Shown here piece after piece: positions 1 through 64,000 of a stretch of 64,000 bases of DNA. The notes beneath the pieces were generated by a model. The model was given only the letters and a program-made list of their open reading frames with translations. It had not been told where the DNA came from and searched no databases. Numbering within the stretch: the first letter of the stretch is position 1; each line of letters begins with the position of its first letter. A program made the position numbers and the translations under genes. Source of the stretch: a virus; IMG/VR virus record IMGVR_UViG_3300032215_000682, positions 1-64,000 of that record. The stretch is one strand, 5' to 3'.

Positions 1-32
1 ATATTAAAAGAAAATAATAAAGATAAGATAGA

Positions 33-620
33 ATGGATATAGAAATAAAACATGATGATGAGAATAAATTTAAGAATTATTTTTATGACAGTACAAAAGC
101 AAGACTTGATGCAATAATGTGTCCATATGATTTAAAAATAAAAGTTTATCATTATAAAGCTGTATATTTTCCAGAGTATTATGGGGGATGGTTTTGGGTG
201 TATGATGAAAATAGATTTATGGGAAAATTCACTATACAAGTGTTTCCTCATTGTTGTGGTGTTGCTACAATAACAGCAGATTATGGAGAATTTTCATTTA
301 GAAATAATGAAAAAGAAAATGATTTTATAATGTTAATGGCTTGTTTGTTAGCAAAAGACTATCCAAATGTTATTGCTATTGATAAATGGGATGAAGCTAA
401 TTATAAATCATATATAAAATATGGATGGAAAGCAAGTGAAATATTTCTAGGAAAAAATGATAGTAAGCTTGTATATTTATCAAAAAATATAACAGATTGG
501 GATGTATTAAAAGATATAAATGATTTATTTAATGAAGAGAATAAGGATATTAAGCAGGCATCCAAGCCATTCACCACTAAGAAATCTTCTACCAAAAGTG
601 GAGAAGTCTTGTGCAGTTAG
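33..620 (+). CDS. Hypothetical protein, possibly GNAT-like fold, at the head of the ligase cluster
   Basis: 195-aa ORF with FPHCCGV motif and late KYGWK segment loosely resembling GNAT motif B; fold assignment is a guess. Confidence 0.45.
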   Translation: MDIEIKHDDENKFKNYFYDSTKARLDAIMCPYDLKIKVYHYKAVYFPEYYGGWFWVYDENRFMGKFTIQVFPHCCGVATITADYGEFSFRNNEKENDFIMLMACLLAKDYPNVIAIDKWDEANYKSYIKYGWKASEIFLGKNDSKLVYLSKNITDWDVLKDINDLFNEENKDIKQASKPFTTKKSSTKSGEVLCS

Positions 621-1317
621 GTTTGGCAGTGTAACAGAGGCTGTATGTGACATAGAAATAAATAGTGTTGAAAGTATTAAAAATAGTGCTTCTAAACTTA
701 GAATGAAGAAATGTTTTACAGAAGCAAATGTTAAAACAGCAGAATGGTGTACATGTTCTAATTTAGAAGATTTAGTTAATAAAGTAATGGATGTTACTAG
801 AAGTTGGAAATATAAACTTGTATGTAAAAGTTTATATGGCTCTAGAAATAGGGGTAATACACTAATAAATAATGAAGATGATTTAGTAATATGGAGTAAT
901 GGTAAAAATTTAGAAAATTATATTTTTGAAAAATATTATAACTATTCAAGAGAATATAGACTCCATATTACAAAAAGTGGATGTTTTTATAGTTGTAGAA
1001 AACTTCTAAAAGAAGATACACCAGATAATCAGAGATGGTTTAAAAATAGTTTGAACTGTGTTTGGATTTTAGAAACTAATGAATTATTTAATAAACCAGA
1101 TAATTGGGAAGAAATAGTTAATGAATGTATTAAAGCATTAAAAGCTATTAAATTAGATGTGGGAGCTTGTGATGTCAGAGTAGCTAAAAATACAAATGAT
1201 TTTAAAATCATAGAAATAAACTCAGCAGCAAGTTTTGGTGATATAACATTATCTAAATATTTAGAACAAATTCCTAAAATTATAGAACAGAAAATAGTAG
1301 AAAAGAATGGGGCATAA
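520..1317 (+). CDS. ATP-grasp (RimK-like) ligase; true start may be ATG at 532
   Basis: KLRMK, LVCKSLYGSRNRG, EKYYNYSREYRLH, LDVGACDV and IIEINSA are hallmark ATP-grasp motifs. Confidence 0.85.
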   Translation: MIYLMKRIRILSRHPSHSPLRNLLPKVEKSCAVRFGSVTEAVCDIEINSVESIKNSASKLRMKKCFTEANVKTAEWCTCSNLEDLVNKVMDVTRSWKYKLVCKSLYGSRNRGNTLINNEDDLVIWSNGKNLENYIFEKYYNYSREYRLHITKSGCFYSCRKLLKEDTPDNQRWFKNSLNCVWILETNELFNKPDNWEEIVNECIKALKAIKLDVGACDVRVAKNTNDFKIIEINSAASFGDITLSKYLEQIPKIIEQKIVEKNGA

Positions 1318-2026
1318 TGTAAATGTTGATGTATTTAATGATAATGATGAAGTAATAGAAGAAGTAAAAAGATATGCTTGTGATGGAAATATTCAACCTA
1401 AACGTGTTACAAATGGTGTAAAGTGGAATAGATATATAGAAACTAATTGTATATATTCTATAGAAGAAATTCAAAAATGGTGTGATTTTATGTGTGAGTG
1501 TGGGTGGAAATGTGAATTCTCTTCTGAACTTATTACTATCACTATTGATAAATTAGAATTTATAGATGGTAAATATAAAACAGTAGAAAAAGAAATAGAA
1601 TGTTATACAATCACAACATATAAAAAAGACTATATTGATGATGTGCATATGATGATAGCACATACAGCTATTAGAATGATATATTATGATTGGAATGATA
1701 ATCCTTATGAAGATGTTGTAAAAGCTGTATTTGAAATATCTTTAGATATTGATCCTTTAGAAAAATTAATATTAGCACATTATAAAGTGGGAAAATTAGA
1801 AGGAAGTCATGGACTTTTTTGTGTTAAAAATAATTCTAATTATGTTTATGATTTTAAAAATACACATGTAATAAAATTACAGAATTCTAAAAGTTTAGAT
1901 ATAAAAACAAAAGTAAATGAAACATTTGAAATAATAAATGAAGGTGTTAATATAGATGAATTAATATCATTGATGCAAAGTGAGAAATATGAAAAAGCTT
2001 ATAAATTAATTAAAAATGAAAAATAA
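1307..2026 (+). CDS. Hypothetical protein within the amidoligase cluster
   Basis: 239-aa ORF overlapping both neighbours; no motif recognised. Confidence 0.7.
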   Translation: MGHNVNVDVFNDNDEVIEEVKRYACDGNIQPKRVTNGVKWNRYIETNCIYSIEEIQKWCDFMCECGWKCEFSSELITITIDKLEFIDGKYKTVEKEIECYTITTYKKDYIDDVHMMIAHTAIRMIYYDWNDNPYEDVVKAVFEISLDIDPLEKLILAHYKVGKLEGSHGLFCVKNNSNYVYDFKNTHVIKLQNSKSLDIKTKVNETFEIINEGVNIDELISLMQSEKYEKAYKLIKNEK

Positions 2027-2664
2027 TGAATAAAAAAGTATATGTAGTAGGAAATCAAACAGGATATGCTAATTGGCTATTAGAAATGGGAATGAAACTT
2101 GTAGTAGATCCTTATATAGCTGATATAGCAATGTTTACAGGAGGTGCAGATGTTGATGCTTCTTGGTATGGAGAAAAGAATGGTAGTAGAAACTATCCTG
2201 ATTATCAAAGAGATGTATTTGAAATCAAATATTATAAATTGTTCTTAGAATTAGGAATTCCCATGATAGGAATATGTAGAGGAGGTCAATTATTCACTAT
2301 AATGAATGGTGGAAAACTTGTTCAACATTCTTCACATCCTTATGCCCATATTATAAAAACAAAAGATGGAGAAGTATATGAAATAAATAGTATGCATCAT
2401 CAACAATTTCTTCTTACAATGCCTGAAGAAGATTATGAGCTTATAGCATGGAGTGATAATATTTCTAGAATGCATTTAGGAGAAAATGATATAGACTATT
2501 GTTTTAATGAAGATTATAAAGAACCAGAAGTTGTATTTTTTCCAAAAACACAATGTCTAGCAATTCAATGTCATCCTGAATGTATTGAGAATAATAGAAC
2601 AATGGAATGGTTTAAAGAATTAGTAAATGTATATTTATTAAAAGAAGAAAATGTTGAAGCATGA
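2026..2664 (+). CDS. Class I glutamine amidotransferase / peptidase C26 (gamma-glutamyl hydrolase-like)
   Basis: FTGGADV, nucleophile elbow GICRGGQ, SMHHQ, catalytic CHPE. Confidence 0.9.
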   Translation: MNKKVYVVGNQTGYANWLLEMGMKLVVDPYIADIAMFTGGADVDASWYGEKNGSRNYPDYQRDVFEIKYYKLFLELGIPMIGICRGGQLFTIMNGGKLVQHSSHPYAHIIKTKDGEVYEINSMHHQQFLLTMPEEDYELIAWSDNISRMHLGENDIDYCFNEDYKEPEVVFFPKTQCLAIQCHPECIENNRTMEWFKELVNVYLLKEENVEA

Positions 2665-2864
2665 AAATAACTTTAAAAGAAAATTTAGTAGACGCAAAAA
2701 TAGGAGATGTAGTTAAAAATACAGTTGTAAATCAAATTGGTATTTTAACTAGTAATAAAACTCATATTTGGCAAGTATTTTCATTAAGTACTCTTAAATA
2801 TCAAGATTGGGTTACGTGTAATATAGAAAAATTTAATGGTACAATAACATTAGAAAATAATTAA
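2661..2864 (+). CDS. Small hypothetical protein
   Basis: 67 aa, ATGA overlap with upstream stop. Confidence 0.6.
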   Translation: MKITLKENLVDAKIGDVVKNTVVNQIGILTSNKTHIWQVFSLSTLKYQDWVTCNIEKFNGTITLENN

Positions 2865-2866
2865 AA

Positions 2867-2980
2867 ATGAAAGTATTTAAATTAAATTATTTCAACTTTT
2901 GTCCTCAATGTGGGAGTACAAACATAGAATTAACACCCTATCAATTTAGCATTTGTAATGATTGCTATTATCAAGATTAA
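2867..2980 (+). CDS. 37-aa zinc-ribbon microprotein (not in the ORF track)
   Basis: Translated by hand: MKVFKLNYFNFCPQCGSTNIELTPYQFSICNDCYYQD; two CxxC pairs; fills the intergenic gap. Confidence 0.65.
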   Translation: MKVFKLNYFNFCPQCGSTNIELTPYQFSICNDCYYQD

Positions 2981-3005
2981 AAAACAAAATAAAAACAAAT
3001 AATAA

Positions 3006-4679
3006 ATGTGTGGAATTTGGGGATATAATGGAGACAGCCCTCCTAATGAAAATGCTTTGAAAATACTAGCTATGTATAATCTCAATAGAGGAGATGATGG
3101 CGTAGGAGTATTTTGGGATGGAAAAATAATAAAAGGTGTAGGAACAGAAGCTAATATTTTTAGATTTTTAGAAAAACATGCTTTACTTCCTATTGAAAAA
3201 TTATTCACTGTTATAGGACATAATAGAAAATCTACAGCAGGTGCAAACACTATAGCAAATTGCCATCCTTTTAGTTATTTTACTAAGAAACAAAATCAAA
3301 AAGAAGAAATTCCATTTGCTGTAGGTGCTCATAATGGCACTATTAAAAATAGAGAAGAACTTATTAAGAAATACAAGGTACAAAGCCAAAATGTTGATTC
3401 TGAAGAAATTCTTAATATTATTATCAATTCTTATTTTGATGAGAAAAATATAGATGTTCTTAATGATTATGAAGGATTTGGATGCTTTGTATGGACATTT
3501 CCTAAAGAAAATAAGCTTTTTATATTTAGAGGAAAAAGTGGACAAGGTGAAGATGTATCTGGTGAAAGACCAATGTTCTATTGGAAAAAACAAGGAGAAA
3601 ACAAAATCTACATTTCTTCAATGAAAGATTCTTTGCTTTCTATATGTAATGATGAAGGTAAAGAAATAAAAGAATTTGAAGCTAATAAAATTCATATTAT
3701 TGAAAATGGTGTATTAAGCACATTTAAAAGAACATTTGATAGAACAGCTAGAAATTTTGTAGAGCCTTATACACAAACATACACATATACAAGTAATGTA
3801 AAAAATGTTGATGCTAAAGATGTATTTATAAACTTTCCTTCAAAAGTAATAGCTAAATTTAATAAGAAAAATCCAAAAAGAGACTCTAACGGTAATGTAA
3901 TGCTTGCAACAGAACCTTTTATTGATATTAGAGAGCTAATGAAAATTAGAAAAGATAAAACTCTTGGAGGTAAAATACATTTTTGTGCAGGTAGATGGTG
4001 GAAAAATGGTCATGTTATTGGTAATAGACTTAAAGAAGGCGATTCTTTAATTCTTGATGACAATGGATATTTTGCTTCTTCTAATAGTCATGATAAAAAA
4101 ACAGCTAAAGAATATTTCTTTTGGGGAGGATGGATGTGTAAAAGTAAAGAATCTATGGAAGAAATGATTGAAATTTATAAAAAAGGAGAACATATGGAAA
4201 ATATAAATTCCATGAATTGTTTTAATGTTTATAAGTGTAAAAAATTCTTTCTTGGGCTTGTATTTGATGATAATAGACTTGGTGGATATAATGCTCTTAG
4301 TAAAATGGAAGACATTCAAGGGTATTCCTATATAACAGGAAATTACACACCTCCATTTAATCAAGGTAAAACATATACTTTTAATAGTGGACATTTTAAG
4401 AAAGTATTAATAGACATTCCTATAGAAGAAAATGACACAGAAGAGACTTTTGATGATGAAGAGCCAGATACAACAGGTGAAATATTGTTTGAAGCTGTAG
4501 AAACTCTACAAAATCTCACTAAAGATTTAGAAAGTGCTAATGTAACAAATAATAAGAAAAAAGTACAAGTGTTAAAATGGCTTGGAGAAGCCTATATATT
4601 TATTAAAGAACATTTTGATGCTTATACAAAAGAATTAAAAGAAGAAGTGCCATTTAAAAATTATAATGAAATTTATTAA
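3006..4679 (+). CDS. Class II (Ntn) glutamine amidotransferase with an uncharacterised C-terminal extension
   Basis: N-terminal MCGIWG, RGDDGVG, GHNRKST, HPF, HNGTI, VDSE; no SIS or asparagine-synthase domain recognisable. Confidence 0.9.
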   Translation: MCGIWGYNGDSPPNENALKILAMYNLNRGDDGVGVFWDGKIIKGVGTEANIFRFLEKHALLPIEKLFTVIGHNRKSTAGANTIANCHPFSYFTKKQNQKEEIPFAVGAHNGTIKNREELIKKYKVQSQNVDSEEILNIIINSYFDEKNIDVLNDYEGFGCFVWTFPKENKLFIFRGKSGQGEDVSGERPMFYWKKQGENKIYISSMKDSLLSICNDEGKEIKEFEANKIHIIENGVLSTFKRTFDRTARNFVEPYTQTYTYTSNVKNVDAKDVFINFPSKVIAKFNKKNPKRDSNGNVMLATEPFIDIRELMKIRKDKTLGGKIHFCAGRWWKNGHVIGNRLKEGDSLILDDNGYFASSNSHDKKTAKEYFFWGGWMCKSKESMEEMIEIYKKGEHMENINSMNCFNVYKCKKFFLGLVFDDNRLGGYNALSKMEDIQGYSYITGNYTPPFNQGKTYTFNSGHFKKVLIDIPIEENDTEETFDDEEPDTTGEILFEAVETLQNLTKDLESANVTNNKKKVQVLKWLGEAYIFIKEHFDAYTKELKEEVPFKNYNEIY

Positions 4680-4681
4680 AA

Positions 4682-6268
4682 ATGATAGAAATAATAGGAA
4701 AATTGGAAATGGTGAAGACAATTACAGGAGCAATTGTTAAAAGAAATAATTGTATTCAAGATAAAATGACAGGAAAATATTATGAAAAAAATGTTTCTTG
4801 TTTTCAAGTGAAAGTTGGTGATGGAAGAATGAAGTGGAATAGAATTGATAATGGAAGAATTGGCTATTATTATAATGCTCAAAAATGGTGTTTAATTTCT
4901 CAACTTGAGAATTCAAGGCTTTTAAAAGGTTTTTATTCTACAGATAATACAATGGGATGGTTTGATGATTCTCCAGAAGTGGTGTATTTAAAAGATGGTT
5001 TGAAGTCTTATAGCAGCATTCCATGTGTTAATAAAGAAATAGCTTTAAAATTAGGTTATTTAGAGAGCTTATGGGACAATTATTATTATAATGGAAGAAC
5101 TCTCAGTGTAGCTGATAAAATGGCCTTAAAAGAGCCTAGAATTGTAAAATATAAGAATTTAGAATTTAATTACAATGCTGCTGATAATAATTCTGCTTTT
5201 ATTAAAATAAAACAAGAATATGCTAAGAATGAATTAAAAATAGAAGGAAGAACACATGATGTTTCTAAATTGTTATTTGGAAAAAGTTTTGGCATAGAAG
5301 TCGAGAGTAGAAATGGAAGCATTCCTGAACACCTTTTAGGCCCTCTAGGACTTGTTCCATTAAAAGATGGCTCATTAAGACTTGCTAATGGAGAAGAACC
5401 TTATGAATATGCTACAGTGCCTTTTTATGGAGCTAAAGGACTACAATCTATTAAAGGAATTTGTGAAGAATTAAACAAAAGATGTTTATTTGATGATGGA
5501 TGTTCTTTACATATTCATTTAGGAAATGTAAAATATGATAAGCTTTCTATTATAGCTTATTACATGCTTATACAAGCTATTCAAGAAGAACTTTATTCCA
5601 TATTTCCAATGTATAAAAGAAGTGAGATGAAATATTTGAATAAGCAAAAAGACTACAATGCTCCTCTTCCTAATATAGGTTTGCTTACTAATACTTTGTA
5701 TAAAAAGAAATATACATCTGCTATTGAATTTAATTTAGATGTTGAAAAATATTTTTCAAAGATAATTGAATTTCTTACTGATAATAAATATTCTCAATGG
5801 GATAGTTGGGAAACTAATATGACTAGCCACCCTCTTGGAGATACCAAATGGAATATCATGAGTAGGTATAAAATTTTTAATGTAAATGGTTTAATATTTT
5901 CTAATACTCGTACTATTGAGGCAAGAATTCATCCTGGCACATTTAATTATACCAAAATAACAAATTGGCTTTTTATTTGTATAGCTATTATAACATATGC
6001 TGAGAAAAATCAAAAAGATATTATTTCAAGAAAAGTAAAACCAACATTAGAAGATATTCTTAATGGATTTAAAAATGCTTTTGGAGAATATCAATTTGAA
6101 GATGTTACAGGAAGTGAAATAGCTAAATATTTAATTGATTATGTTAATTTTAGAAAAGATGCTATTAAATATGCTAATGATGGAGGTGATGTTCATGCTA
6201 GAAATATAGAATTTGAAGCTGACAAAAATTTTAAATTTAATAATGGTGTTTTAAATACAATTTATTAA
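4682..6268 (+). CDS. Putative amidoligase (COOH-NH2 ligase, glutamine-synthetase-like fold)
   Basis: FGIEVE, DGSL, EYAT, CSLHIH, RY..N, TIEARIH match the amidoligase_2 pattern. Confidence 0.85.
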   Translation: MIEIIGKLEMVKTITGAIVKRNNCIQDKMTGKYYEKNVSCFQVKVGDGRMKWNRIDNGRIGYYYNAQKWCLISQLENSRLLKGFYSTDNTMGWFDDSPEVVYLKDGLKSYSSIPCVNKEIALKLGYLESLWDNYYYNGRTLSVADKMALKEPRIVKYKNLEFNYNAADNNSAFIKIKQEYAKNELKIEGRTHDVSKLLFGKSFGIEVESRNGSIPEHLLGPLGLVPLKDGSLRLANGEEPYEYATVPFYGAKGLQSIKGICEELNKRCLFDDGCSLHIHLGNVKYDKLSIIAYYMLIQAIQEELYSIFPMYKRSEMKYLNKQKDYNAPLPNIGLLTNTLYKKKYTSAIEFNLDVEKYFSKIIEFLTDNKYSQWDSWETNMTSHPLGDTKWNIMSRYKIFNVNGLIFSNTRTIEARIHPGTFNYTKITNWLFICIAIITYAEKNQKDIISRKVKPTLEDILNGFKNAFGEYQFEDVTGSEIAKYLIDYVNFRKDAIKYANDGGDVHARNIEFEADKNFKFNNGVLNTIY

Positions 6269-6269
6269 T

Positions 6270-6551
6270 ATGAAAAAATATTTAACATTCATTTGTAATA
6301 CTTATTATCCTTTAGGAGGTTTTAGTGATTTTTATAAATCTTTTGACACTTTAGAAGATTTTTATAATGATATTATAATACTAGGATTAAGAGAAGATGG
6401 TAGTGGTGTTATTCAAGTGAAAGAAAATTTTATTTCTACTTATGAATTAGATTGTAAATTTTATGATAGTGATTACTTTGGAAAAATTCAAATAGTAGAT
6501 AGAGATACTTTTGAAATAATAGCTATTCCTAAAAGTTGGCTAAAAGATTGA
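6270..6551 (+). CDS. Hypothetical phage protein (YYPxGG motif)
   Basis: 93 aa, tightly packed in operon. Confidence 0.65.
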   Translation: MKKYLTFICNTYYPLGGFSDFYKSFDTLEDFYNDIIILGLREDGSGVIQVKENFISTYELDCKFYDSDYFGKIQIVDRDTFEIIAIPKSWLKD

Positions 6552-6571
6552 AAATAACATAAAATAAAATA

Positions 6572-6994
6572 TTGTCAAAAAAGAAAATAGAAAAGGTAGA
6601 AACATTGAAGAAAAGTAGATATACTACAAATAAAACCATAAATAGTAATACTATGACTTCTTCAATGTTTTTTTCATGGCTTCGCAGTGGATTAAGGAAA
6701 TTAACAGTAAGAGGCTGGAAACCAATTAATGAGTGTAGACAAGAGGCTAAAATTCCTTATGTAGGAGATAATAAAAGAATGAAGTGGCTTTATGTATGCA
6801 ATGAATGTAAAGAAGCTTTTCCAGATAAAGAAATAAGTGTCCACCATATAAAACCTGTTGGATCATTATTATCTTTTGAAGACCTTCCACAATTTTGCAA
6901 AAATCTATTTTGTGAAAAAGAAGGATTGAAAGTACTTTGCACTTCCTGTCATACAAAAGAACATGAAAAATTGAAAATAAATAAAGAAAAATAA
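6572..6994 (+). CDS. HNH-family endonuclease (TTG start)
   Basis: CNEC...VHHIKP...LCTSCH zinc/HNH motifs. Confidence 0.8.
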   Translation: MSKKKIEKVETLKKSRYTTNKTINSNTMTSSMFFSWLRSGLRKLTVRGWKPINECRQEAKIPYVGDNKRMKWLYVCNECKEAFPDKEISVHHIKPVGSLLSFEDLPQFCKNLFCEKEGLKVLCTSCHTKEHEKLKINKEK

Positions 6995-7422
6995 TGAAAA
7001 AACAATTTGTTAATTATAAAACAGCTTTAAAATTAAAAGAATTAGGATTTGATGAAGAATGTTTTAGTATATACAATACTGATGATAACTCTTTAATTAC
7101 ACCTATTATACATTCTGGAAAATTTGGAGAATTTGCTCAACATGATACTATTTATTATGATTGTTTTGTAAAAACTATAATAGGAGTAAAAGCACCTCTA
7201 TATCAACAAGTAGTGGATTGGTTTAGAGAAGAACATAATATTATTATTACAATAGAATATCTTTATACAGATAAAAATAATATAGATTGGTTTACTGATG
7301 GTTTAATTTATGATGAAGCTATAGAATTTGATGATGGTATTAACTATAAAGATTATTATAAAGCTTTAAATAAAGGAATAGAAACAGCAATTGAAGTTTT
7401 AGAAAAAAGAAATAAAATATGA
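6994..7422 (+). CDS. Hypothetical protein of a type common in Bacteroidota phages
   Basis: ALKLKELGFDE and APLYQQVVDWFRE motifs. Confidence 0.7.
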   Translation: MKKQFVNYKTALKLKELGFDEECFSIYNTDDNSLITPIIHSGKFGEFAQHDTIYYDCFVKTIIGVKAPLYQQVVDWFREEHNIIITIEYLYTDKNNIDWFTDGLIYDEAIEFDDGINYKDYYKALNKGIETAIEVLEKRNKI

Positions 7423-8372
7423 ATTATTTTGAAATAAAAGCTCTTTCATTTTCTAGTTTAAGACTTCTTCAACAATCTCCCTCATTATTTTATAATATGA
7501 AGGATAAAAAACCAGCATCTGAAGCTTTAACATTGGGTACAATTGTTGACCATGTTTTGACAGAAGGAATGGAAACATTTAATGATTTATTCATATTAAT
7601 AAAAGCTAAAGAACCAACAGGACTTATGCTTAATTATGTAAATTGTTTATTAAATAATGGAGAAGATTATGAACAAGCATATACATGTAGTGGTTTTAAG
7701 CAAAATCCAGCTTCTATAAGAGAGAAATTTGAGAAAGAACACTTAGACTACTACAATGAAAAAAAAGAGCTTAAAACAGGACTATTGCTCTACACACAGG
7801 AACAATTAGACACAGCTAAAAGTATTGTTGATTCTTTAAATTCCATAGAAACAATAAGAAATTGTTTTATTGCTCTTGAAAATGAAGAAATATATAAACA
7901 ATTAGAAATATTTTGGGAATATAAAGGTGTAAAGTTAAAATCTAAACTTGATGTTTGTAAAATTAATAAGACATTAAAGAAAATAACTATTATTGATTTA
8001 AAAACAACAGGCTTTTCTGTAGATTCATTTAAAGAATCAATTGAAAAATATCAATATTGGCTGCAAATGGTAATGTATGGAATGGCTGTATATCAACATT
8101 TTAGCAAAGAAATAGAAGATATTGAAAGTTATGACATAGAATTTAAATGGGTGGTGGAGTCTACAAAATATATAGGAAGTCCTTGTATTTATAAAATGTC
8201 TCAAAAAGATGCTGATAGAGGTGTGCATGGAGGAAAGATTGGAGACAAATATTACAAAGGATTTATAGAACTCATGGATGATTATATGTGGTATGTAGAA
8301 CACAATCAATGGCAAATTCCTAGAAATGTCTATCAATCAAACTTTGAAGTTGAATTAAATGTTTTTAATTGA
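7419..8372 (+). CDS. PD-(D/E)XK exonuclease (RecE/DUF3799-like)
   Basis: LSFSSL, GTIVD, KSKLD, IIDLKTT, YWLQMVMY. Confidence 0.85.
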   Translation: MNYFEIKALSFSSLRLLQQSPSLFYNMKDKKPASEALTLGTIVDHVLTEGMETFNDLFILIKAKEPTGLMLNYVNCLLNNGEDYEQAYTCSGFKQNPASIREKFEKEHLDYYNEKKELKTGLLLYTQEQLDTAKSIVDSLNSIETIRNCFIALENEEIYKQLEIFWEYKGVKLKSKLDVCKINKTLKKITIIDLKTTGFSVDSFKESIEKYQYWLQMVMYGMAVYQHFSKEIEDIESYDIEFKWVVESTKYIGSPCIYKMSQKDADRGVHGGKIGDKYYKGFIELMDDYMWYVEHNQWQIPRNVYQSNFEVELNVFN

Positions 8373-8947
8373 AATTTAATAATACAACAAGATTTGTAAT
8401 GCCTATTATATTTGATGATAGTGTTTTTCAAACATTAACAAGAAAAATAATAGGAATTACATTATTTGATTATTTCTTAATTAATGGATTTAAGAATACA
8501 TATTTAAATGACACCACATATCCATTAGAAAATTGTATATATTTTTATTTTATGCCAGAAGAATGGACACAAAGATTTAAAGAATTTTGTGAAACATTAG
8601 AAGGGCATAAAGAATATAAATGTACATATGATGTGGAAAAAGGTGTTATAATAGTATTTAATATCCCAGAGAAATTTAGAAAAGATGTGGAATTAGTTAA
8701 AGAGGGAAAATATTCTAAAACAAGCCTAGCTTATAAGAAATTATTCCCTCAAAATGTAAAAGATAAAAAAGGAAATAAAACATTATTTGAAATCTGGATG
8801 ATATTAAATAAACATCCACAATTTAAGAAGAGAATGGAAGATAAAGTGGGGCAAAGTATTAATAATGAAGCTGAATTATGGGATGCTTTTAATATTAAAG
8901 ATGAAATAATAAATTATAATGAAGAATTTGTAGACATAAATTTTTAA
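8369..8947 (+). CDS. Hypothetical protein of a type recalled beside crAss-like PD-(D/E)XK genes (TTG start)
   Basis: 192 aa, GKYSK motif, TTGA overlap. Confidence 0.65.
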   Translation: MKFNNTTRFVMPIIFDDSVFQTLTRKIIGITLFDYFLINGFKNTYLNDTTYPLENCIYFYFMPEEWTQRFKEFCETLEGHKEYKCTYDVEKGVIIVFNIPEKFRKDVELVKEGKYSKTSLAYKKLFPQNVKDKKGNKTLFEIWMILNKHPQFKKRMEDKVGQSINNEAELWDAFNIKDEIINYNEEFVDINF

Positions 8948-8963
8948 CCTAAAAATAAGAAAA

Positions 8964-9515
8964 TTGACAGCAGAACAACATATAAGAACAGCATATGGAG
9001 CTAATAAAACAACAACATATGCTAATAGTGAAAGATATTATCAAGAGTATATGGAAAGTAAATGGCCTCCAGCAAAAGAAGAAGATGTTATAAAAAATGC
9101 TATAAAACTGTATAATAAAAGAGAAAATAAATATAATACAAAAAATGTAGACATCATACCTTGGACAGGTCAAGAAAGAATGAATGAAACTGAATATTCT
9201 GCTCATGAAGATGTTATATATTATACTTGTGATAGTTATTATAGAGAATATCAAATAAAACAAAAAACTAGTTATATAACACCATTTTCTACATTTACAT
9301 TTAAAGCTTTAAATAATATTTATAAAAATGATGTTATTGTAATAGAAAATGGTAAATATGAATATAGAGTGAAGGATATTTCTTCTTACATGGTGGATGA
9401 TACACTATTTCATTTAATGAATATTCATGACCCAAGAGAAACTTATCAATTAGACAGAACAGAATTTTTACAACTATTAATTACTAACAATGTACCATAT
9501 CAAAATAGTCTCTAA
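8964..9515 (+). CDS. Hypothetical protein (TTG start)
   Basis: 183-aa ORF, co-oriented with the operon. Confidence 0.65.
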   Translation: MTAEQHIRTAYGANKTTTYANSERYYQEYMESKWPPAKEEDVIKNAIKLYNKRENKYNTKNVDIIPWTGQERMNETEYSAHEDVIYYTCDSYYREYQIKQKTSYITPFSTFTFKALNNIYKNDVIVIENGKYEYRVKDISSYMVDDTLFHLMNIHDPRETYQLDRTEFLQLLITNNVPYQNSL

Positions 9516-9741
9516 GGATGTTAATATGACACCAAAGCCAAATTTATATTCTTGTAATTTTAAAGGAATTTATAATGATATAGAGTACACTGGAAAAAAA
9601 TACAACTTTCAAATAGTGAAAGTATTACAAAAAAATAATGAATATGCTTATAAAATAAAAATATTAACAAATCTTAGTATAAAACAAGAAGAATATTTTA
9701 TGAGAAATATTTTAAATGATGTAAAAGAAATAACAGCTTGA
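9490..9741 (+). CDS. Hypothetical protein
   Basis: 83-aa ORF; start uncertain. Confidence 0.5.
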   Translation: MYHIKIVSKDVNMTPKPNLYSCNFKGIYNDIEYTGKKYNFQIVKVLQKNNEYAYKIKILTNLSIKQEEYFMRNILNDVKEITA

Positions 9742-9762
9742 AATTAAAATAATAAAAATGAA

Positions 9763-11982
9763 TTGGATAGAGGAAAAGAATTTCTGTCAGAGCTAAAACT
9801 ATACTCTGATTATATGAAATGGAATGATGAACAAAATAGATATGAAACTTGGGAAGAAGCATGTGATGATGTGTTACACGTTCATTATTCAAAATATGGG
9901 GATAGAGTAAAAAAATATATTGATGAAATATCCCCATTTTATAAAAATAAAGACTTTCTTGTAAGTCAGAGAGCTTTACAATTTAGAAATAAAGAACTTC
10001 TAAAAAATAATTGTAGACTTTATAACTGTTCTGTAGCTTATTGCTATAGTCCAAATGTATTTAAAAAAGGATTTTTTATGCTTCTTAGTGGAGCAGGATT
10101 TGGATTGAATTTAAAGAAAAAATATGTTTCTCAGCTTCCTAAAATTAATAAAAGAGGGAAAGAAACTATTACATTTACAATTCCTGATTCTATTGAAGGA
10201 TGGTGTGAAGCTATACATGTTTTAATAAGCTCTTATTGTATACATTCTTCTTTATATAAAGAATATTATGGAAAGAAGATAAGAATGGATTATTCTCTAA
10301 TTAGAGAAGAAGGTTCTTTTATATCAGGGGGATTTAAAGCTCCAGGGCATAAAGGACTTCAACAATCATTGGAAGCTATAGAAGATTTTATTGAGAAACA
10401 ATTAGGAGAAAATTCTTCAATTATATTTAGATCTTTTATTGCTTATAATATATTTATGCATCTTTCTAACTCTGTACTTTCAGGAGGTGTTAGAAGAAGT
10501 TCTATGAATATTATTATTGATGTAGATGATACAGAAATGGTATATGCTAAAACTGGTAATTGGAGACAAACTAATCCTCATTTTGCTAGAAGTAATAATA
10601 GTGTAGGAATGATGAAACATTCCTTTACTATTGGAGAATTTAAATGGCTATTAGATTTAAATCAAGGAGATAACGATATTGGTTTTGTTCTTTTAGAAAG
10701 TGAAGATCAACTTTTAAATCCTTGTTACGAAATTTCTTTTGATTTCTATAATCAAATAACTGATTATAATGACACTGTTATACAAATGTGTAATTTATGT
10801 GAAAATAATGCTTCTAAATTTAAAGATAAAAATGGTAAGTTTGATGTAAATAAGTTTTATACTATATGTAGAATTTCTACAATAGCAGGAACATTACAAG
10901 CAGGGTATACAGATTTTGCTTATCTTGGAGAACAAACAGAAAGAATTGTTAAAGGAGAGGCTTTATTAGGTGTATCAATTACAGGATGGATGGATTGTTT
11001 GGAACTTTTTAATGAAGAAATTCTTAAAAAAGGAGCTGAAATATGTGTAGAAACAAATAAAGAAGTGGCAGAATTTTTAGGAATTAATTATGCTGCTAGA
11101 ATAACTTGCACAAAACCATCTGGAAATGCTAGTGTTGTTCTTAAAACACCTTCTGGTATTCATCCTGAGCATTCTAAGAGGTATTTTAGAATAATGCAAC
11201 TTAATAAGGAAAATGAAATTTCTAAATGGCTTTTAAAGAATTATCCTGAAATGTTAGAGGAGTCTTCATGGAGTCCTACTAAAACAGATTATGTTGTATA
11301 TGTTCCTTGTGAAAATTCTCCTAATGGTAAATTTAAAGATGATTTAAGAGACATAGATCACTTAGCAATGATAAAATTAGTACAAAATTCATGGGTAGTA
11401 AATGGTAAAAATGCTTCTACAGCTTACAATCCTAAGATTAATCATAATGTGTCTAATACAGTGATGATTGATAATAAAGAAGATGTTATTAAATATATTT
11501 TTGAAAATCAAGATAGTTTTGTAGCTGTTTCATTTCTATCAAGATATGGAGATAAAGAATTTAATCAGGCCCCATTTACTTCTGTACTAGATAGCAGTGA
11601 ACTTTTAGAAAAATATGGAAATGGTGTGTTATTTGCATCAGGACTTATTGTAGATGGACTTCATTATTTTAATAATGATTTATGGACTGCTTGTAAATAT
11701 ATTTCTGAAGGAGAGCTTAATTTAAATGACACTAGAGACAAGGTGTTATTACAAAAAGATTGGCTTAGAAGAGCTAAAAAGTTTGCTAAAAACTATTTTG
11801 GAGGTGATGTTAATAAAACAATTTATTGCATAAAAGATGTCCATTTGTATCATAAATGGTGTAATATAAAAAGAACATTTAAAACTCTTCCTGATTTTAG
11901 TGTTCTATTACCAAAACCTGAGTTTAAAAATATAGATACATTAGGAGCAATAGCTTGCGCTGGAGGAAGTTGTGAAATTTGA
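9763..11982 (+). CDS. nrdJ: Class II (adenosylcobalamin-dependent, RTPR-type) ribonucleotide reductase
   Basis: ETWEE, LYNC, GGVRRS, NPCYEI, CNLCE, TCTKPSGNAS, C-terminal ACAGGSCEI; no small-subunit gene adjacent. Confidence 0.88.
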   Translation: MDRGKEFLSELKLYSDYMKWNDEQNRYETWEEACDDVLHVHYSKYGDRVKKYIDEISPFYKNKDFLVSQRALQFRNKELLKNNCRLYNCSVAYCYSPNVFKKGFFMLLSGAGFGLNLKKKYVSQLPKINKRGKETITFTIPDSIEGWCEAIHVLISSYCIHSSLYKEYYGKKIRMDYSLIREEGSFISGGFKAPGHKGLQQSLEAIEDFIEKQLGENSSIIFRSFIAYNIFMHLSNSVLSGGVRRSSMNIIIDVDDTEMVYAKTGNWRQTNPHFARSNNSVGMMKHSFTIGEFKWLLDLNQGDNDIGFVLLESEDQLLNPCYEISFDFYNQITDYNDTVIQMCNLCENNASKFKDKNGKFDVNKFYTICRISTIAGTLQAGYTDFAYLGEQTERIVKGEALLGVSITGWMDCLELFNEEILKKGAEICVETNKEVAEFLGINYAARITCTKPSGNASVVLKTPSGIHPEHSKRYFRIMQLNKENEISKWLLKNYPEMLEESSWSPTKTDYVVYVPCENSPNGKFKDDLRDIDHLAMIKLVQNSWVVNGKNASTAYNPKINHNVSNTVMIDNKEDVIKYIFENQDSFVAVSFLSRYGDKEFNQAPFTSVLDSSELLEKYGNGVLFASGLIVDGLHYFNNDLWTACKYISEGELNLNDTRDKVLLQKDWLRRAKKFAKNYFGGDVNKTIYCIKDVHLYHKWCNIKRTFKTLPDFSVLLPKPEFKNIDTLGAIACAGGSCEI

Positions 11983-11995
11983 AGATAAATAATAA

Positions 11996-12223
11996 ATAAA
12001 ATTAAGAAAAAGAATATTCTACTTTCACTATAACAAACCTGAAAGCACAAAACAAAATAAACCTCAAGTGACAATTCACTATAAAGGTGTATGTCATATA
12101 GTGGATAATTTAGAATGTAATGTAAATACATTTGGGTATATTAGAAAAGAACAACCTAGGTTTATAATTAAAGGAAAATGTAATGAAATTATTTTTGAAA
12201 ATAAAAAAGCTATAATTAATTGA
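11996..12223 (+). CDS. ~73-75 aa phage protein lacking an ATG/GTG/TTG start at its 5' end (not in the ORF track)
   Basis: Open frame IKLRKRIFYFHYNKPESTKQNKPQVTIHYKGVCHIVDNLECNV...QPRFIIKG... ending in TGA that overlaps the next start. Confidence 0.55.
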   Translation: MKLRKRIFYFHYNKPESTKQNKPQVTIHYKGVCHIVDNLECNVNTFGYIRKEQPRFIIKGKCNEIIFENKKAIIN

Positions 12224-12486
12224 AAATCCTAAACATTATAGAAACAACAAGAGGAATAATAAATTCTATAACATCATTTCCTATGGATTATGAACTAGAT
12301 TATATTTTAGATTATGATTCTTATGAAAAAGAAATAGTAAAAAAAGCAGAAAATCTTTTTATTGAGAAAGTTAAACAATTTGATAAGGATATAGATGTTG
12401 AATATTATTTAGAAGAAGCATATTGGGAAGATATGAATGGAAATGAAATTATGTTAATTTGGAGTAATAAAATTGAAAATGACTAA
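12220..12486 (+). CDS. Hypothetical acidic protein (TTG start)
   Basis: 88-aa ORF. Confidence 0.6.
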   Translation: MKILNIIETTRGIINSITSFPMDYELDYILDYDSYEKEIVKKAENLFIEKVKQFDKDIDVEYYLEEAYWEDMNGNEIMLIWSNKIEND

Positions 12487-12512
12487 AAAGTCAAAAGTTG
12501 GATTTTAATAAA

Positions 12513-12544
12513 TTAGGAAATGTCAAATTAATTTTGTATCTTTG
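12513..12544 (+). promoter_or_regulatory. Bacteroidota-type promoter TTAGGAA-N17-TATCTTTG upstream of the HNH gene
   Basis: Matches the -33/-7 (TAnnTTTG) consensus; same spacing as four other copies. Confidence 0.75.
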
Positions 12545-12549
12545 TATTT

Positions 12550-13206
12550 ATGAAAAATTTAATTAGTAAAGAACAAGCTAAATCTTTAAATCAAGTATGG
12601 TATTTTACAGGAAAACCTTGTAAAAATAATCACATTTGTAATAAGTATGTATCTACAGGTGTTTGTTATCAATGTAAAAGAGATAACATGAATAAAGATT
12701 ATTTAAGAAATACTGAAAGAGTTTGTAAAACTAATAACAAGAGTTATAATAAAAATAAAGAAAAAAGAATTAAAAACTCTTTAAATTGGGCTAGTAACAA
12801 TAGAGAGAAATCTAATTTTATAAAAAACAAAAGTAAATTAAAAAATATTCATAAAGTTAGAAAACAAGCTTGTGAATACCAAAAAATAAAAAGACAAGAT
12901 AATTCTACAAGATTATCAAAAAATTTATCTAAAGCTATCTGGAATTGTTTAAAGGCTAGAAAAAATAAACAATCTTGGAAAAATTTAGTAGATTTTACAT
13001 TAGAAGAACTTGTAAGTCATTTACAAAATAGATTTTCAAAAGAAATGACTTGGGAGAATTATGGAAGTTATTGGCATGTAGATCATATTAAACCTTTAAG
13101 TTGGTTTAATTTAGATAAAGAGTTTAAATTGGCATGGTCTTTAGATAATTTACAACCTTTAGAAGCTTCTATAAATTATTCTAAATGTAATAGATATGCA
13201 GGTTAA
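12550..13206 (+). CDS. Free-standing HNH homing endonuclease
   Basis: YFTGKPCKNNH, CYQC, MTWENYG, WHVDHIKP, NLQPL...N. Confidence 0.85.
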   Translation: MKNLISKEQAKSLNQVWYFTGKPCKNNHICNKYVSTGVCYQCKRDNMNKDYLRNTERVCKTNNKSYNKNKEKRIKNSLNWASNNREKSNFIKNKSKLKNIHKVRKQACEYQKIKRQDNSTRLSKNLSKAIWNCLKARKNKQSWKNLVDFTLEELVSHLQNRFSKEMTWENYGSYWHVDHIKPLSWFNLDKEFKLAWSLDNLQPLEASINYSKCNRYAG

Positions 13207-13231
13207 TTGAAATTAAGTAATAAATAAAAGT

Positions 13232-13615
13232 TTGAAAGAACAAATAAAAAAAGTGGAAGAATTCCAGAAAATGTTTGAAATTGGTAATAATTATTCACCT
13301 TGTCTAATAGATAAAGATGAATTTTTACTAAGACATAAACTTGGAATGGAGGAGTTGGATGAATATCTTGATGCTTGTATTAAAGGTGATATTATAAGCA
13401 TCTCAGATGCTCTTGGTGACCAGTTATACATCTTATGTGGTACAATACTAAGACATGGACTTCAAGAGCTTATAGAGCCTATATTTGAGGAGATACATTT
13501 TTCAAATTTAACGAAGCTAGAAAATGGAATTCCTAAGAGAAGGGCAGATGGAAAAATTATTAAAGGTGCTAATTATAAAGCTCCAAATCTTAAACCAATA
13601 ATATATGGAGAATAA
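13232..13615 (+). CDS. MazG-like / PRA-PH family NTP pyrophosphohydrolase
   Basis: EELDEY, DALGDQLY, EIHFSNLTK, DGKIIKG. Confidence 0.85.
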   Translation: MKEQIKKVEEFQKMFEIGNNYSPCLIDKDEFLLRHKLGMEELDEYLDACIKGDIISISDALGDQLYILCGTILRHGLQELIEPIFEEIHFSNLTKLENGIPKRRADGKIIKGANYKAPNLKPIIYGE

Positions 13616-13904
13616 TAAAATGAATAAAACTGATGAAATTAGATTTATACCAATAACAGGTAGTATGAATAAAATAATAGTGTTAAGAGATAAACCTATT
13701 GAAATTACTAATGGAGGAATAATCCTTGGGTACAAAGATCCTCCTAACACTGGCATTGTTATTTCAATTAGTGAAAAAGATGATGTTGAATTAAAAGCTG
13801 GTGATAAAATACAATTTAGTCCACATGGAGGAACACCTGTTAAAATTGATGATGTTGAATATTTAGTGATGATTGAAAGAGATGTTTTGTTAAAATTTAT
13901 TTAA
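13605..13904 (+). CDS. groES: GroES/Cpn10-like co-chaperonin
   Basis: TNGGIIL, GIVISI, LKAGDKIQF, GTPVKIDDVEYLVM..RDVL. Confidence 0.8.
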   Translation: MENNKMNKTDEIRFIPITGSMNKIIVLRDKPIEITNGGIILGYKDPPNTGIVISISEKDDVELKAGDKIQFSPHGGTPVKIDDVEYLVMIERDVLLKFI

Positions 13905-13938
13905 CAAAAATTGAAATTTATATAAATAAATAAAATAA

Positions 13939-14109
13939 ATGAATAATAAAGCAATAGAACTATTACAAGATGTACTTCTTTGTACATTTAATGAAGAAGA
14001 ACAAGATAAGGAAATTTATGAATATCTTAAACAAGAAGGAAGTGTTCCTGAAGATTTTATTCCTTATTGGGAAGGAGAAGATGATTTAATTGAAAGTGAT
14101 GAAGACTAA
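13939..14109 (+). CDS. 56-aa acidic protein (not in the ORF track)
   Basis: MNNKAIELLQDVLLCTFNEEEQDKEIYEYLKQEG...ESDED; A-rich leader; followed by a terminator. Confidence 0.6.
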   Translation: MNNKAIELLQDVLLCTFNEEEQDKEIYEYLKQEGSVPEDFIPYWEGEDDLIESDED

Positions 14110-14118
14110 ATAAAAAAT

Positions 14119-14148
14119 AAGAGAGCTTTGAAATATAGGCTCTCTTTT
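14119..14148 (+). terminator. Rho-independent terminator
   Basis: AAGAGAGC / GCTCTCTT stem followed by a T tract. Confidence 0.65.
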
Positions 14149-14159
14149 AAATTAATAAT

Positions 14160-14849
14160 ATGAAGATTTTGGCCATTAGTGACACACATGCACAACATTC
14201 TCATTTTCCAAAAGATTATTTTGATGGTATAGACATGGTAATACATGCAGGAGATGAAAGTAATTATAGAGATCCTATAATGAATGAATTTGAATGTTTT
14301 GATTTTTTGAATTGGTATAAAAATATACCAGTGAAGTATAAAATATTTGTAGCAGGTAATCATAGTTTAGCTATATTTAATAAAAGAATACCTAGAAAGT
14401 TTATAGAAGATATGGGTGTAATATATCTTGAAAATGAATCTGTAGAAATAGAAGGAATAAATATTTGGGGAAGTCCTTATTCTCCTACATTTGGAGATTG
14501 GTGGTTTATGAAAGCAAGAGATAAAATAAATGATATATGGAAAAATATTCCTGAAAATACAAATATTTTAATAACACATACACCTCCTAAAGGAATATTA
14601 GATTTATCATTTGATAGAGAAGGAACATTAGAATTTTGTGGATGTAAGTCTCTTATGAGACATGTGGAGAGGGTGCAACCATCTTATCATATATTTGGAC
14701 ATATTCATACTATGGAAGGTGTAATAAATGCTGGAATAAGAACTCTACCATATTTAAAAACTAAATTTATTAATGCTTCTTGTGTTACAGATGGTAAGTT
14801 TAATATGGGACTTTCTAGTATGGGAGAAAAATTTGAATTTAATAAATAA
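14160..14849 (+). CDS. Calcineurin-like metallophosphoesterase
   Basis: ISDTH, HAGD, AGNH, THTPP, FGHIH. Confidence 0.9.
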   Translation: MKILAISDTHAQHSHFPKDYFDGIDMVIHAGDESNYRDPIMNEFECFDFLNWYKNIPVKYKIFVAGNHSLAIFNKRIPRKFIEDMGVIYLENESVEIEGINIWGSPYSPTFGDWWFMKARDKINDIWKNIPENTNILITHTPPKGILDLSFDREGTLEFCGCKSLMRHVERVQPSYHIFGHIHTMEGVINAGIRTLPYLKTKFINASCVTDGKFNMGLSSMGEKFEFNK

Positions 14850-14855
14850 AAATAG

Positions 14856-15164
14856 ATGAATAAAGATTTATTTGGAAATGATATTCCTTGTACAGATAAA
14901 ATAATAGAACAAGTTGTTGCTAAATTAAGAAGTAGAAGTAATATAGGTCTTAAAAAGTATAATACAACTGTTTGGGAAAATGTAGATGAAAATTATGAAA
15001 ATCATCTTTTAGAGGAATTATTAGATGCTTGTGTGTACCAAACCCAAAAAATAAGACTTGGAGAATTCACTACTAGAATGATAAAACTAATAGAAAGCAC
15101 TCCTAATGATAAAGAACTTGGAGAAGAAATTAGAAAAGAATATTTTAAATTAATGGAAATATGA
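14856..15164 (+). CDS. Small all-alpha phage protein, MazG-like
   Basis: RSNIGLKKYNTT and HLLEELLDACVY motifs. Confidence 0.6.
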   Translation: MNKDLFGNDIPCTDKIIEQVVAKLRSRSNIGLKKYNTTVWENVDENYENHLLEELLDACVYQTQKIRLGEFTTRMIKLIESTPNDKELGEEIRKEYFKLMEI

Positions 15165-15256
15165 TAAATTAGAAAGAAAAGGCTTTGATAAAAAAGCTTC
15201 TTTTAGAAATTTAAAACATAGAATAAAATAATTGAAAATAATTAACAAAAAGTTAA

Positions 15257-16990
15257 TTGAAAACAAAAAAAGAAGGAATTGTAAAAATCTTGTGTTTAGA
15301 TCAAGAGCATAGTGGGAGCAGATTCCACAGATTGGTGCTCCCATACAAAGAATTACAAGGAAAACAAATTGATATAGGAGAAGAAAAAGCTACATTAGAA
15401 ATATCATTTAGACAATGTAATGTATATGAATATGTACTACTAGAAGATGATTTTAAAAATAATGATGTAATTGTAGTGAATTGGGTGTATTTTAATCCAA
15501 TTATAGAAATATCAGAGTGGAAAACTAAATATAATTGTGCTTTAGTGCAGGATATTGATGACTGGATTGAATTACCTAAGTCACATATTAATAGTGGTTC
15601 TAATTATGAGAAACTAATACCTCAAGCTGTAATAGCAGATGTTGTTACAACAAGCACAGAAAGACTATCAGCTCATTTTATACAATTTAATGATATGGTG
15701 TCTATTAGTCCTAATTATTTACCAAATAAAGGACAATTTGTAGAAAAACCTGAAAGAAAAAAAGGAAAAGTGGTATTAGGATTTTGTGGAGGTGTTTCAC
15801 ATTATAATGATTGGATGAGCATTAAAAATGTCATAAACAAAATATGTAATGATAAAACTATACAAGAAAAATGTAAATTTGTATTAGCAGGATATTCTGA
15901 TAATAAATGGTGGAATGAAGTGAAAGCAATGTTTGATAAAAAGAATATTGAATTAGAAATTGTTAATGCTCTTTCTGTTGAAGAGTATATGAAAGCTTAT
16001 GACAGTATTGACATACTTTTAGCCCCTCTAATCCCATCAGAATATGCTGAATGTAAAAGTGCTTTAAAAGTGATAGAATGTGGAATTAAACACATACCAA
16101 TTATAGGTTCTCCTATATATTTAACAAAAGAGGTACCATGTGTATTACCAGCAGATAGTCCTAAAAGCTATTTAGATGCTATTTTAGACCTTATTAATGA
16201 TGATAAGTATATTTCTGTAGGAAAAGAAATGAATGAGGCTGTAATGGCTTTAAATCATTTTGATAAAAGAATAGAAAATCTTGGTTCTATAATAGAATAT
16301 TTAATGAATGAAGATTTGGAAAAGGTACCTGAAAATTTGAAAATTACAGGAATATGTTATAAAGAAGAACAATTTACACCTTTTAACAAATATTTAAATG
16401 TAAATAAAGAATTTCCTTGGAGATTTGAGTATCAAGTGATGCTAAATAAACTTGAAGAAATTAAAGCCTATAAAGAAACAGATTATGTAGGATTTTTGTC
16501 TCATAAATTTCAAACTAAAACAGGAATTCCTGCTAAAGTGTTGTATAAAATGTGGGAAGAAATTCAAAATATTGATGAATATGATTTTGTTAATCTAGCT
16601 CCTACTTATTGGCATTCTGGTAAAGGTTATTTAATCTTTAGTGAAGTACAACATTGTGGGCTTACTAATTTAGTAATAAGAACATGTAATCATTTGGGTA
16701 TTAAATATAATGATAATCCAGAGTGTGTAACATATTCTAATTTCTTTTTAATGAAGAGAGATGTATATATAGATTATTTAGAAAATTATATTATTCCAGC
16801 TATTAAATTTCTTGAAAATGAAATTTGGGAAGATGTTAATAGAGATGCAGGATATGTTGGAGGACTTTCAAGAGAAGAGTTATTTAAAGCTTGTGGATTA
16901 ACACATTATAACTTTTTAACATTTATTCTTGAGAGGCTGGTATTACAATATATTTCTCATAAAAAATTGAAATTTATAAATACAATATAA
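15257..16990 (+). CDS. Two-domain glycosyltransferase: N-terminal GT-B (GT4-like) plus a C-terminal putative sugar-enzyme domain
   Basis: GSRFHRLVLP, DIDD, ADVVTTST, DILLAPL, CKSALKVIE; C-terminal YVGFLSHKF, YSNFF, FILERL. Confidence 0.75.
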   Translation: MKTKKEGIVKILCLDQEHSGSRFHRLVLPYKELQGKQIDIGEEKATLEISFRQCNVYEYVLLEDDFKNNDVIVVNWVYFNPIIEISEWKTKYNCALVQDIDDWIELPKSHINSGSNYEKLIPQAVIADVVTTSTERLSAHFIQFNDMVSISPNYLPNKGQFVEKPERKKGKVVLGFCGGVSHYNDWMSIKNVINKICNDKTIQEKCKFVLAGYSDNKWWNEVKAMFDKKNIELEIVNALSVEEYMKAYDSIDILLAPLIPSEYAECKSALKVIECGIKHIPIIGSPIYLTKEVPCVLPADSPKSYLDAILDLINDDKYISVGKEMNEAVMALNHFDKRIENLGSIIEYLMNEDLEKVPENLKITGICYKEEQFTPFNKYLNVNKEFPWRFEYQVMLNKLEEIKAYKETDYVGFLSHKFQTKTGIPAKVLYKMWEEIQNIDEYDFVNLAPTYWHSGKGYLIFSEVQHCGLTNLVIRTCNHLGIKYNDNPECVTYSNFFLMKRDVYIDYLENYIIPAIKFLENEIWEDVNRDAGYVGGLSREELFKACGLTHYNFLTFILERLVLQYISHKKLKFINTI

Positions 16991-17253
16991 TGATAGAAGA
17001 ATCAGCTAAAAAAGCCAGCTTAATACTAAAAAGAAAATCAGAATTAAATGAAGATTTGTCTAAATTAATGAATCTTAGAGATTTAAATATATTTGTAGAA
17101 GAAAAAACTGAAGAATGTTATCTTTATTATGGATATGGAGATAAACAACACTTGTCTAAAGATTTAAAAGATAAAATAGTAAATCTTCTATTAGAAGAGA
17201 TAAATAAAGAACTTCAAGAATTAGATGGTCAATTGAAAATGTTAAATTGTTAA
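16990..17253 (+). CDS. Hypothetical protein
   Basis: 87 aa, translationally coupled. Confidence 0.6.
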   Translation: MIEESAKKASLILKRKSELNEDLSKLMNLRDLNIFVEEKTEECYLYYGYGDKQHLSKDLKDKIVNLLLEEINKELQELDGQLKMLNC

Positions 17254-17254
17254 A

Positions 17255-17446
17255 ATGAATATAACAGGATGGCCTTTAGGAGAAAATGATTTAATAGAAG
17301 CTTATGAGGAGTACATTAAAATTCTTTATAGAAAAATAAATGATATATCAAAAACAGAAAATTATTTAGACTCTAAATTTACAAAAGAAACTATGAAAGC
17401 AAGAAAAAATATTGAAGATATTAAAAAGAAATTAAAAAATGGATAA
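17255..17446 (+). CDS. Hypothetical protein
   Basis: 63 aa, coupled. Confidence 0.55.
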   Translation: MNITGWPLGENDLIEAYEEYIKILYRKINDISKTENYLDSKFTKETMKARKNIEDIKKKLKNG

Positions 17447-18164
17447 TTTATTAGAAGTTTTTGTTACAACATGGAATAATGAAGCTATTATACAAGATTT
17501 TATTGATTGGTACAGAGATAGGATTCCTAATTGTAGGATAACAATGTATGATAATATGTCTTCAGATAACACTGTTGAGATTTGTAAAAATAATGGATGT
17601 AATGTAATATCATTTGATACAAATGGAAAAATGGATGAATCTAAATTAATGGAAATTAGAAATAATTGTTGGAAAGAATCTAAATGTGAATATGTATGTA
17701 TTGTTGATTCAGATGAACTTGTAGATATAAATGAAGAAATTCTTAAAGAATTTAAATTCAATATTATTAAATGTACAGGATATGAAATGTTTGGAAATGA
17801 GGGAGATAAATTAGAAGATTTAGTGTATGGTGTACCTAGCATTGGCTATTCTAAAACAGCTATTTTCCACAAAGATTCTATTGAAAAAATAAATTATGGA
17901 GCAGGAAGTCATTCCTGTTCTCCTATTTCTACTAATAATAAAGGTGTAAGAGAACAATTAGTATATAATGATGTTGAAATACCTCTTTATCATACTAAAT
18001 GGAGAAGTTGGTCTAATGGTATTGGAAAAGCTCATGAAATAGCTCCTAGAAGAAGTGAGGGGGATATATTAAAAGGATGGAATTTCCATTATTCATTACA
18101 TGATAATGTTCATATGGATTATTATAGGTCAGGAATGAAAAATAGAATTAAAATAAAAGAATGA
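17439..18164 (+). CDS. GT-A fold (GT2-like) glycosyltransferase
   Basis: TTWNNE, YDNMSSDNT, DxD motif VDSDE. Confidence 0.8.
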   Translation: MDNLLEVFVTTWNNEAIIQDFIDWYRDRIPNCRITMYDNMSSDNTVEICKNNGCNVISFDTNGKMDESKLMEIRNNCWKESKCEYVCIVDSDELVDINEEILKEFKFNIIKCTGYEMFGNEGDKLEDLVYGVPSIGYSKTAIFHKDSIEKINYGAGSHSCSPISTNNKGVREQLVYNDVEIPLYHTKWRSWSNGIGKAHEIAPRRSEGDILKGWNFHYSLHDNVHMDYYRSGMKNRIKIKE

Positions 18165-18430
18165 AAGAAGAAATAGAAAGAATAATTAAAGAATTTTCTT
18201 TTCAATATGATGATAATGCTGAAGAAATTGTTATAAGTAAGGTAGGTTTAAAAACTACTTGTACAAACTTAGCTAGATTCATACAAGAAAGAGAAGAAAA
18301 AGCCTTTATAATAGGAGCATTAATTAAAGATGAATATAGTGTTATTAATAATGACGGTGAAATTGTAGATGATCCCTATATTATAGCTAATTTTGAAGAT
18401 TATAAAAATTCAAAAGAATATTCTTTATGA
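18161..18430 (+). CDS. Hypothetical protein
   Basis: 89 aa, ATGA overlap. Confidence 0.6.
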   Translation: MKEEIERIIKEFSFQYDDNAEEIVISKVGLKTTCTNLARFIQEREEKAFIIGALIKDEYSVINNDGEIVDDPYIIANFEDYKNSKEYSL

Positions 18431-18663
18431 GTTTGTTTGAACAATATAAAAAGTATTATTACATTTATAATCATGCTTTATTAAAATTAAATAATATAAA
18501 ATATAGAAAAACAATGATAAATAAAATAAAAGAAAAAGATGTTTCAATAGAACAATTGGAGCATAGTACATCATTTCTTCTTATTATAGGAGATAAACAA
18601 CAATGGGTTAGTGTTAGAGACTTGTTGAATTTGAAAATAGTGCTAGATCAATGGAATGACTAA
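18427..18663 (+). CDS. Hypothetical protein
   Basis: 78 aa, ATGA overlap. Confidence 0.5.
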   Translation: MSLFEQYKKYYYIYNHALLKLNNIKYRKTMINKIKEKDVSIEQLEHSTSFLLIIGDKQQWVSVRDLLNLKIVLDQWND

Positions 18664-18823
18664 AGAATATTTAAAAACATTATGTGAAAAAATAGAATCT
18701 TCTAATATGGATTCAAAATGGAAATATGTTGTACAATTACAACTAAAAAACTATTTTAAATCAACAGAAGATATAAATAAATTGAAAAAAGCATTTAATA
18801 TAATTAAAGAATATGGAGAATAG
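18656..18823 (+). CDS. 55-aa hypothetical protein (not in the ORF track)
   Basis: MTKEYLKTLCEKIESS...IIKEYGE; overlaps both neighbours and fills the gap. Confidence 0.55.
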   Translation: MTKEYLKTLCEKIESSNMDSKWKYVVQLQLKNYFKSTEDINKLKKAFNIIKEYGE

Positions 18824-19175
18824 AAAACAGAAAAAAGATTGGCTTAATATTCCAGATGATTGGGAAGAAATATTAGAAGGATCTTTTGAGCAGGTAATAA
18901 CAAGAATTAGAGATTTAAAGCAAAATTGTATTGATAGATATGGAGATAAATATTCTAATTATGAAATTTCTACAGATTATTATGATGAAGGAGGATTTAA
19001 AGTAGAAGTATATGGAATTAGAGAAGAAAATGATGCTGAATTAGCTAATAGACTTGCTTCTGAAGAAAGAATAAGAATTCAACAAAAGAAGAATAATATA
19101 TTAAGAGAACAAAAAGAATTACAAGAATATCAAAGATTAAAATTAAAATATGAGTGCACCAATAATACACAGTAA
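18813..19175 (+). CDS. Hypothetical protein with a C-terminal coiled coil
   Basis: REENDAE...ELQEYQRLKLKY. Confidence 0.65.
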   Translation: MENRKQKKDWLNIPDDWEEILEGSFEQVITRIRDLKQNCIDRYGDKYSNYEISTDYYDEGGFKVEVYGIREENDAELANRLASEERIRIQQKKNNILREQKELQEYQRLKLKYECTNNTQ

Positions 19176-19539
19176 ATCCTCACAGAAAAAATGGGGTGGA
19201 AAAGTAGAAGATTATTTATCAATTCATGAATTAATGGACTCTACTAAAGGAGCTTTTCCAGATAACAGGCATAGATGTATTACACATAACATTTGGTTTT
19301 GTGTTAATATAATTCCTAGAATATTTGGACAGGAAGCCATTAATTCAGATGGAAAATATTATATACCTAAGGATGTAGCAGAATTACATATTTTAGAAGA
19401 TTATAGAATGAAATTTATTCCTAGTATTCAAGATTATTTAGAAAATATGGAAATGAAACCTTGGATGCAAAATGGACTAGGAGAAATTCCTAATAGTAGA
19501 AATAAATTGAAAATGGTAGAATTAAATATAATAGACTAA
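19150..19539 (+). CDS. DUF6915-like His-rich protein
   Basis: PIIHSKSS..KWGG..EDY..IH..MDSTK...DNRHR..TH...AELHILED. Confidence 0.7.
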   Translation: MSAPIIHSKSSQKKWGGKVEDYLSIHELMDSTKGAFPDNRHRCITHNIWFCVNIIPRIFGQEAINSDGKYYIPKDVAELHILEDYRMKFIPSIQDYLENMEMKPWMQNGLGEIPNSRNKLKMVELNIID

Positions 19540-20189
19540 TGAGAACAAAAGAAATAATAGAAAAAGAACTTGATGATTTAATAAAAGAGCAAAACACTAG
19601 GTGGTATGCATTATTAAAAAAATGTCCAGGATTTTGTGATTTTTCAGATGAAGACTTTGATTCTAATGAAGGGTTAGAAAATATTAAAAAAAGAAGACTG
19701 GGGGATAATTATAAAGAATATTTAGAAATAATGAATTATAACAATTTATTCTCACCTTTATATCAAGAATTAGATGCTCTTAATTTTGAAAAAGCAAAAG
19801 AAATATCTCCAACAGTGTTAGATAAATCTGTAGCTTTAGAAGTACATAGTATATTATTAGAACAAGATTTTTATAATAAACATATTAGCAAAGATGAGGA
19901 TTTTAATTATGCTAAAATATTATATTCTTGTTGCTATAATGATAATTGGAATGATTTAATTGTAAAAGAAATTCATTTATTAAAAGATTTAGGAAAAGAT
20001 ACAATTCCTTTAAAAATAATTGAAATATATAAAGAAGAAAATCTTCCTAATGATGAATATGAATCACAATATAAAGATCATTCTAGCATTGAAATTGAAA
20101 TGTATCATTGTTCTATTTATTCTTTTAATGATAATTGGCAATCATTAATTATAACAAAAGAAAGAATGTTTAATTTAAAGAAAATATGA
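19539..20189 (+). CDS. Hypothetical protein
   Basis: 216 aa, coupled. Confidence 0.65.
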   Translation: MRTKEIIEKELDDLIKEQNTRWYALLKKCPGFCDFSDEDFDSNEGLENIKKRRLGDNYKEYLEIMNYNNLFSPLYQELDALNFEKAKEISPTVLDKSVALEVHSILLEQDFYNKHISKDEDFNYAKILYSCCYNDNWNDLIVKEIHLLKDLGKDTIPLKIIEIYKEENLPNDEYESQYKDHSSIEIEMYHCSIYSFNDNWQSLIITKERMFNLKKI

Positions 20190-20536
20190 CAGAAAAAGAA
20201 ATAAAAGATAAAATAGAAGTTTTAAAAAAATCATTTCCTAATTTAGATGCTATATTAGTAGATTATAATGGAAGTGGAGATAGTTTTGATAGTTTTAATT
20301 ACATAAGAGGATTAAAAGAAAAAGAAGAAATTAATATTAATATTGATTATGATACAGATTTTAATTCTTTACTGTGGGAAATATTAGATAAATCAGATGC
20401 AGATTTTAATAATGAAGGTAGTGAAGGTACTATCACTATAGATTTAAAAAATATAAATGTCATTTGTGAAAATTATTATATTGAATACACAAGAGTATTA
20501 TCTGGTAAGTTTTTCCTTTTAAATAATAAAGAATGA
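20186..20536 (+). CDS. DUF6878-like protein
   Basis: VDYNGSGDS and FNNEGSEGTITID motifs. Confidence 0.65.
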   Translation: MTEKEIKDKIEVLKKSFPNLDAILVDYNGSGDSFDSFNYIRGLKEKEEININIDYDTDFNSLLWEILDKSDADFNNEGSEGTITIDLKNINVICENYYIEYTRVLSGKFFLLNNKE

Positions 20537-21381
20537 TTTTATACAAAGATTGGGGAAAGCACATAAGGTTGGGTAATTGGCTTTTTATTTATTCAGGACT
20601 TTCTGCTATATCTTATAAAACTGGTAATCCTATGTATTTACCAGAAAATTATTTCTTATGGCAATATTTAAAATATCCTCCAGAATTTGATAATAATATT
20701 TCAGTAGATGAAACATTTCATTTTAGACAAACTAACTATACTAAAGATGAATTTAATTATCTAATAGATTATTTTTCTTTAAATAGAGATAGAAATATAA
20801 ATATAAATTTAGGGTCACATCTTCAATCAGAAAAGTTTATAGAAAGTGATATAGATTATATTAAAACTATAATGCAATTTAAAGAAGAAGAAGTGCAAAA
20901 AGTTAGAAATAAATATTCTCATATTTTAAATAAAAAAACTATTGGAATAGGAATCAGACTTGGAGATTTTGTTAATCATGGATGCTTTTATCAAATACCT
21001 CTAGAATGGTATTTAAAAGCTCTACAAGCTGAGTTTAAAGATTGGATGGACTGTAACATATTATTTTTCTCAGATGACATAGAGAAGCTTAAAACTATAT
21101 TTAAGAGAGAGAATTATTATTTTGCAACACCAAATAATACACATACACATATTGACTCATTTAAGCATTATCATGGTAATCCTATGGAGCAATTTATATT
21201 AGGAACATTATGTCAAGGATTTGTGGGAGGTTCTAGCACCTTTAGCTGGTGGCAAATGTGGTATATACATAATAATGGAGGAAAAGTAGTACATAGTGGA
21301 CAAAACTTAGCTGGAGAATGTTTACAGAAATTTTATAATCCTGATTACTATCCAAAAAACTGGAAATTATTTCCTTGTTAA
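20533..21381 (+). CDS. GT11-like (alpha-1,2-fucosyltransferase family) glycosyltransferase
   Basis: RLGNWLF, LQSEKF, IGIRLGDF, FFSDD, SSTFSWW. Confidence 0.8.
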   Translation: MILYKDWGKHIRLGNWLFIYSGLSAISYKTGNPMYLPENYFLWQYLKYPPEFDNNISVDETFHFRQTNYTKDEFNYLIDYFSLNRDRNININLGSHLQSEKFIESDIDYIKTIMQFKEEEVQKVRNKYSHILNKKTIGIGIRLGDFVNHGCFYQIPLEWYLKALQAEFKDWMDCNILFFSDDIEKLKTIFKRENYYFATPNNTHTHIDSFKHYHGNPMEQFILGTLCQGFVGGSSTFSWWQMWYIHNNGGKVVHSGQNLAGECLQKFYNPDYYPKNWKLFPC

Positions 21382-21395
21382 ACTAATAGAAAACC

Positions 21396-21439
21396 AAATC
21401 CTCATTAGATTCCTATAAAGGTTTCTTTTGGGGATTTTT
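21396..21439 (+). terminator. Long interrupted hairpin with T tract after the GT11 gene
   Basis: AAATCCTCA / TGGGGATTT outer stem plus an inner stem-loop. Confidence 0.6.
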
Positions 21440-21465
21440 ATTGAAATTACAAAAAAATAATTAAT

Positions 21466-21765
21466 ATGAAACAAAACAAACAAAAATTAGATTTTTATTT
21501 TCTTGATGAAGCAAGATTAATAGCTATATCATTACATAAAAAAGAGCAAAATAAACTTCCTAAACTAACATTACCTATATTTAAAAAAATAATAGAAACT
21601 CAATCGCCTTATGCAGGATTATGTGAATTTAACTATTATCTTTCTAAATATTCTATTTCAGATAAAACTAGAAAACAATTAGTTGATCTTGGGTATAATG
21701 TTATTTATATTACTGGAACTCTTACAATACAAATACCTTATGCTCATTATAACTATGGGAAGTAA
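21466..21765 (+). CDS. Hypothetical protein, last + strand gene
   Basis: 99 aa between the two hairpins. Confidence 0.55.
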   Translation: MKQNKQKLDFYFLDEARLIAISLHKKEQNKLPKLTLPIFKKIIETQSPYAGLCEFNYYLSKYSISDKTRKQLVDLGYNVIYITGTLTIQIPYAHYNYGK

Positions 21766-21790
21766 GAAATTTAAATATAATTTAAATAGC

Positions 21791-21840
21791 AAAATGCTCT
21801 ACAAAGATTTCCATAAAGGATTTCTGAGTAGAGCATTTTT
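21791..21840. terminator. Bidirectional terminator where the two genome halves converge
   Basis: Perfect 12-bp inverted repeat AAAATGCTCTAC / GTAGAGCATTTT. Confidence 0.8.
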
Positions 21841-21881
21841 ATTTTATACTCTTTGTTTGAGTTGCCTGAGGTAGCAGGAAG

Positions 21882-21992
21882 TTAACAGCCTTTTTTATTC
21901 ATCTTGCCACCATTTTTCATTTTAGGTGCAAGCTTAGGCATTGGTGAAGGAGATTTCACTGGTTTTGTAGGTTTTTTAGTTGTCTTTTTCAT
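21882..21992 (-). CDS. 36-aa Lys/Pro-rich peptide with an MKNGG motif (not in the ORF track)
   Basis: MKKTTKKPTKPVKSPSPMPKLAPKMKNGGKMNKKGC; A-rich leader; ends just before the terminator. Confidence 0.7.
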   Translation of the reverse strand: MKKTTKKPTKPVKSPSPMPKLAPKMKNGGKMNKKGC

Positions 21993-22018
21993 TTTTGTTT
22001 ATTTATTTATTTATTCAA

Positions 22019-22336
22019 TTATTTTCCCCAATTTTCTTTTAAATTACCTTTCTCATCTATATCTGATTGATAAAAAGGTTTAAATATTCCTTCATTAATA
22101 TGTCTTTGTTGAATAAGATTTCTCACTGTTATACAATTAAGAACAGTTTTATTCTCTTCTTCAAATTCTCTAAGACCTAGTGTCAAAGCACTAAATTCTT
22201 TTCCTGTTAATGTTACTACTGAGTCTTCACTCCATGCAAATCCTAGAGGTTGTTTAGCTCCTGTCATAGCAACTTCTACTGTAGGCTCATCTACACCATA
22301 ATCTTTTTCCATTTTTGTTTCTTTTTGTTTTTTCAT
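22019..22336 (-). CDS. Hypothetical protein
   Basis: 105-aa ORF. Confidence 0.7.
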   Translation of the reverse strand: MKKQKETKMEKDYGVDEPTVEVAMTGAKQPLGFAWSEDSVVTLTGKEFSALTLGLREFEEENKTVLNCITVRNLIQQRHINEGIFKPFYQSDIDEKGNLKENWGK

Positions 22337-22342
22337 TTTTAA

Positions 22343-22594
22343 TTATTGTTTTTGTTTTAATTCAATTTTTTCTGAGTATTTAATAAATATACCTAATAGA
22401 GAGTGGGCAAGATGTCCTAGATATTCATCTTTAAGTGTAATAAATTCTCCATTAGAAAGAAATATTCTAGTTTCTCCATAAGGATTTTGTAAAATAGTGT
22501 AGATTAAGTCTTCATCTTGTAAATAATCACTAGTAGAATCTTTGTAAAACTTTCTAACAGAAAAGAACCCATCTGTTGTCATTTCTAAATTCAT
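22343..22594 (-). CDS. Hypothetical protein
   Basis: 83-aa ORF downstream of a promoter motif. Confidence 0.65.
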   Translation of the reverse strand: MNLEMTTDGFFSVRKFYKDSTSDYLQDEDLIYTILQNPYGETRIFLSNGEFITLKDEYLGHLAHSLLGIFIKYSEKIELKQKQ

Positions 22595-22621
22595 TTTTAA
22601 TTTTTAATTAATATCAATATA

Positions 22622-22653
22622 CAAAAGTAAGGAATATTTTTCAATATTCCAAA
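22622..22653 (-). promoter_or_regulatory. Promoter TTTGGAA-N17-TACTTTTG
   Basis: Bacteroidota -33 TTTG / -7 TAnnTTTG match. Confidence 0.7.
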
Positions 22654-22691
22654 TATTTAATAATTTTTAACAGAAATAGTTTGAAAAACTA

Positions 22692-25600
22692 TTATTTAGC
22701 TTTAGAATTAATAGCTCTTCTATAATTAATAGCAGCAGTTTGAGGATCAGCAAATTTACCATAAAAGCTCCATACACCTGTTAATTCTAACAAATCTTGT
22801 TGCCATTTTAAGTCTCCTTTTTTATGTAAAGCTGTTGTTTTCTTAAATTCTTCTTGTGAAGCTAAATCAGAAAATACATTTAAATAAGATGTAATAACAG
22901 AAGCTGCTGAAGGAGCCATAATAAAATCTTTATATTGTGTAGGACTAACAATTGTCTCTGTTTCATTCTGGAGTCTTAATAATTGATATAATAAATAAGC
23001 CTCTCCATCTGACATCTGATTAATAGCTCTATTTTTATCTTTATCACTTCCACCTCCTATTAATAATGATGTTACAGTGTATAAAATAGCCATTACTCCT
23101 AACTCTTTAAAGAATTTTAATGTATTCATTTTCTCTTCTTCTGTTAAATAAGAATAATCAAATGATTTATTTCTATACATTTTACTAAAAGTATTAAGAG
23201 CTGAGGCCCAATATCCTAAATATGTTCCTGTTATAGGATTATATCTTGGAGCTATTGTAAATCCATCTTTTATACTAAAGCTACTGTTAGCAGAGTCATA
23301 AGCAAAGTGATTTAGAAACTTTTGTATAAAGAATTTCTTTAAGAACAAGGCAAAATTGATATAAGTGTATTGTTCTAATAATGTTCTATCAGCTTTTGCA
23401 TAAGCACCTTGACTATCTCTTACAGATTTTTGAATGTTTCTTTTTAAATCAAGAAATTTCTCTCCTGTAAATAATTCCCATTCTTTGTCAACACCAGCTT
23501 TTAATTGTATATTTCCTTTAGAATTAAGCTCATAAGCATCAGCTAATGAAATAAGCCCTTCTTTTGAATCAACCTTGGTGGCATACATATAAGCAGAATA
23601 AATTCTTGATTGAGCATAATATTCTGTTTTAGATCTAAGCCCCATTAGTACATCTAATGACATTCCATATTTTAATTTAGATTTTCCTTGTGCTAATGTT
23701 TCATGTAATGTTTTTTCTTGAACACCTTCAAAAGCTCTAAATAACAATGTATCAGCAGAATATTTACCCAACTCATTAAAGAAATCATTAAATGTATTTC
23801 CCATTATTCTTGTATGTAAAGCTGCTGATTGGTGATACTGTCTTTGTGTATAATGATTGTTTCCAGCATTAATAAAATTCTGTGTCATTGCATCTGTAAA
23901 GTTTACAATATCACTAGAAATATTAAATTTAAGGAATTTTAAAGCTCCTAGTCCTTTAATAACTCCCACCACTTTATCTGCTGTAGGCCCCATTTCATAC
24001 ACCTTAGATTGTCCATAAAACTCTCTAGCAACATAAACATCTAAAGCATCAAGTCTATTATTTTTTCCAGAAGATATTCCAAATAATTTTTTATCATTAG
24101 TTTTAGGAACATTTTTTTCAAATATTTCTCTCAATGATTTAGCATAAGGCAAAGCTTCTTTTAACACTTCATTAGTTTTTAAAGCCATTCCATATTGTAA
24201 TAAGGATTTTCTCAAGTCTGTAGAAACATCATTAATATCCATTTCATCTAAATAAGGAACAGCAATATCAGCAGCTCCTTTCTTTAAAGAAAATACATCA
24301 GGAGATTCATCAGATATTGTATCATCTGTTATTTTAAAATTACCTGTTTCTGAAGAATATTCTTGAAGTCCTTTGAACCAACTTTTCACCCTATCCCATG
24401 TATTAGCACTAAAATCTTGGGGTTTTCTAACAGCATTAACATTTCTTTCATAAGAGTCTTTTCTTTCTCTAGGAATTTCATTCCAAAGTTTTTTCTTCTT
24501 TTGAACAGCTAATTCTTGATTGTATAAATGATATTTCTTTTGAATTTCAAGGATATTAAATAATGCTTTGTCTTTAGGGTCTGTGCTATTTTGCAACCTA
24601 AAATAATCTTTATTAACATATTTATCAGAAGACAATTTAGGAAGAAAATTGCCTCTATTATCTGTTGTAATTCCTACAATTTGTTTAGTTTTATATTCAT
24701 CTTTAAGTAGTCTTATTGTATAATCTTTAGAAGGCAATGTTTCAATGAATTTAGGGTCTGTTGGTTGCACTTTTGACCATTGATATAGTCTATTCCATTT
24801 TTCCACTTTATGTCCTATAGCTTCATCATATACTAGAGATTTAAAATGGTTTTTGTCCCACCATTCTTTAAATTCTTTATTTTCTAATAATTCATTTAAT
24901 TGTGGAGAATTTAATATGTCAACTCCATTAAGCCTCCCATCATCATCTATTTTAATATTAGAAGCATCATTAAAAGCTTGAATATAATAAGGTGTAGGTT
25001 GCCTAGATTGCATTTCTCTAAGCTGTATAAAAATAGACTTAATTTCTTTCATTTTAGCTTTAGAAAGAGAAGAAGCTTTACTTTTACCATCAAGCTCTTT
25101 AAATTCCTCATTTTCTGCTGTAGAAAGTCCTTTATGACGTTTATCATATAATTCTTTCCACCTTAAAGAATCTTTTTCATTAAGTCCAGAAAATGAATTA
25201 AATGTTTCTTTTATTTTCTCAATCTCTTCTTGTAATTCTTTAATTTTAGCAGCAGACTCCTCACTAATATCTGTTCCTACAGGTTGTCCATCTACATCCC
25301 TATATCCATATGTTAAATCAAATATTTTTTGATATTTTTCTCCAATGTTTGTTTTACTAAAATCAGAATTAGGAATTTCAGAAATAAGCTCATTAAGTCT
25401 AGCAGAAAGAGCATTTCTAAGAGCATAAAAATCTTGGCTTATTACTTGTCTAGTATTTTCTTTCTCCCATTTAGCTGTTCCATCAATATATTCTTGGGAA
25501 TCTATTCCATATTTAGCTATTAACAAATTCATGTTATTAAGCTTATCTCTTTCAAAAGCTCTAGTGTTTGTAACATAATCATAATGTTGATTGTCCACTT

Positions 25601-28600
25601 TAGCTATTTCTTGTGCTCTTTGAGCTATTTGTAATTCTATTCCTGTTTTATATTCTCCATTTTTATTAGTGAGTCTTTTTAGTTCAATAAGTTGTTCAGA
25701 ATACATAGCCTTATCAGCTTTCTCTTGTTCTGTAGCTGTACCTTCTGATATTTTAGAATCAATATATTCTAATTGATTGTAAATAACACTTCTTCTTTCT
25801 CTTAGTTCACTTCCTATTTCATCATTATATAATTTATCATATGTTTCATAATATTCATCTGTCTTACTTCTCACCATATGTTTAGCTTGCCATTTAGCAT
25901 ATTCTAGTATTTTAGCCTTTAATTCAGCATCAACATTCTCTCCTTGCTCTTTTTTAATCTTTAAATCTCTAATTGTATGAAGAAATAAATCTCTATCATA
26001 CATATAATTTTTGTATGGATTTAAATAAGTCAGCACTTTCTTCATATTTCCATCTCTATCCATTTGTGTATCAGCAAATGTAATTAAATCAGAAAGTCTT
26101 TTAGTAAAAGCAATGGGATCAAAGCCTACAGCTTTATAATGAGGAGCGAGTTCTCTATCCATAGAAATTTGTATATCATTTCCATATTTAGTAACTTTTT
26201 CCTTCATACTTTCAACATAACTAACAAATCCTCCTAAAATAGGATCTGCAATATCTCTAAAAGAATTAAAGAATTTAGAATTTCTACTTAAATCTCCTTT
26301 TAACCCTTTTAAAAATCCTAGAATATTCTTGTCATTAGTAAAATCATAATCTTTAATTGATTTCTCATGATTTTCTATTCTTTGTTTTGTATTCCTAATA
26401 AGGGCTACATCATTTTTTTTCTCAGCCCTTGCAAGAATTAGCTCTTCAGATTTAATTTCTTTTCTATGCCAATCTTGCATGTGTGTTGCAGCAGAATTCA
26501 TATATTTCTGTAAAAAGGACACCATTCCTGTTGTATCATTTCTTAAAACATATCTTCTAGCATCTTCTATTTTTCCTAATGTATGTATGACATCATTATA
26601 TATCTCATGAGGAAATCCTTCATTCATAGCTCTTACAGTTTCTAATGAAGCTTCATAAGAATTCATTAATTCCATATAATTAGCTAATAAAGAAATATTT
26701 TCTTTAGCATTTTTACTATCACTAGTTATTTCTTTTATTCTATTAAAAGAAAGCTCTGTTAATTTTTTAATTGTAGCAATTCCATCACTTAAAGCAAGTA
26801 TTTTCAAATCAATGTCTCCACTTTTAATAGCAGAATCCAGTCTTCTTGATATTTCAAAATAAGCATTACTATTTGTAATGTCATCTTGATACAATTCTCT
26901 TTGTTCTTTAAAAGGAGCTGTCTTTAAATCAAATTCATTTCTTTTAAAATATTTTAATATTTTCTCAAGCATTGGTTGAACACTAGCTTCTTCTATTGTA
27001 TTTTTTAATAGAGTGTTATACTTTAAAACATCTTCTTTTACATCTTCCCTGTCTTGAGAATCTAATGCTGTTAGTACATAATTGTTTTTATCTATATTAC
27101 TTTCTAAAACATCTTGAGAACTATTATAAGCTTCTTCTACTACATCTAATGATTTATTTAATAAATGGTCTAATAATGTATATTCTTTAAAATTAAGTCC
27201 AAACATTTGTGTAAGAGCATTCATCAAGAATGATTTTATTTCTTCCCATTTATTTGTATAAGCTTTATATGGAGAAGGTTTTGATGCTAATAGTTTTTGG
27301 AAAGACTCATCTGTTAAAATAGCTGTTAAAAATTCATCAACATTAGTGAAGCCATATTCTTTTTGTTCACTTTCAGACATACTTTCCTTGGTAATTCTGT
27401 AAAGATTACCAAATTCCTTAGCAAGCTTTTCATTAGAATGTAAAAAGTCTCTTGTATTAGCATGTAATATTTCATGTAAAATTAAACCTTCTAAATTCTT
27501 TGAGGGTTTATCAACAATTATTATTACATTATTTTTAGGATCATAAAATCCTGCTATATTTTTAACATCTGCTTCTTTATATACTTTTAATTTATTATCT
27601 AAAATATATTGTTCAGCTTCTTCTTGAGAAAGTAATGAAATTGGAACAGGATTGTGTTCATATCTAGCTATAATACTGCCTAATTTTTGAATATAAGGGG
27701 TATTAGAGCTATTAATTATTCTATTTAATACATCTGTACTATTTACAATAGTTTTGTCTTTAAATAGCTTGTTTTTGATTATATTATATTTCTCTTGTGT
27801 TTGTTTTTCTCCATCTTTAGAAAGTAGTATATGATTTTTAATGGTGTCATCAATACTTAATTTCCACCATTGATTATCATATTCATCAGTAATTCTTTCT
27901 ATTTTATCTCCATATATTTTCCTTAAAGTATTACCTACTCTAGTTTCATAAAATGTCCAAATAGGTTTTAAAGCTCCAAATCCTTCAGTTTCTACTCTTT
28001 GAATTTCATTTTTTAATTGTTGAATCTCATTATCAATTCCTTCTATACTTTTTTCAAAAGTTCCAGAAATAGCTTTTTCATTTCTAGTTTTATTAAAACT
28101 TTCTGTAACATCTTCTACTTTATAATAATCTTCTACCCACCAATCTTTCTTTTTAGCTTCTTCTAAGCTAGTAGCAAAATAATTTTGATGATAACTAGGA
28201 TCATAATTTTCGGGTTTAAAACTTAATACTTTTTCTTTTTTAGTACTAAATTCTTCTCTTTCTCTTAAAGTATTTTCTTTTCTTTTTTCTAATTCTAATA
28301 TTCTACCTTCCTTTTCTTTTTTAAATTCCTCTAAAGTACTGTGACCTTCTATTTTACTAGCTGTATCACCTGTAGGAAACCAAATTTCTTTCATTCCCTG
28401 TTTTGCAGCATCTTGTATTTGAGCTTTAATAAAGAAACTCACCCAATTTCCTTCTTTGTTTAGGAGTTGTAGGAATTGATTTTTAGATGTATTAGGATTA
28501 GGTAAACTGTATTTTAAATAATTATCTGTAAAAATATCTTGAAAATAATTAACTCCTTTGTAAGTATATGAAAATTGACCATCTTCATCTTCTTCTTCAA

Positions 28601-31600
28601 CTCCTAATCTTTTTGAAATTTCAAACTCCTCTTTATTAGAATCTGTTATATTAAAAGACATTTCATTGTCTTGTACTAAATCTTTTTTATCCCTACCTTT
28701 TTGAAATAAATCACTTTGGTTTTCATTTACAGCTAATATACCTTTTTCTTTATTTATTGTTACTCTACTCCACCCAATTCCATTATCTGTACTAAATTGA
28801 GCATGACCTTTTATACTAGGAATAATTCCTGGTACAGCTATTTCTCTTTCCTCATACTCCCAACCATTTGATTTAGTATGTCCTGTGGCTGTTAGATTTG
28901 AATAATATTGTGTGTTTATATTTTCTTCCTGGGTTTTTTTATTTAAAGCCTTTTCATATTCTTTATCAGATATTTCTTTACCATCTTTAAAATATATATC
29001 AAAAGATGGATTTTCAAATCCTCTATGATTCTCTTCTCCTCCTACTATTTCTACTCTATATTCAGAACCATTCAAATCAAAATTTGGAGAATTTAGCCTT
29101 AGTTTAGCAGCAGTATTGTATTCTTTTTCTTTAGCAGTATTAATCTCAACCCCATAACTTAAATCAGCTAATACTCCTGTAATAATATCATTAATAGATT
29201 CAGGTTTATTATTTTTAGCCCAATCAACTATTATCTCTTTTTGTTCTTTAGGTATTTGAAGTTCTGTAAGAGTTTTATTTAAATCCCATCCAGCTTTTTT
29301 ACCTTTATTCCAAATTTCTTGAGCTTTTGATGTAGATAATAATTCAATAGCTTTTAGTTTATATTGTACTTCATTATCATTTGCTTGAGAAGGTATTTTT
29401 TGAAAAGGTAATTCATCATTATTAAATAAATCACTATTATTATTTTCTTTCTTTACCTCACTTCTAATTAAAGAAGCTGGATACTTTTTAGATACTTCTT
29501 TTAAGGCTGATATTTTTTTATTTATTAGAGTTTGAGAATTTTTTTCTTTAGATTCTATATTTTTAAGAATTTCTAACTCTACTTTAGCATCTTTTAGCAT
29601 TTTTTCATTTTGCTCTTTAGAATAAACTTTAAAGTTATTATTTTTTAAAGCAAGAGTACTTTCCTTTATAATATGCTCTAAAGTACTTATTCTACCTTCA
29701 TCACTTATATTACTTTTAATTTCACTAAGACTTAATTTTAAATCATTTTTAGTAATGGTAGGTGATATTCCTTTTTGAGCATCTACTTGAATACTAGTTA
29801 CTATATAACTATGTTGATAGTCTAGTTGAGATAATCTATTTGCTAATGTTTGAGCTTCTTCTCTTGTATTAAATATATTAGGCTCTCCTTTAACTTTAAA
29901 TTTAGTAACTTTTTCTTTATCTTGTGTGTTAATTTCAGGTTTCTCTAATTTACCAAACTTTTGATCTAATATTTTATTAATATTATCAATTAGTTTTTTA
30001 GTTGTATATGGAACTGTATCATCATATTCAAGTCTAAAATTATTATTAAGAGCAATTCCAAGTTCATTATGATGATGGGACAAATTATCTACAATATCTA
30101 CAAGATTGGGTTGTACAGAATTAATATTATTTAAAGATGGGTATTTTGTATAAGAAACTCCTAATAATTCTGATTGCTTAGATTTATTAATTTTTGCTGC
30201 TGCATCCCATACACTTCCTGAATAAGCATCTGTATTAGTTGCCCATTTAATATCTTCAGATTTAGGATATATTACAAATTTAATTTTACTTCCATCCTCT
30301 AAATGTCCTATTTTTCTATCTATAGGTTTAGTAAATGCTGAAATAGTAAATTCTCCTCCTGCTTTTTGATTATCTTCAATATGATGTAAAATGTTTTGAA
30401 ACATTAAATTAACATCAAAATCTGAATATGCTCCTACAACAGAATAAAATCCTTGCCCTCTTGAATATATTTCTTCAGGATTATATTTTATACCATTTAT
30501 TTTTTTCCATTCTTCTATTATTTCTTTAGATTGTTCATATTCTTTATTTTTATTTTTAAAATCATCTAAAGTATTTTCACCAAACTCTTTGTGAAAATCA
30601 ATATGATTTTTTTCTATAAACTCTTGAAAAGAATCAAAATTAGTAACAGCATTATATCCACTATCATCCCCATAAAACTCAGGTTGCCAATTTTCACCAT
30701 AGGAATAATTAAAATGAAGCCATTCTCCATCTGCTTGTAGGAACAGTTTTCTAATATCATTAAGAATATGTTCATTATCTAATCCATTAGAGATTGCCTT
30801 ACTGATAAAATCATCTAACATTACTCCATATTTATTATAAATAGGTTGTCCTTTATCAATACTTTCTTGAGCAGTAGTATTACTTAAATCAGGTTCTATA
30901 GCATTTTTAGCTAATTCTCCAACATGTTTTAATGCTTGAGAATATGTGCTAAACTTATTATTATCAGGAGTGGTATATTCCACTTTATATCCTGGAAGAA
31001 TAATTTTAGAGTTAGAATAAGCTAATAAATCAGATAGTTCTCCTAAAGTAAGATTTTCAGGGAGACTTTCTACGTTAATTTCTTTTTGTTTAAGCAAATC
31101 TCTTACAAAACTTTTAACTTCTGCTAATACTCTTTTAAGAAGAGAAATAAGTTTTCCATCTTTTACCCTATCTAGCTTTTCAGCAGTGTATTCTCCAAGT
31201 AATTGTACAATAGCTTCTTCTTGTTGTTCTTCTAGAGTATAAGGAATATTAGTTGCCTCTAATTCAGATTCAGCTTCTTCCCTATTTTTAAAGAAAGTAC
31301 TTCTTTGTTTTGCAGTACTTGAAACATTATAACCTTTAATAATACCATTTTCTATATAAGGTACAAGATTAAAATCATTTTTAAACTGATAATCCTTTTT
31401 AATTCTATCTAATACTTCCTTACCTCTTCCTTCTTCTAATTCTTTAAGAAGATTTTGGTATAATACATTAGGCTCATAATTATTATCAGATTTTTCTCCT
31501 ATCTTATCAATAGTTCTTAATACTAAATTACCATCTTTATCGTAGGTACCAGACTTACTTTTAGTTCCATCTTTTAAATAAAAATCTTTTTCTTTTAAAT

Positions 31601-32330
31601 TATTTTTTAAAGCTCTTATAATAGGATGGGCTAGTATTTCATGAATTGGTGTGTCTAAAGTAGCATAAGCAAGATTTATAATAGCAACATTATTTTCTAT
31701 TTTACCTTTAAACTCCTGACTTCTATCAGAAATAAATTTATATTTAATTCCTATTCTATCAGATATTCTTTCAGCTAAATCTTTTAAAGTTTTTTCTGAA
31801 GATATTATACCATTAGGAGAATCTTTTTGAAATAATGTCTGTTGTTCACCTTTTTTAACACCACCTTTAATTTCTTTAACAGACCAATTATCACTTTGTC
31901 CTAATTGTTTCCATTCTATATAAAAGTTTGTGTTATTTTTAATATTATATTTACCAATCTTCTCTTGTATCATATTTCTATTAAGAGAAGAATAATATTT
32001 TTTTCCTAGTCCTATTTCTTTAGAAAATTCAGATATGCTAACTTCTTGTTTTTTAGAAATGTCTTTAGAAATAGAATTATTATTCAATTTATTAAACTCT
32101 TCAGAATTAAATACAGCTTTTCCATCTTTTTCTGAAATTAAAGTATTAACATTTTTATTCTTAGACACAGCTTTATCTGTAAGCCATTTAACAGCATCAT
32201 TAAAATCTATTGTATTAAGAATTGTAGTATTTTCATTAATAATTTCATGAGCTTTTAAGAAATTCTTTGTAGAATTTAAAGCATCATCTTTAATGAAAAC
32301 ATATTTTTTATCACATTTTGGATTGAACAT
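22692..32330 (-). CDS. Giant (3212 aa) virion-packaged polyvalent/ejection protein with zincin-like motifs and C-terminal hydrophobic helices
   Basis: Follows the RNAP gene as in crAss-like phages; HEILAH (~aa 230), HEILH (~aa 1619), ENQSDLFQ motif, hydrophobic LGVMAILYTVTSLLIGG. Confidence 0.75.
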   Translation of the reverse strand: MFNPKCDKKYVFIKDDALNSTKNFLKAHEIINENTTILNTIDFNDAVKWLTDKAVSKNKNVNTLISEKDGKAVFNSEEFNKLNNNSISKDISKKQEVSISEFSKEIGLGKKYYSSLNRNMIQEKIGKYNIKNNTNFYIEWKQLGQSDNWSVKEIKGGVKKGEQQTLFQKDSPNGIISSEKTLKDLAERISDRIGIKYKFISDRSQEFKGKIENNVAIINLAYATLDTPIHEILAHPIIRALKNNLKEKDFYLKDGTKSKSGTYDKDGNLVLRTIDKIGEKSDNNYEPNVLYQNLLKELEEGRGKEVLDRIKKDYQFKNDFNLVPYIENGIIKGYNVSSTAKQRSTFFKNREEAESELEATNIPYTLEEQQEEAIVQLLGEYTAEKLDRVKDGKLISLLKRVLAEVKSFVRDLLKQKEINVESLPENLTLGELSDLLAYSNSKIILPGYKVEYTTPDNNKFSTYSQALKHVGELAKNAIEPDLSNTTAQESIDKGQPIYNKYGVMLDDFISKAISNGLDNEHILNDIRKLFLQADGEWLHFNYSYGENWQPEFYGDDSGYNAVTNFDSFQEFIEKNHIDFHKEFGENTLDDFKNKNKEYEQSKEIIEEWKKINGIKYNPEEIYSRGQGFYSVVGAYSDFDVNLMFQNILHHIEDNQKAGGEFTISAFTKPIDRKIGHLEDGSKIKFVIYPKSEDIKWATNTDAYSGSVWDAAAKINKSKQSELLGVSYTKYPSLNNINSVQPNLVDIVDNLSHHHNELGIALNNNFRLEYDDTVPYTTKKLIDNINKILDQKFGKLEKPEINTQDKEKVTKFKVKGEPNIFNTREEAQTLANRLSQLDYQHSYIVTSIQVDAQKGISPTITKNDLKLSLSEIKSNISDEGRISTLEHIIKESTLALKNNNFKVYSKEQNEKMLKDAKVELEILKNIESKEKNSQTLINKKISALKEVSKKYPASLIRSEVKKENNNSDLFNNDELPFQKIPSQANDNEVQYKLKAIELLSTSKAQEIWNKGKKAGWDLNKTLTELQIPKEQKEIIVDWAKNNKPESINDIITGVLADLSYGVEINTAKEKEYNTAAKLRLNSPNFDLNGSEYRVEIVGGEENHRGFENPSFDIYFKDGKEISDKEYEKALNKKTQEENINTQYYSNLTATGHTKSNGWEYEEREIAVPGIIPSIKGHAQFSTDNGIGWSRVTINKEKGILAVNENQSDLFQKGRDKKDLVQDNEMSFNITDSNKEEFEISKRLGVEEEDEDGQFSYTYKGVNYFQDIFTDNYLKYSLPNPNTSKNQFLQLLNKEGNWVSFFIKAQIQDAAKQGMKEIWFPTGDTASKIEGHSTLEEFKKEKEGRILELEKRKENTLREREEFSTKKEKVLSFKPENYDPSYHQNYFATSLEEAKKKDWWVEDYYKVEDVTESFNKTRNEKAISGTFEKSIEGIDNEIQQLKNEIQRVETEGFGALKPIWTFYETRVGNTLRKIYGDKIERITDEYDNQWWKLSIDDTIKNHILLSKDGEKQTQEKYNIIKNKLFKDKTIVNSTDVLNRIINSSNTPYIQKLGSIIARYEHNPVPISLLSQEEAEQYILDNKLKVYKEADVKNIAGFYDPKNNVIIIVDKPSKNLEGLILHEILHANTRDFLHSNEKLAKEFGNLYRITKESMSESEQKEYGFTNVDEFLTAILTDESFQKLLASKPSPYKAYTNKWEEIKSFLMNALTQMFGLNFKEYTLLDHLLNKSLDVVEEAYNSSQDVLESNIDKNNYVLTALDSQDREDVKEDVLKYNTLLKNTIEEASVQPMLEKILKYFKRNEFDLKTAPFKEQRELYQDDITNSNAYFEISRRLDSAIKSGDIDLKILALSDGIATIKKLTELSFNRIKEITSDSKNAKENISLLANYMELMNSYEASLETVRAMNEGFPHEIYNDVIHTLGKIEDARRYVLRNDTTGMVSFLQKYMNSAATHMQDWHRKEIKSEELILARAEKKNDVALIRNTKQRIENHEKSIKDYDFTNDKNILGFLKGLKGDLSRNSKFFNSFRDIADPILGGFVSYVESMKEKVTKYGNDIQISMDRELAPHYKAVGFDPIAFTKRLSDLITFADTQMDRDGNMKKVLTYLNPYKNYMYDRDLFLHTIRDLKIKKEQGENVDAELKAKILEYAKWQAKHMVRSKTDEYYETYDKLYNDEIGSELRERRSVIYNQLEYIDSKISEGTATEQEKADKAMYSEQLIELKRLTNKNGEYKTGIELQIAQRAQEIAKVDNQHYDYVTNTRAFERDKLNNMNLLIAKYGIDSQEYIDGTAKWEKENTRQVISQDFYALRNALSARLNELISEIPNSDFSKTNIGEKYQKIFDLTYGYRDVDGQPVGTDISEESAAKIKELQEEIEKIKETFNSFSGLNEKDSLRWKELYDKRHKGLSTAENEEFKELDGKSKASSLSKAKMKEIKSIFIQLREMQSRQPTPYYIQAFNDASNIKIDDDGRLNGVDILNSPQLNELLENKEFKEWWDKNHFKSLVYDEAIGHKVEKWNRLYQWSKVQPTDPKFIETLPSKDYTIRLLKDEYKTKQIVGITTDNRGNFLPKLSSDKYVNKDYFRLQNSTDPKDKALFNILEIQKKYHLYNQELAVQKKKKLWNEIPRERKDSYERNVNAVRKPQDFSANTWDRVKSWFKGLQEYSSETGNFKITDDTISDESPDVFSLKKGAADIAVPYLDEMDINDVSTDLRKSLLQYGMALKTNEVLKEALPYAKSLREIFEKNVPKTNDKKLFGISSGKNNRLDALDVYVAREFYGQSKVYEMGPTADKVVGVIKGLGALKFLKFNISSDIVNFTDAMTQNFINAGNNHYTQRQYHQSAALHTRIMGNTFNDFFNELGKYSADTLLFRAFEGVQEKTLHETLAQGKSKLKYGMSLDVLMGLRSKTEYYAQSRIYSAYMYATKVDSKEGLISLADAYELNSKGNIQLKAGVDKEWELFTGEKFLDLKRNIQKSVRDSQGAYAKADRTLLEQYTYINFALFLKKFFIQKFLNHFAYDSANSSFSIKDGFTIAPRYNPITGTYLGYWASALNTFSKMYRNKSFDYSYLTEEEKMNTLKFFKELGVMAILYTVTSLLIGGGSDKDKNRAINQMSDGEAYLLYQLLRLQNETETIVSPTQYKDFIMAPSAASVITSYLNVFSDLASQEEFKKTTALHKKGDLKWQQDLLELTGVWSFYGKFADPQTAAINYRRAINSKAK

Positions 32331-32348
32331 TATTTATTATTTTTTGGT

Positions 32349-35300
32349 TTAAAAAGGAACAACACATCCAGGATTTTCTTCCTCTTCTATATTTTCATTA
32401 GTTTTCTCTTCTGGAAGAATATCTTCATTATTAGAAATATTTTCTTGGTCTATGTCATCTTCTATTTCTAAATTAGGAATTTTTGTTTTATCATTATCAT
32501 ATTTACTATTTAATTCTTCAATTTTTACATCACTATCTTCAACTTTAAGAGAAGATATTACAATGGCAATATTTTTAGGTCTTGTTAAAGCTGTATAAAT
32601 ACTTTCAGATTTTTCTTTATTGGAAATAGGCCCAACAGACATAATATCTTTTTCATCCACTACCACTATATCATAAGTACTACCTTGTGATTTGTGAGAA
32701 GTGATGGCATATCCATAATCTATTTTAGCATATTTGTTTTTAAATCCCCAAGCTTCTTCTAAAGCATTTCTATATTCAGGAGAACCTTTTAAAGCAAAAG
32801 CTCTTTTAAACTTCTGAGAAACTAATTCTGCATATTTTTCTTTATCTTTTGACATTATAACATCTATTTCTCTAGGTACATCTTCTAATAATATTATAGC
32901 AGAAACATAAGAAAGGTCATATCCATCTCTTTTAGGTAAAGATACAGTACTTATTTGACTCTCAAAAGAATTTTCTATATCTCCATAAGCGTCATTAAAA
33001 ATTATAAGTTCATTAGGATTGTATTCAGGACTATTTACACCAAATATAGAATCATGAACAAATTTATTAATACTTTGTCTAGTATTATTTTTATATGTCA
33101 CTACTTTAATGTGATTTGGATTATTAGTGTTTATAGCTTCTTTAAAACTCTCTAAAACATCTTGTTTAATATCATTAAAACTATTAGTGAAGATTAAAGC
33201 TCCTTTATCAGAGATAATATTTTTTCTTTCTTTTGCAGGATTTTCATCTGGAGTGTTTTTTTGAGAATTTTCCCAAAAATGGTCTGCAAATGGAAGTATT
33301 GGAGAATCTTCTCCCTGTCTTACTCTTTCTAATAATTTACTCTTATTTTTCCCTTCAAAAACAGGAGACTTTTTACTAAGAAGTTCTTTTTTATCTTTAT
33401 AATAAGAATTTTCAACAGTTCTTATTGGAGGAAGTTGACCCACATCTCCTAAAAATATCACTTTACTATTCTTAGATTTTTTTTCAAATATAAGTTCCAT
33501 AGCTTGTTCATTAATCATAGAAGCTTCATCTATAATAATAATATCAGCATTTTCAATAGGAACAGATTTTCCTTTCTGAGGAGCTTCAAATATTCCATTT
33601 TCTAAATTCATAGATTGTCCTAATAAAGAAGCAATACTTTCAAATCTAGCAAATATTTTACTTTTTCTAAATTTTTCCCTAATAACAGATTTAGCTTTAT
33701 GAGAAAGAGCTGCTACATATGTTGCACTATTAGGAAATTCTCTCACTATTTGTTCAGCTATTGTAGTTTTACCTGTACCTGCTTTTCCTTCAATGACATA
33801 ATATTCTTTAGGATTTCCATTTTTAATAAAATCAATTGCTCCTTTTACAGCTATTTCTTGCTCTGGATTTAATTTTACATTATTAACAGGAGTAGCATTC
33901 TTAGTTTCTTCTATATATTTCTGTTCTTGAGATTTAATTTCTATTTTAACAGGAGTTTTAAGTCTATAAGCTTCATCAGGATAAGTGTGTACAGTAATCT
34001 TCTTACCATCTTGTGTTACAGTTTTAATAAGTCCCAACCCTCTTTTCACTTTAGGTTTGATTATCTGAGCATTATTAGGAACAAAATACTTATCATACCA
34101 TTCTTCTAAAGCTCCATTATTTTCAACAATTTCTTTCATTAATGGTAACACTTTCTCTATTTCATTAGAAATCTGTTCTGTAGGAAGAAGGTTAGTCATA
34201 TATAAAGGACTCTTTTGTAGTCCAGATTGTATAAAAGCAAATGATATGTAGTCTTTAAAGAATTCTCTTACCTCTAAATTATCATCAAGTAGTCCTTTTT
34301 TAATTTCATCAATAGCAAGATTGACATCATTAGTTTCTCTAATTTCTGATTTAAGTTTTAGATTTACAATATCTTTTCTTAATGTTGATGTATTTCCTAC
34401 AAGATTTTTTAAAATAGAATATTTTTTAATTAATTCTGGTTGATCCTTTAATAGAGTGTTAAGTCTATTTATCATCTCCCCATTAAATTGTGGTCTAATA
34501 GTTTGAAAACTATTACCAAAAGCATTATAAGCATATCCTATTAAATCATTCTTAAATCTGGATTCAAACACTTCTTTATTTCCAAAAGAAGCATCATTAA
34601 TTTTAGACAATAGAAATTCATTCACTTGAGGAAGTTCTACAAGTTTAAAAAACTTTGTAAAATTCTTCTTAACAAAATCATTCATATCTAACATAGAAAT
34701 AACAGAATCTTTTTTAATAGCTTCTATTCCTTCTTTATTAAATATATTTTTAGATAGCACTTGTTGATATAATTCTTCTTTTTCAAAAGCTGCAAACACA
34801 CTACTTAAATTAGCTGTATCAAAATCTAAAGCACTTGTTAATTCTCTCAATCCTTGTGCTTGTTGCTCAAGTTCTATATAATGTTCTAAATAAGCTCTTT
34901 GTGTCTTATTACTACTTTTAGAAATGTTTTCTTTTAATGTTTCTTCATTGTATATATCAGAAGATTGTACAATAGCTTCTTTAACAGGAAATTTAGCTTG
35001 TAATATTTCTTTAATTTTTTTGTCAGTAAAATTATTATTTTGATATAAGCTATTTAACAATTTACCCATTTGAAAATTCTTTAACTTCTTTAAAGCTAAA
35101 TATTCTCTAATAATAGACTGATTTACTAAATAAATAGCCTCTCTAATAGGAACACCTGCATGATTTAAATATAGCAATGTTGGTGTAGCTTCAAATGTAG
35201 CACCTAAATCAAACACCCAAGCATCTTTAGCAACATCCACAAAACCATTCATAAATTGTGAAATGATTTCAGATATTTTATATTCTCCATTAGCATCATA

Positions 35301-38300
35301 TTCTTTAGCTAGAGATATATTTTTATATGGGCCATTTTGTATAAAATTATGTTTTAATAATATTTTATTTTCTACTCTTCCATCTGCATATTTAAAAAAA
35401 TTATTTAAAAACACATTATGTTGTTTAAAAAGTTGACTAAATGTATTATTCTTAGCAGCTATTCCTAATGATTTTTTACCCACTAAATTAGCTTCAAATT
35501 GATTAATTTGTGTACTATAATCAAATAATGTAGAATAACCCACTTTTTCTCCTCTTCCTACAATTTTTTTTATTTCATCAGCTAATGGTTTTAGGACAGA
35601 TGTACTATTAGGAGTGATTAAAGATTCAAACATTTCAGGTTGCTCCAAACTTTCTGAAAGCAAACTTATCATTTCATTTTGAAGAATAGATTTTTTATTA
35701 GTACTTGGTAAATCTTTTGTATATTCTTCAATTCCTTTGTCTAACACTTGTTTTAAAGCTGTTATTTTAACATGTATTGCATCACTTTTATCTCTAATGC
35801 TGCTAAAATGTTCATAAAGTTCTATAATATATTTTTCTATTTGCTCATCTCTTTCTTTTTTATTTTCAGCAGACTCTAATATATCTCTTACATCTTGTCT
35901 AACAAATCCAGGAAAACTTTCCAACACTCTATCATTTATTTTTTCACCAGAGCTTTTTTTATTAAATCTTGGTAATTTTCCATCCTCTTTAAAATTAGGA
36001 ATGTACATTGACACTTTATCAATATCAAAGTCAGATCCTGCAATTGCTGTAATTTCGCTAGGAAAAACAATTAAAGAACCTGTAGAAGCTGGAAGAAATT
36101 CTTGAACAATACAATTAAGCATAGAGTTAGCTCCTTGTACAGGAATCCTAACACCCACCATTGTTAATTCAGCTTCATGTTCTTTCACCCATTCTTCATC
36201 TTTTAATAGTTGATTTAAAGCTATTAAAGCTTTTCCTTCATCTATCTCATCAACTAACTTTAATAAAGGTTTAAATTTATTAATGCTCACCTTCACTTGC
36301 ATTTTAGAGACATATTTCTCTCCATTTTCTCTTTCTTTTATTTCATAAAGCTTTAATGTACTATCTTTGTCCCATCCTGTAAATGCTGTTTGAACAAAAT
36401 TATCACCATTAAGTTTATTTTTTATCAGCCTATTATTTACAATAGAAAGAAGAATATTAGTGATTTGTTGTCTAGCTAATGATGAATCAAGAGAATACAC
36501 TAAATTACCTTCATTGTCTGTTCTAATGAAGTCTTGTATATTATCAGGAACATCTTTAGTTTTAAATTCTTTTTGTAATAAAGAAGCAAGAGCTTTAAAA
36601 TTAATTGGCTCATTTTCACCTCTTATTCCAAGTTCTTTTCTTACTTTTTTAAGTTCTATATCAACTAATTGTTGTCTAGCAGCATTATATTTAGCAGAAA
36701 TAGCACCAATCTTTTCAGAAATAGGCTTACCTTCAGCAAACATATCTACATTAAACAATTTATTAAACTGTGTAGCAAATATAATATTAGGTTTCACTTT
36801 AGGCTCAATATACACTTGCTCTTTAAGATAGTGAAAATACTTATCATTTGTTAAATATGGCACTTCTCTATTCTCAAAATTCTCATATTCTCCATTATTT
36901 TGTAAAGCAGCTTTTTTACTACCACTTTCAAATATTCCATATCCTATATTTTCTTTAACAAGTTTATCATTAAATCCTTCTAATGGTTTACCTTTAATAG
37001 CTGTAGGTATCATAGGAATAAGAGCAAATTTATCAAATGCATCTATTCTCATCTCTTGTCCAAAATGTTGCTCTGTATTAGCTATTGTGCCTGAATACTG
37101 AGCCTTAATAGGAACAAAGTAATACAATTCATCATTAGATAGTTCAATGCCCTTAGCAGCCTTTATATAAGCTTTTTCAGCAAGGTCATTCCATTGTCCA
37201 ATTATAATTTTAAAATTTCTATAAAAGTCTAATGTACACAAACCAAGAGCATCTGTTTCATTTACTTCTTTAAAAGCTTTTAATGTATTGAATATATTAA
37301 ATGGAGCATCTTTGAGAGCTTCTTTAGCTTCATCTATGTCCATATTAATTAATTCTTCAGCATTCAATTCTTTTCCAGAATTTTTAATAACAGTGTTTAA
37401 ATAATCTTTTAAATAATTAGAAATTATCTCTCTGTCTTTTAATACAACAGACTTATAGAATTCTTCTACTTGTGATTTTTTATTAAACAAATGTTGTTCT
37501 TGCTCTCTGCCTGTAGCATTTAAATAATATTTAATAATAGGAGACATTACACTAAAATCTCCTGTAGCAGAATCAGCACTAAGCCTTTTATGTACATCTT
37601 CTGGAGATTTAAATTGTGTTACATCACCATTTATAAACATCATTTGTTCATAATTGTAAATATAATTACTTACAACAAAAGCATTAAGAGCATCTGAATA
37701 AGAAAGTCCTTTAGTATCTTTAATACCTATTTCATCAGAAAGGAAATTTCCTTTATTTGTAATTCCTTGTCTAATTTTATCCTTTAATACTTCCACCCTA
37801 TCTTTAAAGAATTTTTCTAAATAAAGCTTAATATCAATATCTTTAAATATATCATCAACATTATTATTAATATTTTCTAATATTTGTTGTTTAATTTCTT
37901 CAGGAAGAATATCTGTAAACATTCTAAATCCATTTCCTGTTTTGTCATATTTAGCAATAGTTATTCCTTTTTCTTCTTTAGCTTTTAAATATATTTTATT
38001 ATACCTTTGAATTTCAAGAATTGTGCCTTTTAAATAATCTTCAAATATATATTGAACAGGAGAAGGTATTAATTCACCATCAAATTCACTAATAGCAACA
38101 GGGTAATTACTGTTAGTGGTGTTATACTTAATTTGTGTACCAAAAGCACTTCCTTTATCACCATATCTCATATGCTCTACAATATTATTTGCAAAGAATG
38201 AGTTTATGTCATAGAATATTTTATCTACACTAAATAAGTCTGTAGTTTTATTACCAACAGTGTCTCTATCAGTTTTAGTTTTAAATCCTCCAATATCTAT

Positions 38301-41300
38301 TAATTCAATTTCAGAATTTCTTCTTTTTCCAAATTCTTCACCTTTTATAATAGAACCATCTTCATTTCTTATTTGAAACAAGGAATTCATCCAAAGTGTA
38401 TAATATAATGTAGGAGAAGCTTCAACAGAATACTCTGGAAAAACTTTAATAAAATCATCTAAATGAGGATATTTTTCTTTATTATTAATTTCAGCATATA
38501 TAAGGCTAGTTTTACTAAATTGAGAATATTGTGATTTCATATCTCCACTAGGAAGCATAGCCATATCTTCTTGCCATTCATTTGTAGCATCTACTTCTAT
38601 TTGTAATAAAGCATCAATATTTGTAGCTTCTGATTTATATTTAAATTCTTTAATTACACTAGCTACACCACTAATATCTTTAATAGGAGATGTTATTTTT
38701 TCACCATAGCTATTAAGATGGTTCATTCCATTGAATATTTGATTCAATGTATCTCTATTATCTGTAATTAAATCATTAAAAGCTTTAGAATTAATTGTAA
38801 CATCACTAAGATCTATACCTAAAGATTTAATAAAAGCAATTCTTGTAGCCTTATCTTTCTTTAAATATGTAACACCATCTTTAACAACACCAAAATCTTT
38901 ATTAACAGAAGCAACATCAAGAACATTTTCTCCAATATTATTTTTAATTATATAAGAAGATTCTTCTATTGTTTTAAAATTAGCTGTATAATATGCTCCT
39001 AATTTATCAATAGCTTTTGTAGCAGATTTAGTGTTATAAAACCCAAACCCTCCTTTAGTGACATCATATACACCTTCATATAAATCAATTTTAGGTTTAG
39101 AAAAAGCTTGTATAAAGGATTGTAAAAGGCTTATTTGTTTAATATTAAAATCTGGATAATTTTCTAATTTAGGAAGTCTTTGTGTGCCATCTTTATCATT
39201 ATTAACCAATTGCTTATACTCTGGATATGTATTTCCAAGTTTAACAATAACATCATACATTTCAACAGGATCTGTTATTCCTTGTGTTTGAGATTGTAGT
39301 CTATACCATGTAGTGCTTAATGGAAGAAGCTTTGGAAATCCAAATTCATTTAATTCTCCTCTACTAAGAGTACTCATTAAAAATACAATTTGCTTAGAAG
39401 CTTGTTTAATTGCTGATTTTTTATTCTTTTCAGCCCATTCTACAGCACCATCTCTTGAAGTTATTTCTTCTTCATCTATTTCTTCCTCTGTTTTAATACC
39501 ACTAAATATTGATGAATTCTCAATATAAGTTTTCTCAAACCCAAGCTTACCATTAAAATTATCATATAGAAATTGTAATTTATCTTGTTGTTCTTGAGGA
39601 AGTGTTTTTGATTCTAGTTTTTCTTGAATGCTAAGCCTAGCTATTTCATATAAACCATCAAAGTTTTTCTTTTTATCTTTCTCATCTGCTGTAAATAAAA
39701 CAAACATCTTACCCCTTCTTTCTAAACCAGAAGTTATAATAGAATCAATTGTGTTAATATAATTATTTACATCTACACTACCTATAATAGTACCATCTTC
39801 AGCAGTGTAAGCTTTATTAAGCTTTCCAAATAATGCATTATCTAATGAAGGAACATTATTAAAATTTCCTTTATATAATTGTTTATAAACATTCTTAATA
39901 GCATCAGGACTTATTAATTCCTTAATGAAATTCCACATTTTTTGAAATATTGTCTGCTTAGACAAATCTTTATCAAAATACATTGTTCCATTAGAATCAG
40001 CATATTCCTCAAAATTATCACCTAGCACTTCCTCAGCTTCTCTATTTGTTAATTGAGAATATGATTTAGAAACTAAATTTCCAGATTCATTAATAACATC
40101 TACAACACCAGATTTCTTTCTTAATTCATTATATAAATTAGTTTTTTGTCTTTTTGTTAAGAATAATTGTGAAAATCCATGATAGGCTTCATGATATAAC
40201 ATTCTTGGTGTAGCAGTGTTATATAATGTAACAACATTATTAAAGAATGTTGCATGAGCACCGCTATTAACAATATTGATAAAGTGATTTAAATCAATGT
40301 ATTTAGAAAGAGGAGAATTACTCCACCAATTTTTTACATCATTCCATTCTGTTTTAGAAAATTTAGATTCTAGTTTTCTATCTTTATTTAAAGTATCAAA
40401 TATATCATCTATACTTTTCTCAGGTTTTTGTTTAATTTCTTGCTTAACCTCTTGTTTTGTTTCAGGAACAATGTTTGAATTATCCAACATCATGTAAGTG
40501 CCTGGAAAAGCTTGTACACCATTTTCAGCAAGTGTGTTAGAATCTTTATTATCATTTACATCCTGATAAATTTCTGTATTATCTATTATGAATTTCTCAT
40601 AATTTGCAGGTGTAAAACTAAGCTTTCCCTCTGTAAATATAGGAATATTAAAATTCTCAATATTTTCAGGAGATTTTATATTTAATTTCTTTTGTCCTAA
40701 AGCATGTTCTAAAGCTGTTTTAAATGCTTCAGAATTATTTTCAGAGATATTAAAATAATAAAAATCACCAACAGCTTTTACATTTTCTATATTAGAAACA
40801 GAATATCCATCAAAAAAACTTTTATTAATTTTAAAAGCTTCTCCATTTTTATTCTTAATTAGATTAATAGAAGCATCATCAAAATATACATATCTATCTA
40901 AATAAGCTTTTCTAGCTTCAAATGTATTTAATGTTTTACTAACATTATTTTCTGTTCCTATTTTAATAAGAGCATCAATAAAGCCTTGCAATTGAACATT
41001 AGCTAAATAAGGTCTTGAAATAGGGAAATTAAATCCATATTTACTATCTGTTAAATAAGATTGTCCTTCAACTCTATCAACAGAAGGTGTTGTACTAACA
41101 AATAATTTTAAATCAGGAAGTGTGTATTCAGCTTGTTCTAATTTTCCATTTAAATTTTTAATAAATGATGATGTAGAAATAGGCTCTGTTACAAACTTTG
41201 TAACAATTCCCATCCCCATTCTTTGAATACTAATAAGAGAAATAGGTGGATTTTTTCTCAAAGCCTCTAAATCTTCTAATGACTGTCTATATGTTGCAGC

Positions 41301-44300
41301 ATCTTCTTCTTTTTCATCAATATCTTTTCTTTTAAAACCTATTGTATTAGTTTTTTTATCATACACTTCTGTAGCAGATCCTGTTATTTTACCATTAGTA
41401 TCTTTATAAATTGTAGGAACATTGTGTATAGAGGGAATTCCTCCTTCTATAACAACATTTCCTTTTTCATTAAAATAAACAATTTGACCAGCATTATCTA
41501 CTAGAACAAGTTTAACATGAGTGTTTTTTTCTTCAATAGCATCTATTTCTTCTTTAGTTTTTGTATCATAACCATTTTCTTTCCAATAGTTATAATCATT
41601 TTCAAATAAGTCTTTAATAGCTTCAAGTCCTCCTAATCTTTCAATTAATTGAGAAGGTCTAAGCACTAACACTTTAAAATCATTAATAGTTTCTTTATTA
41701 ATTATCTGTTTTAAGCTATTCTGAGCTGTTTTAAATGCTTTGTCAACTGTTGTAGTGCCTTTTAGAAACAAATTGCCTACAGAGGTTCCTATGCTATGTA
41801 AAACAGAAGCAGGTACAGGTGGTGGTAATACTTTTTCAACATCATCAATATCAACATCAATTTCATTAGGAATATTTTCTGAATGTAATTCATTTATTCC
41901 TTTTTGTATTTCTATGTCATTATTTATTAATTCTTCAGCACTTACATCACCTTCTTCAGCTTTTGTATTAATATCTTCTATTTCTTTTTGAGAATACACT
42001 TTTTTAAATGGAGAAAGTTCTTTTACAGGTATATTATTTAATACATGTTCACCATCTACTAATGTTACAACATTATCAACAGGAAGAGAACCTAATTTAT
42101 AAGCATTTCCTTTATATTGAACATCATCATTTACTTTTAAGTTTTTAACAAACTCTTCTTTATTAATATTTCCTTCTAAAGGAATATCACTTCTTGATTC
42201 AATATTTTTAATAGCAGCTTCAATTTGAGCTTTTTGATGATCTTCTAATACTACACCAGATTCTCTTATTCTTTTTTCAAAATCTTCTAAAACTTGAATA
42301 GCATTGTCTTCCTTTTCTTGAGGTGTTCCTTCTTTAGCATAAATAGCCTCAGCTTGTTTAATAGCTTCATCAATATTTAAAGCAGCTTTTTTCTCTTGTT
42401 CTATTTCTAATTTTCTATTTTCTAATTTAGTTTTGATTTCATCTAAATTTTTTAAATACTCTTTAGAAATATTAGGAATATTACCTTCAGATTTTATAGC
42501 ATTTAATCCCTTGTCAAGTTCTGATGGGTCATTTATCTTTTTAATATTTGCATCAGAATATTCTTTATTAAATACTTCTAATGAAGATTTTGTATAATCA
42601 TTAGGAATTGTTTCTTCTTGAGCTTTTGCTATAGTTTCTTCAGAAGTGGGTATATTAGCAGCTTCTTCTTGATATTCTGCTTGTTTTTCTTCATTTTTAG
42701 TTAATAGAACAGCTTCACCAAGATTTTCTCTCTTGATTTCATTTTGAAATATCTCAAATTTTCTAGACTCTTTAACAGAATCAGAAAGATGTGGCATACT
42801 ATCTATTAAAGTATTCCAAGATTCATTTCTATCAAATATTTCTTTATATACATCCACTAATTTATTTCTTCTATCAGCTTCTTCTTTAGTTATAAAACCT
42901 TTTTCCACCATATCATCTATATTACTTTTATAAATGCTAGGAGACATTCCCACTCTATATTGACTATATTGAAGTTGTGTATTATTATTTTTCATTCCTA
43001 ATACACCTTCTAATGTAGATTGTGGAAGCATTGTTGCTATAGTTTGTAAAGCTGTATTAACAATGTTTTCTAATGTAAGAGGATCTGTATTTTGATAATC
43101 TTTTTTATAATTAGCTTGAGCATATTTAGTAGCAAAATGATTCATAAAAAGTCCCATTTCTTCTTCTAAAGTTTCTGCACCACTAGTTTTTAGAAATCCT
43201 TTTGCAAATTGTTTAAGAGCATCTCTATCTGTTTTATATAAAAATTTATATAATAGTGGAGCTGCTTCCTTACTTGTAATACTTTCTAATGTTCTTTCAA
43301 TAGCTTTTCTAAATACAGCATCATCTGTAAGTTTTATCAAATCATGTATCTCACCACCAGCAATAGCTAATTTAGTGTTTACTAAAGCATCTACACCTAT
43401 TCTTTCTGTAAGTCCTTCTATACCAGCTCTAACAGCTCCAAGCTTTGTAGATTGATTTAATGTAAGTCCTTTATCAAGTTCTTGTTTAATCATTTCAGGC
43501 CCAAATAAATATACAGAAGGAAGTATAAATCCTGTTGTTGTTCCTATAGCATATTTTGTAGCTTGTAATGTTCCAAGTTCTGCATATTGTGCAGCTTTAA
43601 CAAAAGCATTTGTACCTTCTTTAGCTAATAAACCTTCTTGATATTTTATTGTATTTCCTAATAAAGCTTCTTCAAGTCCTTCTCCTGCAAGTCCTGGTGT
43701 ACCTATTAACACCATATCAAGTCCTACATTACCTATTTGATATAACCAACCAGCAACATCTACTTTAGGCATCAATGTTCCAGCTTTCCATTTAACAGAT
43801 TCTAATTGAGAAAGATTAACTTTCTGACCATTTCTAGTAGTTTGGAGTTCTTGTGTATCTTCACCAGTATTCCATAATGATAATAATGCAGCTTCTTTAT
43901 AAGATGCTTTTCTACCATCATTTAATGTAATAGTGCCATCTTTACTAAAATCTGTAAAACCATTTGTTGCAGCAGCATAAGCTCCCCAAAATCCTGAATC
44001 TTTTTTTAGCATTAAAGCTTTACCTCCTAATAAAGAAAGAGCACCAAGTCCCACTTTACTAGCCCAATTAGAGTTTTCCCACATATTATTTAAATAATCT
44101 TGATGGGCTTCATAATGTGTTAAATCAGGAATTTCTTTTTTAATAACATCATCTACTCTTTTTATATATTTATTTTCTTCTTCAATTTTACTTTGAAGAT
44201 TTATTTTCATTTTAGTAAGGTCTGCATATTGTTGTTTACCTTCATCAGATAATTTGTTTACAGGATCTTTTAATAAAACATCAAACTGTTTTAATTGTTT

Positions 44301-45485
44301 ATTAATATCATCTAATATAGGTTGATCTTTATATTTTATTAAAGCTTGCAAACTCTGTTTATCATTTACAGCTCCATTATATAAATATCTTTGAACATCA
44401 ATAGACCCATCTTTCAATCCTGTTCCATGATTTGTTAATTGTAATTGAGCAAGAGCTTTTATTTCTCCATTCTCATTACCAGCATTTTGCACTTTAATTG
44501 CATTATCTATCCATTTATCTTTTAATGCTTCAGTGTTTAAAAGATTTGTATTCTTTAAAAATTTAACAGAGTTTTCTAAATCTTGATTAGTAGAAGTTAA
44601 ATCATTTAAATCTTGTATAGGATCTAACACTTTCTTACCATCTTCTGATTTAGTAGAAGAAATAGATTTATCTGTAGCAAGTTTAGTTTTTACATTTGTT
44701 AATAATTCATTTAAGGCTTTATAAGCTTTTTCTGAATTTTCTATTGTAGTAGCATTCTGTTTTTGTAAATTTTGTCTAATAACAGGATCTGATTCATCAG
44801 CTATTGCTAATTGTGCAGATGTAGAAGCAGTTTTATGTTTCCACATTTCATTTGTAATCTTAGCAGCCTCATCAGAAAGTTGCTTACTATCATAAACTGG
44901 AGTAGTTTCAGAATAAGTTTTCTTACCATCTTTGTTTACATCCACTTGATAACCTAAACCAGCAGTGTTTATATTATAATATTGTGAAGCATTTTCTAAT
45001 ACTTTTCCTAAATTATCAGAATATGTTGTAGCATCTATACTATTAGAAGGAAGATTAGAATTAGTTAAAAGTTTATTAGTTGTATTTCCTACATTAATAG
45101 TATTAGTAGTAGGTTTTAATAATGAAGTAAATTCATTAACATCTCCTTTGAATCCTTGTTGTTTATTATTTAAATAATGATCTACAATAAATCCAGAAGC
45201 TAATGGAACTGCTAAAGCACTAAATACCATTCCAGCCCAATCTGTCTTCTCTTCTTTTGGTGGAGCAGGTGTAAAAAATTCAGGAAATTTAGAATTAAGT
45301 TCTTCAGGAGTTTTATATTTTCCTGATGAAACTGTTGCTACATAATCATGAGCAGACTTTACTAAATTACTATCTCCATTAAATTCAGGAAATTTAGTAA
45401 GCAAATCTCCATCTGTTAAATATGGTTTTGCTTCTATTGTAGATTTAAAGTCATCTAATGTTTGTTGATTTATATTATTTGGCAT
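32349..45485 (-). CDS. Giant (4378 aa) virion RNA polymerase polyprotein with a zincin-like motif and a C-terminal SF1B helicase
   Basis: VRIPVQG...GSDFDIDK catalytic motif (~aa 3152), HEAYH (~aa 1765), helicase motifs GKAGTGKTT, DEASM, GDVGQLPP, RVRQ, YAITSHKSQGSTY, YTALTRP. Confidence 0.88.
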   Translation of the reverse strand: MPNNINQQTLDDFKSTIEAKPYLTDGDLLTKFPEFNGDSNLVKSAHDYVATVSSGKYKTPEELNSKFPEFFTPAPPKEEKTDWAGMVFSALAVPLASGFIVDHYLNNKQQGFKGDVNEFTSLLKPTTNTINVGNTTNKLLTNSNLPSNSIDATTYSDNLGKVLENASQYYNINTAGLGYQVDVNKDGKKTYSETTPVYDSKQLSDEAAKITNEMWKHKTASTSAQLAIADESDPVIRQNLQKQNATTIENSEKAYKALNELLTNVKTKLATDKSISSTKSEDGKKVLDPIQDLNDLTSTNQDLENSVKFLKNTNLLNTEALKDKWIDNAIKVQNAGNENGEIKALAQLQLTNHGTGLKDGSIDVQRYLYNGAVNDKQSLQALIKYKDQPILDDINKQLKQFDVLLKDPVNKLSDEGKQQYADLTKMKINLQSKIEEENKYIKRVDDVIKKEIPDLTHYEAHQDYLNNMWENSNWASKVGLGALSLLGGKALMLKKDSGFWGAYAAATNGFTDFSKDGTITLNDGRKASYKEAALLSLWNTGEDTQELQTTRNGQKVNLSQLESVKWKAGTLMPKVDVAGWLYQIGNVGLDMVLIGTPGLAGEGLEEALLGNTIKYQEGLLAKEGTNAFVKAAQYAELGTLQATKYAIGTTTGFILPSVYLFGPEMIKQELDKGLTLNQSTKLGAVRAGIEGLTERIGVDALVNTKLAIAGGEIHDLIKLTDDAVFRKAIERTLESITSKEAAPLLYKFLYKTDRDALKQFAKGFLKTSGAETLEEEMGLFMNHFATKYAQANYKKDYQNTDPLTLENIVNTALQTIATMLPQSTLEGVLGMKNNNTQLQYSQYRVGMSPSIYKSNIDDMVEKGFITKEEADRRNKLVDVYKEIFDRNESWNTLIDSMPHLSDSVKESRKFEIFQNEIKRENLGEAVLLTKNEEKQAEYQEEAANIPTSEETIAKAQEETIPNDYTKSSLEVFNKEYSDANIKKINDPSELDKGLNAIKSEGNIPNISKEYLKNLDEIKTKLENRKLEIEQEKKAALNIDEAIKQAEAIYAKEGTPQEKEDNAIQVLEDFEKRIRESGVVLEDHQKAQIEAAIKNIESRSDIPLEGNINKEEFVKNLKVNDDVQYKGNAYKLGSLPVDNVVTLVDGEHVLNNIPVKELSPFKKVYSQKEIEDINTKAEEGDVSAEELINNDIEIQKGINELHSENIPNEIDVDIDDVEKVLPPPVPASVLHSIGTSVGNLFLKGTTTVDKAFKTAQNSLKQIINKETINDFKVLVLRPSQLIERLGGLEAIKDLFENDYNYWKENGYDTKTKEEIDAIEEKNTHVKLVLVDNAGQIVYFNEKGNVVIEGGIPSIHNVPTIYKDTNGKITGSATEVYDKKTNTIGFKRKDIDEKEEDAATYRQSLEDLEALRKNPPISLISIQRMGMGIVTKFVTEPISTSSFIKNLNGKLEQAEYTLPDLKLFVSTTPSVDRVEGQSYLTDSKYGFNFPISRPYLANVQLQGFIDALIKIGTENNVSKTLNTFEARKAYLDRYVYFDDASINLIKNKNGEAFKINKSFFDGYSVSNIENVKAVGDFYYFNISENNSEAFKTALEHALGQKKLNIKSPENIENFNIPIFTEGKLSFTPANYEKFIIDNTEIYQDVNDNKDSNTLAENGVQAFPGTYMMLDNSNIVPETKQEVKQEIKQKPEKSIDDIFDTLNKDRKLESKFSKTEWNDVKNWWSNSPLSKYIDLNHFINIVNSGAHATFFNNVVTLYNTATPRMLYHEAYHGFSQLFLTKRQKTNLYNELRKKSGVVDVINESGNLVSKSYSQLTNREAEEVLGDNFEEYADSNGTMYFDKDLSKQTIFQKMWNFIKELISPDAIKNVYKQLYKGNFNNVPSLDNALFGKLNKAYTAEDGTIIGSVDVNNYINTIDSIITSGLERRGKMFVLFTADEKDKKKNFDGLYEIARLSIQEKLESKTLPQEQQDKLQFLYDNFNGKLGFEKTYIENSSIFSGIKTEEEIDEEEITSRDGAVEWAEKNKKSAIKQASKQIVFLMSTLSRGELNEFGFPKLLPLSTTWYRLQSQTQGITDPVEMYDVIVKLGNTYPEYKQLVNNDKDGTQRLPKLENYPDFNIKQISLLQSFIQAFSKPKIDLYEGVYDVTKGGFGFYNTKSATKAIDKLGAYYTANFKTIEESSYIIKNNIGENVLDVASVNKDFGVVKDGVTYLKKDKATRIAFIKSLGIDLSDVTINSKAFNDLITDNRDTLNQIFNGMNHLNSYGEKITSPIKDISGVASVIKEFKYKSEATNIDALLQIEVDATNEWQEDMAMLPSGDMKSQYSQFSKTSLIYAEINNKEKYPHLDDFIKVFPEYSVEASPTLYYTLWMNSLFQIRNEDGSIIKGEEFGKRRNSEIELIDIGGFKTKTDRDTVGNKTTDLFSVDKIFYDINSFFANNIVEHMRYGDKGSAFGTQIKYNTTNSNYPVAISEFDGELIPSPVQYIFEDYLKGTILEIQRYNKIYLKAKEEKGITIAKYDKTGNGFRMFTDILPEEIKQQILENINNNVDDIFKDIDIKLYLEKFFKDRVEVLKDKIRQGITNKGNFLSDEIGIKDTKGLSYSDALNAFVVSNYIYNYEQMMFINGDVTQFKSPEDVHKRLSADSATGDFSVMSPIIKYYLNATGREQEQHLFNKKSQVEEFYKSVVLKDREIISNYLKDYLNTVIKNSGKELNAEELINMDIDEAKEALKDAPFNIFNTLKAFKEVNETDALGLCTLDFYRNFKIIIGQWNDLAEKAYIKAAKGIELSNDELYYFVPIKAQYSGTIANTEQHFGQEMRIDAFDKFALIPMIPTAIKGKPLEGFNDKLVKENIGYGIFESGSKKAALQNNGEYENFENREVPYLTNDKYFHYLKEQVYIEPKVKPNIIFATQFNKLFNVDMFAEGKPISEKIGAISAKYNAARQQLVDIELKKVRKELGIRGENEPINFKALASLLQKEFKTKDVPDNIQDFIRTDNEGNLVYSLDSSLARQQITNILLSIVNNRLIKNKLNGDNFVQTAFTGWDKDSTLKLYEIKERENGEKYVSKMQVKVSINKFKPLLKLVDEIDEGKALIALNQLLKDEEWVKEHEAELTMVGVRIPVQGANSMLNCIVQEFLPASTGSLIVFPSEITAIAGSDFDIDKVSMYIPNFKEDGKLPRFNKKSSGEKINDRVLESFPGFVRQDVRDILESAENKKERDEQIEKYIIELYEHFSSIRDKSDAIHVKITALKQVLDKGIEEYTKDLPSTNKKSILQNEMISLLSESLEQPEMFESLITPNSTSVLKPLADEIKKIVGRGEKVGYSTLFDYSTQINQFEANLVGKKSLGIAAKNNTFSQLFKQHNVFLNNFFKYADGRVENKILLKHNFIQNGPYKNISLAKEYDANGEYKISEIISQFMNGFVDVAKDAWVFDLGATFEATPTLLYLNHAGVPIREAIYLVNQSIIREYLALKKLKNFQMGKLLNSLYQNNNFTDKKIKEILQAKFPVKEAIVQSSDIYNEETLKENISKSSNKTQRAYLEHYIELEQQAQGLRELTSALDFDTANLSSVFAAFEKEELYQQVLSKNIFNKEGIEAIKKDSVISMLDMNDFVKKNFTKFFKLVELPQVNEFLLSKINDASFGNKEVFESRFKNDLIGYAYNAFGNSFQTIRPQFNGEMINRLNTLLKDQPELIKKYSILKNLVGNTSTLRKDIVNLKLKSEIRETNDVNLAIDEIKKGLLDDNLEVREFFKDYISFAFIQSGLQKSPLYMTNLLPTEQISNEIEKVLPLMKEIVENNGALEEWYDKYFVPNNAQIIKPKVKRGLGLIKTVTQDGKKITVHTYPDEAYRLKTPVKIEIKSQEQKYIEETKNATPVNNVKLNPEQEIAVKGAIDFIKNGNPKEYYVIEGKAGTGKTTIAEQIVREFPNSATYVAALSHKAKSVIREKFRKSKIFARFESIASLLGQSMNLENGIFEAPQKGKSVPIENADIIIIDEASMINEQAMELIFEKKSKNSKVIFLGDVGQLPPIRTVENSYYKDKKELLSKKSPVFEGKNKSKLLERVRQGEDSPILPFADHFWENSQKNTPDENPAKERKNIISDKGALIFTNSFNDIKQDVLESFKEAINTNNPNHIKVVTYKNNTRQSINKFVHDSIFGVNSPEYNPNELIIFNDAYGDIENSFESQISTVSLPKRDGYDLSYVSAIILLEDVPREIDVIMSKDKEKYAELVSQKFKRAFALKGSPEYRNALEEAWGFKNKYAKIDYGYAITSHKSQGSTYDIVVVDEKDIMSVGPISNKEKSESIYTALTRPKNIAIVISSLKVEDSDVKIEELNSKYDNDKTKIPNLEIEDDIDQENISNNEDILPEEKTNENIEEEENPGCVVPF

Positions 45486-45486
45486 A

Positions 45487-47124
45487 TTATCTTACTGTTC
45501 CTTTATTTATTTGTGTATTATTAGAAGAAGCTGTTTTAGTTGCTGGTTTTAATCTATCTCCTATTGTAGCAGCAAAACTATTAATATCTATTGGAGTAGA
45601 AGCTTCAGTGTCCCATACATGTCCTTTAATACTATAAGTGATTTTATCTCCCTCAAGTTTTACTTTTGTCACTTCATCATCTTTTGGAATATTAAATTCT
45701 GCTTTATATTCAGGATCATTTAACCATTCTTGAATAGTTTTATTAACACTAGCTTGTACATCTGTAGATTTAGCACTAAGATTTTCAGCATTTTTTAATA
45801 GATTATTAAATTCTGCAACTTTTGGATTATTAGAAGTGTTAGCTAATTTTTTAATTTCAGCTTTAGTTTGTAATAGATTTTTCTGTCTTTGTTCTATTAT
45901 ATCTGAATGAGCTTGTGCTTTTTCTAATTCTAAATCATTAGTTCTTGTTGCAGCTTCTTGAGCAGCTTTTAGTCCTTTAGGTGTATGTATTCCATTAATA
46001 ATTAATGAAGGATCTGTAGCTTCACCAGTGGCAGGATTTAATGCTCCAGGTATAATTCTATCAGCCACTTGTTCTTGTATATGTTTACCAATAGCAAGTT
46101 TTTGCTCATAATCTTTTAGTCTATATGCTTCTTCTTTGTGAGATTTTAATGTAGAATAAGCATATGACTGAGCATTATCTAATGCATAATTATTCAATGT
46201 TTGTTCCATTAAATCATTTTTATATTTATTAACATCAGGATCTTTTGCCATTTTTGCCCATTGAGCATATTGAGCTTCAGCTTTTTGAGCATCTAAAATA
46301 TGTGTTTTATATCCCACCATATCATGCTTACTTGCAGCAATATTAGCAAGTCCATAAGCATTTTGAGCATTAGTACCAGCATCACTAGCCATTTTTCCAT
46401 AATCCATTCTAGCTGTGTTTTCCCAAGGTGTATTCTGATGTTCAAAATTAAATTTTCTTTGAAATTCAGCATAAGCTTGTGGGTCATTTTGAAACCTTCT
46501 TTTAATATTAGCTGCTAATGCTGCTTGATATTTAGTTTCAGTTTCATCAGTGTAGAGTCCACTGGCATCAGGTTTAAATTCATTAGTGGCATGTGTCTCT
46601 TTAGCTGCTTCATCTAATATTTTATTAAAATCAGCACTCTTATAAATATCTCCACTAAAATCATAATTTTTAATGTATTTTCCTTGTGCTATATAATTTT
46701 GATATTTTTGTAAAGGAAGAGCATTCCATGCACTAACAGTTTCACCTTTTTCTGTTAAATCATTATATTTTTTTAACTTTTGATGATAATCATTACCTCT
46801 TTGTACAACATTCTGAAAATCAGGATTTGATGTAATAGAATTAATATTTTGCTTAATTTGAGCTTGAACATTGCTGTTAGACAAATCATTAGAAGCTAGT
46901 CCATTAACACTTTCTGTTAATTTTTGTAAAGCTTGATTTTTAATATCAGTGTCAGCTCCAGGCAATGTAGGCATATTAGCTATATTATCTAATTGAGCTG
47001 TAAGATTATTAGCAGCTTTATCTGCCTGATCTTTTTGATGCATCACCCCATGAGCAAGAATATCTAAACTCACTGGAGGTACATATTGTGGAGAATTCTG
47101 TATTAGCTGACTTGAATAGTTCAT
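45487..47124 (-). CDS. Putative internal virion (cargo) protein
   Basis: 545 aa, helical, N-terminal QYVPP; lies just before the RNAP gene as in crAss-like genomes. Confidence 0.6.
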   Translation of the reverse strand: MNYSSQLIQNSPQYVPPVSLDILAHGVMHQKDQADKAANNLTAQLDNIANMPTLPGADTDIKNQALQKLTESVNGLASNDLSNSNVQAQIKQNINSITSNPDFQNVVQRGNDYHQKLKKYNDLTEKGETVSAWNALPLQKYQNYIAQGKYIKNYDFSGDIYKSADFNKILDEAAKETHATNEFKPDASGLYTDETETKYQAALAANIKRRFQNDPQAYAEFQRKFNFEHQNTPWENTARMDYGKMASDAGTNAQNAYGLANIAASKHDMVGYKTHILDAQKAEAQYAQWAKMAKDPDVNKYKNDLMEQTLNNYALDNAQSYAYSTLKSHKEEAYRLKDYEQKLAIGKHIQEQVADRIIPGALNPATGEATDPSLIINGIHTPKGLKAAQEAATRTNDLELEKAQAHSDIIEQRQKNLLQTKAEIKKLANTSNNPKVAEFNNLLKNAENLSAKSTDVQASVNKTIQEWLNDPEYKAEFNIPKDDEVTKVKLEGDKITYSIKGHVWDTEASTPIDINSFAATIGDRLKPATKTASSNNTQINKGTVR

Positions 47125-47151
47125 AAATTTTTATATATATTATATATAACA

Positions 47152-47183
47152 CAAAGATAATAAAAATAAATGAATATTCCTAA
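47152..47183 (-). promoter_or_regulatory. Promoter TTAGGAA-N17-TATCTTTG driving the cargo/RNAP genes
   Basis: Exact copy of the repeated motif. Confidence 0.75.
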
Positions 47184-47209
47184 TATCTCAGTGTTTTATG
47201 TGAATTTAA

Positions 47210-50158
47210 TTATTTTTTTAATTTTTTCTTTAACATTCCACCATATTTCTTCTTTTCAACAGTTTTAGTACTCACTTCACCTTTAGCATTTCTACTAGTG
47301 GTGTTAGTTACATCTGCTGAAGCATTATATGGAGCTGTCATTCCTGGAGCCATCCATTGAAATGTAGAATTAGGAGAATTACCATAGACATCTTGAATAT
47401 ATTTAGCAGAAGCATTATAAGCATTAGCATTATACATATTCTGTGTAGAAGCATTAGCATCAAATCTTTTCTGACTATCAATAACACCTTTACCTTTATT
47501 AATTAAGTCCATAAATCTATTTCTTTCTTGTAAATTTTGTTGGTCTACAGCAGAAAGTTCTCTAGCATTGAATTCATCAACACCTATCTTACCTTGTTGT
47601 GCTCTATTAAAATTATCACTATATATTCCTTGTTTAGCTCTCCATGTATTAGCAAAAGATTGAGCACTATTAGCAAGTCCCATAGGGGATGTATCTAAAC
47701 CTTTAGTTGTAACTCTAAATCCTCTATTAGCTTCTGCAATAGCAGGTTCTATATCTGTAGGTCTATAATTAATTAAATGAGGATTTAGTTGACTAGTTTG
47801 TAATGGGTCTTCTTGATATGTGTTCATTACAGGAAAAGGAAGTCCATTAAAATTCATTCCATTAGATTTTTGTCCAGAAGTTCCTTTAATTTTATTTACA
47901 TTAAAATTAGCTTTATCATTTGGTGATACAGGTGTAGTAGGTGTAACAGTCTCATCTTTTAACTCATTAATATTAGGAAATCTATAATCCCAAAGACCAT
48001 CTTTAAATCCAGCAAGTTTTTGATTATCTGTATAATTACTTCCTATTGGATTTTTGTAATAAGGGTCATTAAATGCTTCTCCTTTAGCTCCATATAATTT
48101 AACACCAAAGTCTGTCATAGGTTGATGTCCCATATATTCAGCAGTTTGCTTAGGGTATGTAGAAGCCATCCAATTTTGTAATGATGCTATATCTTTAGCA
48201 CCTTTATAACCTTTAGCAATAGCATCTTGATATATATGATCTACATTTTCATAACTACCTGTAGGCCCAAATTGTCCTGTTATTGTTGGAAATAGTCTTT
48301 GAAATGGAGCTTCTACATTTACATTATTTGTTTCTTCAATATTAAAAGGATTTGTTGGAGAAACATTATTATTTACATTTAAATTATAAGGAATTATATT
48401 AGGATTTTGTCCATAATATGTACCATCATTATTTACTTCATTTCCTTTTAGTAATGTTTTTCCACCTTCTTTATATTTAGAAATAAAACCTCCAACAGCT
48501 TTTTTCATTCCTTTAAATTCTCCTATTCCATTATGCATTTTAAATGCTTGTTGAATATTATAAATATTGTCAACTTTTTCATTTTTTATTTTTAAATTTA
48601 AATTAGCTGTATTTCTTTCAATAGAGTCAGCATATTTATTATTTAAATTCTCAACATCACTTTCTGTAGAGTATTTTTTAGCTTCTTCTGCAAAAGATTT
48701 TTCTTTTTTATTAGGCATAAACTGAAATTTTAGTCTATCTGATAATACTTTTGTATTAGGAGCATTAACTGGTATACCACCTTGCTCATGTTTAGGGCCT
48801 TGCATATCATTTATAAGACCTTCTGGTGATTGAATAGTTTCTCCACCTTCTATTTCAGAATTACTATTTCTTCTAGTAGTTCTAAAATCATTTACATTAA
48901 ACATCTTTGGAAGTTTGTTTGTAATAGAAGGAAGTGTTTCTTCTGATAATTGTTCTTTTGGAATGCCATTTTCATTTTCTTCTATTTCTCCACCAGTGTC
49001 ATATTTTATTTTACCACCATTGTGAAACTGTAAAGGCTTTCCTGTCTTAGCATCAAAATACTCCATTTCTCCACTTTCACCATCTTGCTTAGGTCTTGAA
49101 AAGTATTTTGGATATTGAGGTTGCATTTTAGGTACTTCATACTTACCTAAGATTGGTTGCTGTGTATTATCTCCTTGTGGAAATGGTTGAGTTATAGATT
49201 GTATGTTATTTTGAGGTCTGTTTTGTTTTTTTACTAGTTCAGATGTATATGATTTTTCAAGAGTATTGTTTTTTAATCCATTATAAGAATTAGTAATAGT
49301 TGTATAAGAAGGCTCATATTTTTGTGGAGATTTATTATTTTGTACTAAATTATAAGTAGCAAAATGTTCTCCATTTTGGTCATATACTGGATGATTATAA
49401 ACATTTTTATTTATAGAACCATTATCAAAAGTTTGAGTATTACCACCATCTCCATATTTAATAGTTCCTCCATAAGCATTAAAAAGCCCTTGTTTCATTT
49501 CTCCATGTAAATCATTTGGTGTGAAATTGGAGAATCCATCTCTAAGACTACCATCTAATTGAGAAAATAATTGATTATTATCATAGTTTTTAGTATATCT
49601 ATTCTGCATTGTATCACCAACAGCTTTAGCTATTCCTTTAGTGAAATCCTTTCCAGCAGATATTCCTTGTCCTATTCCTTGTGCAGGTGTTTCAGCATTA
49701 ATAGAATTAATTGTATGCATTCCTGCTGTAGTAAAATAATCTCCATGTCCTGACATTGGAAGAGAATATATTCCTTTTCCATATGGAGATTTTGTATTAT
49801 TTTTCTGATTAATTAATCCTTGAAAATCTATATTAGGAGCTGGTAATGGTATTCCAGAATTATCCACTCTATTTGCAGGATTTGCAGGATCATCAGGGAG
49901 ATTGGAATAAGGATTATCATCTTCTCTTGGTAGAGGCATAAAACCACCTTCACCATATTTTTTAGCAAATTCTAATAGATGTTTATCATATATGGGATCA
50001 CCTGAAATAAGTCCTCCTTCTGCTTTTTTATGAAAACCATGATGTTTTTTCAAAGTTTTAGCTAATGCTTTCCTTTTAGGAGTACATGTTGATTTTGTCA
50101 TTGGGGTACAATATCCTTTATGTTTAGGATTTATACCCATAAATTCTTTCTTTGACAT
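47210..50158 (-). CDS. Putative virion cargo protein with repeated xxGG motifs
   Basis: EIEGGE and GPKHEQGGI motifs, nine motif-like GG sites, basic N- and C-termini. Confidence 0.65.
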   Translation of the reverse strand: MSKKEFMGINPKHKGYCTPMTKSTCTPKRKALAKTLKKHHGFHKKAEGGLISGDPIYDKHLLEFAKKYGEGGFMPLPREDDNPYSNLPDDPANPANRVDNSGIPLPAPNIDFQGLINQKNNTKSPYGKGIYSLPMSGHGDYFTTAGMHTINSINAETPAQGIGQGISAGKDFTKGIAKAVGDTMQNRYTKNYDNNQLFSQLDGSLRDGFSNFTPNDLHGEMKQGLFNAYGGTIKYGDGGNTQTFDNGSINKNVYNHPVYDQNGEHFATYNLVQNNKSPQKYEPSYTTITNSYNGLKNNTLEKSYTSELVKKQNRPQNNIQSITQPFPQGDNTQQPILGKYEVPKMQPQYPKYFSRPKQDGESGEMEYFDAKTGKPLQFHNGGKIKYDTGGEIEENENGIPKEQLSEETLPSITNKLPKMFNVNDFRTTRRNSNSEIEGGETIQSPEGLINDMQGPKHEQGGIPVNAPNTKVLSDRLKFQFMPNKKEKSFAEEAKKYSTESDVENLNNKYADSIERNTANLNLKIKNEKVDNIYNIQQAFKMHNGIGEFKGMKKAVGGFISKYKEGGKTLLKGNEVNNDGTYYGQNPNIIPYNLNVNNNVSPTNPFNIEETNNVNVEAPFQRLFPTITGQFGPTGSYENVDHIYQDAIAKGYKGAKDIASLQNWMASTYPKQTAEYMGHQPMTDFGVKLYGAKGEAFNDPYYKNPIGSNYTDNQKLAGFKDGLWDYRFPNINELKDETVTPTTPVSPNDKANFNVNKIKGTSGQKSNGMNFNGLPFPVMNTYQEDPLQTSQLNPHLINYRPTDIEPAIAEANRGFRVTTKGLDTSPMGLANSAQSFANTWRAKQGIYSDNFNRAQQGKIGVDEFNARELSAVDQQNLQERNRFMDLINKGKGVIDSQKRFDANASTQNMYNANAYNASAKYIQDVYGNSPNSTFQWMAPGMTAPYNASADVTNTTSRNAKGEVSTKTVEKKKYGGMLKKKLKK

Positions 50159-50159
50159 T

Positions 50160-50777
50160 TTAATTATTTTTAATTATTTCTTGACAATAATATTTTAATT
50201 CATCTAAATTTAAATCACTTTTCATTTGATTTATTACCATACATACTAATTGGACATTATCTTTTAAATATCCTTTATTAGAATCTATTCTATCAACACT
50301 AACATTTGTATATATTCTACCTTTACCCATTAAATAGGTCATTTGTATTTTACTAATAGCACATAAACCTTTTTAAGATTCCCATAACTTTAATAAAAAA
50401 TCTTGTTTAAAATCTATTAAATGTCCAGATTTTTTTGCTCTTTCTCTCAATCCACAAAACCTTTCCAATAACATTCTTTGAAGATTATTTGGTCTATTTG
50501 AAATAAGTCTTTGTTTTCTTTGTAATTCTTTACAAATCTTACATCTTGTACTCCTATTATTTCTATAAGATTTTTTAGGATCTACACTAAAAAATTCTTC
50601 ATCTTTAGTTTCTCCACAACTTAAACATAATAATTTTCCATCACAATAATGTTTTTCTTTATTTCTAATTAAAGATCTACAATTATTACAAATTAAAGAA
50701 AATCCTCCTACACAATTTTTACATTTATAAAATTTTGAAAATTCTTTTTCTATATTACATTGACTACACACTTTCAT
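50160..50777 (-). pseudogene. HNH-like homing endonuclease interrupted by an in-frame TAA at 50373-50375
   Basis: The two track ORFs share one frame: ...LWES*KGLCAISKIQMTY...SVDRIDSNKGYLKDNVQLVC; N-terminal CxxC zinc motifs. Confidence 0.8.
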
Positions 50778-50801
50778 ATATGAATTTTATTTTTCATTAT
50801 T

Positions 50802-51203
50802 TTAGCTTAAAGAGAGTAAATATAAAGTTTCATTAATTAAATTCTCTACAGAATCTAACTCATTTTGAATAGGTGTATTATTTCTATCAAATACTATATA
50901 TCTTTGTACTTTGACATATTGCAATACTTCTTTTAAATATGTTAAAGGATTAGCATTTTCATACTGTGCTATAGGAAAATCTTTATATCCTGATAAATGT
51001 GCTCCTAACATTCCAGATGATTTTTCTGCTATACTATCTGTTAGTTCTAATATTTCATCATAAAAAGAATTCATGGCTTTATGAGTTGCAAAGCTATTAG
51101 TTTTTAAATGAAGTATGTGAGAGATTGTTCTACATGCAAATAAATAGCTAATAAACTCAGCTACTTTTGATGTATTCTTTTTTTCTATAAATTTGATTTC
51201 CAT
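50802..51203 (-). CDS. Ferritin/Dps-like four-helix protein (DUF5856-like)
   Basis: HILHLKT.SFATHKAM..FYD....TDSIAE...TLYLL. Confidence 0.7.
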   Translation of the reverse strand: MEIKFIEKKNTSKVAEFISYLFACRTISHILHLKTNSFATHKAMNSFYDEILELTDSIAEKSSGMLGAHLSGYKDFPIAQYENANPLTYLKEVLQYVKVQRYIVFDRNNTPIQNELDSVENLINETLYLLSLS

Positions 51204-51214
51204 TATTATTAATT

Positions 51215-51730
51215 TTAAAATTTAAATGAATTAATTCTTCTTAGCCAGCCCACTAAAAATTGATTTTGACTTGGGGTAGTTTTACATATATTATTTACAA
51301 ATGTTATTCTATCATTTTGTAAATCTTTAAATAATTGTTCTTGATTAGCAGAATTAATAGCTTTAATTGTATTAGGGCCTATTATACCATCTGCTGTTAA
51401 TTTTAAAATAGTTTGTAAATGTTTAATAGCATAATATCCACTATTATAAAACCAGTCACATATAAAATTTGCAATTGATTGATTTTGTATATCATCACAA
51501 TGTAAAACATCCCAATAATATTTTTTAAGAATAAAGACAAATTCTTTTTTTCCTAATAGTTTAATATCATCACAATTAATGATGTTATCACCATTCATAT
51601 CCCATCCAAATTTTTGCCATGTAGCAAGTGTTATACCTTCATTAGTACAACCACCTAAGTCTGATTTATTATTTACATATCCTCCTTCAAATTGCAAAAG
51701 CATATCTGAAAATTTGTTTACATCTGCCAT
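51215..51730 (-). CDS. GH108 endolysin with a peptidoglycan-binding domain
   Basis: EGGYVN..D.GG.T..GIT, DGIIGPNT, GWLRR. Confidence 0.9.
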   Translation of the reverse strand: MADVNKFSDMLLQFEGGYVNNKSDLGGCTNEGITLATWQKFGWDMNGDNIINCDDIKLLGKKEFVFILKKYYWDVLHCDDIQNQSIANFICDWFYNSGYYAIKHLQTILKLTADGIIGPNTIKAINSANQEQLFKDLQNDRITFVNNICKTTPSQNQFLVGWLRRINSFKF

Positions 51731-51732
51731 AA

Positions 51733-54700
51733 TTATGTTTTACTTATTGTTTGATTATTAATTTGAAATTTCATTATATATTTGTGTTGTGAATCATTAT
51801 TATTAGAAAGTCTAACAATAAAAGCATCACTTCTTAATTGTTTTGTTAAAAATTCTTCTTTATAATTTAATGCTTTAGTATTAATATTTTTATAAGGAAC
51901 TTCACATGTATAAGTCATTAAAGGTTGTCCTTTAACACTAACATCTGTTATTGAATTAAATCTCCAATTATTTTCTATATTATCTACTAAAATGTCTTTA
52001 GAAAAGTGATTAATTTTTGGATAGGCAATTGATTGTTGCATATCATCTTTTTTAGCTACAATTAAATTTAACTGTCCTGTAGTTTGATTTTGATTATAAA
52101 TTAAAACCCCATCTAATGTTCTATCATTTACAAAGAAATAATTTAACATGTCTTCATATCTTAAAACATCACATTGATATTCTATAAAATCTACAGTGTT
52201 ATTAATAAATTTATCTTGTGTAACATATTCTATTATAAAAGGAAACAATTCTTCATAAAACACTTGATATGATTTGTTTGTTAATAAATGACTCCAAAGT
52301 CCTGTGCTATTTCCTGATTGAAAATATGTATTATTAGAGATATAATAATTAGGAATAAAAGAATAAAAACTAATCCATTCACCATTAATAGGAGAATAAG
52401 CTAATGTCCATGATTTATTACAAAAATATCTCTTGTCTTTTAAATTTATTTCTTCTCCATTTAAATAAAAAGCATTATTTTTATATTCCACTTTTCCTTT
52501 ATATTGAGAATTTAAAGCATAATCAAGTTTGGTAATAAACATCCTATCATATTTATTATCCCATGTAGTTGCTATTCCTATTTTATTATAAGCATCATCA
52601 ATATTAACATCTGGAAAATCTTTTCTAATACTAAAAGGAAGATGTTCTCTAAACCATGCTCTCATTTTAGGTTTATCTTTTCCTCTTGTTATATCTATTA
52701 GCTGATTTCCTCCTAATTGAAAAATAGAAGGATTTTCACTATTAACATAAAAATGTCCAAATGGTGTACTTTCAAAACTTTGATGTGTAGAACCACCAAA
52801 ACCTAAATCAGATTTATAATATTCTTGAGGCTTTGTAGCAAACATATTGCCTATGCTCACTTGTTGTTGTTCTAATGATGTATTAATTGTTATATAAGCA
52901 TTAAATACTTTTGTAGAATTGGTTTGTCTACATACCACCTTATCTTGTTCTATTCCATTTAAAGCTATTAGAGCACCATCTTCTAATGGAAAATCATAAT
53001 AATCATTGGCAGAATAATTAAGCCAATTAGGAACACCTTTATTAGAATAAATTGCTCTATTAGGAAATTGATTTCTTATATAAGAAAGGGCATTTGTATA
53101 ATCATTTCTAAGAATGTAATAAGGATTTTCTAAATTTTGTTTAGAATAATCAGAATTATAAAAATAATAATTATCAAATGATATTGGGTTCAAATATTGT
53201 TGAGTCCATGTTACAATATCTCCTACATAAGGATAGAAATTCTTTTCTTGATAATTTTCCCCATGTCTCATATCCACATTATAATCACTTTCACAAGCAA
53301 AATATGGAATGCCATATGAATACATTGGAAAATATCCTCTCTGATAAAACACACTACTTTCATCAACTATTGCATGAAGTTCTGGTGGTGTAAAATTAAA
53401 AAAGGCTTGACTGCCACTAGGATCTACAGGAGCTGTATCCATATAATATTTACTAAAAGCAACATTGCTTAATAATGAATATTGGACATCTGTATTAGGC
53501 TGGTCATTTATTCTATCTTGAATAAAAAAAGGCATTTTTCTCTTTAGTCCAAAATTATTAATATATGTATCACCTCCAAATATTGTATCACATGAAGAAT
53601 CTTGTATATTATTCCAATCTATTATACCACAATACCCTGTATCTACCCACTCAATATTTTCTATTGTTCCATACTGATCTGGTACATAAATTTTATTAGA
53701 AGCATAATAACTAGCTATATTAGAATATACACCTGTTTGAAGTTGATTAGAAGCTGCTATATTATTAAAAGCATCTGTTCTACTTGTATCACCTGTTAAA
53801 TTTCCATTAACATCATATATTAATGCCCCATTATTTAATACCCAATCAACACATTGAAAAGCTTTAGCAGGAATAATAACATCAGGAGTTGTAGCATCAT
53901 AAGCTGGAATAGAAAAGAAAATAGAACTTTCTCTCTCAAAATTATTAATTCTTACACTGGAATAATTATCATTAATTTGTATATTTCCAGGATTTAAATA
54001 TATATTGTTACTAGTGACACTAATTTTTTTATAAGGCCCATTTTCTATAAAAGAAGAACTATTATATTTACCATCAGAAATATAATATATTGTAGGATTT
54101 CTAGGAATTCCAAGAGATTTAAATAAGTCTGTAAACTCTTTAGTATATTTACCTTGATTAGTAGCAAAACCAAATCCTATACCTATTGCAAGTTCTATAG
54201 CAAATCCTACTAATGGAGCACTTGTTCCAAATATTGTTATAGGAGCTGCTGCTGATGCTGCATTAAAAGCATCTATAACTATTTCAAGAGCTGCTAACAC
54301 TTCTGCAAATGTATAAGCTTGTTTAGTTAATAATGTATAAGGAGCATGTTTCACCACTTCTACATATTCACCTCTTGATATTCCATATTGAATAGATTCA
54401 AGTTTAATAATATTTCCTAAAAATGGTTTATTAAAACTTGTATTAGGAGAGTGAAATGTATATCTAGCATTAACATAATTATTATTTTTATAAGGGTGCT
54501 TAACATTGCTTCCTCCTCTTTTATCTAAAAGATAAACATCTGTATTTAAATCATTATAAGAATAAGATGGATAGTATATTTTTTCAAAGCTTTGACTACC
54601 ATCTAATGCTTTTATAGGCTCTCCTTTAGAATTTAAAGCATTTGATTTCCATACATCATATAAAAGCCCATTAGCTAAAATAGATTTATTGCTTCTTCTA

Positions 54701-57633
54701 TTACTTCTTTTAATTCCATAACCTACAATATTAAGCCTTTCTTCATTAGAAATTAATTTAGAAATCTCAGCATCTATTAATATTTCTTTTACACTTTCAA
54801 CATCTAAATTAACCCCTATAGGATAGAATTTATTTTTTATAGTATATTGTGTAGGTCTATTAGCTACACTTCTATCAGAAGCATTGTAAGCACTATTTTG
54901 AATGTTTGCCACCCTACAATCAGGAAATTTAAAATGTCTAATTGGTTGTGAACATAATTCAGCATAAACATCTTTATTATTTGGATAGGATTCACTACTT
55001 TTCCAATAGGCAAAATCACCTATATGATAGGTTTGTTTTTCACATTCAGCATTAACATATACTTGTGTAGGTGTAGGGACTAATGATTTATAAATACATT
55101 CAAATTCATAAATTCCAGGTATATCAATAATTTTACTTCCAATAACTGTAGGAGTGGTGATACAAATTGTAGCAAATCCCCATTTAGCTTGTCCAAAAAG
55201 TCCACTATTTTGATCCCAAGAAGGATTTGCATCATTTGTAATAGTAGTGGGATCTGGAGTAAATATTCTAAAATAGTATGTTTGCCCCACTGTTAAAGCA
55301 ATTTGACCATTTGCTACATCTCCTACTAGTAAATATATCCCTGTAGAAGAATCTTGTGGACTTGAACAAGCTATTGGACAACTTCCTAAACAATCTTGAA
55401 ATACTTCTAAACTAAATTTAGTATTAGTAAGACCAGAATTTATACCACTGAGTCCTAAATTAATAGCATGTGTTTTAGCTGTAGCTATAAATGAATACCA
55501 CACTTGATTATCTGTATAACATGTACCAAAACTATTACATGATTGACATCCTGCACATCCTGATGGATTATATAAATCTGTTGGTGATGACACTCTTGCT
55601 AAATAAGCATAATCATTAGGTTGATTAGTTGTAGGATTGAGTCTACATGCACCATTAGTACTTGGAGCTATTTGTAAAGCTGTTGCACATGTTTTATTAA
55701 TAGGAACAAATAAATCTGAGTTTAACACTTGACTGGCAGCATTACCTGTTCCTGCTCCAAAAGCATCTGCAAATGTTGTATTATATTTTGGACTATGTAT
55801 TAGATTAGTTTGAGTGTATGTTGAAACACTAGTGTTAATTTGTGGTGCTTGTAATGTTTTAAATATTATTGAATCTGCAATATTATTATAGCCACTAGGA
55901 ATTATACATCCACAATTTGTTAATAAAGTGTTATTAATATTATAAAATGTAATATTATCTGAGCTATATATCTTTGTATTAGGCTCAATACCACCAATAT
56001 TATTAATTTTTGAATAATAAAAAGGTGGTGTAGAAGATTGTGGATCATTAGTATATAAATCACTATTACAACTAAAGTATTTATATGTGTCTACTATTTG
56101 TACACCAGAAGCATTATAGGGACAATTTGGAGATTGTCCTTCATCTTGTGCTGTATTATATACTTGCCATAATTTATTAATTTCTTGTGAAGGACAACCT
56201 TGTGCTGTCAACTCATTGCCATCTGTAACAATATAATCAACATCTAAAACATCTGTTGTATTTATATAATTATCTATGGTGTCTTTCATTTTATAAGCAT
56301 CTTTATAATACTGCTTATCATTATTAGAAAGAATAAAATCTGCTGTTGTTCCTCCTCCTTTTAATTTAAAATATATACTAAAAGCATATACTTCATCTCT
56401 ATTATATCCTACATAATTAGCAGCATTATTACTATTAGAATAAAAATCAGATGGCACTTCTATTGTTTGCCATTTTAAATGTAATTTATTAACTACAGGT
56501 TGTAAATTTAACTCTCTTTGAGCTTCTAGTCCATACCAAAATAGAAAATCATTAGCTTTTGTTATTCCCTCAGCTTTATTATAAAGAGGTCTTCTTCTTA
56601 ATACATCATCAATAGTAAGTCTTGCTTCACTATCATATTCATTACCTGTAAATGTATAAATAAAATTATTAGAATTAATAGAAAATGTCCCTATTTGAAA
56701 TATAGATGTTGTGTTATTTACTGTTATTAGAACAATAATATTTATATAATTATATCTTTTAGCATCTAAATTACTAATAGAAAGTTTAATTGCTTGACTT
56801 GTTAAATAATCTGTATTAACTGTAATAGTGTTAGTGGTATCATAAATAGGAAATGGGTTGGATATTGTAAAATAATCTGTTAATTCTACACCAATACTAT
56901 TAGAATAGCTTACACTAAATTGATATGTTCCAGCTTTTAAACTTCCTCCAATAACATCTTCTATTGTATTTAAACAAGGAATATTAAAAGGTTCATTCAC
57001 TAATATTTTAGAACAATCTAATTGATTTGTATATATAATTTCTCCACAATCTCCTGTTGATTGTACAATATAAGGAATATGAGAAATATCTAAAAATCTC
57101 ATTCCATTATTATAGTCTGTAAAATAAATAACAATTGATTCATTATTAGGAAGATTATTATTAGGATTGTATCCAATACTAAAAGAACTTCTAATAGGAA
57201 AATTTATATTAAAATTAAGACATGGAGCATTAATTATTGTTTCATATTGACAAAGTTCTTTCTGTTCTATTAATTCTAATGGCTTTCCTTCAATATAAGA
57301 AGCATTACATGTAGAACAAAATACTTTTTCATCAGCAATGTCTTCATAATTAGAACTTCTAATCATTCCAATTTCTGAATCTTTTGTTGATTCATTTACT
57401 AGAAAGAATATAACAATATTTTTAATAGAAATATTTAATGTTCCTATTACAGAATATCCTTCTTTAAATCTTGTACATAGCAAATTACTAGGCTCATTAG
57501 AAATTCTAAATAAGTTTCCTGATACATCTTGTATATTAGCATTTACTGCAAGACTATAAGAGTTTGGAGACATGTTTGAGATATGAGAATCCATATCCAT
57601 CCCAACACTTGTCTGATTTATTTCTTGTGACAT
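51733..57633 (-). CDS. crAss-like tail stabilisation/muzzle protein with a large internal insertion
   Basis: GMDMD start, GYNRDEVYAF, IRHFKFPD, FGGDTYI, SWTLAYSP...WISFYSFIP; gene order. Confidence 0.75.
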   Translation of the reverse strand: MSQEINQTSVGMDMDSHISNMSPNSYSLAVNANIQDVSGNLFRISNEPSNLLCTRFKEGYSVIGTLNISIKNIVIFFLVNESTKDSEIGMIRSSNYEDIADEKVFCSTCNASYIEGKPLELIEQKELCQYETIINAPCLNFNINFPIRSSFSIGYNPNNNLPNNESIVIYFTDYNNGMRFLDISHIPYIVQSTGDCGEIIYTNQLDCSKILVNEPFNIPCLNTIEDVIGGSLKAGTYQFSVSYSNSIGVELTDYFTISNPFPIYDTTNTITVNTDYLTSQAIKLSISNLDAKRYNYINIIVLITVNNTTSIFQIGTFSINSNNFIYTFTGNEYDSEARLTIDDVLRRRPLYNKAEGITKANDFLFWYGLEAQRELNLQPVVNKLHLKWQTIEVPSDFYSNSNNAANYVGYNRDEVYAFSIYFKLKGGGTTADFILSNNDKQYYKDAYKMKDTIDNYINTTDVLDVDYIVTDGNELTAQGCPSQEINKLWQVYNTAQDEGQSPNCPYNASGVQIVDTYKYFSCNSDLYTNDPQSSTPPFYYSKINNIGGIEPNTKIYSSDNITFYNINNTLLTNCGCIIPSGYNNIADSIIFKTLQAPQINTSVSTYTQTNLIHSPKYNTTFADAFGAGTGNAASQVLNSDLFVPINKTCATALQIAPSTNGACRLNPTTNQPNDYAYLARVSSPTDLYNPSGCAGCQSCNSFGTCYTDNQVWYSFIATAKTHAINLGLSGINSGLTNTKFSLEVFQDCLGSCPIACSSPQDSSTGIYLLVGDVANGQIALTVGQTYYFRIFTPDPTTITNDANPSWDQNSGLFGQAKWGFATICITTPTVIGSKIIDIPGIYEFECIYKSLVPTPTQVYVNAECEKQTYHIGDFAYWKSSESYPNNKDVYAELCSQPIRHFKFPDCRVANIQNSAYNASDRSVANRPTQYTIKNKFYPIGVNLDVESVKEILIDAEISKLISNEERLNIVGYGIKRSNRRSNKSILANGLLYDVWKSNALNSKGEPIKALDGSQSFEKIYYPSYSYNDLNTDVYLLDKRGGSNVKHPYKNNNYVNARYTFHSPNTSFNKPFLGNIIKLESIQYGISRGEYVEVVKHAPYTLLTKQAYTFAEVLAALEIVIDAFNAASAAAPITIFGTSAPLVGFAIELAIGIGFGFATNQGKYTKEFTDLFKSLGIPRNPTIYYISDGKYNSSSFIENGPYKKISVTSNNIYLNPGNIQINDNYSSVRINNFERESSIFFSIPAYDATTPDVIIPAKAFQCVDWVLNNGALIYDVNGNLTGDTSRTDAFNNIAASNQLQTGVYSNIASYYASNKIYVPDQYGTIENIEWVDTGYCGIIDWNNIQDSSCDTIFGGDTYINNFGLKRKMPFFIQDRINDQPNTDVQYSLLSNVAFSKYYMDTAPVDPSGSQAFFNFTPPELHAIVDESSVFYQRGYFPMYSYGIPYFACESDYNVDMRHGENYQEKNFYPYVGDIVTWTQQYLNPISFDNYYFYNSDYSKQNLENPYYILRNDYTNALSYIRNQFPNRAIYSNKGVPNWLNYSANDYYDFPLEDGALIALNGIEQDKVVCRQTNSTKVFNAYITINTSLEQQQVSIGNMFATKPQEYYKSDLGFGGSTHQSFESTPFGHFYVNSENPSIFQLGGNQLIDITRGKDKPKMRAWFREHLPFSIRKDFPDVNIDDAYNKIGIATTWDNKYDRMFITKLDYALNSQYKGKVEYKNNAFYLNGEEINLKDKRYFCNKSWTLAYSPINGEWISFYSFIPNYYISNNTYFQSGNSTGLWSHLLTNKSYQVFYEELFPFIIEYVTQDKFINNTVDFIEYQCDVLRYEDMLNYFFVNDRTLDGVLIYNQNQTTGQLNLIVAKKDDMQQSIAYPKINHFSKDILVDNIENNWRFNSITDVSVKGQPLMTYTCEVPYKNINTKALNYKEEFLTKQLRSDAFIVRLSNNNDSQHKYIMKFQINNQTISKT

Positions 57634-57642
57634 TATTATTTT

Positions 57643-58602
57643 TTAAAAGTGTCTTACATTCATTCTCTCATAGGAATAGTATTGATTCCTAAGCCTTCTG
57701 CTATCTTCAACAAGTTTATTAAAACTAGGTAATTTTGAAAGGAATCTTGCCTCAGCCATACTTTTAGCTGATTTTTCATTCCAATATTTTAATTTATTTT
57801 CTAAATTAACATCTTGACTATCAGACCACATAGCTTCAAAAAAGAATAATATTAAATAATCTCTAAGAGCTTGTAAGAGCACAGGATGATCTCCCACTAA
57901 TGGCAACCCTGTTTTTTCATCAAAAGGCCCTGAATAATATCTAATAAACATCATAGGGTGCTTTAAATTAGAAAAGACATAATAAGTGTTTCCTTGTTTT
58001 CTAATAGAAATATCATGTACACCACCTCCTTTAAAATTTTTACAATGTTTATGACAAAATGTTTCTGTTAATTTATTTCCAAGTTTTAAAAGTCTTGGTG
58101 TAAAATTCCATTCATAATTAGCATTAGCCCATGAATTTCCTTCAACATATTCTTTAATAGTCACTTTTTCTATTACATTTTCTGGAGCACAACCATTTAT
58201 ATAAACACCATAAGTGGGTTGATTACATATTCCTCCAGGCTGTTGTATCATTTCACAATCTTTATGTGTATAAACAACAATTTTATCTTGAAATTCTCTC
58301 CAATGAAAAGGCTTTATTTCTTTTCCATTATATGTTTCATTTTCTAATTCTCTATGATTTTCTTTACAAAGCCAAGCAGAATCTAACATCATAAAGTCAC
58401 AAGGAAGTTGTCCTTTGTGATCTGTAAGTGTTATCATAGTGTCTTTTCTTTCAAAGAGAGAAAGTCCTAAATTAGAATTAAACCAAGCTATTTGGTCATA
58501 AAATTTACCAACATCTAAAAGACCATTAGCTGAATAAGAAGCTAAATAGTCCTCTATATAGTTCATTGTGGAGTCACAACTTATTAAATTAAAATCACTC
58601 AT
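57643..58602 (-). CDS. Tail tubular/ring protein
   Basis: LPCDF motif, GLPLV; directly upstream of the stabilisation gene. Confidence 0.6.
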   Translation of the reverse strand: MSDFNLISCDSTMNYIEDYLASYSANGLLDVGKFYDQIAWFNSNLGLSLFERKDTMITLTDHKGQLPCDFMMLDSAWLCKENHRELENETYNGKEIKPFHWREFQDKIVVYTHKDCEMIQQPGGICNQPTYGVYINGCAPENVIEKVTIKEYVEGNSWANANYEWNFTPRLLKLGNKLTETFCHKHCKNFKGGGVHDISIRKQGNTYYVFSNLKHPMMFIRYYSGPFDEKTGLPLVGDHPVLLQALRDYLILFFFEAMWSDSQDVNLENKLKYWNEKSAKSMAEARFLSKLPSFNKLVEDSRRLRNQYYSYERMNVRHF

Positions 58603-59165
58603 TATATTATTTGATTAATTCTTCTTTTATAAAAATCTTGAAATTTATAAGAATAAAAATTAGCATCAGTTTTTACTTTCTTAGCTAATTGTTGTTTTAA
58701 TTGTTTTGTAGGTTCCCATCTATAAACATGTGCTTTTTTAGAAGTTGTATTCTTTCTATTAAACCACATAAATCTAAACCAATCTAAATAGTGTTCTAAA
58801 TTCATATATCTTTGTGGGTGAGAATATTTTTTTAGTCTTCTTTCTTTTAAATATTCTGAAAGATTAGAATTCTTTATTTTTTCTATTGTTTCTTCTTTAT
58901 TTTCTCTATGGTTAATAGGTGTATATTTAGACACCACTAATGTTCCCATATTTTTAAAAATATTAAAACCTTCAGGATTTTCTAATAGCCATTTACCTAT
59001 TTCTATATTAGAAAGCATTATCACTTGGTAAATATCTGAATTAGAAAGTTGCCTTCTATTCATCTTAAATCTCTTTCTGATTTTTTTACATAATTCATTA
59101 GAAAATACAGAAGTTTTTTCTCCATATTTTAGAATTCCTTTAGATGTTTCTATCTTTTGACTCAT
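58602..59165 (-). CDS. Basic IHF/HU-like protein of the crAss-like tail module
   Basis: NMGTLVVSK, YMNLEH, FRFMW; synteny. Confidence 0.55.
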   Translation of the reverse strand: MSQKIETSKGILKYGEKTSVFSNELCKKIRKRFKMNRRQLSNSDIYQVIMLSNIEIGKWLLENPEGFNIFKNMGTLVVSKYTPINHRENKEETIEKIKNSNLSEYLKERRLKKYSHPQRYMNLEHYLDWFRFMWFNRKNTTSKKAHVYRWEPTKQLKQQLAKKVKTDANFYSYKFQDFYKRRINQII

Positions 59166-59881
59166 TCTTTTGGTTGTATTGGTTGTTTAGTTTTGATATT
59201 TGAATCAAGGTCAGGATTGGAATCTTTTACAAACTTGCCATAAACAGAAGCTAATTCTGTTATAAGTTGTTGTTTAACATTATGTAAAAGATATTCAGGA
59301 CATACAAATTCATAATCTAAAGGACTATCTATACAATCAGGCACATCACATGATTCACATTCATCTTGTATTAAACTATCTACAAGCCAAGGTTTTTTAA
59401 AATAAGCTTCTATTGTAATAGTTTCAACATCAGAATTAGGAATATAAATATATCCATCAATAAAAAAATAATATTTCTTTCTAAAATCAACATATTGTCT
59501 ATTTTGAATAGCTCTCCACTGTTTGGGAAATATAGGTTCATAATAAGTTTCTAAATTGACACTAGAGACATACTTTATTAGATTGCCATATCTTGTAGAA
59601 AATGTGCTTGGAAGCCTGTATTTAGTCCTCTGTAGCCTTTTACATACATAAGTGTCAAGAGCTTCACAACTTGTTATAGGTACATCTATAAGGTTTAAGC
59701 AATTAATAACTTTCCACCCCTCCTGTAATTTATACACCCTTCTGGAATCATTTTCCTTTTTAATGTAGTCTGCTGCTATATCAATAGCTTTACTAATTAC
59801 AAATTGTGGAGGAAGATAATCATCTACTGAAATTGCACGAAGATCATTCCATGTCTCACTAATTAATTGTCTGTTGGTCAT
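59162..59881 (-). CDS. Head-tail ring/adaptor protein
   Basis: Cys-containing LIDVP..C motif, YYFFIDGYIYIPN; synteny. Confidence 0.55.
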   Translation of the reverse strand: MTNRQLISETWNDLRAISVDDYLPPQFVISKAIDIAADYIKKENDSRRVYKLQEGWKVINCLNLIDVPITSCEALDTYVCKRLQRTKYRLPSTFSTRYGNLIKYVSSVNLETYYEPIFPKQWRAIQNRQYVDFRKKYYFFIDGYIYIPNSDVETITIEAYFKKPWLVDSLIQDECESCDVPDCIDSPLDYEFVCPEYLLHNVKQQLITELASVYGKFVKDSNPDLDSNIKTKQPIQPKE

Positions 59882-59888
59882 AATTGTG

Positions 59889-59920
59889 TAAATATACTAA
59901 TAATTATTGAATTTTCCTAA
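59889..59920 (-). promoter_or_regulatory. Promoter variant TTAGGAA-N17-TATATTTA
   Basis: Same upstream box and spacing, one mismatch to TAnnTTTG. Confidence 0.6.
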
Positions 59921-59957
59921 TACCTCATAAAATTATGTGAAATTAGTGAATATAAAT

Positions 59958-59989
59958 AAAAAACCCCTAGAGGATGTCTCTAAGGGCTT
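59958..59989 (-). terminator. Rho-independent terminator
   Basis: Minus strand CCCTTAGAG-ACATC-CTCTAGGGG followed by TTTTTT. Confidence 0.75.
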
Positions 59990-59999
59990 GTGTTAATTG

Positions 60000-60392
60000 T
60001 TAATTTAAGTATTCCAAACTAGAAGATAGCAATGTTTGGTTAATTTGCCCTAGAAGCTCTTCAGACATCTCTACAAGCTCTTCATCTCCTATGTCTATAC
60101 TCCAATCTAATAAGTCTTCTACAAAGCTTGCAAATGAATCTAATAGCATTTTATTTGATAAATCTTCATTTACATCTGCTGTAATAGTTTCTGGAATATG
60201 TTCATATTCTCTCATTACATGTTCTGGTATAGCTTCTGCATAAAAAAGTGTTATTTTATATAACTCTTCTAATGCTAGTCTTTCTGTAGCTCTTTCTGTA
60301 ATTGACATATTAAAAGTTAGTTGCTCAGGGAAAACTACAAAACCTAGAAATATATCTTCAATGGTAAATTCATCCTCTATTTTATTTTTCAT
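60000..60392 (-). CDS. Highly acidic hypothetical protein
   Basis: 130 aa, E/D-rich. Confidence 0.65.
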   Translation of the reverse strand: MKNKIEDEFTIEDIFLGFVVFPEQLTFNMSITERATERLALEELYKITLFYAEAIPEHVMREYEHIPETITADVNEDLSNKMLLDSFASFVEDLLDWSIDIGDEELVEMSEELLGQINQTLLSSSLEYLN

Positions 60393-60529
60393 TTTATTAT
60401 TTCTACTTTTCTTACATTCATTCCTTCCACATCTTTTGCTAAAATATTAGCCATTTGTGATGTATAATTGCCTAAACAATTCATTATTCTGTATGTACCA
60501 TCAATACATTCTATTTTTATTTTAGTCAT
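60389..60529 (-). CDS. 46-aa hypothetical protein (not in the ORF track)
   Basis: MTKIKIECIDGTYRIMNC...KVEIIK; overlaps both neighbours. Confidence 0.5.
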   Translation of the reverse strand: MTKIKIECIDGTYRIMNCLGNYTSQMANILAKDVEGMNVRKVEIIK

Positions 60530-61298
60530 TTCTGAATTTTTTTATCTGACAATAATCTTGCAATTTCTGATATACTTTTTTAGTAATTATTACATCATTT
60601 TCACAGTAATCAATCATGTTTTTCAATGCTTCCTTATCTTTTTTAAGAATAACATCATTCCATAATTGTAAACCACCAGTTGATACTTTTTCACCAAGTC
60701 CAAGAAATTTAGCTATATAATCAAGTTTATTGTTATTAAAACTAAAACTATTTCTAGCCATTTTCAATGTATCAATTGTTTGAAGTTTAGCAGGAAATGG
60801 TATTCCATGATATATGCATCTTGTCCTAATAAAAGGAATGTCAAACCCATCAGAATTATGTCCTACTAGAATAACATCTTCATTTAAAAGTTTGCTAAAT
60901 TCTAATAGAAGTTTAGCATCACCATCACTATTCCAAGAAAGTGTTTGCACTTTATCACTATCATCCCAAGAATAACTAAGGCATATAATCTTTTTTTCTT
61001 CTATTATATTATCATGTGAAAGGTTAATTTTACTACCAATTCTCCATGAAGATACAATATTAAATGAAGACTCAATATCAATAAAAAGCTTTCTTTTAGG
61101 AGCTTTAACTTCTAAGACAGAATCATCATTTTTAATTCTAATCTTTCTAAACCTATTTCTGATATATTCACTGGACAAACCTTCACCTATCTCACTTGCC
61201 ACTAAGCTCCATCTAAATTGTGTGTCTTTAGTTCTCCAATCTTCAATAAATGCATAATTTTCTAATAGAAAAGCATCAACTTTTTGTTTTAAATTCAT
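60522..61298 (-). CDS. RNase H-like (DEDD) 3'-5' exonuclease with an N-terminal helical domain
   Basis: FIDIES, VGHNSDGFDIP, NKLDY, YCENDV. Confidence 0.85.
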   Translation of the reverse strand: MNLKQKVDAFLLENYAFIEDWRTKDTQFRWSLVASEIGEGLSSEYIRNRFRKIRIKNDDSVLEVKAPKRKLFIDIESSFNIVSSWRIGSKINLSHDNIIEEKKIICLSYSWDDSDKVQTLSWNSDGDAKLLLEFSKLLNEDVILVGHNSDGFDIPFIRTRCIYHGIPFPAKLQTIDTLKMARNSFSFNNNKLDYIAKFLGLGEKVSTGGLQLWNDVILKKDKEALKNMIDYCENDVIITKKVYQKLQDYCQIKKFRND

Positions 61299-61328
61299 TA
61301 ATTATATTTAATTAAAATTTCAATAATA

Positions 61329-61360
61329 CAAAGATATGAATAATAATTCACAATTCCTAA
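61329..61360 (-). promoter_or_regulatory. Promoter TTAGGAA-N17-TATCTTTG
   Basis: Exact copy of the repeated motif. Confidence 0.75.
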
Positions 61361-61373
61361 TTTTTAACAAAAA

Positions 61374-63488
61374 TTAATTATAAATTACATAATTTAACAA
61401 AGAGGTGTCTAAAGTGTTTATAACACCTGTAGGCCCAACAGCACTTATAGTAAGTGTATTAGCTGTACATACAGCAGTGTAATTAAATGTGTTAGTTAGT
61501 GTGCCTCCAACAGATACTAATTGTAAAAATGCTCTTGAAGATGTTGTAAGTCCTGTTATTGTTATTGCTTTTGTTCCTGCTACTAAAGCTATTTGACCTA
61601 ATCTACCTCCAGATCCTTCAGTGATTGTGATTTTATTACCTGCTGTTCCTAAAGTTAAATTTCCATTAGATGTCCAGTTTCCACTAGAATCACTTTGAAG
61701 TCTTATATGACCCTGACCATCAGCTAAAACAATATTATTGGCTAATGAGGAACTTAAACCAGTTATTTGACTGCCTATTACAGTATTATAAGAACCTGTT
61801 GTTATTCCCACTTGAGTTGTCCCAGCTCCTATAATTATATTATAAGAGCCACTTTGTATATTTTGGCTCATAGCATAACCTATACCAATATTTCCATCAC
61901 CAGTTGTATTAAATAATGCTGCATAACCTAATGATGTTCCATAGTATCCATTAACATAACTACCTCCTGCACCATAACCAACATGTGTGTGATATAAACC
62001 ATTTGTAATTAATGCTCCTGCTACTGATCCCACAGCAACAGAATTTGAACAAGATGTTGCTTTTTGAAGAGCTTGATACCCCAATGCTGTATTATTTCCA
62101 CCAGTTAAAGAAACACTACTTAAAGTACTAACTCCAATAGCTGTGTTTGTACTTATAGCCCCAACTCCCTTTCCTATAGTTAAACTATTTATTGTAGAAT
62201 CATTAGTACATGTAAATGTATTTGCAGTTAATGTAGTTCCATTAAATGTTAAATTTGCACTTTCACTCACTACACCACTATTATCATATAAAATTCTTGT
62301 AGAAGTTCCAGAAGTTATAGCTGTAGTTCCTATTGTAATTCCTCCTGATGCAATTGTTCCCCAAGAAGTATTAGTACCATCAGTGGTAAGATATTTACCT
62401 GAATTGCTTGTTTGTAAAGGTGCTAATGCATTAAAAGCTGCATTAGCTGTTGTTTGTCCTGTTCCACCATTAGCTATTGCTATAGATGTACCATTCCATG
62501 TTCCTGATGTTATAGTGCCCACTGTTGCTATATCACCTCCTACTAATTTACTTGAAGCAATACTACCTGCTAACATAGCATTTGTTACAGCACTAGCTGC
62601 TATAGTTGTTGTTATTGTTGTTGTACCTGAGCCAGTAACATTACCACTTAATGTTATTGTTTGATTACCTGTTATGTATGAATTAGAATCTAAACTTCCA
62701 TCAGCTTTTATAAATTGGCTTGATGTGCCAGTTATATAACTTAAAGTTCCTGCTGTAGATTTTATTATTCCTGTACCATTTAAAGCTGTTGTTAAATCTG
62801 CTGTTGCTATAGCTCTAAAAGTTGGGATACCATTAGAACCATTAGGAGCTAATAAACAATAATTTGCTGTTTGTGAAGGTATGCTAAATACACCAGTGGT
62901 ATTATTATAACTTAATGGAGCAGAAGCTGATAAACTTAACAAAGAAGATTTATTATTAAATGTAGACCAATCTGAGCTAGAAAGTAATCCTCTATTAGAA
63001 GCACTAGCTGTAGGAATATTAAAAGTATGTGTACTACCTGAAGAATTTATTGTAAAATCTGTACCACTACTCCCTGTTGTAAGAAGTTGTGCAGAAGAAG
63101 TGAGAGTGTTAATTGAATCTATTCCACTAGCTGTATTTGTTTGTATAATAGAGCCATTATTATTTAAATATAAAGTGCTATAAGCAGGGAGAGAGGCTGT
63201 AAATGAAACTAAATGAGCATTTGTTATTCCATTGACATAAAGTTTTATATTAGTGACAGCACTACTAGAATAATTAACAATATTAATATTAGAAATGTCT
63301 ATATTAACAGATAAACCTGTATTAACAGAAGAATAAGTGTATATTGTACTAACACTATTATTTAAAGTTATTTGAGCTAAAGGGGCATATAAATTTTCTG
63401 CTCCTACATTATACCACCCAAATAATGTACAAGTGACAGCAGCATCTGCATATCCTGAAAGAATGTCATTTTCTTTTAAAGTAATCAT
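61374..63488 (-). CDS. Tail fibre / receptor-binding protein
   Basis: Very G/S/T/A-rich; ANGGTGQTTA, GLLSSSDW, NTAIG/NTALG beta-roll repeats. Confidence 0.8.
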   Translation of the reverse strand: MITLKENDILSGYADAAVTCTLFGWYNVGAENLYAPLAQITLNNSVSTIYTYSSVNTGLSVNIDISNINIVNYSSSAVTNIKLYVNGITNAHLVSFTASLPAYSTLYLNNNGSIIQTNTASGIDSINTLTSSAQLLTTGSSGTDFTINSSGSTHTFNIPTASASNRGLLSSSDWSTFNNKSSLLSLSASAPLSYNNTTGVFSIPSQTANYCLLAPNGSNGIPTFRAIATADLTTALNGTGIIKSTAGTLSYITGTSSQFIKADGSLDSNSYITGNQTITLSGNVTGSGTTTITTTIAASAVTNAMLAGSIASSKLVGGDIATVGTITSGTWNGTSIAIANGGTGQTTANAAFNALAPLQTSNSGKYLTTDGTNTSWGTIASGGITIGTTAITSGTSTRILYDNSGVVSESANLTFNGTTLTANTFTCTNDSTINSLTIGKGVGAISTNTAIGVSTLSSVSLTGGNNTALGYQALQKATSCSNSVAVGSVAGALITNGLYHTHVGYGAGGSYVNGYYGTSLGYAALFNTTGDGNIGIGYAMSQNIQSGSYNIIIGAGTTQVGITTGSYNTVIGSQITGLSSSLANNIVLADGQGHIRLQSDSSGNWTSNGNLTLGTAGNKITITEGSGGRLGQIALVAGTKAITITGLTTSSRAFLQLVSVGGTLTNTFNYTAVCTANTLTISAVGPTGVINTLDTSLLNYVIYN

Positions 63489-64000
63489 TTATGAGTGTAT
63501 ACATAAAATAATGTTTCTACTAGTGTTGCTACACTAAACCCTATTACACCTCCTATTACAAAAGTTTTAATAGGCTTTTTAGAAATATTTTGTTTAACAA
63601 AAATATTTTTTGTATCAGATTGTTCTAAATATTTATTAGAATTTTTAATTTTAACAATTGACTCTGTTTTAAATAGTCCTTTTTTAACATCTCCTATAGT
63701 TATTTCCACCTTATTTGGAATGTTTAAATGTTCTATTACAAAACCATCTTCTGTTATAACTCCATACATTTGTAAATTAGAATCAATATTTTCTATTTTT
63801 ACTGGAAGTGGAAGACATTTAAATGAATCTATTTTTCCATTAATTGTATCTATTATTTCTACTAATTTAGTAGAATCTTTATATCTTATAGTATCATGTA
63901 CAACTTTTATAGATGTGTTATATTTAATTTGACCTATTAAAGAAGACATTTTATTTTCTTTCTCAATATGCTTCACTATCTCTTGATTTTTATTAGTTAA
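63485..64000 (-). CDS. Partial membrane-anchored protein; frame is open to the window edge
   Basis: No stop between 63976 and 64000 in this frame; C-terminal hydrophobic FVIGGVIGFSVATLV. Confidence 0.6.
   Translation of the reverse strand, partial: LTNKNQEIVKHIEKENKMSSLIGQIKYNTSIKVVHDTIRYKDSTKLVEIIDTINGKIDSFKCLPLPVKIENIDSNLQMYGVITEDGFVIEHLNIPNKVEITIGDVKKGLFKTESIVKIKNSNKYLEQSDTKNIFVKQNISKKPIKTFVIGGVIGFSVATLVETLFYVYTHK

What the first reader, a model, noticed from the sequence alone, without database searches (positions are those of the whole stretch)
32560..36200. Virion RNA polymerase fused in-frame to a complete SF1B (Dda/RecD-like) helicase
Seen: one uninterrupted 4378-aa ORF carries the two-barrel RNAP signature RIPVQG...GSDFDIDK (nt 36015-36032, ~aa 3152). 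From ~aa 3870 it carries an intact helicase: Walker A GKAGTGKTT, Walker B IIDEASM, GDVGQLPP, RVRQ, YAITSHKSQGSTY and YTALTRP. Known: crAss-like phages package a DxDxD RNAP that transcribes early genes, and the characterised phi14:2 enzyme (~2200 aa) works in vitro on single-stranded rather than duplex DNA. Inference: a tethered helicase could open the template for the injected polymerase or help pull the genome into the cell. I do not recall this fusion being characterised, although accessory domains on these RNAPs are known.
Basis: partly seen in the sequence, partly recalled or inferred. Interest (0 to 1): 0.82.

Follow-up and report, generated by a model that had tools for sequence, protein, structure and literature searches.

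The report
Injected phage RNA polymerase carrying helicase
A complete 116-kb crAss-like phage encodes one real 4,378-residue protein that joins its particle-borne RNA polymerase to an intact Dda-type DNA helicase, a recurrent but uncharacterised add-on that may help the injected polymerase reach single-stranded template.

Summary
ORF 32349-45485 (-) is uninterrupted and encodes 4,378 aa. It has an N-terminal module with an HExxH motif and a phi14:2 gp66-type two-barrel RNA polymerase (model matches PDB 6VR4, E 3.6e-30). A complete SF1B helicase follows (model matches T4 Dda, TM 0.68-0.75), then an acidic tail ending in a cysteine.

It is not an assembly chimera. A second assembler spans the junction, composition is uniform, and at least 1,173 protein clusters of 2,400-7,600 aa carry the same helicase. 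Among them are TAG-recoded ~103-kb gut Suoliviridae-like phages.

The helicase is an optional cassette:
- Only 10 of the 149 nearest polymerase relatives have it.
- The closest complete relative (TerL 68%, polymerase core 60% identical) has none anywhere.
- The polymerase tree needs at least 10 gains or losses.
- In some phages the helicase precedes the polymerase.
- It is the slowest-evolving part of the protein and the only SF1B helicase in each of six fusion-bearing genomes examined.

The proposed role, opening duplex DNA for a polymerase known to prefer single strands, is plausible but untested.

This scan noted the same kind of fusion in at least seven other genomes. I found no paper text describing it. 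Verdict: a new variant of a known kind, of moderate interest.

The parts
32349..45485 (-). Whole 4378-aa gene (P0001): N-terminal module, RNA polymerase, helicase and acidic-Cys tail
   Evidence: stop is TAA, followed by two more in-frame TAA
40266..45485 (-). N-terminal module, aa 1-1740, about the size of phi14:2 gp67. It has hydrophobic segments and no family match. It is collinear with helicase-less relative P0123.
   Evidence: gp66 begins to align only at aa 2597
40179..40193 (-). HEAYH zincin-like motif (aa 1765-1769), conserved as HEAWH in relatives
   Evidence: consensus LYHEAWHxFSQ
35103..37697 (-). RNA polymerase core, aa 2597-3461, homologous to phi14:2 gp66 aa 857-1656
   Evidence: AF2 model of aa 2561-3500 has pLDDT 79.5. 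Foldseek top hit is 6VR4_A, E 3.6e-30, TMq 0.64, followed by QDE-1.
36018..36032 (-). Catalytic DFDID motif (aa 3152-3156)
   Evidence: invariant in alignments A1, A3 and A4
33909..35102 (-). C-terminal part of the polymerase protein, aa 3462-3859. Homology with helicase-less P0123 and P0124 ends at aa 3859.
32541..33890 (-). Complete SF1B (Dda-like) helicase, aa 3866-4315, with Walker A at aa 3900-3907 (nt 33765-33788)
   Evidence: AF2 model has pLDDT 89.5 and pTM 0.87. Foldseek finds DSH9 8jx6 and T4 Dda 3upu/8s9i at TM 0.68-0.75.
32352..32540 (-). Acidic tail (35% Asp+Glu) ending in ...NPGCVVPF. The near-terminal Cys is shared with helicase-less relatives and with phi14:2 gp66.
22692..32330 (-). 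Downstream partner gene, 3212 aa (P0002). It is gp65/gp49-like, with its HExxH at aa 1619.

Best explanation
Shown: this is a genuine gene of a complete, divergent crAss-like phage. It encodes a gp67-sized N-terminal module fused to a phi14:2 gp66-type two-barrel RNA polymerase. A complete, motif-intact Dda-like SF1B helicase is inserted between the end of the polymerase body (aa 3859) and the conserved acidic, Cys-ended C-terminal tail. The helicase is an optional, repeatedly gained or lost cassette of these polymerase proteins.

Inferred: like phi14:2 gp66, the protein is made late, packed in the capsid and ejected with the DNA. The helicase therefore arrives in the cell physically tied to the polymerase. 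SF1B motors move 5'->3' on single strands (established for Dda and RecD2). On the non-template strand this is the same direction in which an RNA polymerase travels. At a DNA end, the strand with the 5' end would take the helicase while its partner feeds the polymerase 3'->5'.

The most likely role is therefore to peel open duplex phage DNA, and to clear bound proteins, so that a polymerase that prefers single-stranded template can start early transcription. This may also help draw the genome in. Phages without the cassette must obtain the same service from other factors.
For: Identity:
- ORF and motifs.
- Polymerase homology to gp66 and fold match to 6VR4, then QDE-1.
- Helicase family, sequence and fold matches to Dda.
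- crAss-type portal and TerL in a 115,636-bp record with terminal repeat.

Not an artefact:
- A 73.6-kb Logan contig spans nt 32300-36300 with no difference, though it is probably from the source sample.
- GC, GC3 and CpG loss are the same in helicase and polymerase segments.
- 1,173 clusters of 2,407-7,662 aa carry the helicase, nearly all in the order HExxH, DFDxD, Walker A.

Selection:
- Helicase columns are 53% identical to the window's protein, against 19% for the polymerase core, in the same 14 proteins. All catalytic motifs are invariant.

Functional linkage:
- The fusion persists with domain order reversed (helicase then polymerase) in L029, L032 and P0041.
- It is the only AAA_30 helicase in this genome and in 5 of 5 related fusion-bearing records.
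- Two of those records also keep a DnaB-type replicative helicase, so the fused one is not simply the replicative helicase.

Background:
- gp66 transcribes ssDNA and denatured DNA but hardly duplex DNA.
- Its fold relative QDE-1 needs the QDE-3 helicase and RPA.
Against: - No experiment of any kind exists. Packaging, ejection, ATPase activity, polarity and any effect on transcription are all inferred.
- The helicase is dispensable in this polymerase lineage. Only 10 of the 149 nearest polymerase representatives carry it.
- P0123 (polymerase core 60% identical, TerL 68%) lies in a 100%-complete 129.8-kb genome with no AAA_30, DnaB_C or Helicase_C match at all.
- Gut phage cr124_1 (TerL 94% identical to a fusion-bearing phage) has none.
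- Free-standing members of the same helicase clade sit among ordinary-size genes, as replication helicases do.
- In named Crassvirales the SF1 helicase lies beside the DNA polymerase gene. A replication or recombination role carried over into the fusion therefore fits equally well.
- SF1B helicases need a 5' single-stranded tail to load, and none is shown.
- The giant protein may be cleaved, which would uncouple the two enzymes.
Confidence: 0.45

Rival explanations
1. The helicase is a Dda-like accessory replication or recombination helicase. It has been moved into a packaged protein so that it is present from the first minute. It acts on forks, origins or roadblocks rather than for the polymerase, and the fusion serves co-delivery, not coupling.
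For: - Free members of the same clade lie in neighbourhoods of ordinary-size genes with no giant ORF beside them.
- Named Crassvirales keep their SF1 helicase next to the DNA polymerase or UDG genes.
- Fusion-bearing genomes have no second SF1B helicase.
- This genome has no DnaB_C or Helicase_C match.
Against: - The closest relative replicates without any recognisable helicase.
- Two fusion-bearing phages keep a DnaB as well.
- The helicase is attached to the polymerase in both orders, not to other cargo proteins, in nearly all the giant proteins examined.
- A late-made, particle-borne protein is an odd vehicle for a replication factor.
Confidence: 0.3
2. The helicase works in the producing cell or at entry for something other than transcription or replication. 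Examples are acting as a motor or ratchet for genome internalisation, stripping host proteins, or countering a host defence.
For: - The patchy, cassette-like distribution, with at least 10 gains or losses on the polymerase tree, resembles accessory or arms-race modules.
- In gut relatives other add-ons (the precomputed Pfam families PF08719, PF08902 and PF25176) follow the helicase in the same protein.
Against: - The helicase shows strong purifying selection and a conserved position relative to the polymerase, rather than the rapid turnover typical of counter-defence genes.
- No defence-related domain was found in this protein.
Confidence: 0.15
3. The fusion is an assembly or gene-calling artefact: two genes joined by a chimeric contig, a lost stop codon or a wrong genetic code.
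For: It is a single metagenomic record. The only run holding it is probably its own source.
Against: - An independent assembler gives the same junction.
- Composition is uniform across it.
- The helicase lies upstream of the conserved acidic-Cys tail that helicase-less relatives also have, so it is an internal insertion and not a read-through.
- Hundreds of independent assemblies share the architecture.
- The standard code gives complete genes throughout.
Confidence: 0.01

Closest known systems
Cellulophaga phage phi14:2 gp67-gp66-gp65 virion RNA polymerase block (gp66 structure PDB 6VR4; Drobysheva et al., bioRxiv 10.1101/2020.03.07.982082)
   Same: - Same polymerase family: blastp E 1e-27, and fold E 3.6e-30 with TMq 0.64.
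- DFDxD catalytic motif.
- A neighbouring gp65-like zincin protein (P0002).
- An acidic end with a near-terminal Cys.
- The size of gp67 plus gp66 roughly equals P0001 without the helicase.
   Different: In phi14:2 the three proteins are separate and gp66 has no helicase. Here a gp67-sized module and the polymerase form one chain, and a 450-aa SF1B helicase is inserted before the tail.
T4 Dda and relatives (PDB 3UPU, 8S9I; DSH9 8JX6; L. ferriphilum Dda 9KWF)
   Same: The fold aligns along its full length (TM 0.68-0.75). All SF1B motifs are present, and the size is about 450 aa.
   Different: Sequence identity is only 17-20%. Dda is a free replication-accessory protein, not part of a virion polymerase.
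Free-standing SF1 helicase of the Crassvirales replication block (cr3_1, cr110_1, crAss002) and of Flavobacterium phage Fpv1
   Same: It belongs to the same superfamily and is encoded by related phages.
   Different: These are separate genes beside the DNA polymerase or UDG genes. They are only 24-28% identical, and the Intestiviridae ones form a distant clade in the helicase tree. Fpv1 is the sister of the clade that holds the fused forms.
Neurospora QDE-1 with QDE-3 helicase and RPA
   Same: QDE-1 is the next-best fold match of the polymerase. It transcribes ssDNA and depends on a helicase and an ssDNA-binding protein.
   Different: The QDE-3 helicase is a separate protein, not a covalent part of the polymerase. 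From general knowledge, not tested here, it is a RecQ-type helicase of the opposite (3'->5') polarity.
Giant fused polymerase proteins of other crAss-like phages (Yutin et al. 2021, PMC7886860; the 'huge polyprotein' remark in the Drobysheva preprint)
   Same: Large multidomain proteins in the transcription block carrying extra domains; PDDEXK is named in the text.
   Different: No text I could read names a helicase domain in them. The figures are not held.

Membership tests
crAss-type single-chain two-barrel virion RNA polymerase (phi14:2 gp66 family) | DxDxD metal-binding motif in the beta'-like barrel | tested here: met
   DFDID is at aa 3152-3156 and is invariant in A1, A3 and A4.
crAss-type single-chain two-barrel virion RNA polymerase (phi14:2 gp66 family) | Sequence homology to gp66 | tested here: met
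   tblastn gives E 9e-24. blastp gives E 1e-27, aligning aa 2597-3461 with gp66 aa 857-1656.
crAss-type single-chain two-barrel virion RNA polymerase (phi14:2 gp66 family) | Fold of the catalytic core like 6VR4 | tested here: met
   The AF2 model has pLDDT 79.5. Foldseek finds 6VR4_A at E 3.6e-30, TMq 0.64, over 972 columns, with QDE-1 next.
crAss-type single-chain two-barrel virion RNA polymerase (phi14:2 gp66 family) | Lies in a block with a gp65-like zincin protein in a crAss-like genome | tested here: met
   P0002 matches the gp65 zincin region and crAss001 gp49. Portal is phrog_6547 and TerL is phrog_6681.
crAss-type single-chain two-barrel virion RNA polymerase (phi14:2 gp66 family) | Packaged in the virion, ejected, and transcribes early genes | not testable with these tools
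   There is no isolate, proteome or RNA data. No RNA holder was listed.
SF1B helicase (Dda / RecD2 / Pif1) | Walker A, Walker B and motifs III-VI intact | tested here: met
   GKAGTGKT, DEASM, GDxGQLPP, RVRQ, HKSQGSTY and T..TR are invariant or nearly so in 14 and 22 relatives.
SF1B helicase (Dda / RecD2 / Pif1) | Complete two-RecA-domain fold with the SF1B accessory domains | tested here: met
   The model has pLDDT 89.5. T4 Dda 3upu and 8s9i align over about 475 columns, TMt 0.73-0.75. phmmer covers residues 2-429 of the 434-aa 9kwf_B.
SF1B helicase (Dda / RecD2 / Pif1) | ATP-driven 5'->3' unwinding | not testable with these tools
   This is inferred from family membership only.
Order Crassvirales | TerL, portal and MCP group with recognised Crassvirales | tested here: inconclusive
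   The portal and TerL PHROGs fit. The nearest TerL matches are Leptolyngbya phage Lbo-JY46 (38%, unclassified), epsilon crAss-like crAssE-Sib (34%) and Cellulophaga phi17:2 (28%). No tree was built.

The most novel reading that the evidence does not exclude
The helicase cassette makes the injected polymerase self-sufficient on duplex DNA. It would be a covalently coupled helicase-RNA polymerase that loads at the entering genome end, unwinds 5'->3' on the non-template strand, and transcribes (and perhaps reels in) the genome without host factors. The cassette moves between polymerase genes of different crAss-like lineages by recombination, always landing upstream of the conserved acidic-Cys tail or at the N-terminus.
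Probability: 0.3. Interest if true: 0.8.

Novelty: new variant of a known kind. Interest (0 to 1): 0.55.

Why it matters
crAss-like phages are the most abundant viruses of the human gut. Their injected polymerase is known to work in vitro only on single-stranded DNA, and how it gains access to a duplex genome in the cell is an open question.

A natural set of polymerases with and without a tethered helicase offers a direct test: same polymerase, plus or minus helicase, on duplex DNA. Near-identical phage pairs of this kind are the window's phage against G006, and the gut Burzaovirus-like phages against cr124_1.

The cassette behaviour also shows how these giant cargo proteins evolve by domain insertion.

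Tried and rejected
**Tools and sources that gave nothing**
- No RNA holder was listed for the stretch. The only DNA holder is probably the source sample, so one search is an independent assembly but not an independent sample.
- Megablast of the gene against GenBank phages found nothing.
- A single-sequence scan of IMG/VR found nothing. An alignment was needed instead.
- Yutin 2018 and the final Drobysheva paper are not held. The figures of Yutin 2021 are not held, so a helicase box drawn in a figure cannot be excluded.

**Ideas checked and dropped**
- Read-through of P0001 into P0002: rejected, because there are three in-frame TAA codons.
- Another genetic code for this genome: rejected. The standard code gives full genes, and TAA ends 88 of the 134 ORFs of at least 80 aa that the script listed.
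- The nearest cultured TerL relative, Leptolyngbya phage Lbo-JY46, has no match to polymerase or helicase.

**Leads not reached**
My guessed accessions were other phages, so that lead is untested.
- Neither the window's helicase nor that of the gut group has a relative above 30% identity in the 50,697 GenBank phage records.

**Slips and unused tools**
- Slips: a wrong reference, an over-long protein and an over-large alignment.
Full report
**1. Observation**

The window holds an uninterrupted ORF at 32349..45485 on the minus strand, 4,378 codons, ATG to TAA.
- RIPVQG, and about 35 residues later DFDIDK (DFDID = aa 3152-3156; nt 36015-36032 covers DFDIDK).
- From aa 3900: GKAGTGKT, then IIDEASM, GDVGQLPP, RVRQ, HKSQGSTY and YTALTRP.

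The following 3,212-codon gene is in the same frame, but three in-frame TAA codons separate the two. The standard genetic code applies throughout this genome.

**2. What the parts are**

*Helicase.*
- Pfam and PHROGs recognise only the helicase: AAA_30, AAA_19 and UvrD_C_2, and phrog_325 'Dda-like helicase' at aa 3847-4338, E 1e-71.
- A sequence search of the PDB aligns aa 3868-4306 with residues 2-429 of a 434-residue Dda (9kwf).
- An AlphaFold model of aa 3855-4325, built on 22 relatives, has pLDDT 89.5.
- Its best structural matches are DSH9, T4 Dda (TM 0.68-0.75), RecD2, RecD and Pif1.
- So the helicase is complete.

*Polymerase.*
- It is invisible to the profile libraries but matches phi14:2 g066 'Catalytic RNA polymerase subunit'. 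tblastn gives E 9e-24. blastp gives E 1e-27, aligning aa 2597-3461 with gp66 aa 857-1656.
- A model of aa 2561-3500 (pLDDT 79.5) finds 6VR4, the phi14:2 virion polymerase, as its top hit: E 3.6e-30, TMq 0.64.
- QDE-1 follows, then the beta' subunits of cellular polymerases.

*The rest of the protein and its neighbour.*
- The first ~1,740 residues have no family match. They are about the size of phi14:2 gp67 and carry a conserved HExxH.
- The downstream P0002 matches the zincin region of gp65 and crAss001 gp49.

*The genome.*
- It is an IMG/VR record of 115,636 bp with a 123-bp terminal repeat.
- It has a crAss-type portal and TerL, a family-A DNA polymerase and a DnaG-type primase.
- Its TerL is nearest to Leptolyngbya phage Lbo-JY46 (38%) and to epsilon-group crAss-like phages. 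It is therefore a deep-branching crAss-like phage.

**3. Is the fusion real?**

- A Logan contig of 73.6 kb spans nt 32300-36300 with no difference. It comes from another assembler, though probably from the source sample.
- GC, GC3 and the near-total loss of CpG are the same in the helicase and polymerase segments.
- A search restricted to proteins of 2,407-7,662 aa found 1,173 clusters carrying this helicase. In nearly all of those listed the order is HExxH, DFDxD, Walker A.
- IMG/VR yielded 31 loci. At least 12 of them have polymerase and helicase in one open frame.
- Four ~103-kb genomes are open only if TAG is read as an amino acid. The TerL of one is 94% identical to that of cr124_1, Suoliviridae, genus Burzaovirus.
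- The helicase lies between the end of homology with helicase-less relatives (aa 3859) and an acidic tail ending in a cysteine. Those relatives also have that tail. It is therefore an internal insertion, not a read-through into a neighbouring gene.

**4. Distribution and evolution**

*How many polymerase relatives carry it.*
- A full HMMER scan of 1.84 billion representatives with the polymerase core gave 2,295 relatives. Of the best 149, only 10 carry the helicase.

*The closest relatives lack it.*
- P0123 has a core 60% identical and is collinear over all its 3,870 residues (48% identity overall).
- P0124 is 50% identical.
- Both lack the helicase.
- P0123 lies in a 129.8-kb genome rated 100% complete, with TerL 68% identical to the window's and the same gene order.
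- That genome has no AAA_30, DnaB_C or Helicase_C match anywhere.
- cr124_1 likewise has none, although a phage with 94%-identical TerL does.

*The two trees disagree.*
- The proteins whose helicases are closest to the window's (56-62% identical, e.g. P0003, P0005, P0007, P0010) have polymerase cores that are mostly only 22-26% identical (34% over a partial alignment in P0010).
- A FastTree of 158 polymerase cores needs at least 10 changes of helicase state. It places the window in a starred four-row clade whose other members lack the helicase. One of those, P0122, is probably a truncated fragment, so its state is unknown. This is a quick method, so individual branches are tentative.

*Free and fused forms belong together.*
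- In the helicase tree all fused forms form one clade (SH-aLRT 94) together with several free-standing ~470-aa helicases.
- Fpv1's free helicase is the sister of that clade. The Intestiviridae replication-block SF1 helicases are far away.
- The free forms sit among ordinary-size genes. Many more exist at 45-53% identity.

*Domain order and rate.*
- Domain order is not fixed: L029, L032 and P0041 have helicase then polymerase.
- Within 14 giant proteins the helicase is by far the most conserved segment, at 53% against 19% for the polymerase core. That set was chosen through the helicase, but the comparison is within the same proteins.

*Other helicases.*
- In this genome and in five related fusion-bearing records, the fused helicase is the only AAA_30 helicase.
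- Two of those records also have a DnaB.
- The window's genome has neither DnaB_C nor Helicase_C.

**5. Mechanism**

Shown:
- an active-looking SF1B motor under strong constraint;
- covalent attachment to the polymerase in either order;
- optional presence.

Established elsewhere:
- gp66 is virion-borne.
- It transcribes early genes.
- It works in vitro on single-stranded or denatured DNA but hardly on duplex DNA.
- QDE-1 needs a helicase and RPA.
- SF1B helicases move 5'->3' (general knowledge of Dda and RecD2).

Inferred:
- On the non-template strand the helicase would travel with the polymerase.
- At a DNA end the two would load on complementary strands and move inward together.
- I therefore favour a template-opening, roadblock-clearing helper for early transcription (about 45%).
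- The main rival is a replication or recombination helicase that is merely co-delivered (about 30%). It is supported by the replication-type context of free relatives and by the lack of any second SF1B helicase.
- Other entry or counter-defence roles (about 15%) fit the cassette-like turnover.
- The absence of the helicase from the nearest relatives shows that it cannot be a general requirement of this polymerase family.

**6. Comparison with what is known, and novelty**

- Giant multidomain proteins in the crAss transcription block, and fusion of the three cargo proteins into one chain, are in the literature.
- I found no text naming a helicase domain in them. The 2023 Crassvirales review does not contain the word helicase.
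- None of the 50,697 GenBank phage records holds a close relative of this helicase clade.
- This scan has already reported the same kind of fusion in at least seven other genomes, and this same stretch was read before.
- I class it as a new variant of a known kind.
- This report adds several points about it:
  - where the cassette is inserted;
  - its absence from the nearest relatives;
  - the disagreement between the helicase and polymerase trees;
  - the reversed domain order in some phages;
  - its slow rate of change.

**7. In passing**

254 of the 269 giant polymerase proteins fetched have a cysteine within their last eight residues. Cysteine makes up only 0.17% of these proteins, so chance would give about 1.4%. 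P0001 has three cysteines in all. phi14:2 gp66 and gp67 also end with a cysteine within their last two residues. In crAss001 gp50 the last cysteine lies ten residues from the end, outside the eight-residue window counted.

Noticed in passing
window 32352-32366 (aa 4374-4378), and the C-termini of P0003-P0270, L052, L053: There is a near-terminal cysteine in otherwise almost Cys-free giant polymerase proteins. 254 of 269 have a Cys in the last 8 residues, where chance gives about 1.4%. It is usually preceded by an acidic tail. phi14:2 gp66 (...QECK) and gp67 (...NTIC) show it too. In crAss001 gp50 the last Cys lies ten residues from the end, outside that eight-residue window. It might be a packaging, anchoring or processing signal, but its function is unknown.
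   Followed up: partly
G000 whole genome, and G006 (L050 record): No recognisable replicative helicase (DnaB_C, Helicase_C) was found in this 115.6-kb phage. Its 129.8-kb closest relative has no helicase of any of the three families tested. A 402-aa P-loop protein (G000 107943-109151, L006:3943-5151) of unknown family sits beside the Sak4-like and primase genes and could be a cryptic one.
   Followed up: partly
window 32349-45485: CpG is extremely depleted: 3 CpG in 13.1 kb of coding sequence where about 237 are expected, evenly across all domains.
   Followed up: partly
L014/G003 versus NC_055899.1 (cr124_1): Two gut Burzaovirus-like phages have 94%-identical TerL but differ in the cassette. 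G003 has the helicase inside a TAG-recoded open frame of at least 5,868 codons (it touches the locus edge). cr124_1 has no AAA_30 match at all.
   Followed up: partly
L017:11720-13028: In this IMG/VR contig the helicase starts in the polymerase frame and continues in the +1 frame after about 35 residues. This is a frameshift at the junction; whether it is a sequencing error or programmed is undecided.
   Followed up: no
L027:7415-19120: A 3,902-aa open frame in a 44%-GC contig carries the same helicase at about aa 867 and an HExxH at aa 1453. It shows no detectable similarity to the polymerase core and has no DFDxD motif.
   Followed up: no
window 520-6268, and G000 98254-100862: Genes for an ATP-grasp (RimK-like) ligase, two glutamine amidotransferases, an amidoligase and a COOH-NH2 ligase are present. 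This looks like a peptide or amide-ligation pathway of unknown target.
   Followed up: no
window 50373-50777 and 12550-13206: Two HNH/endonuclease VII-like genes are present, one of them between the lysis and cargo genes.
   Followed up: no
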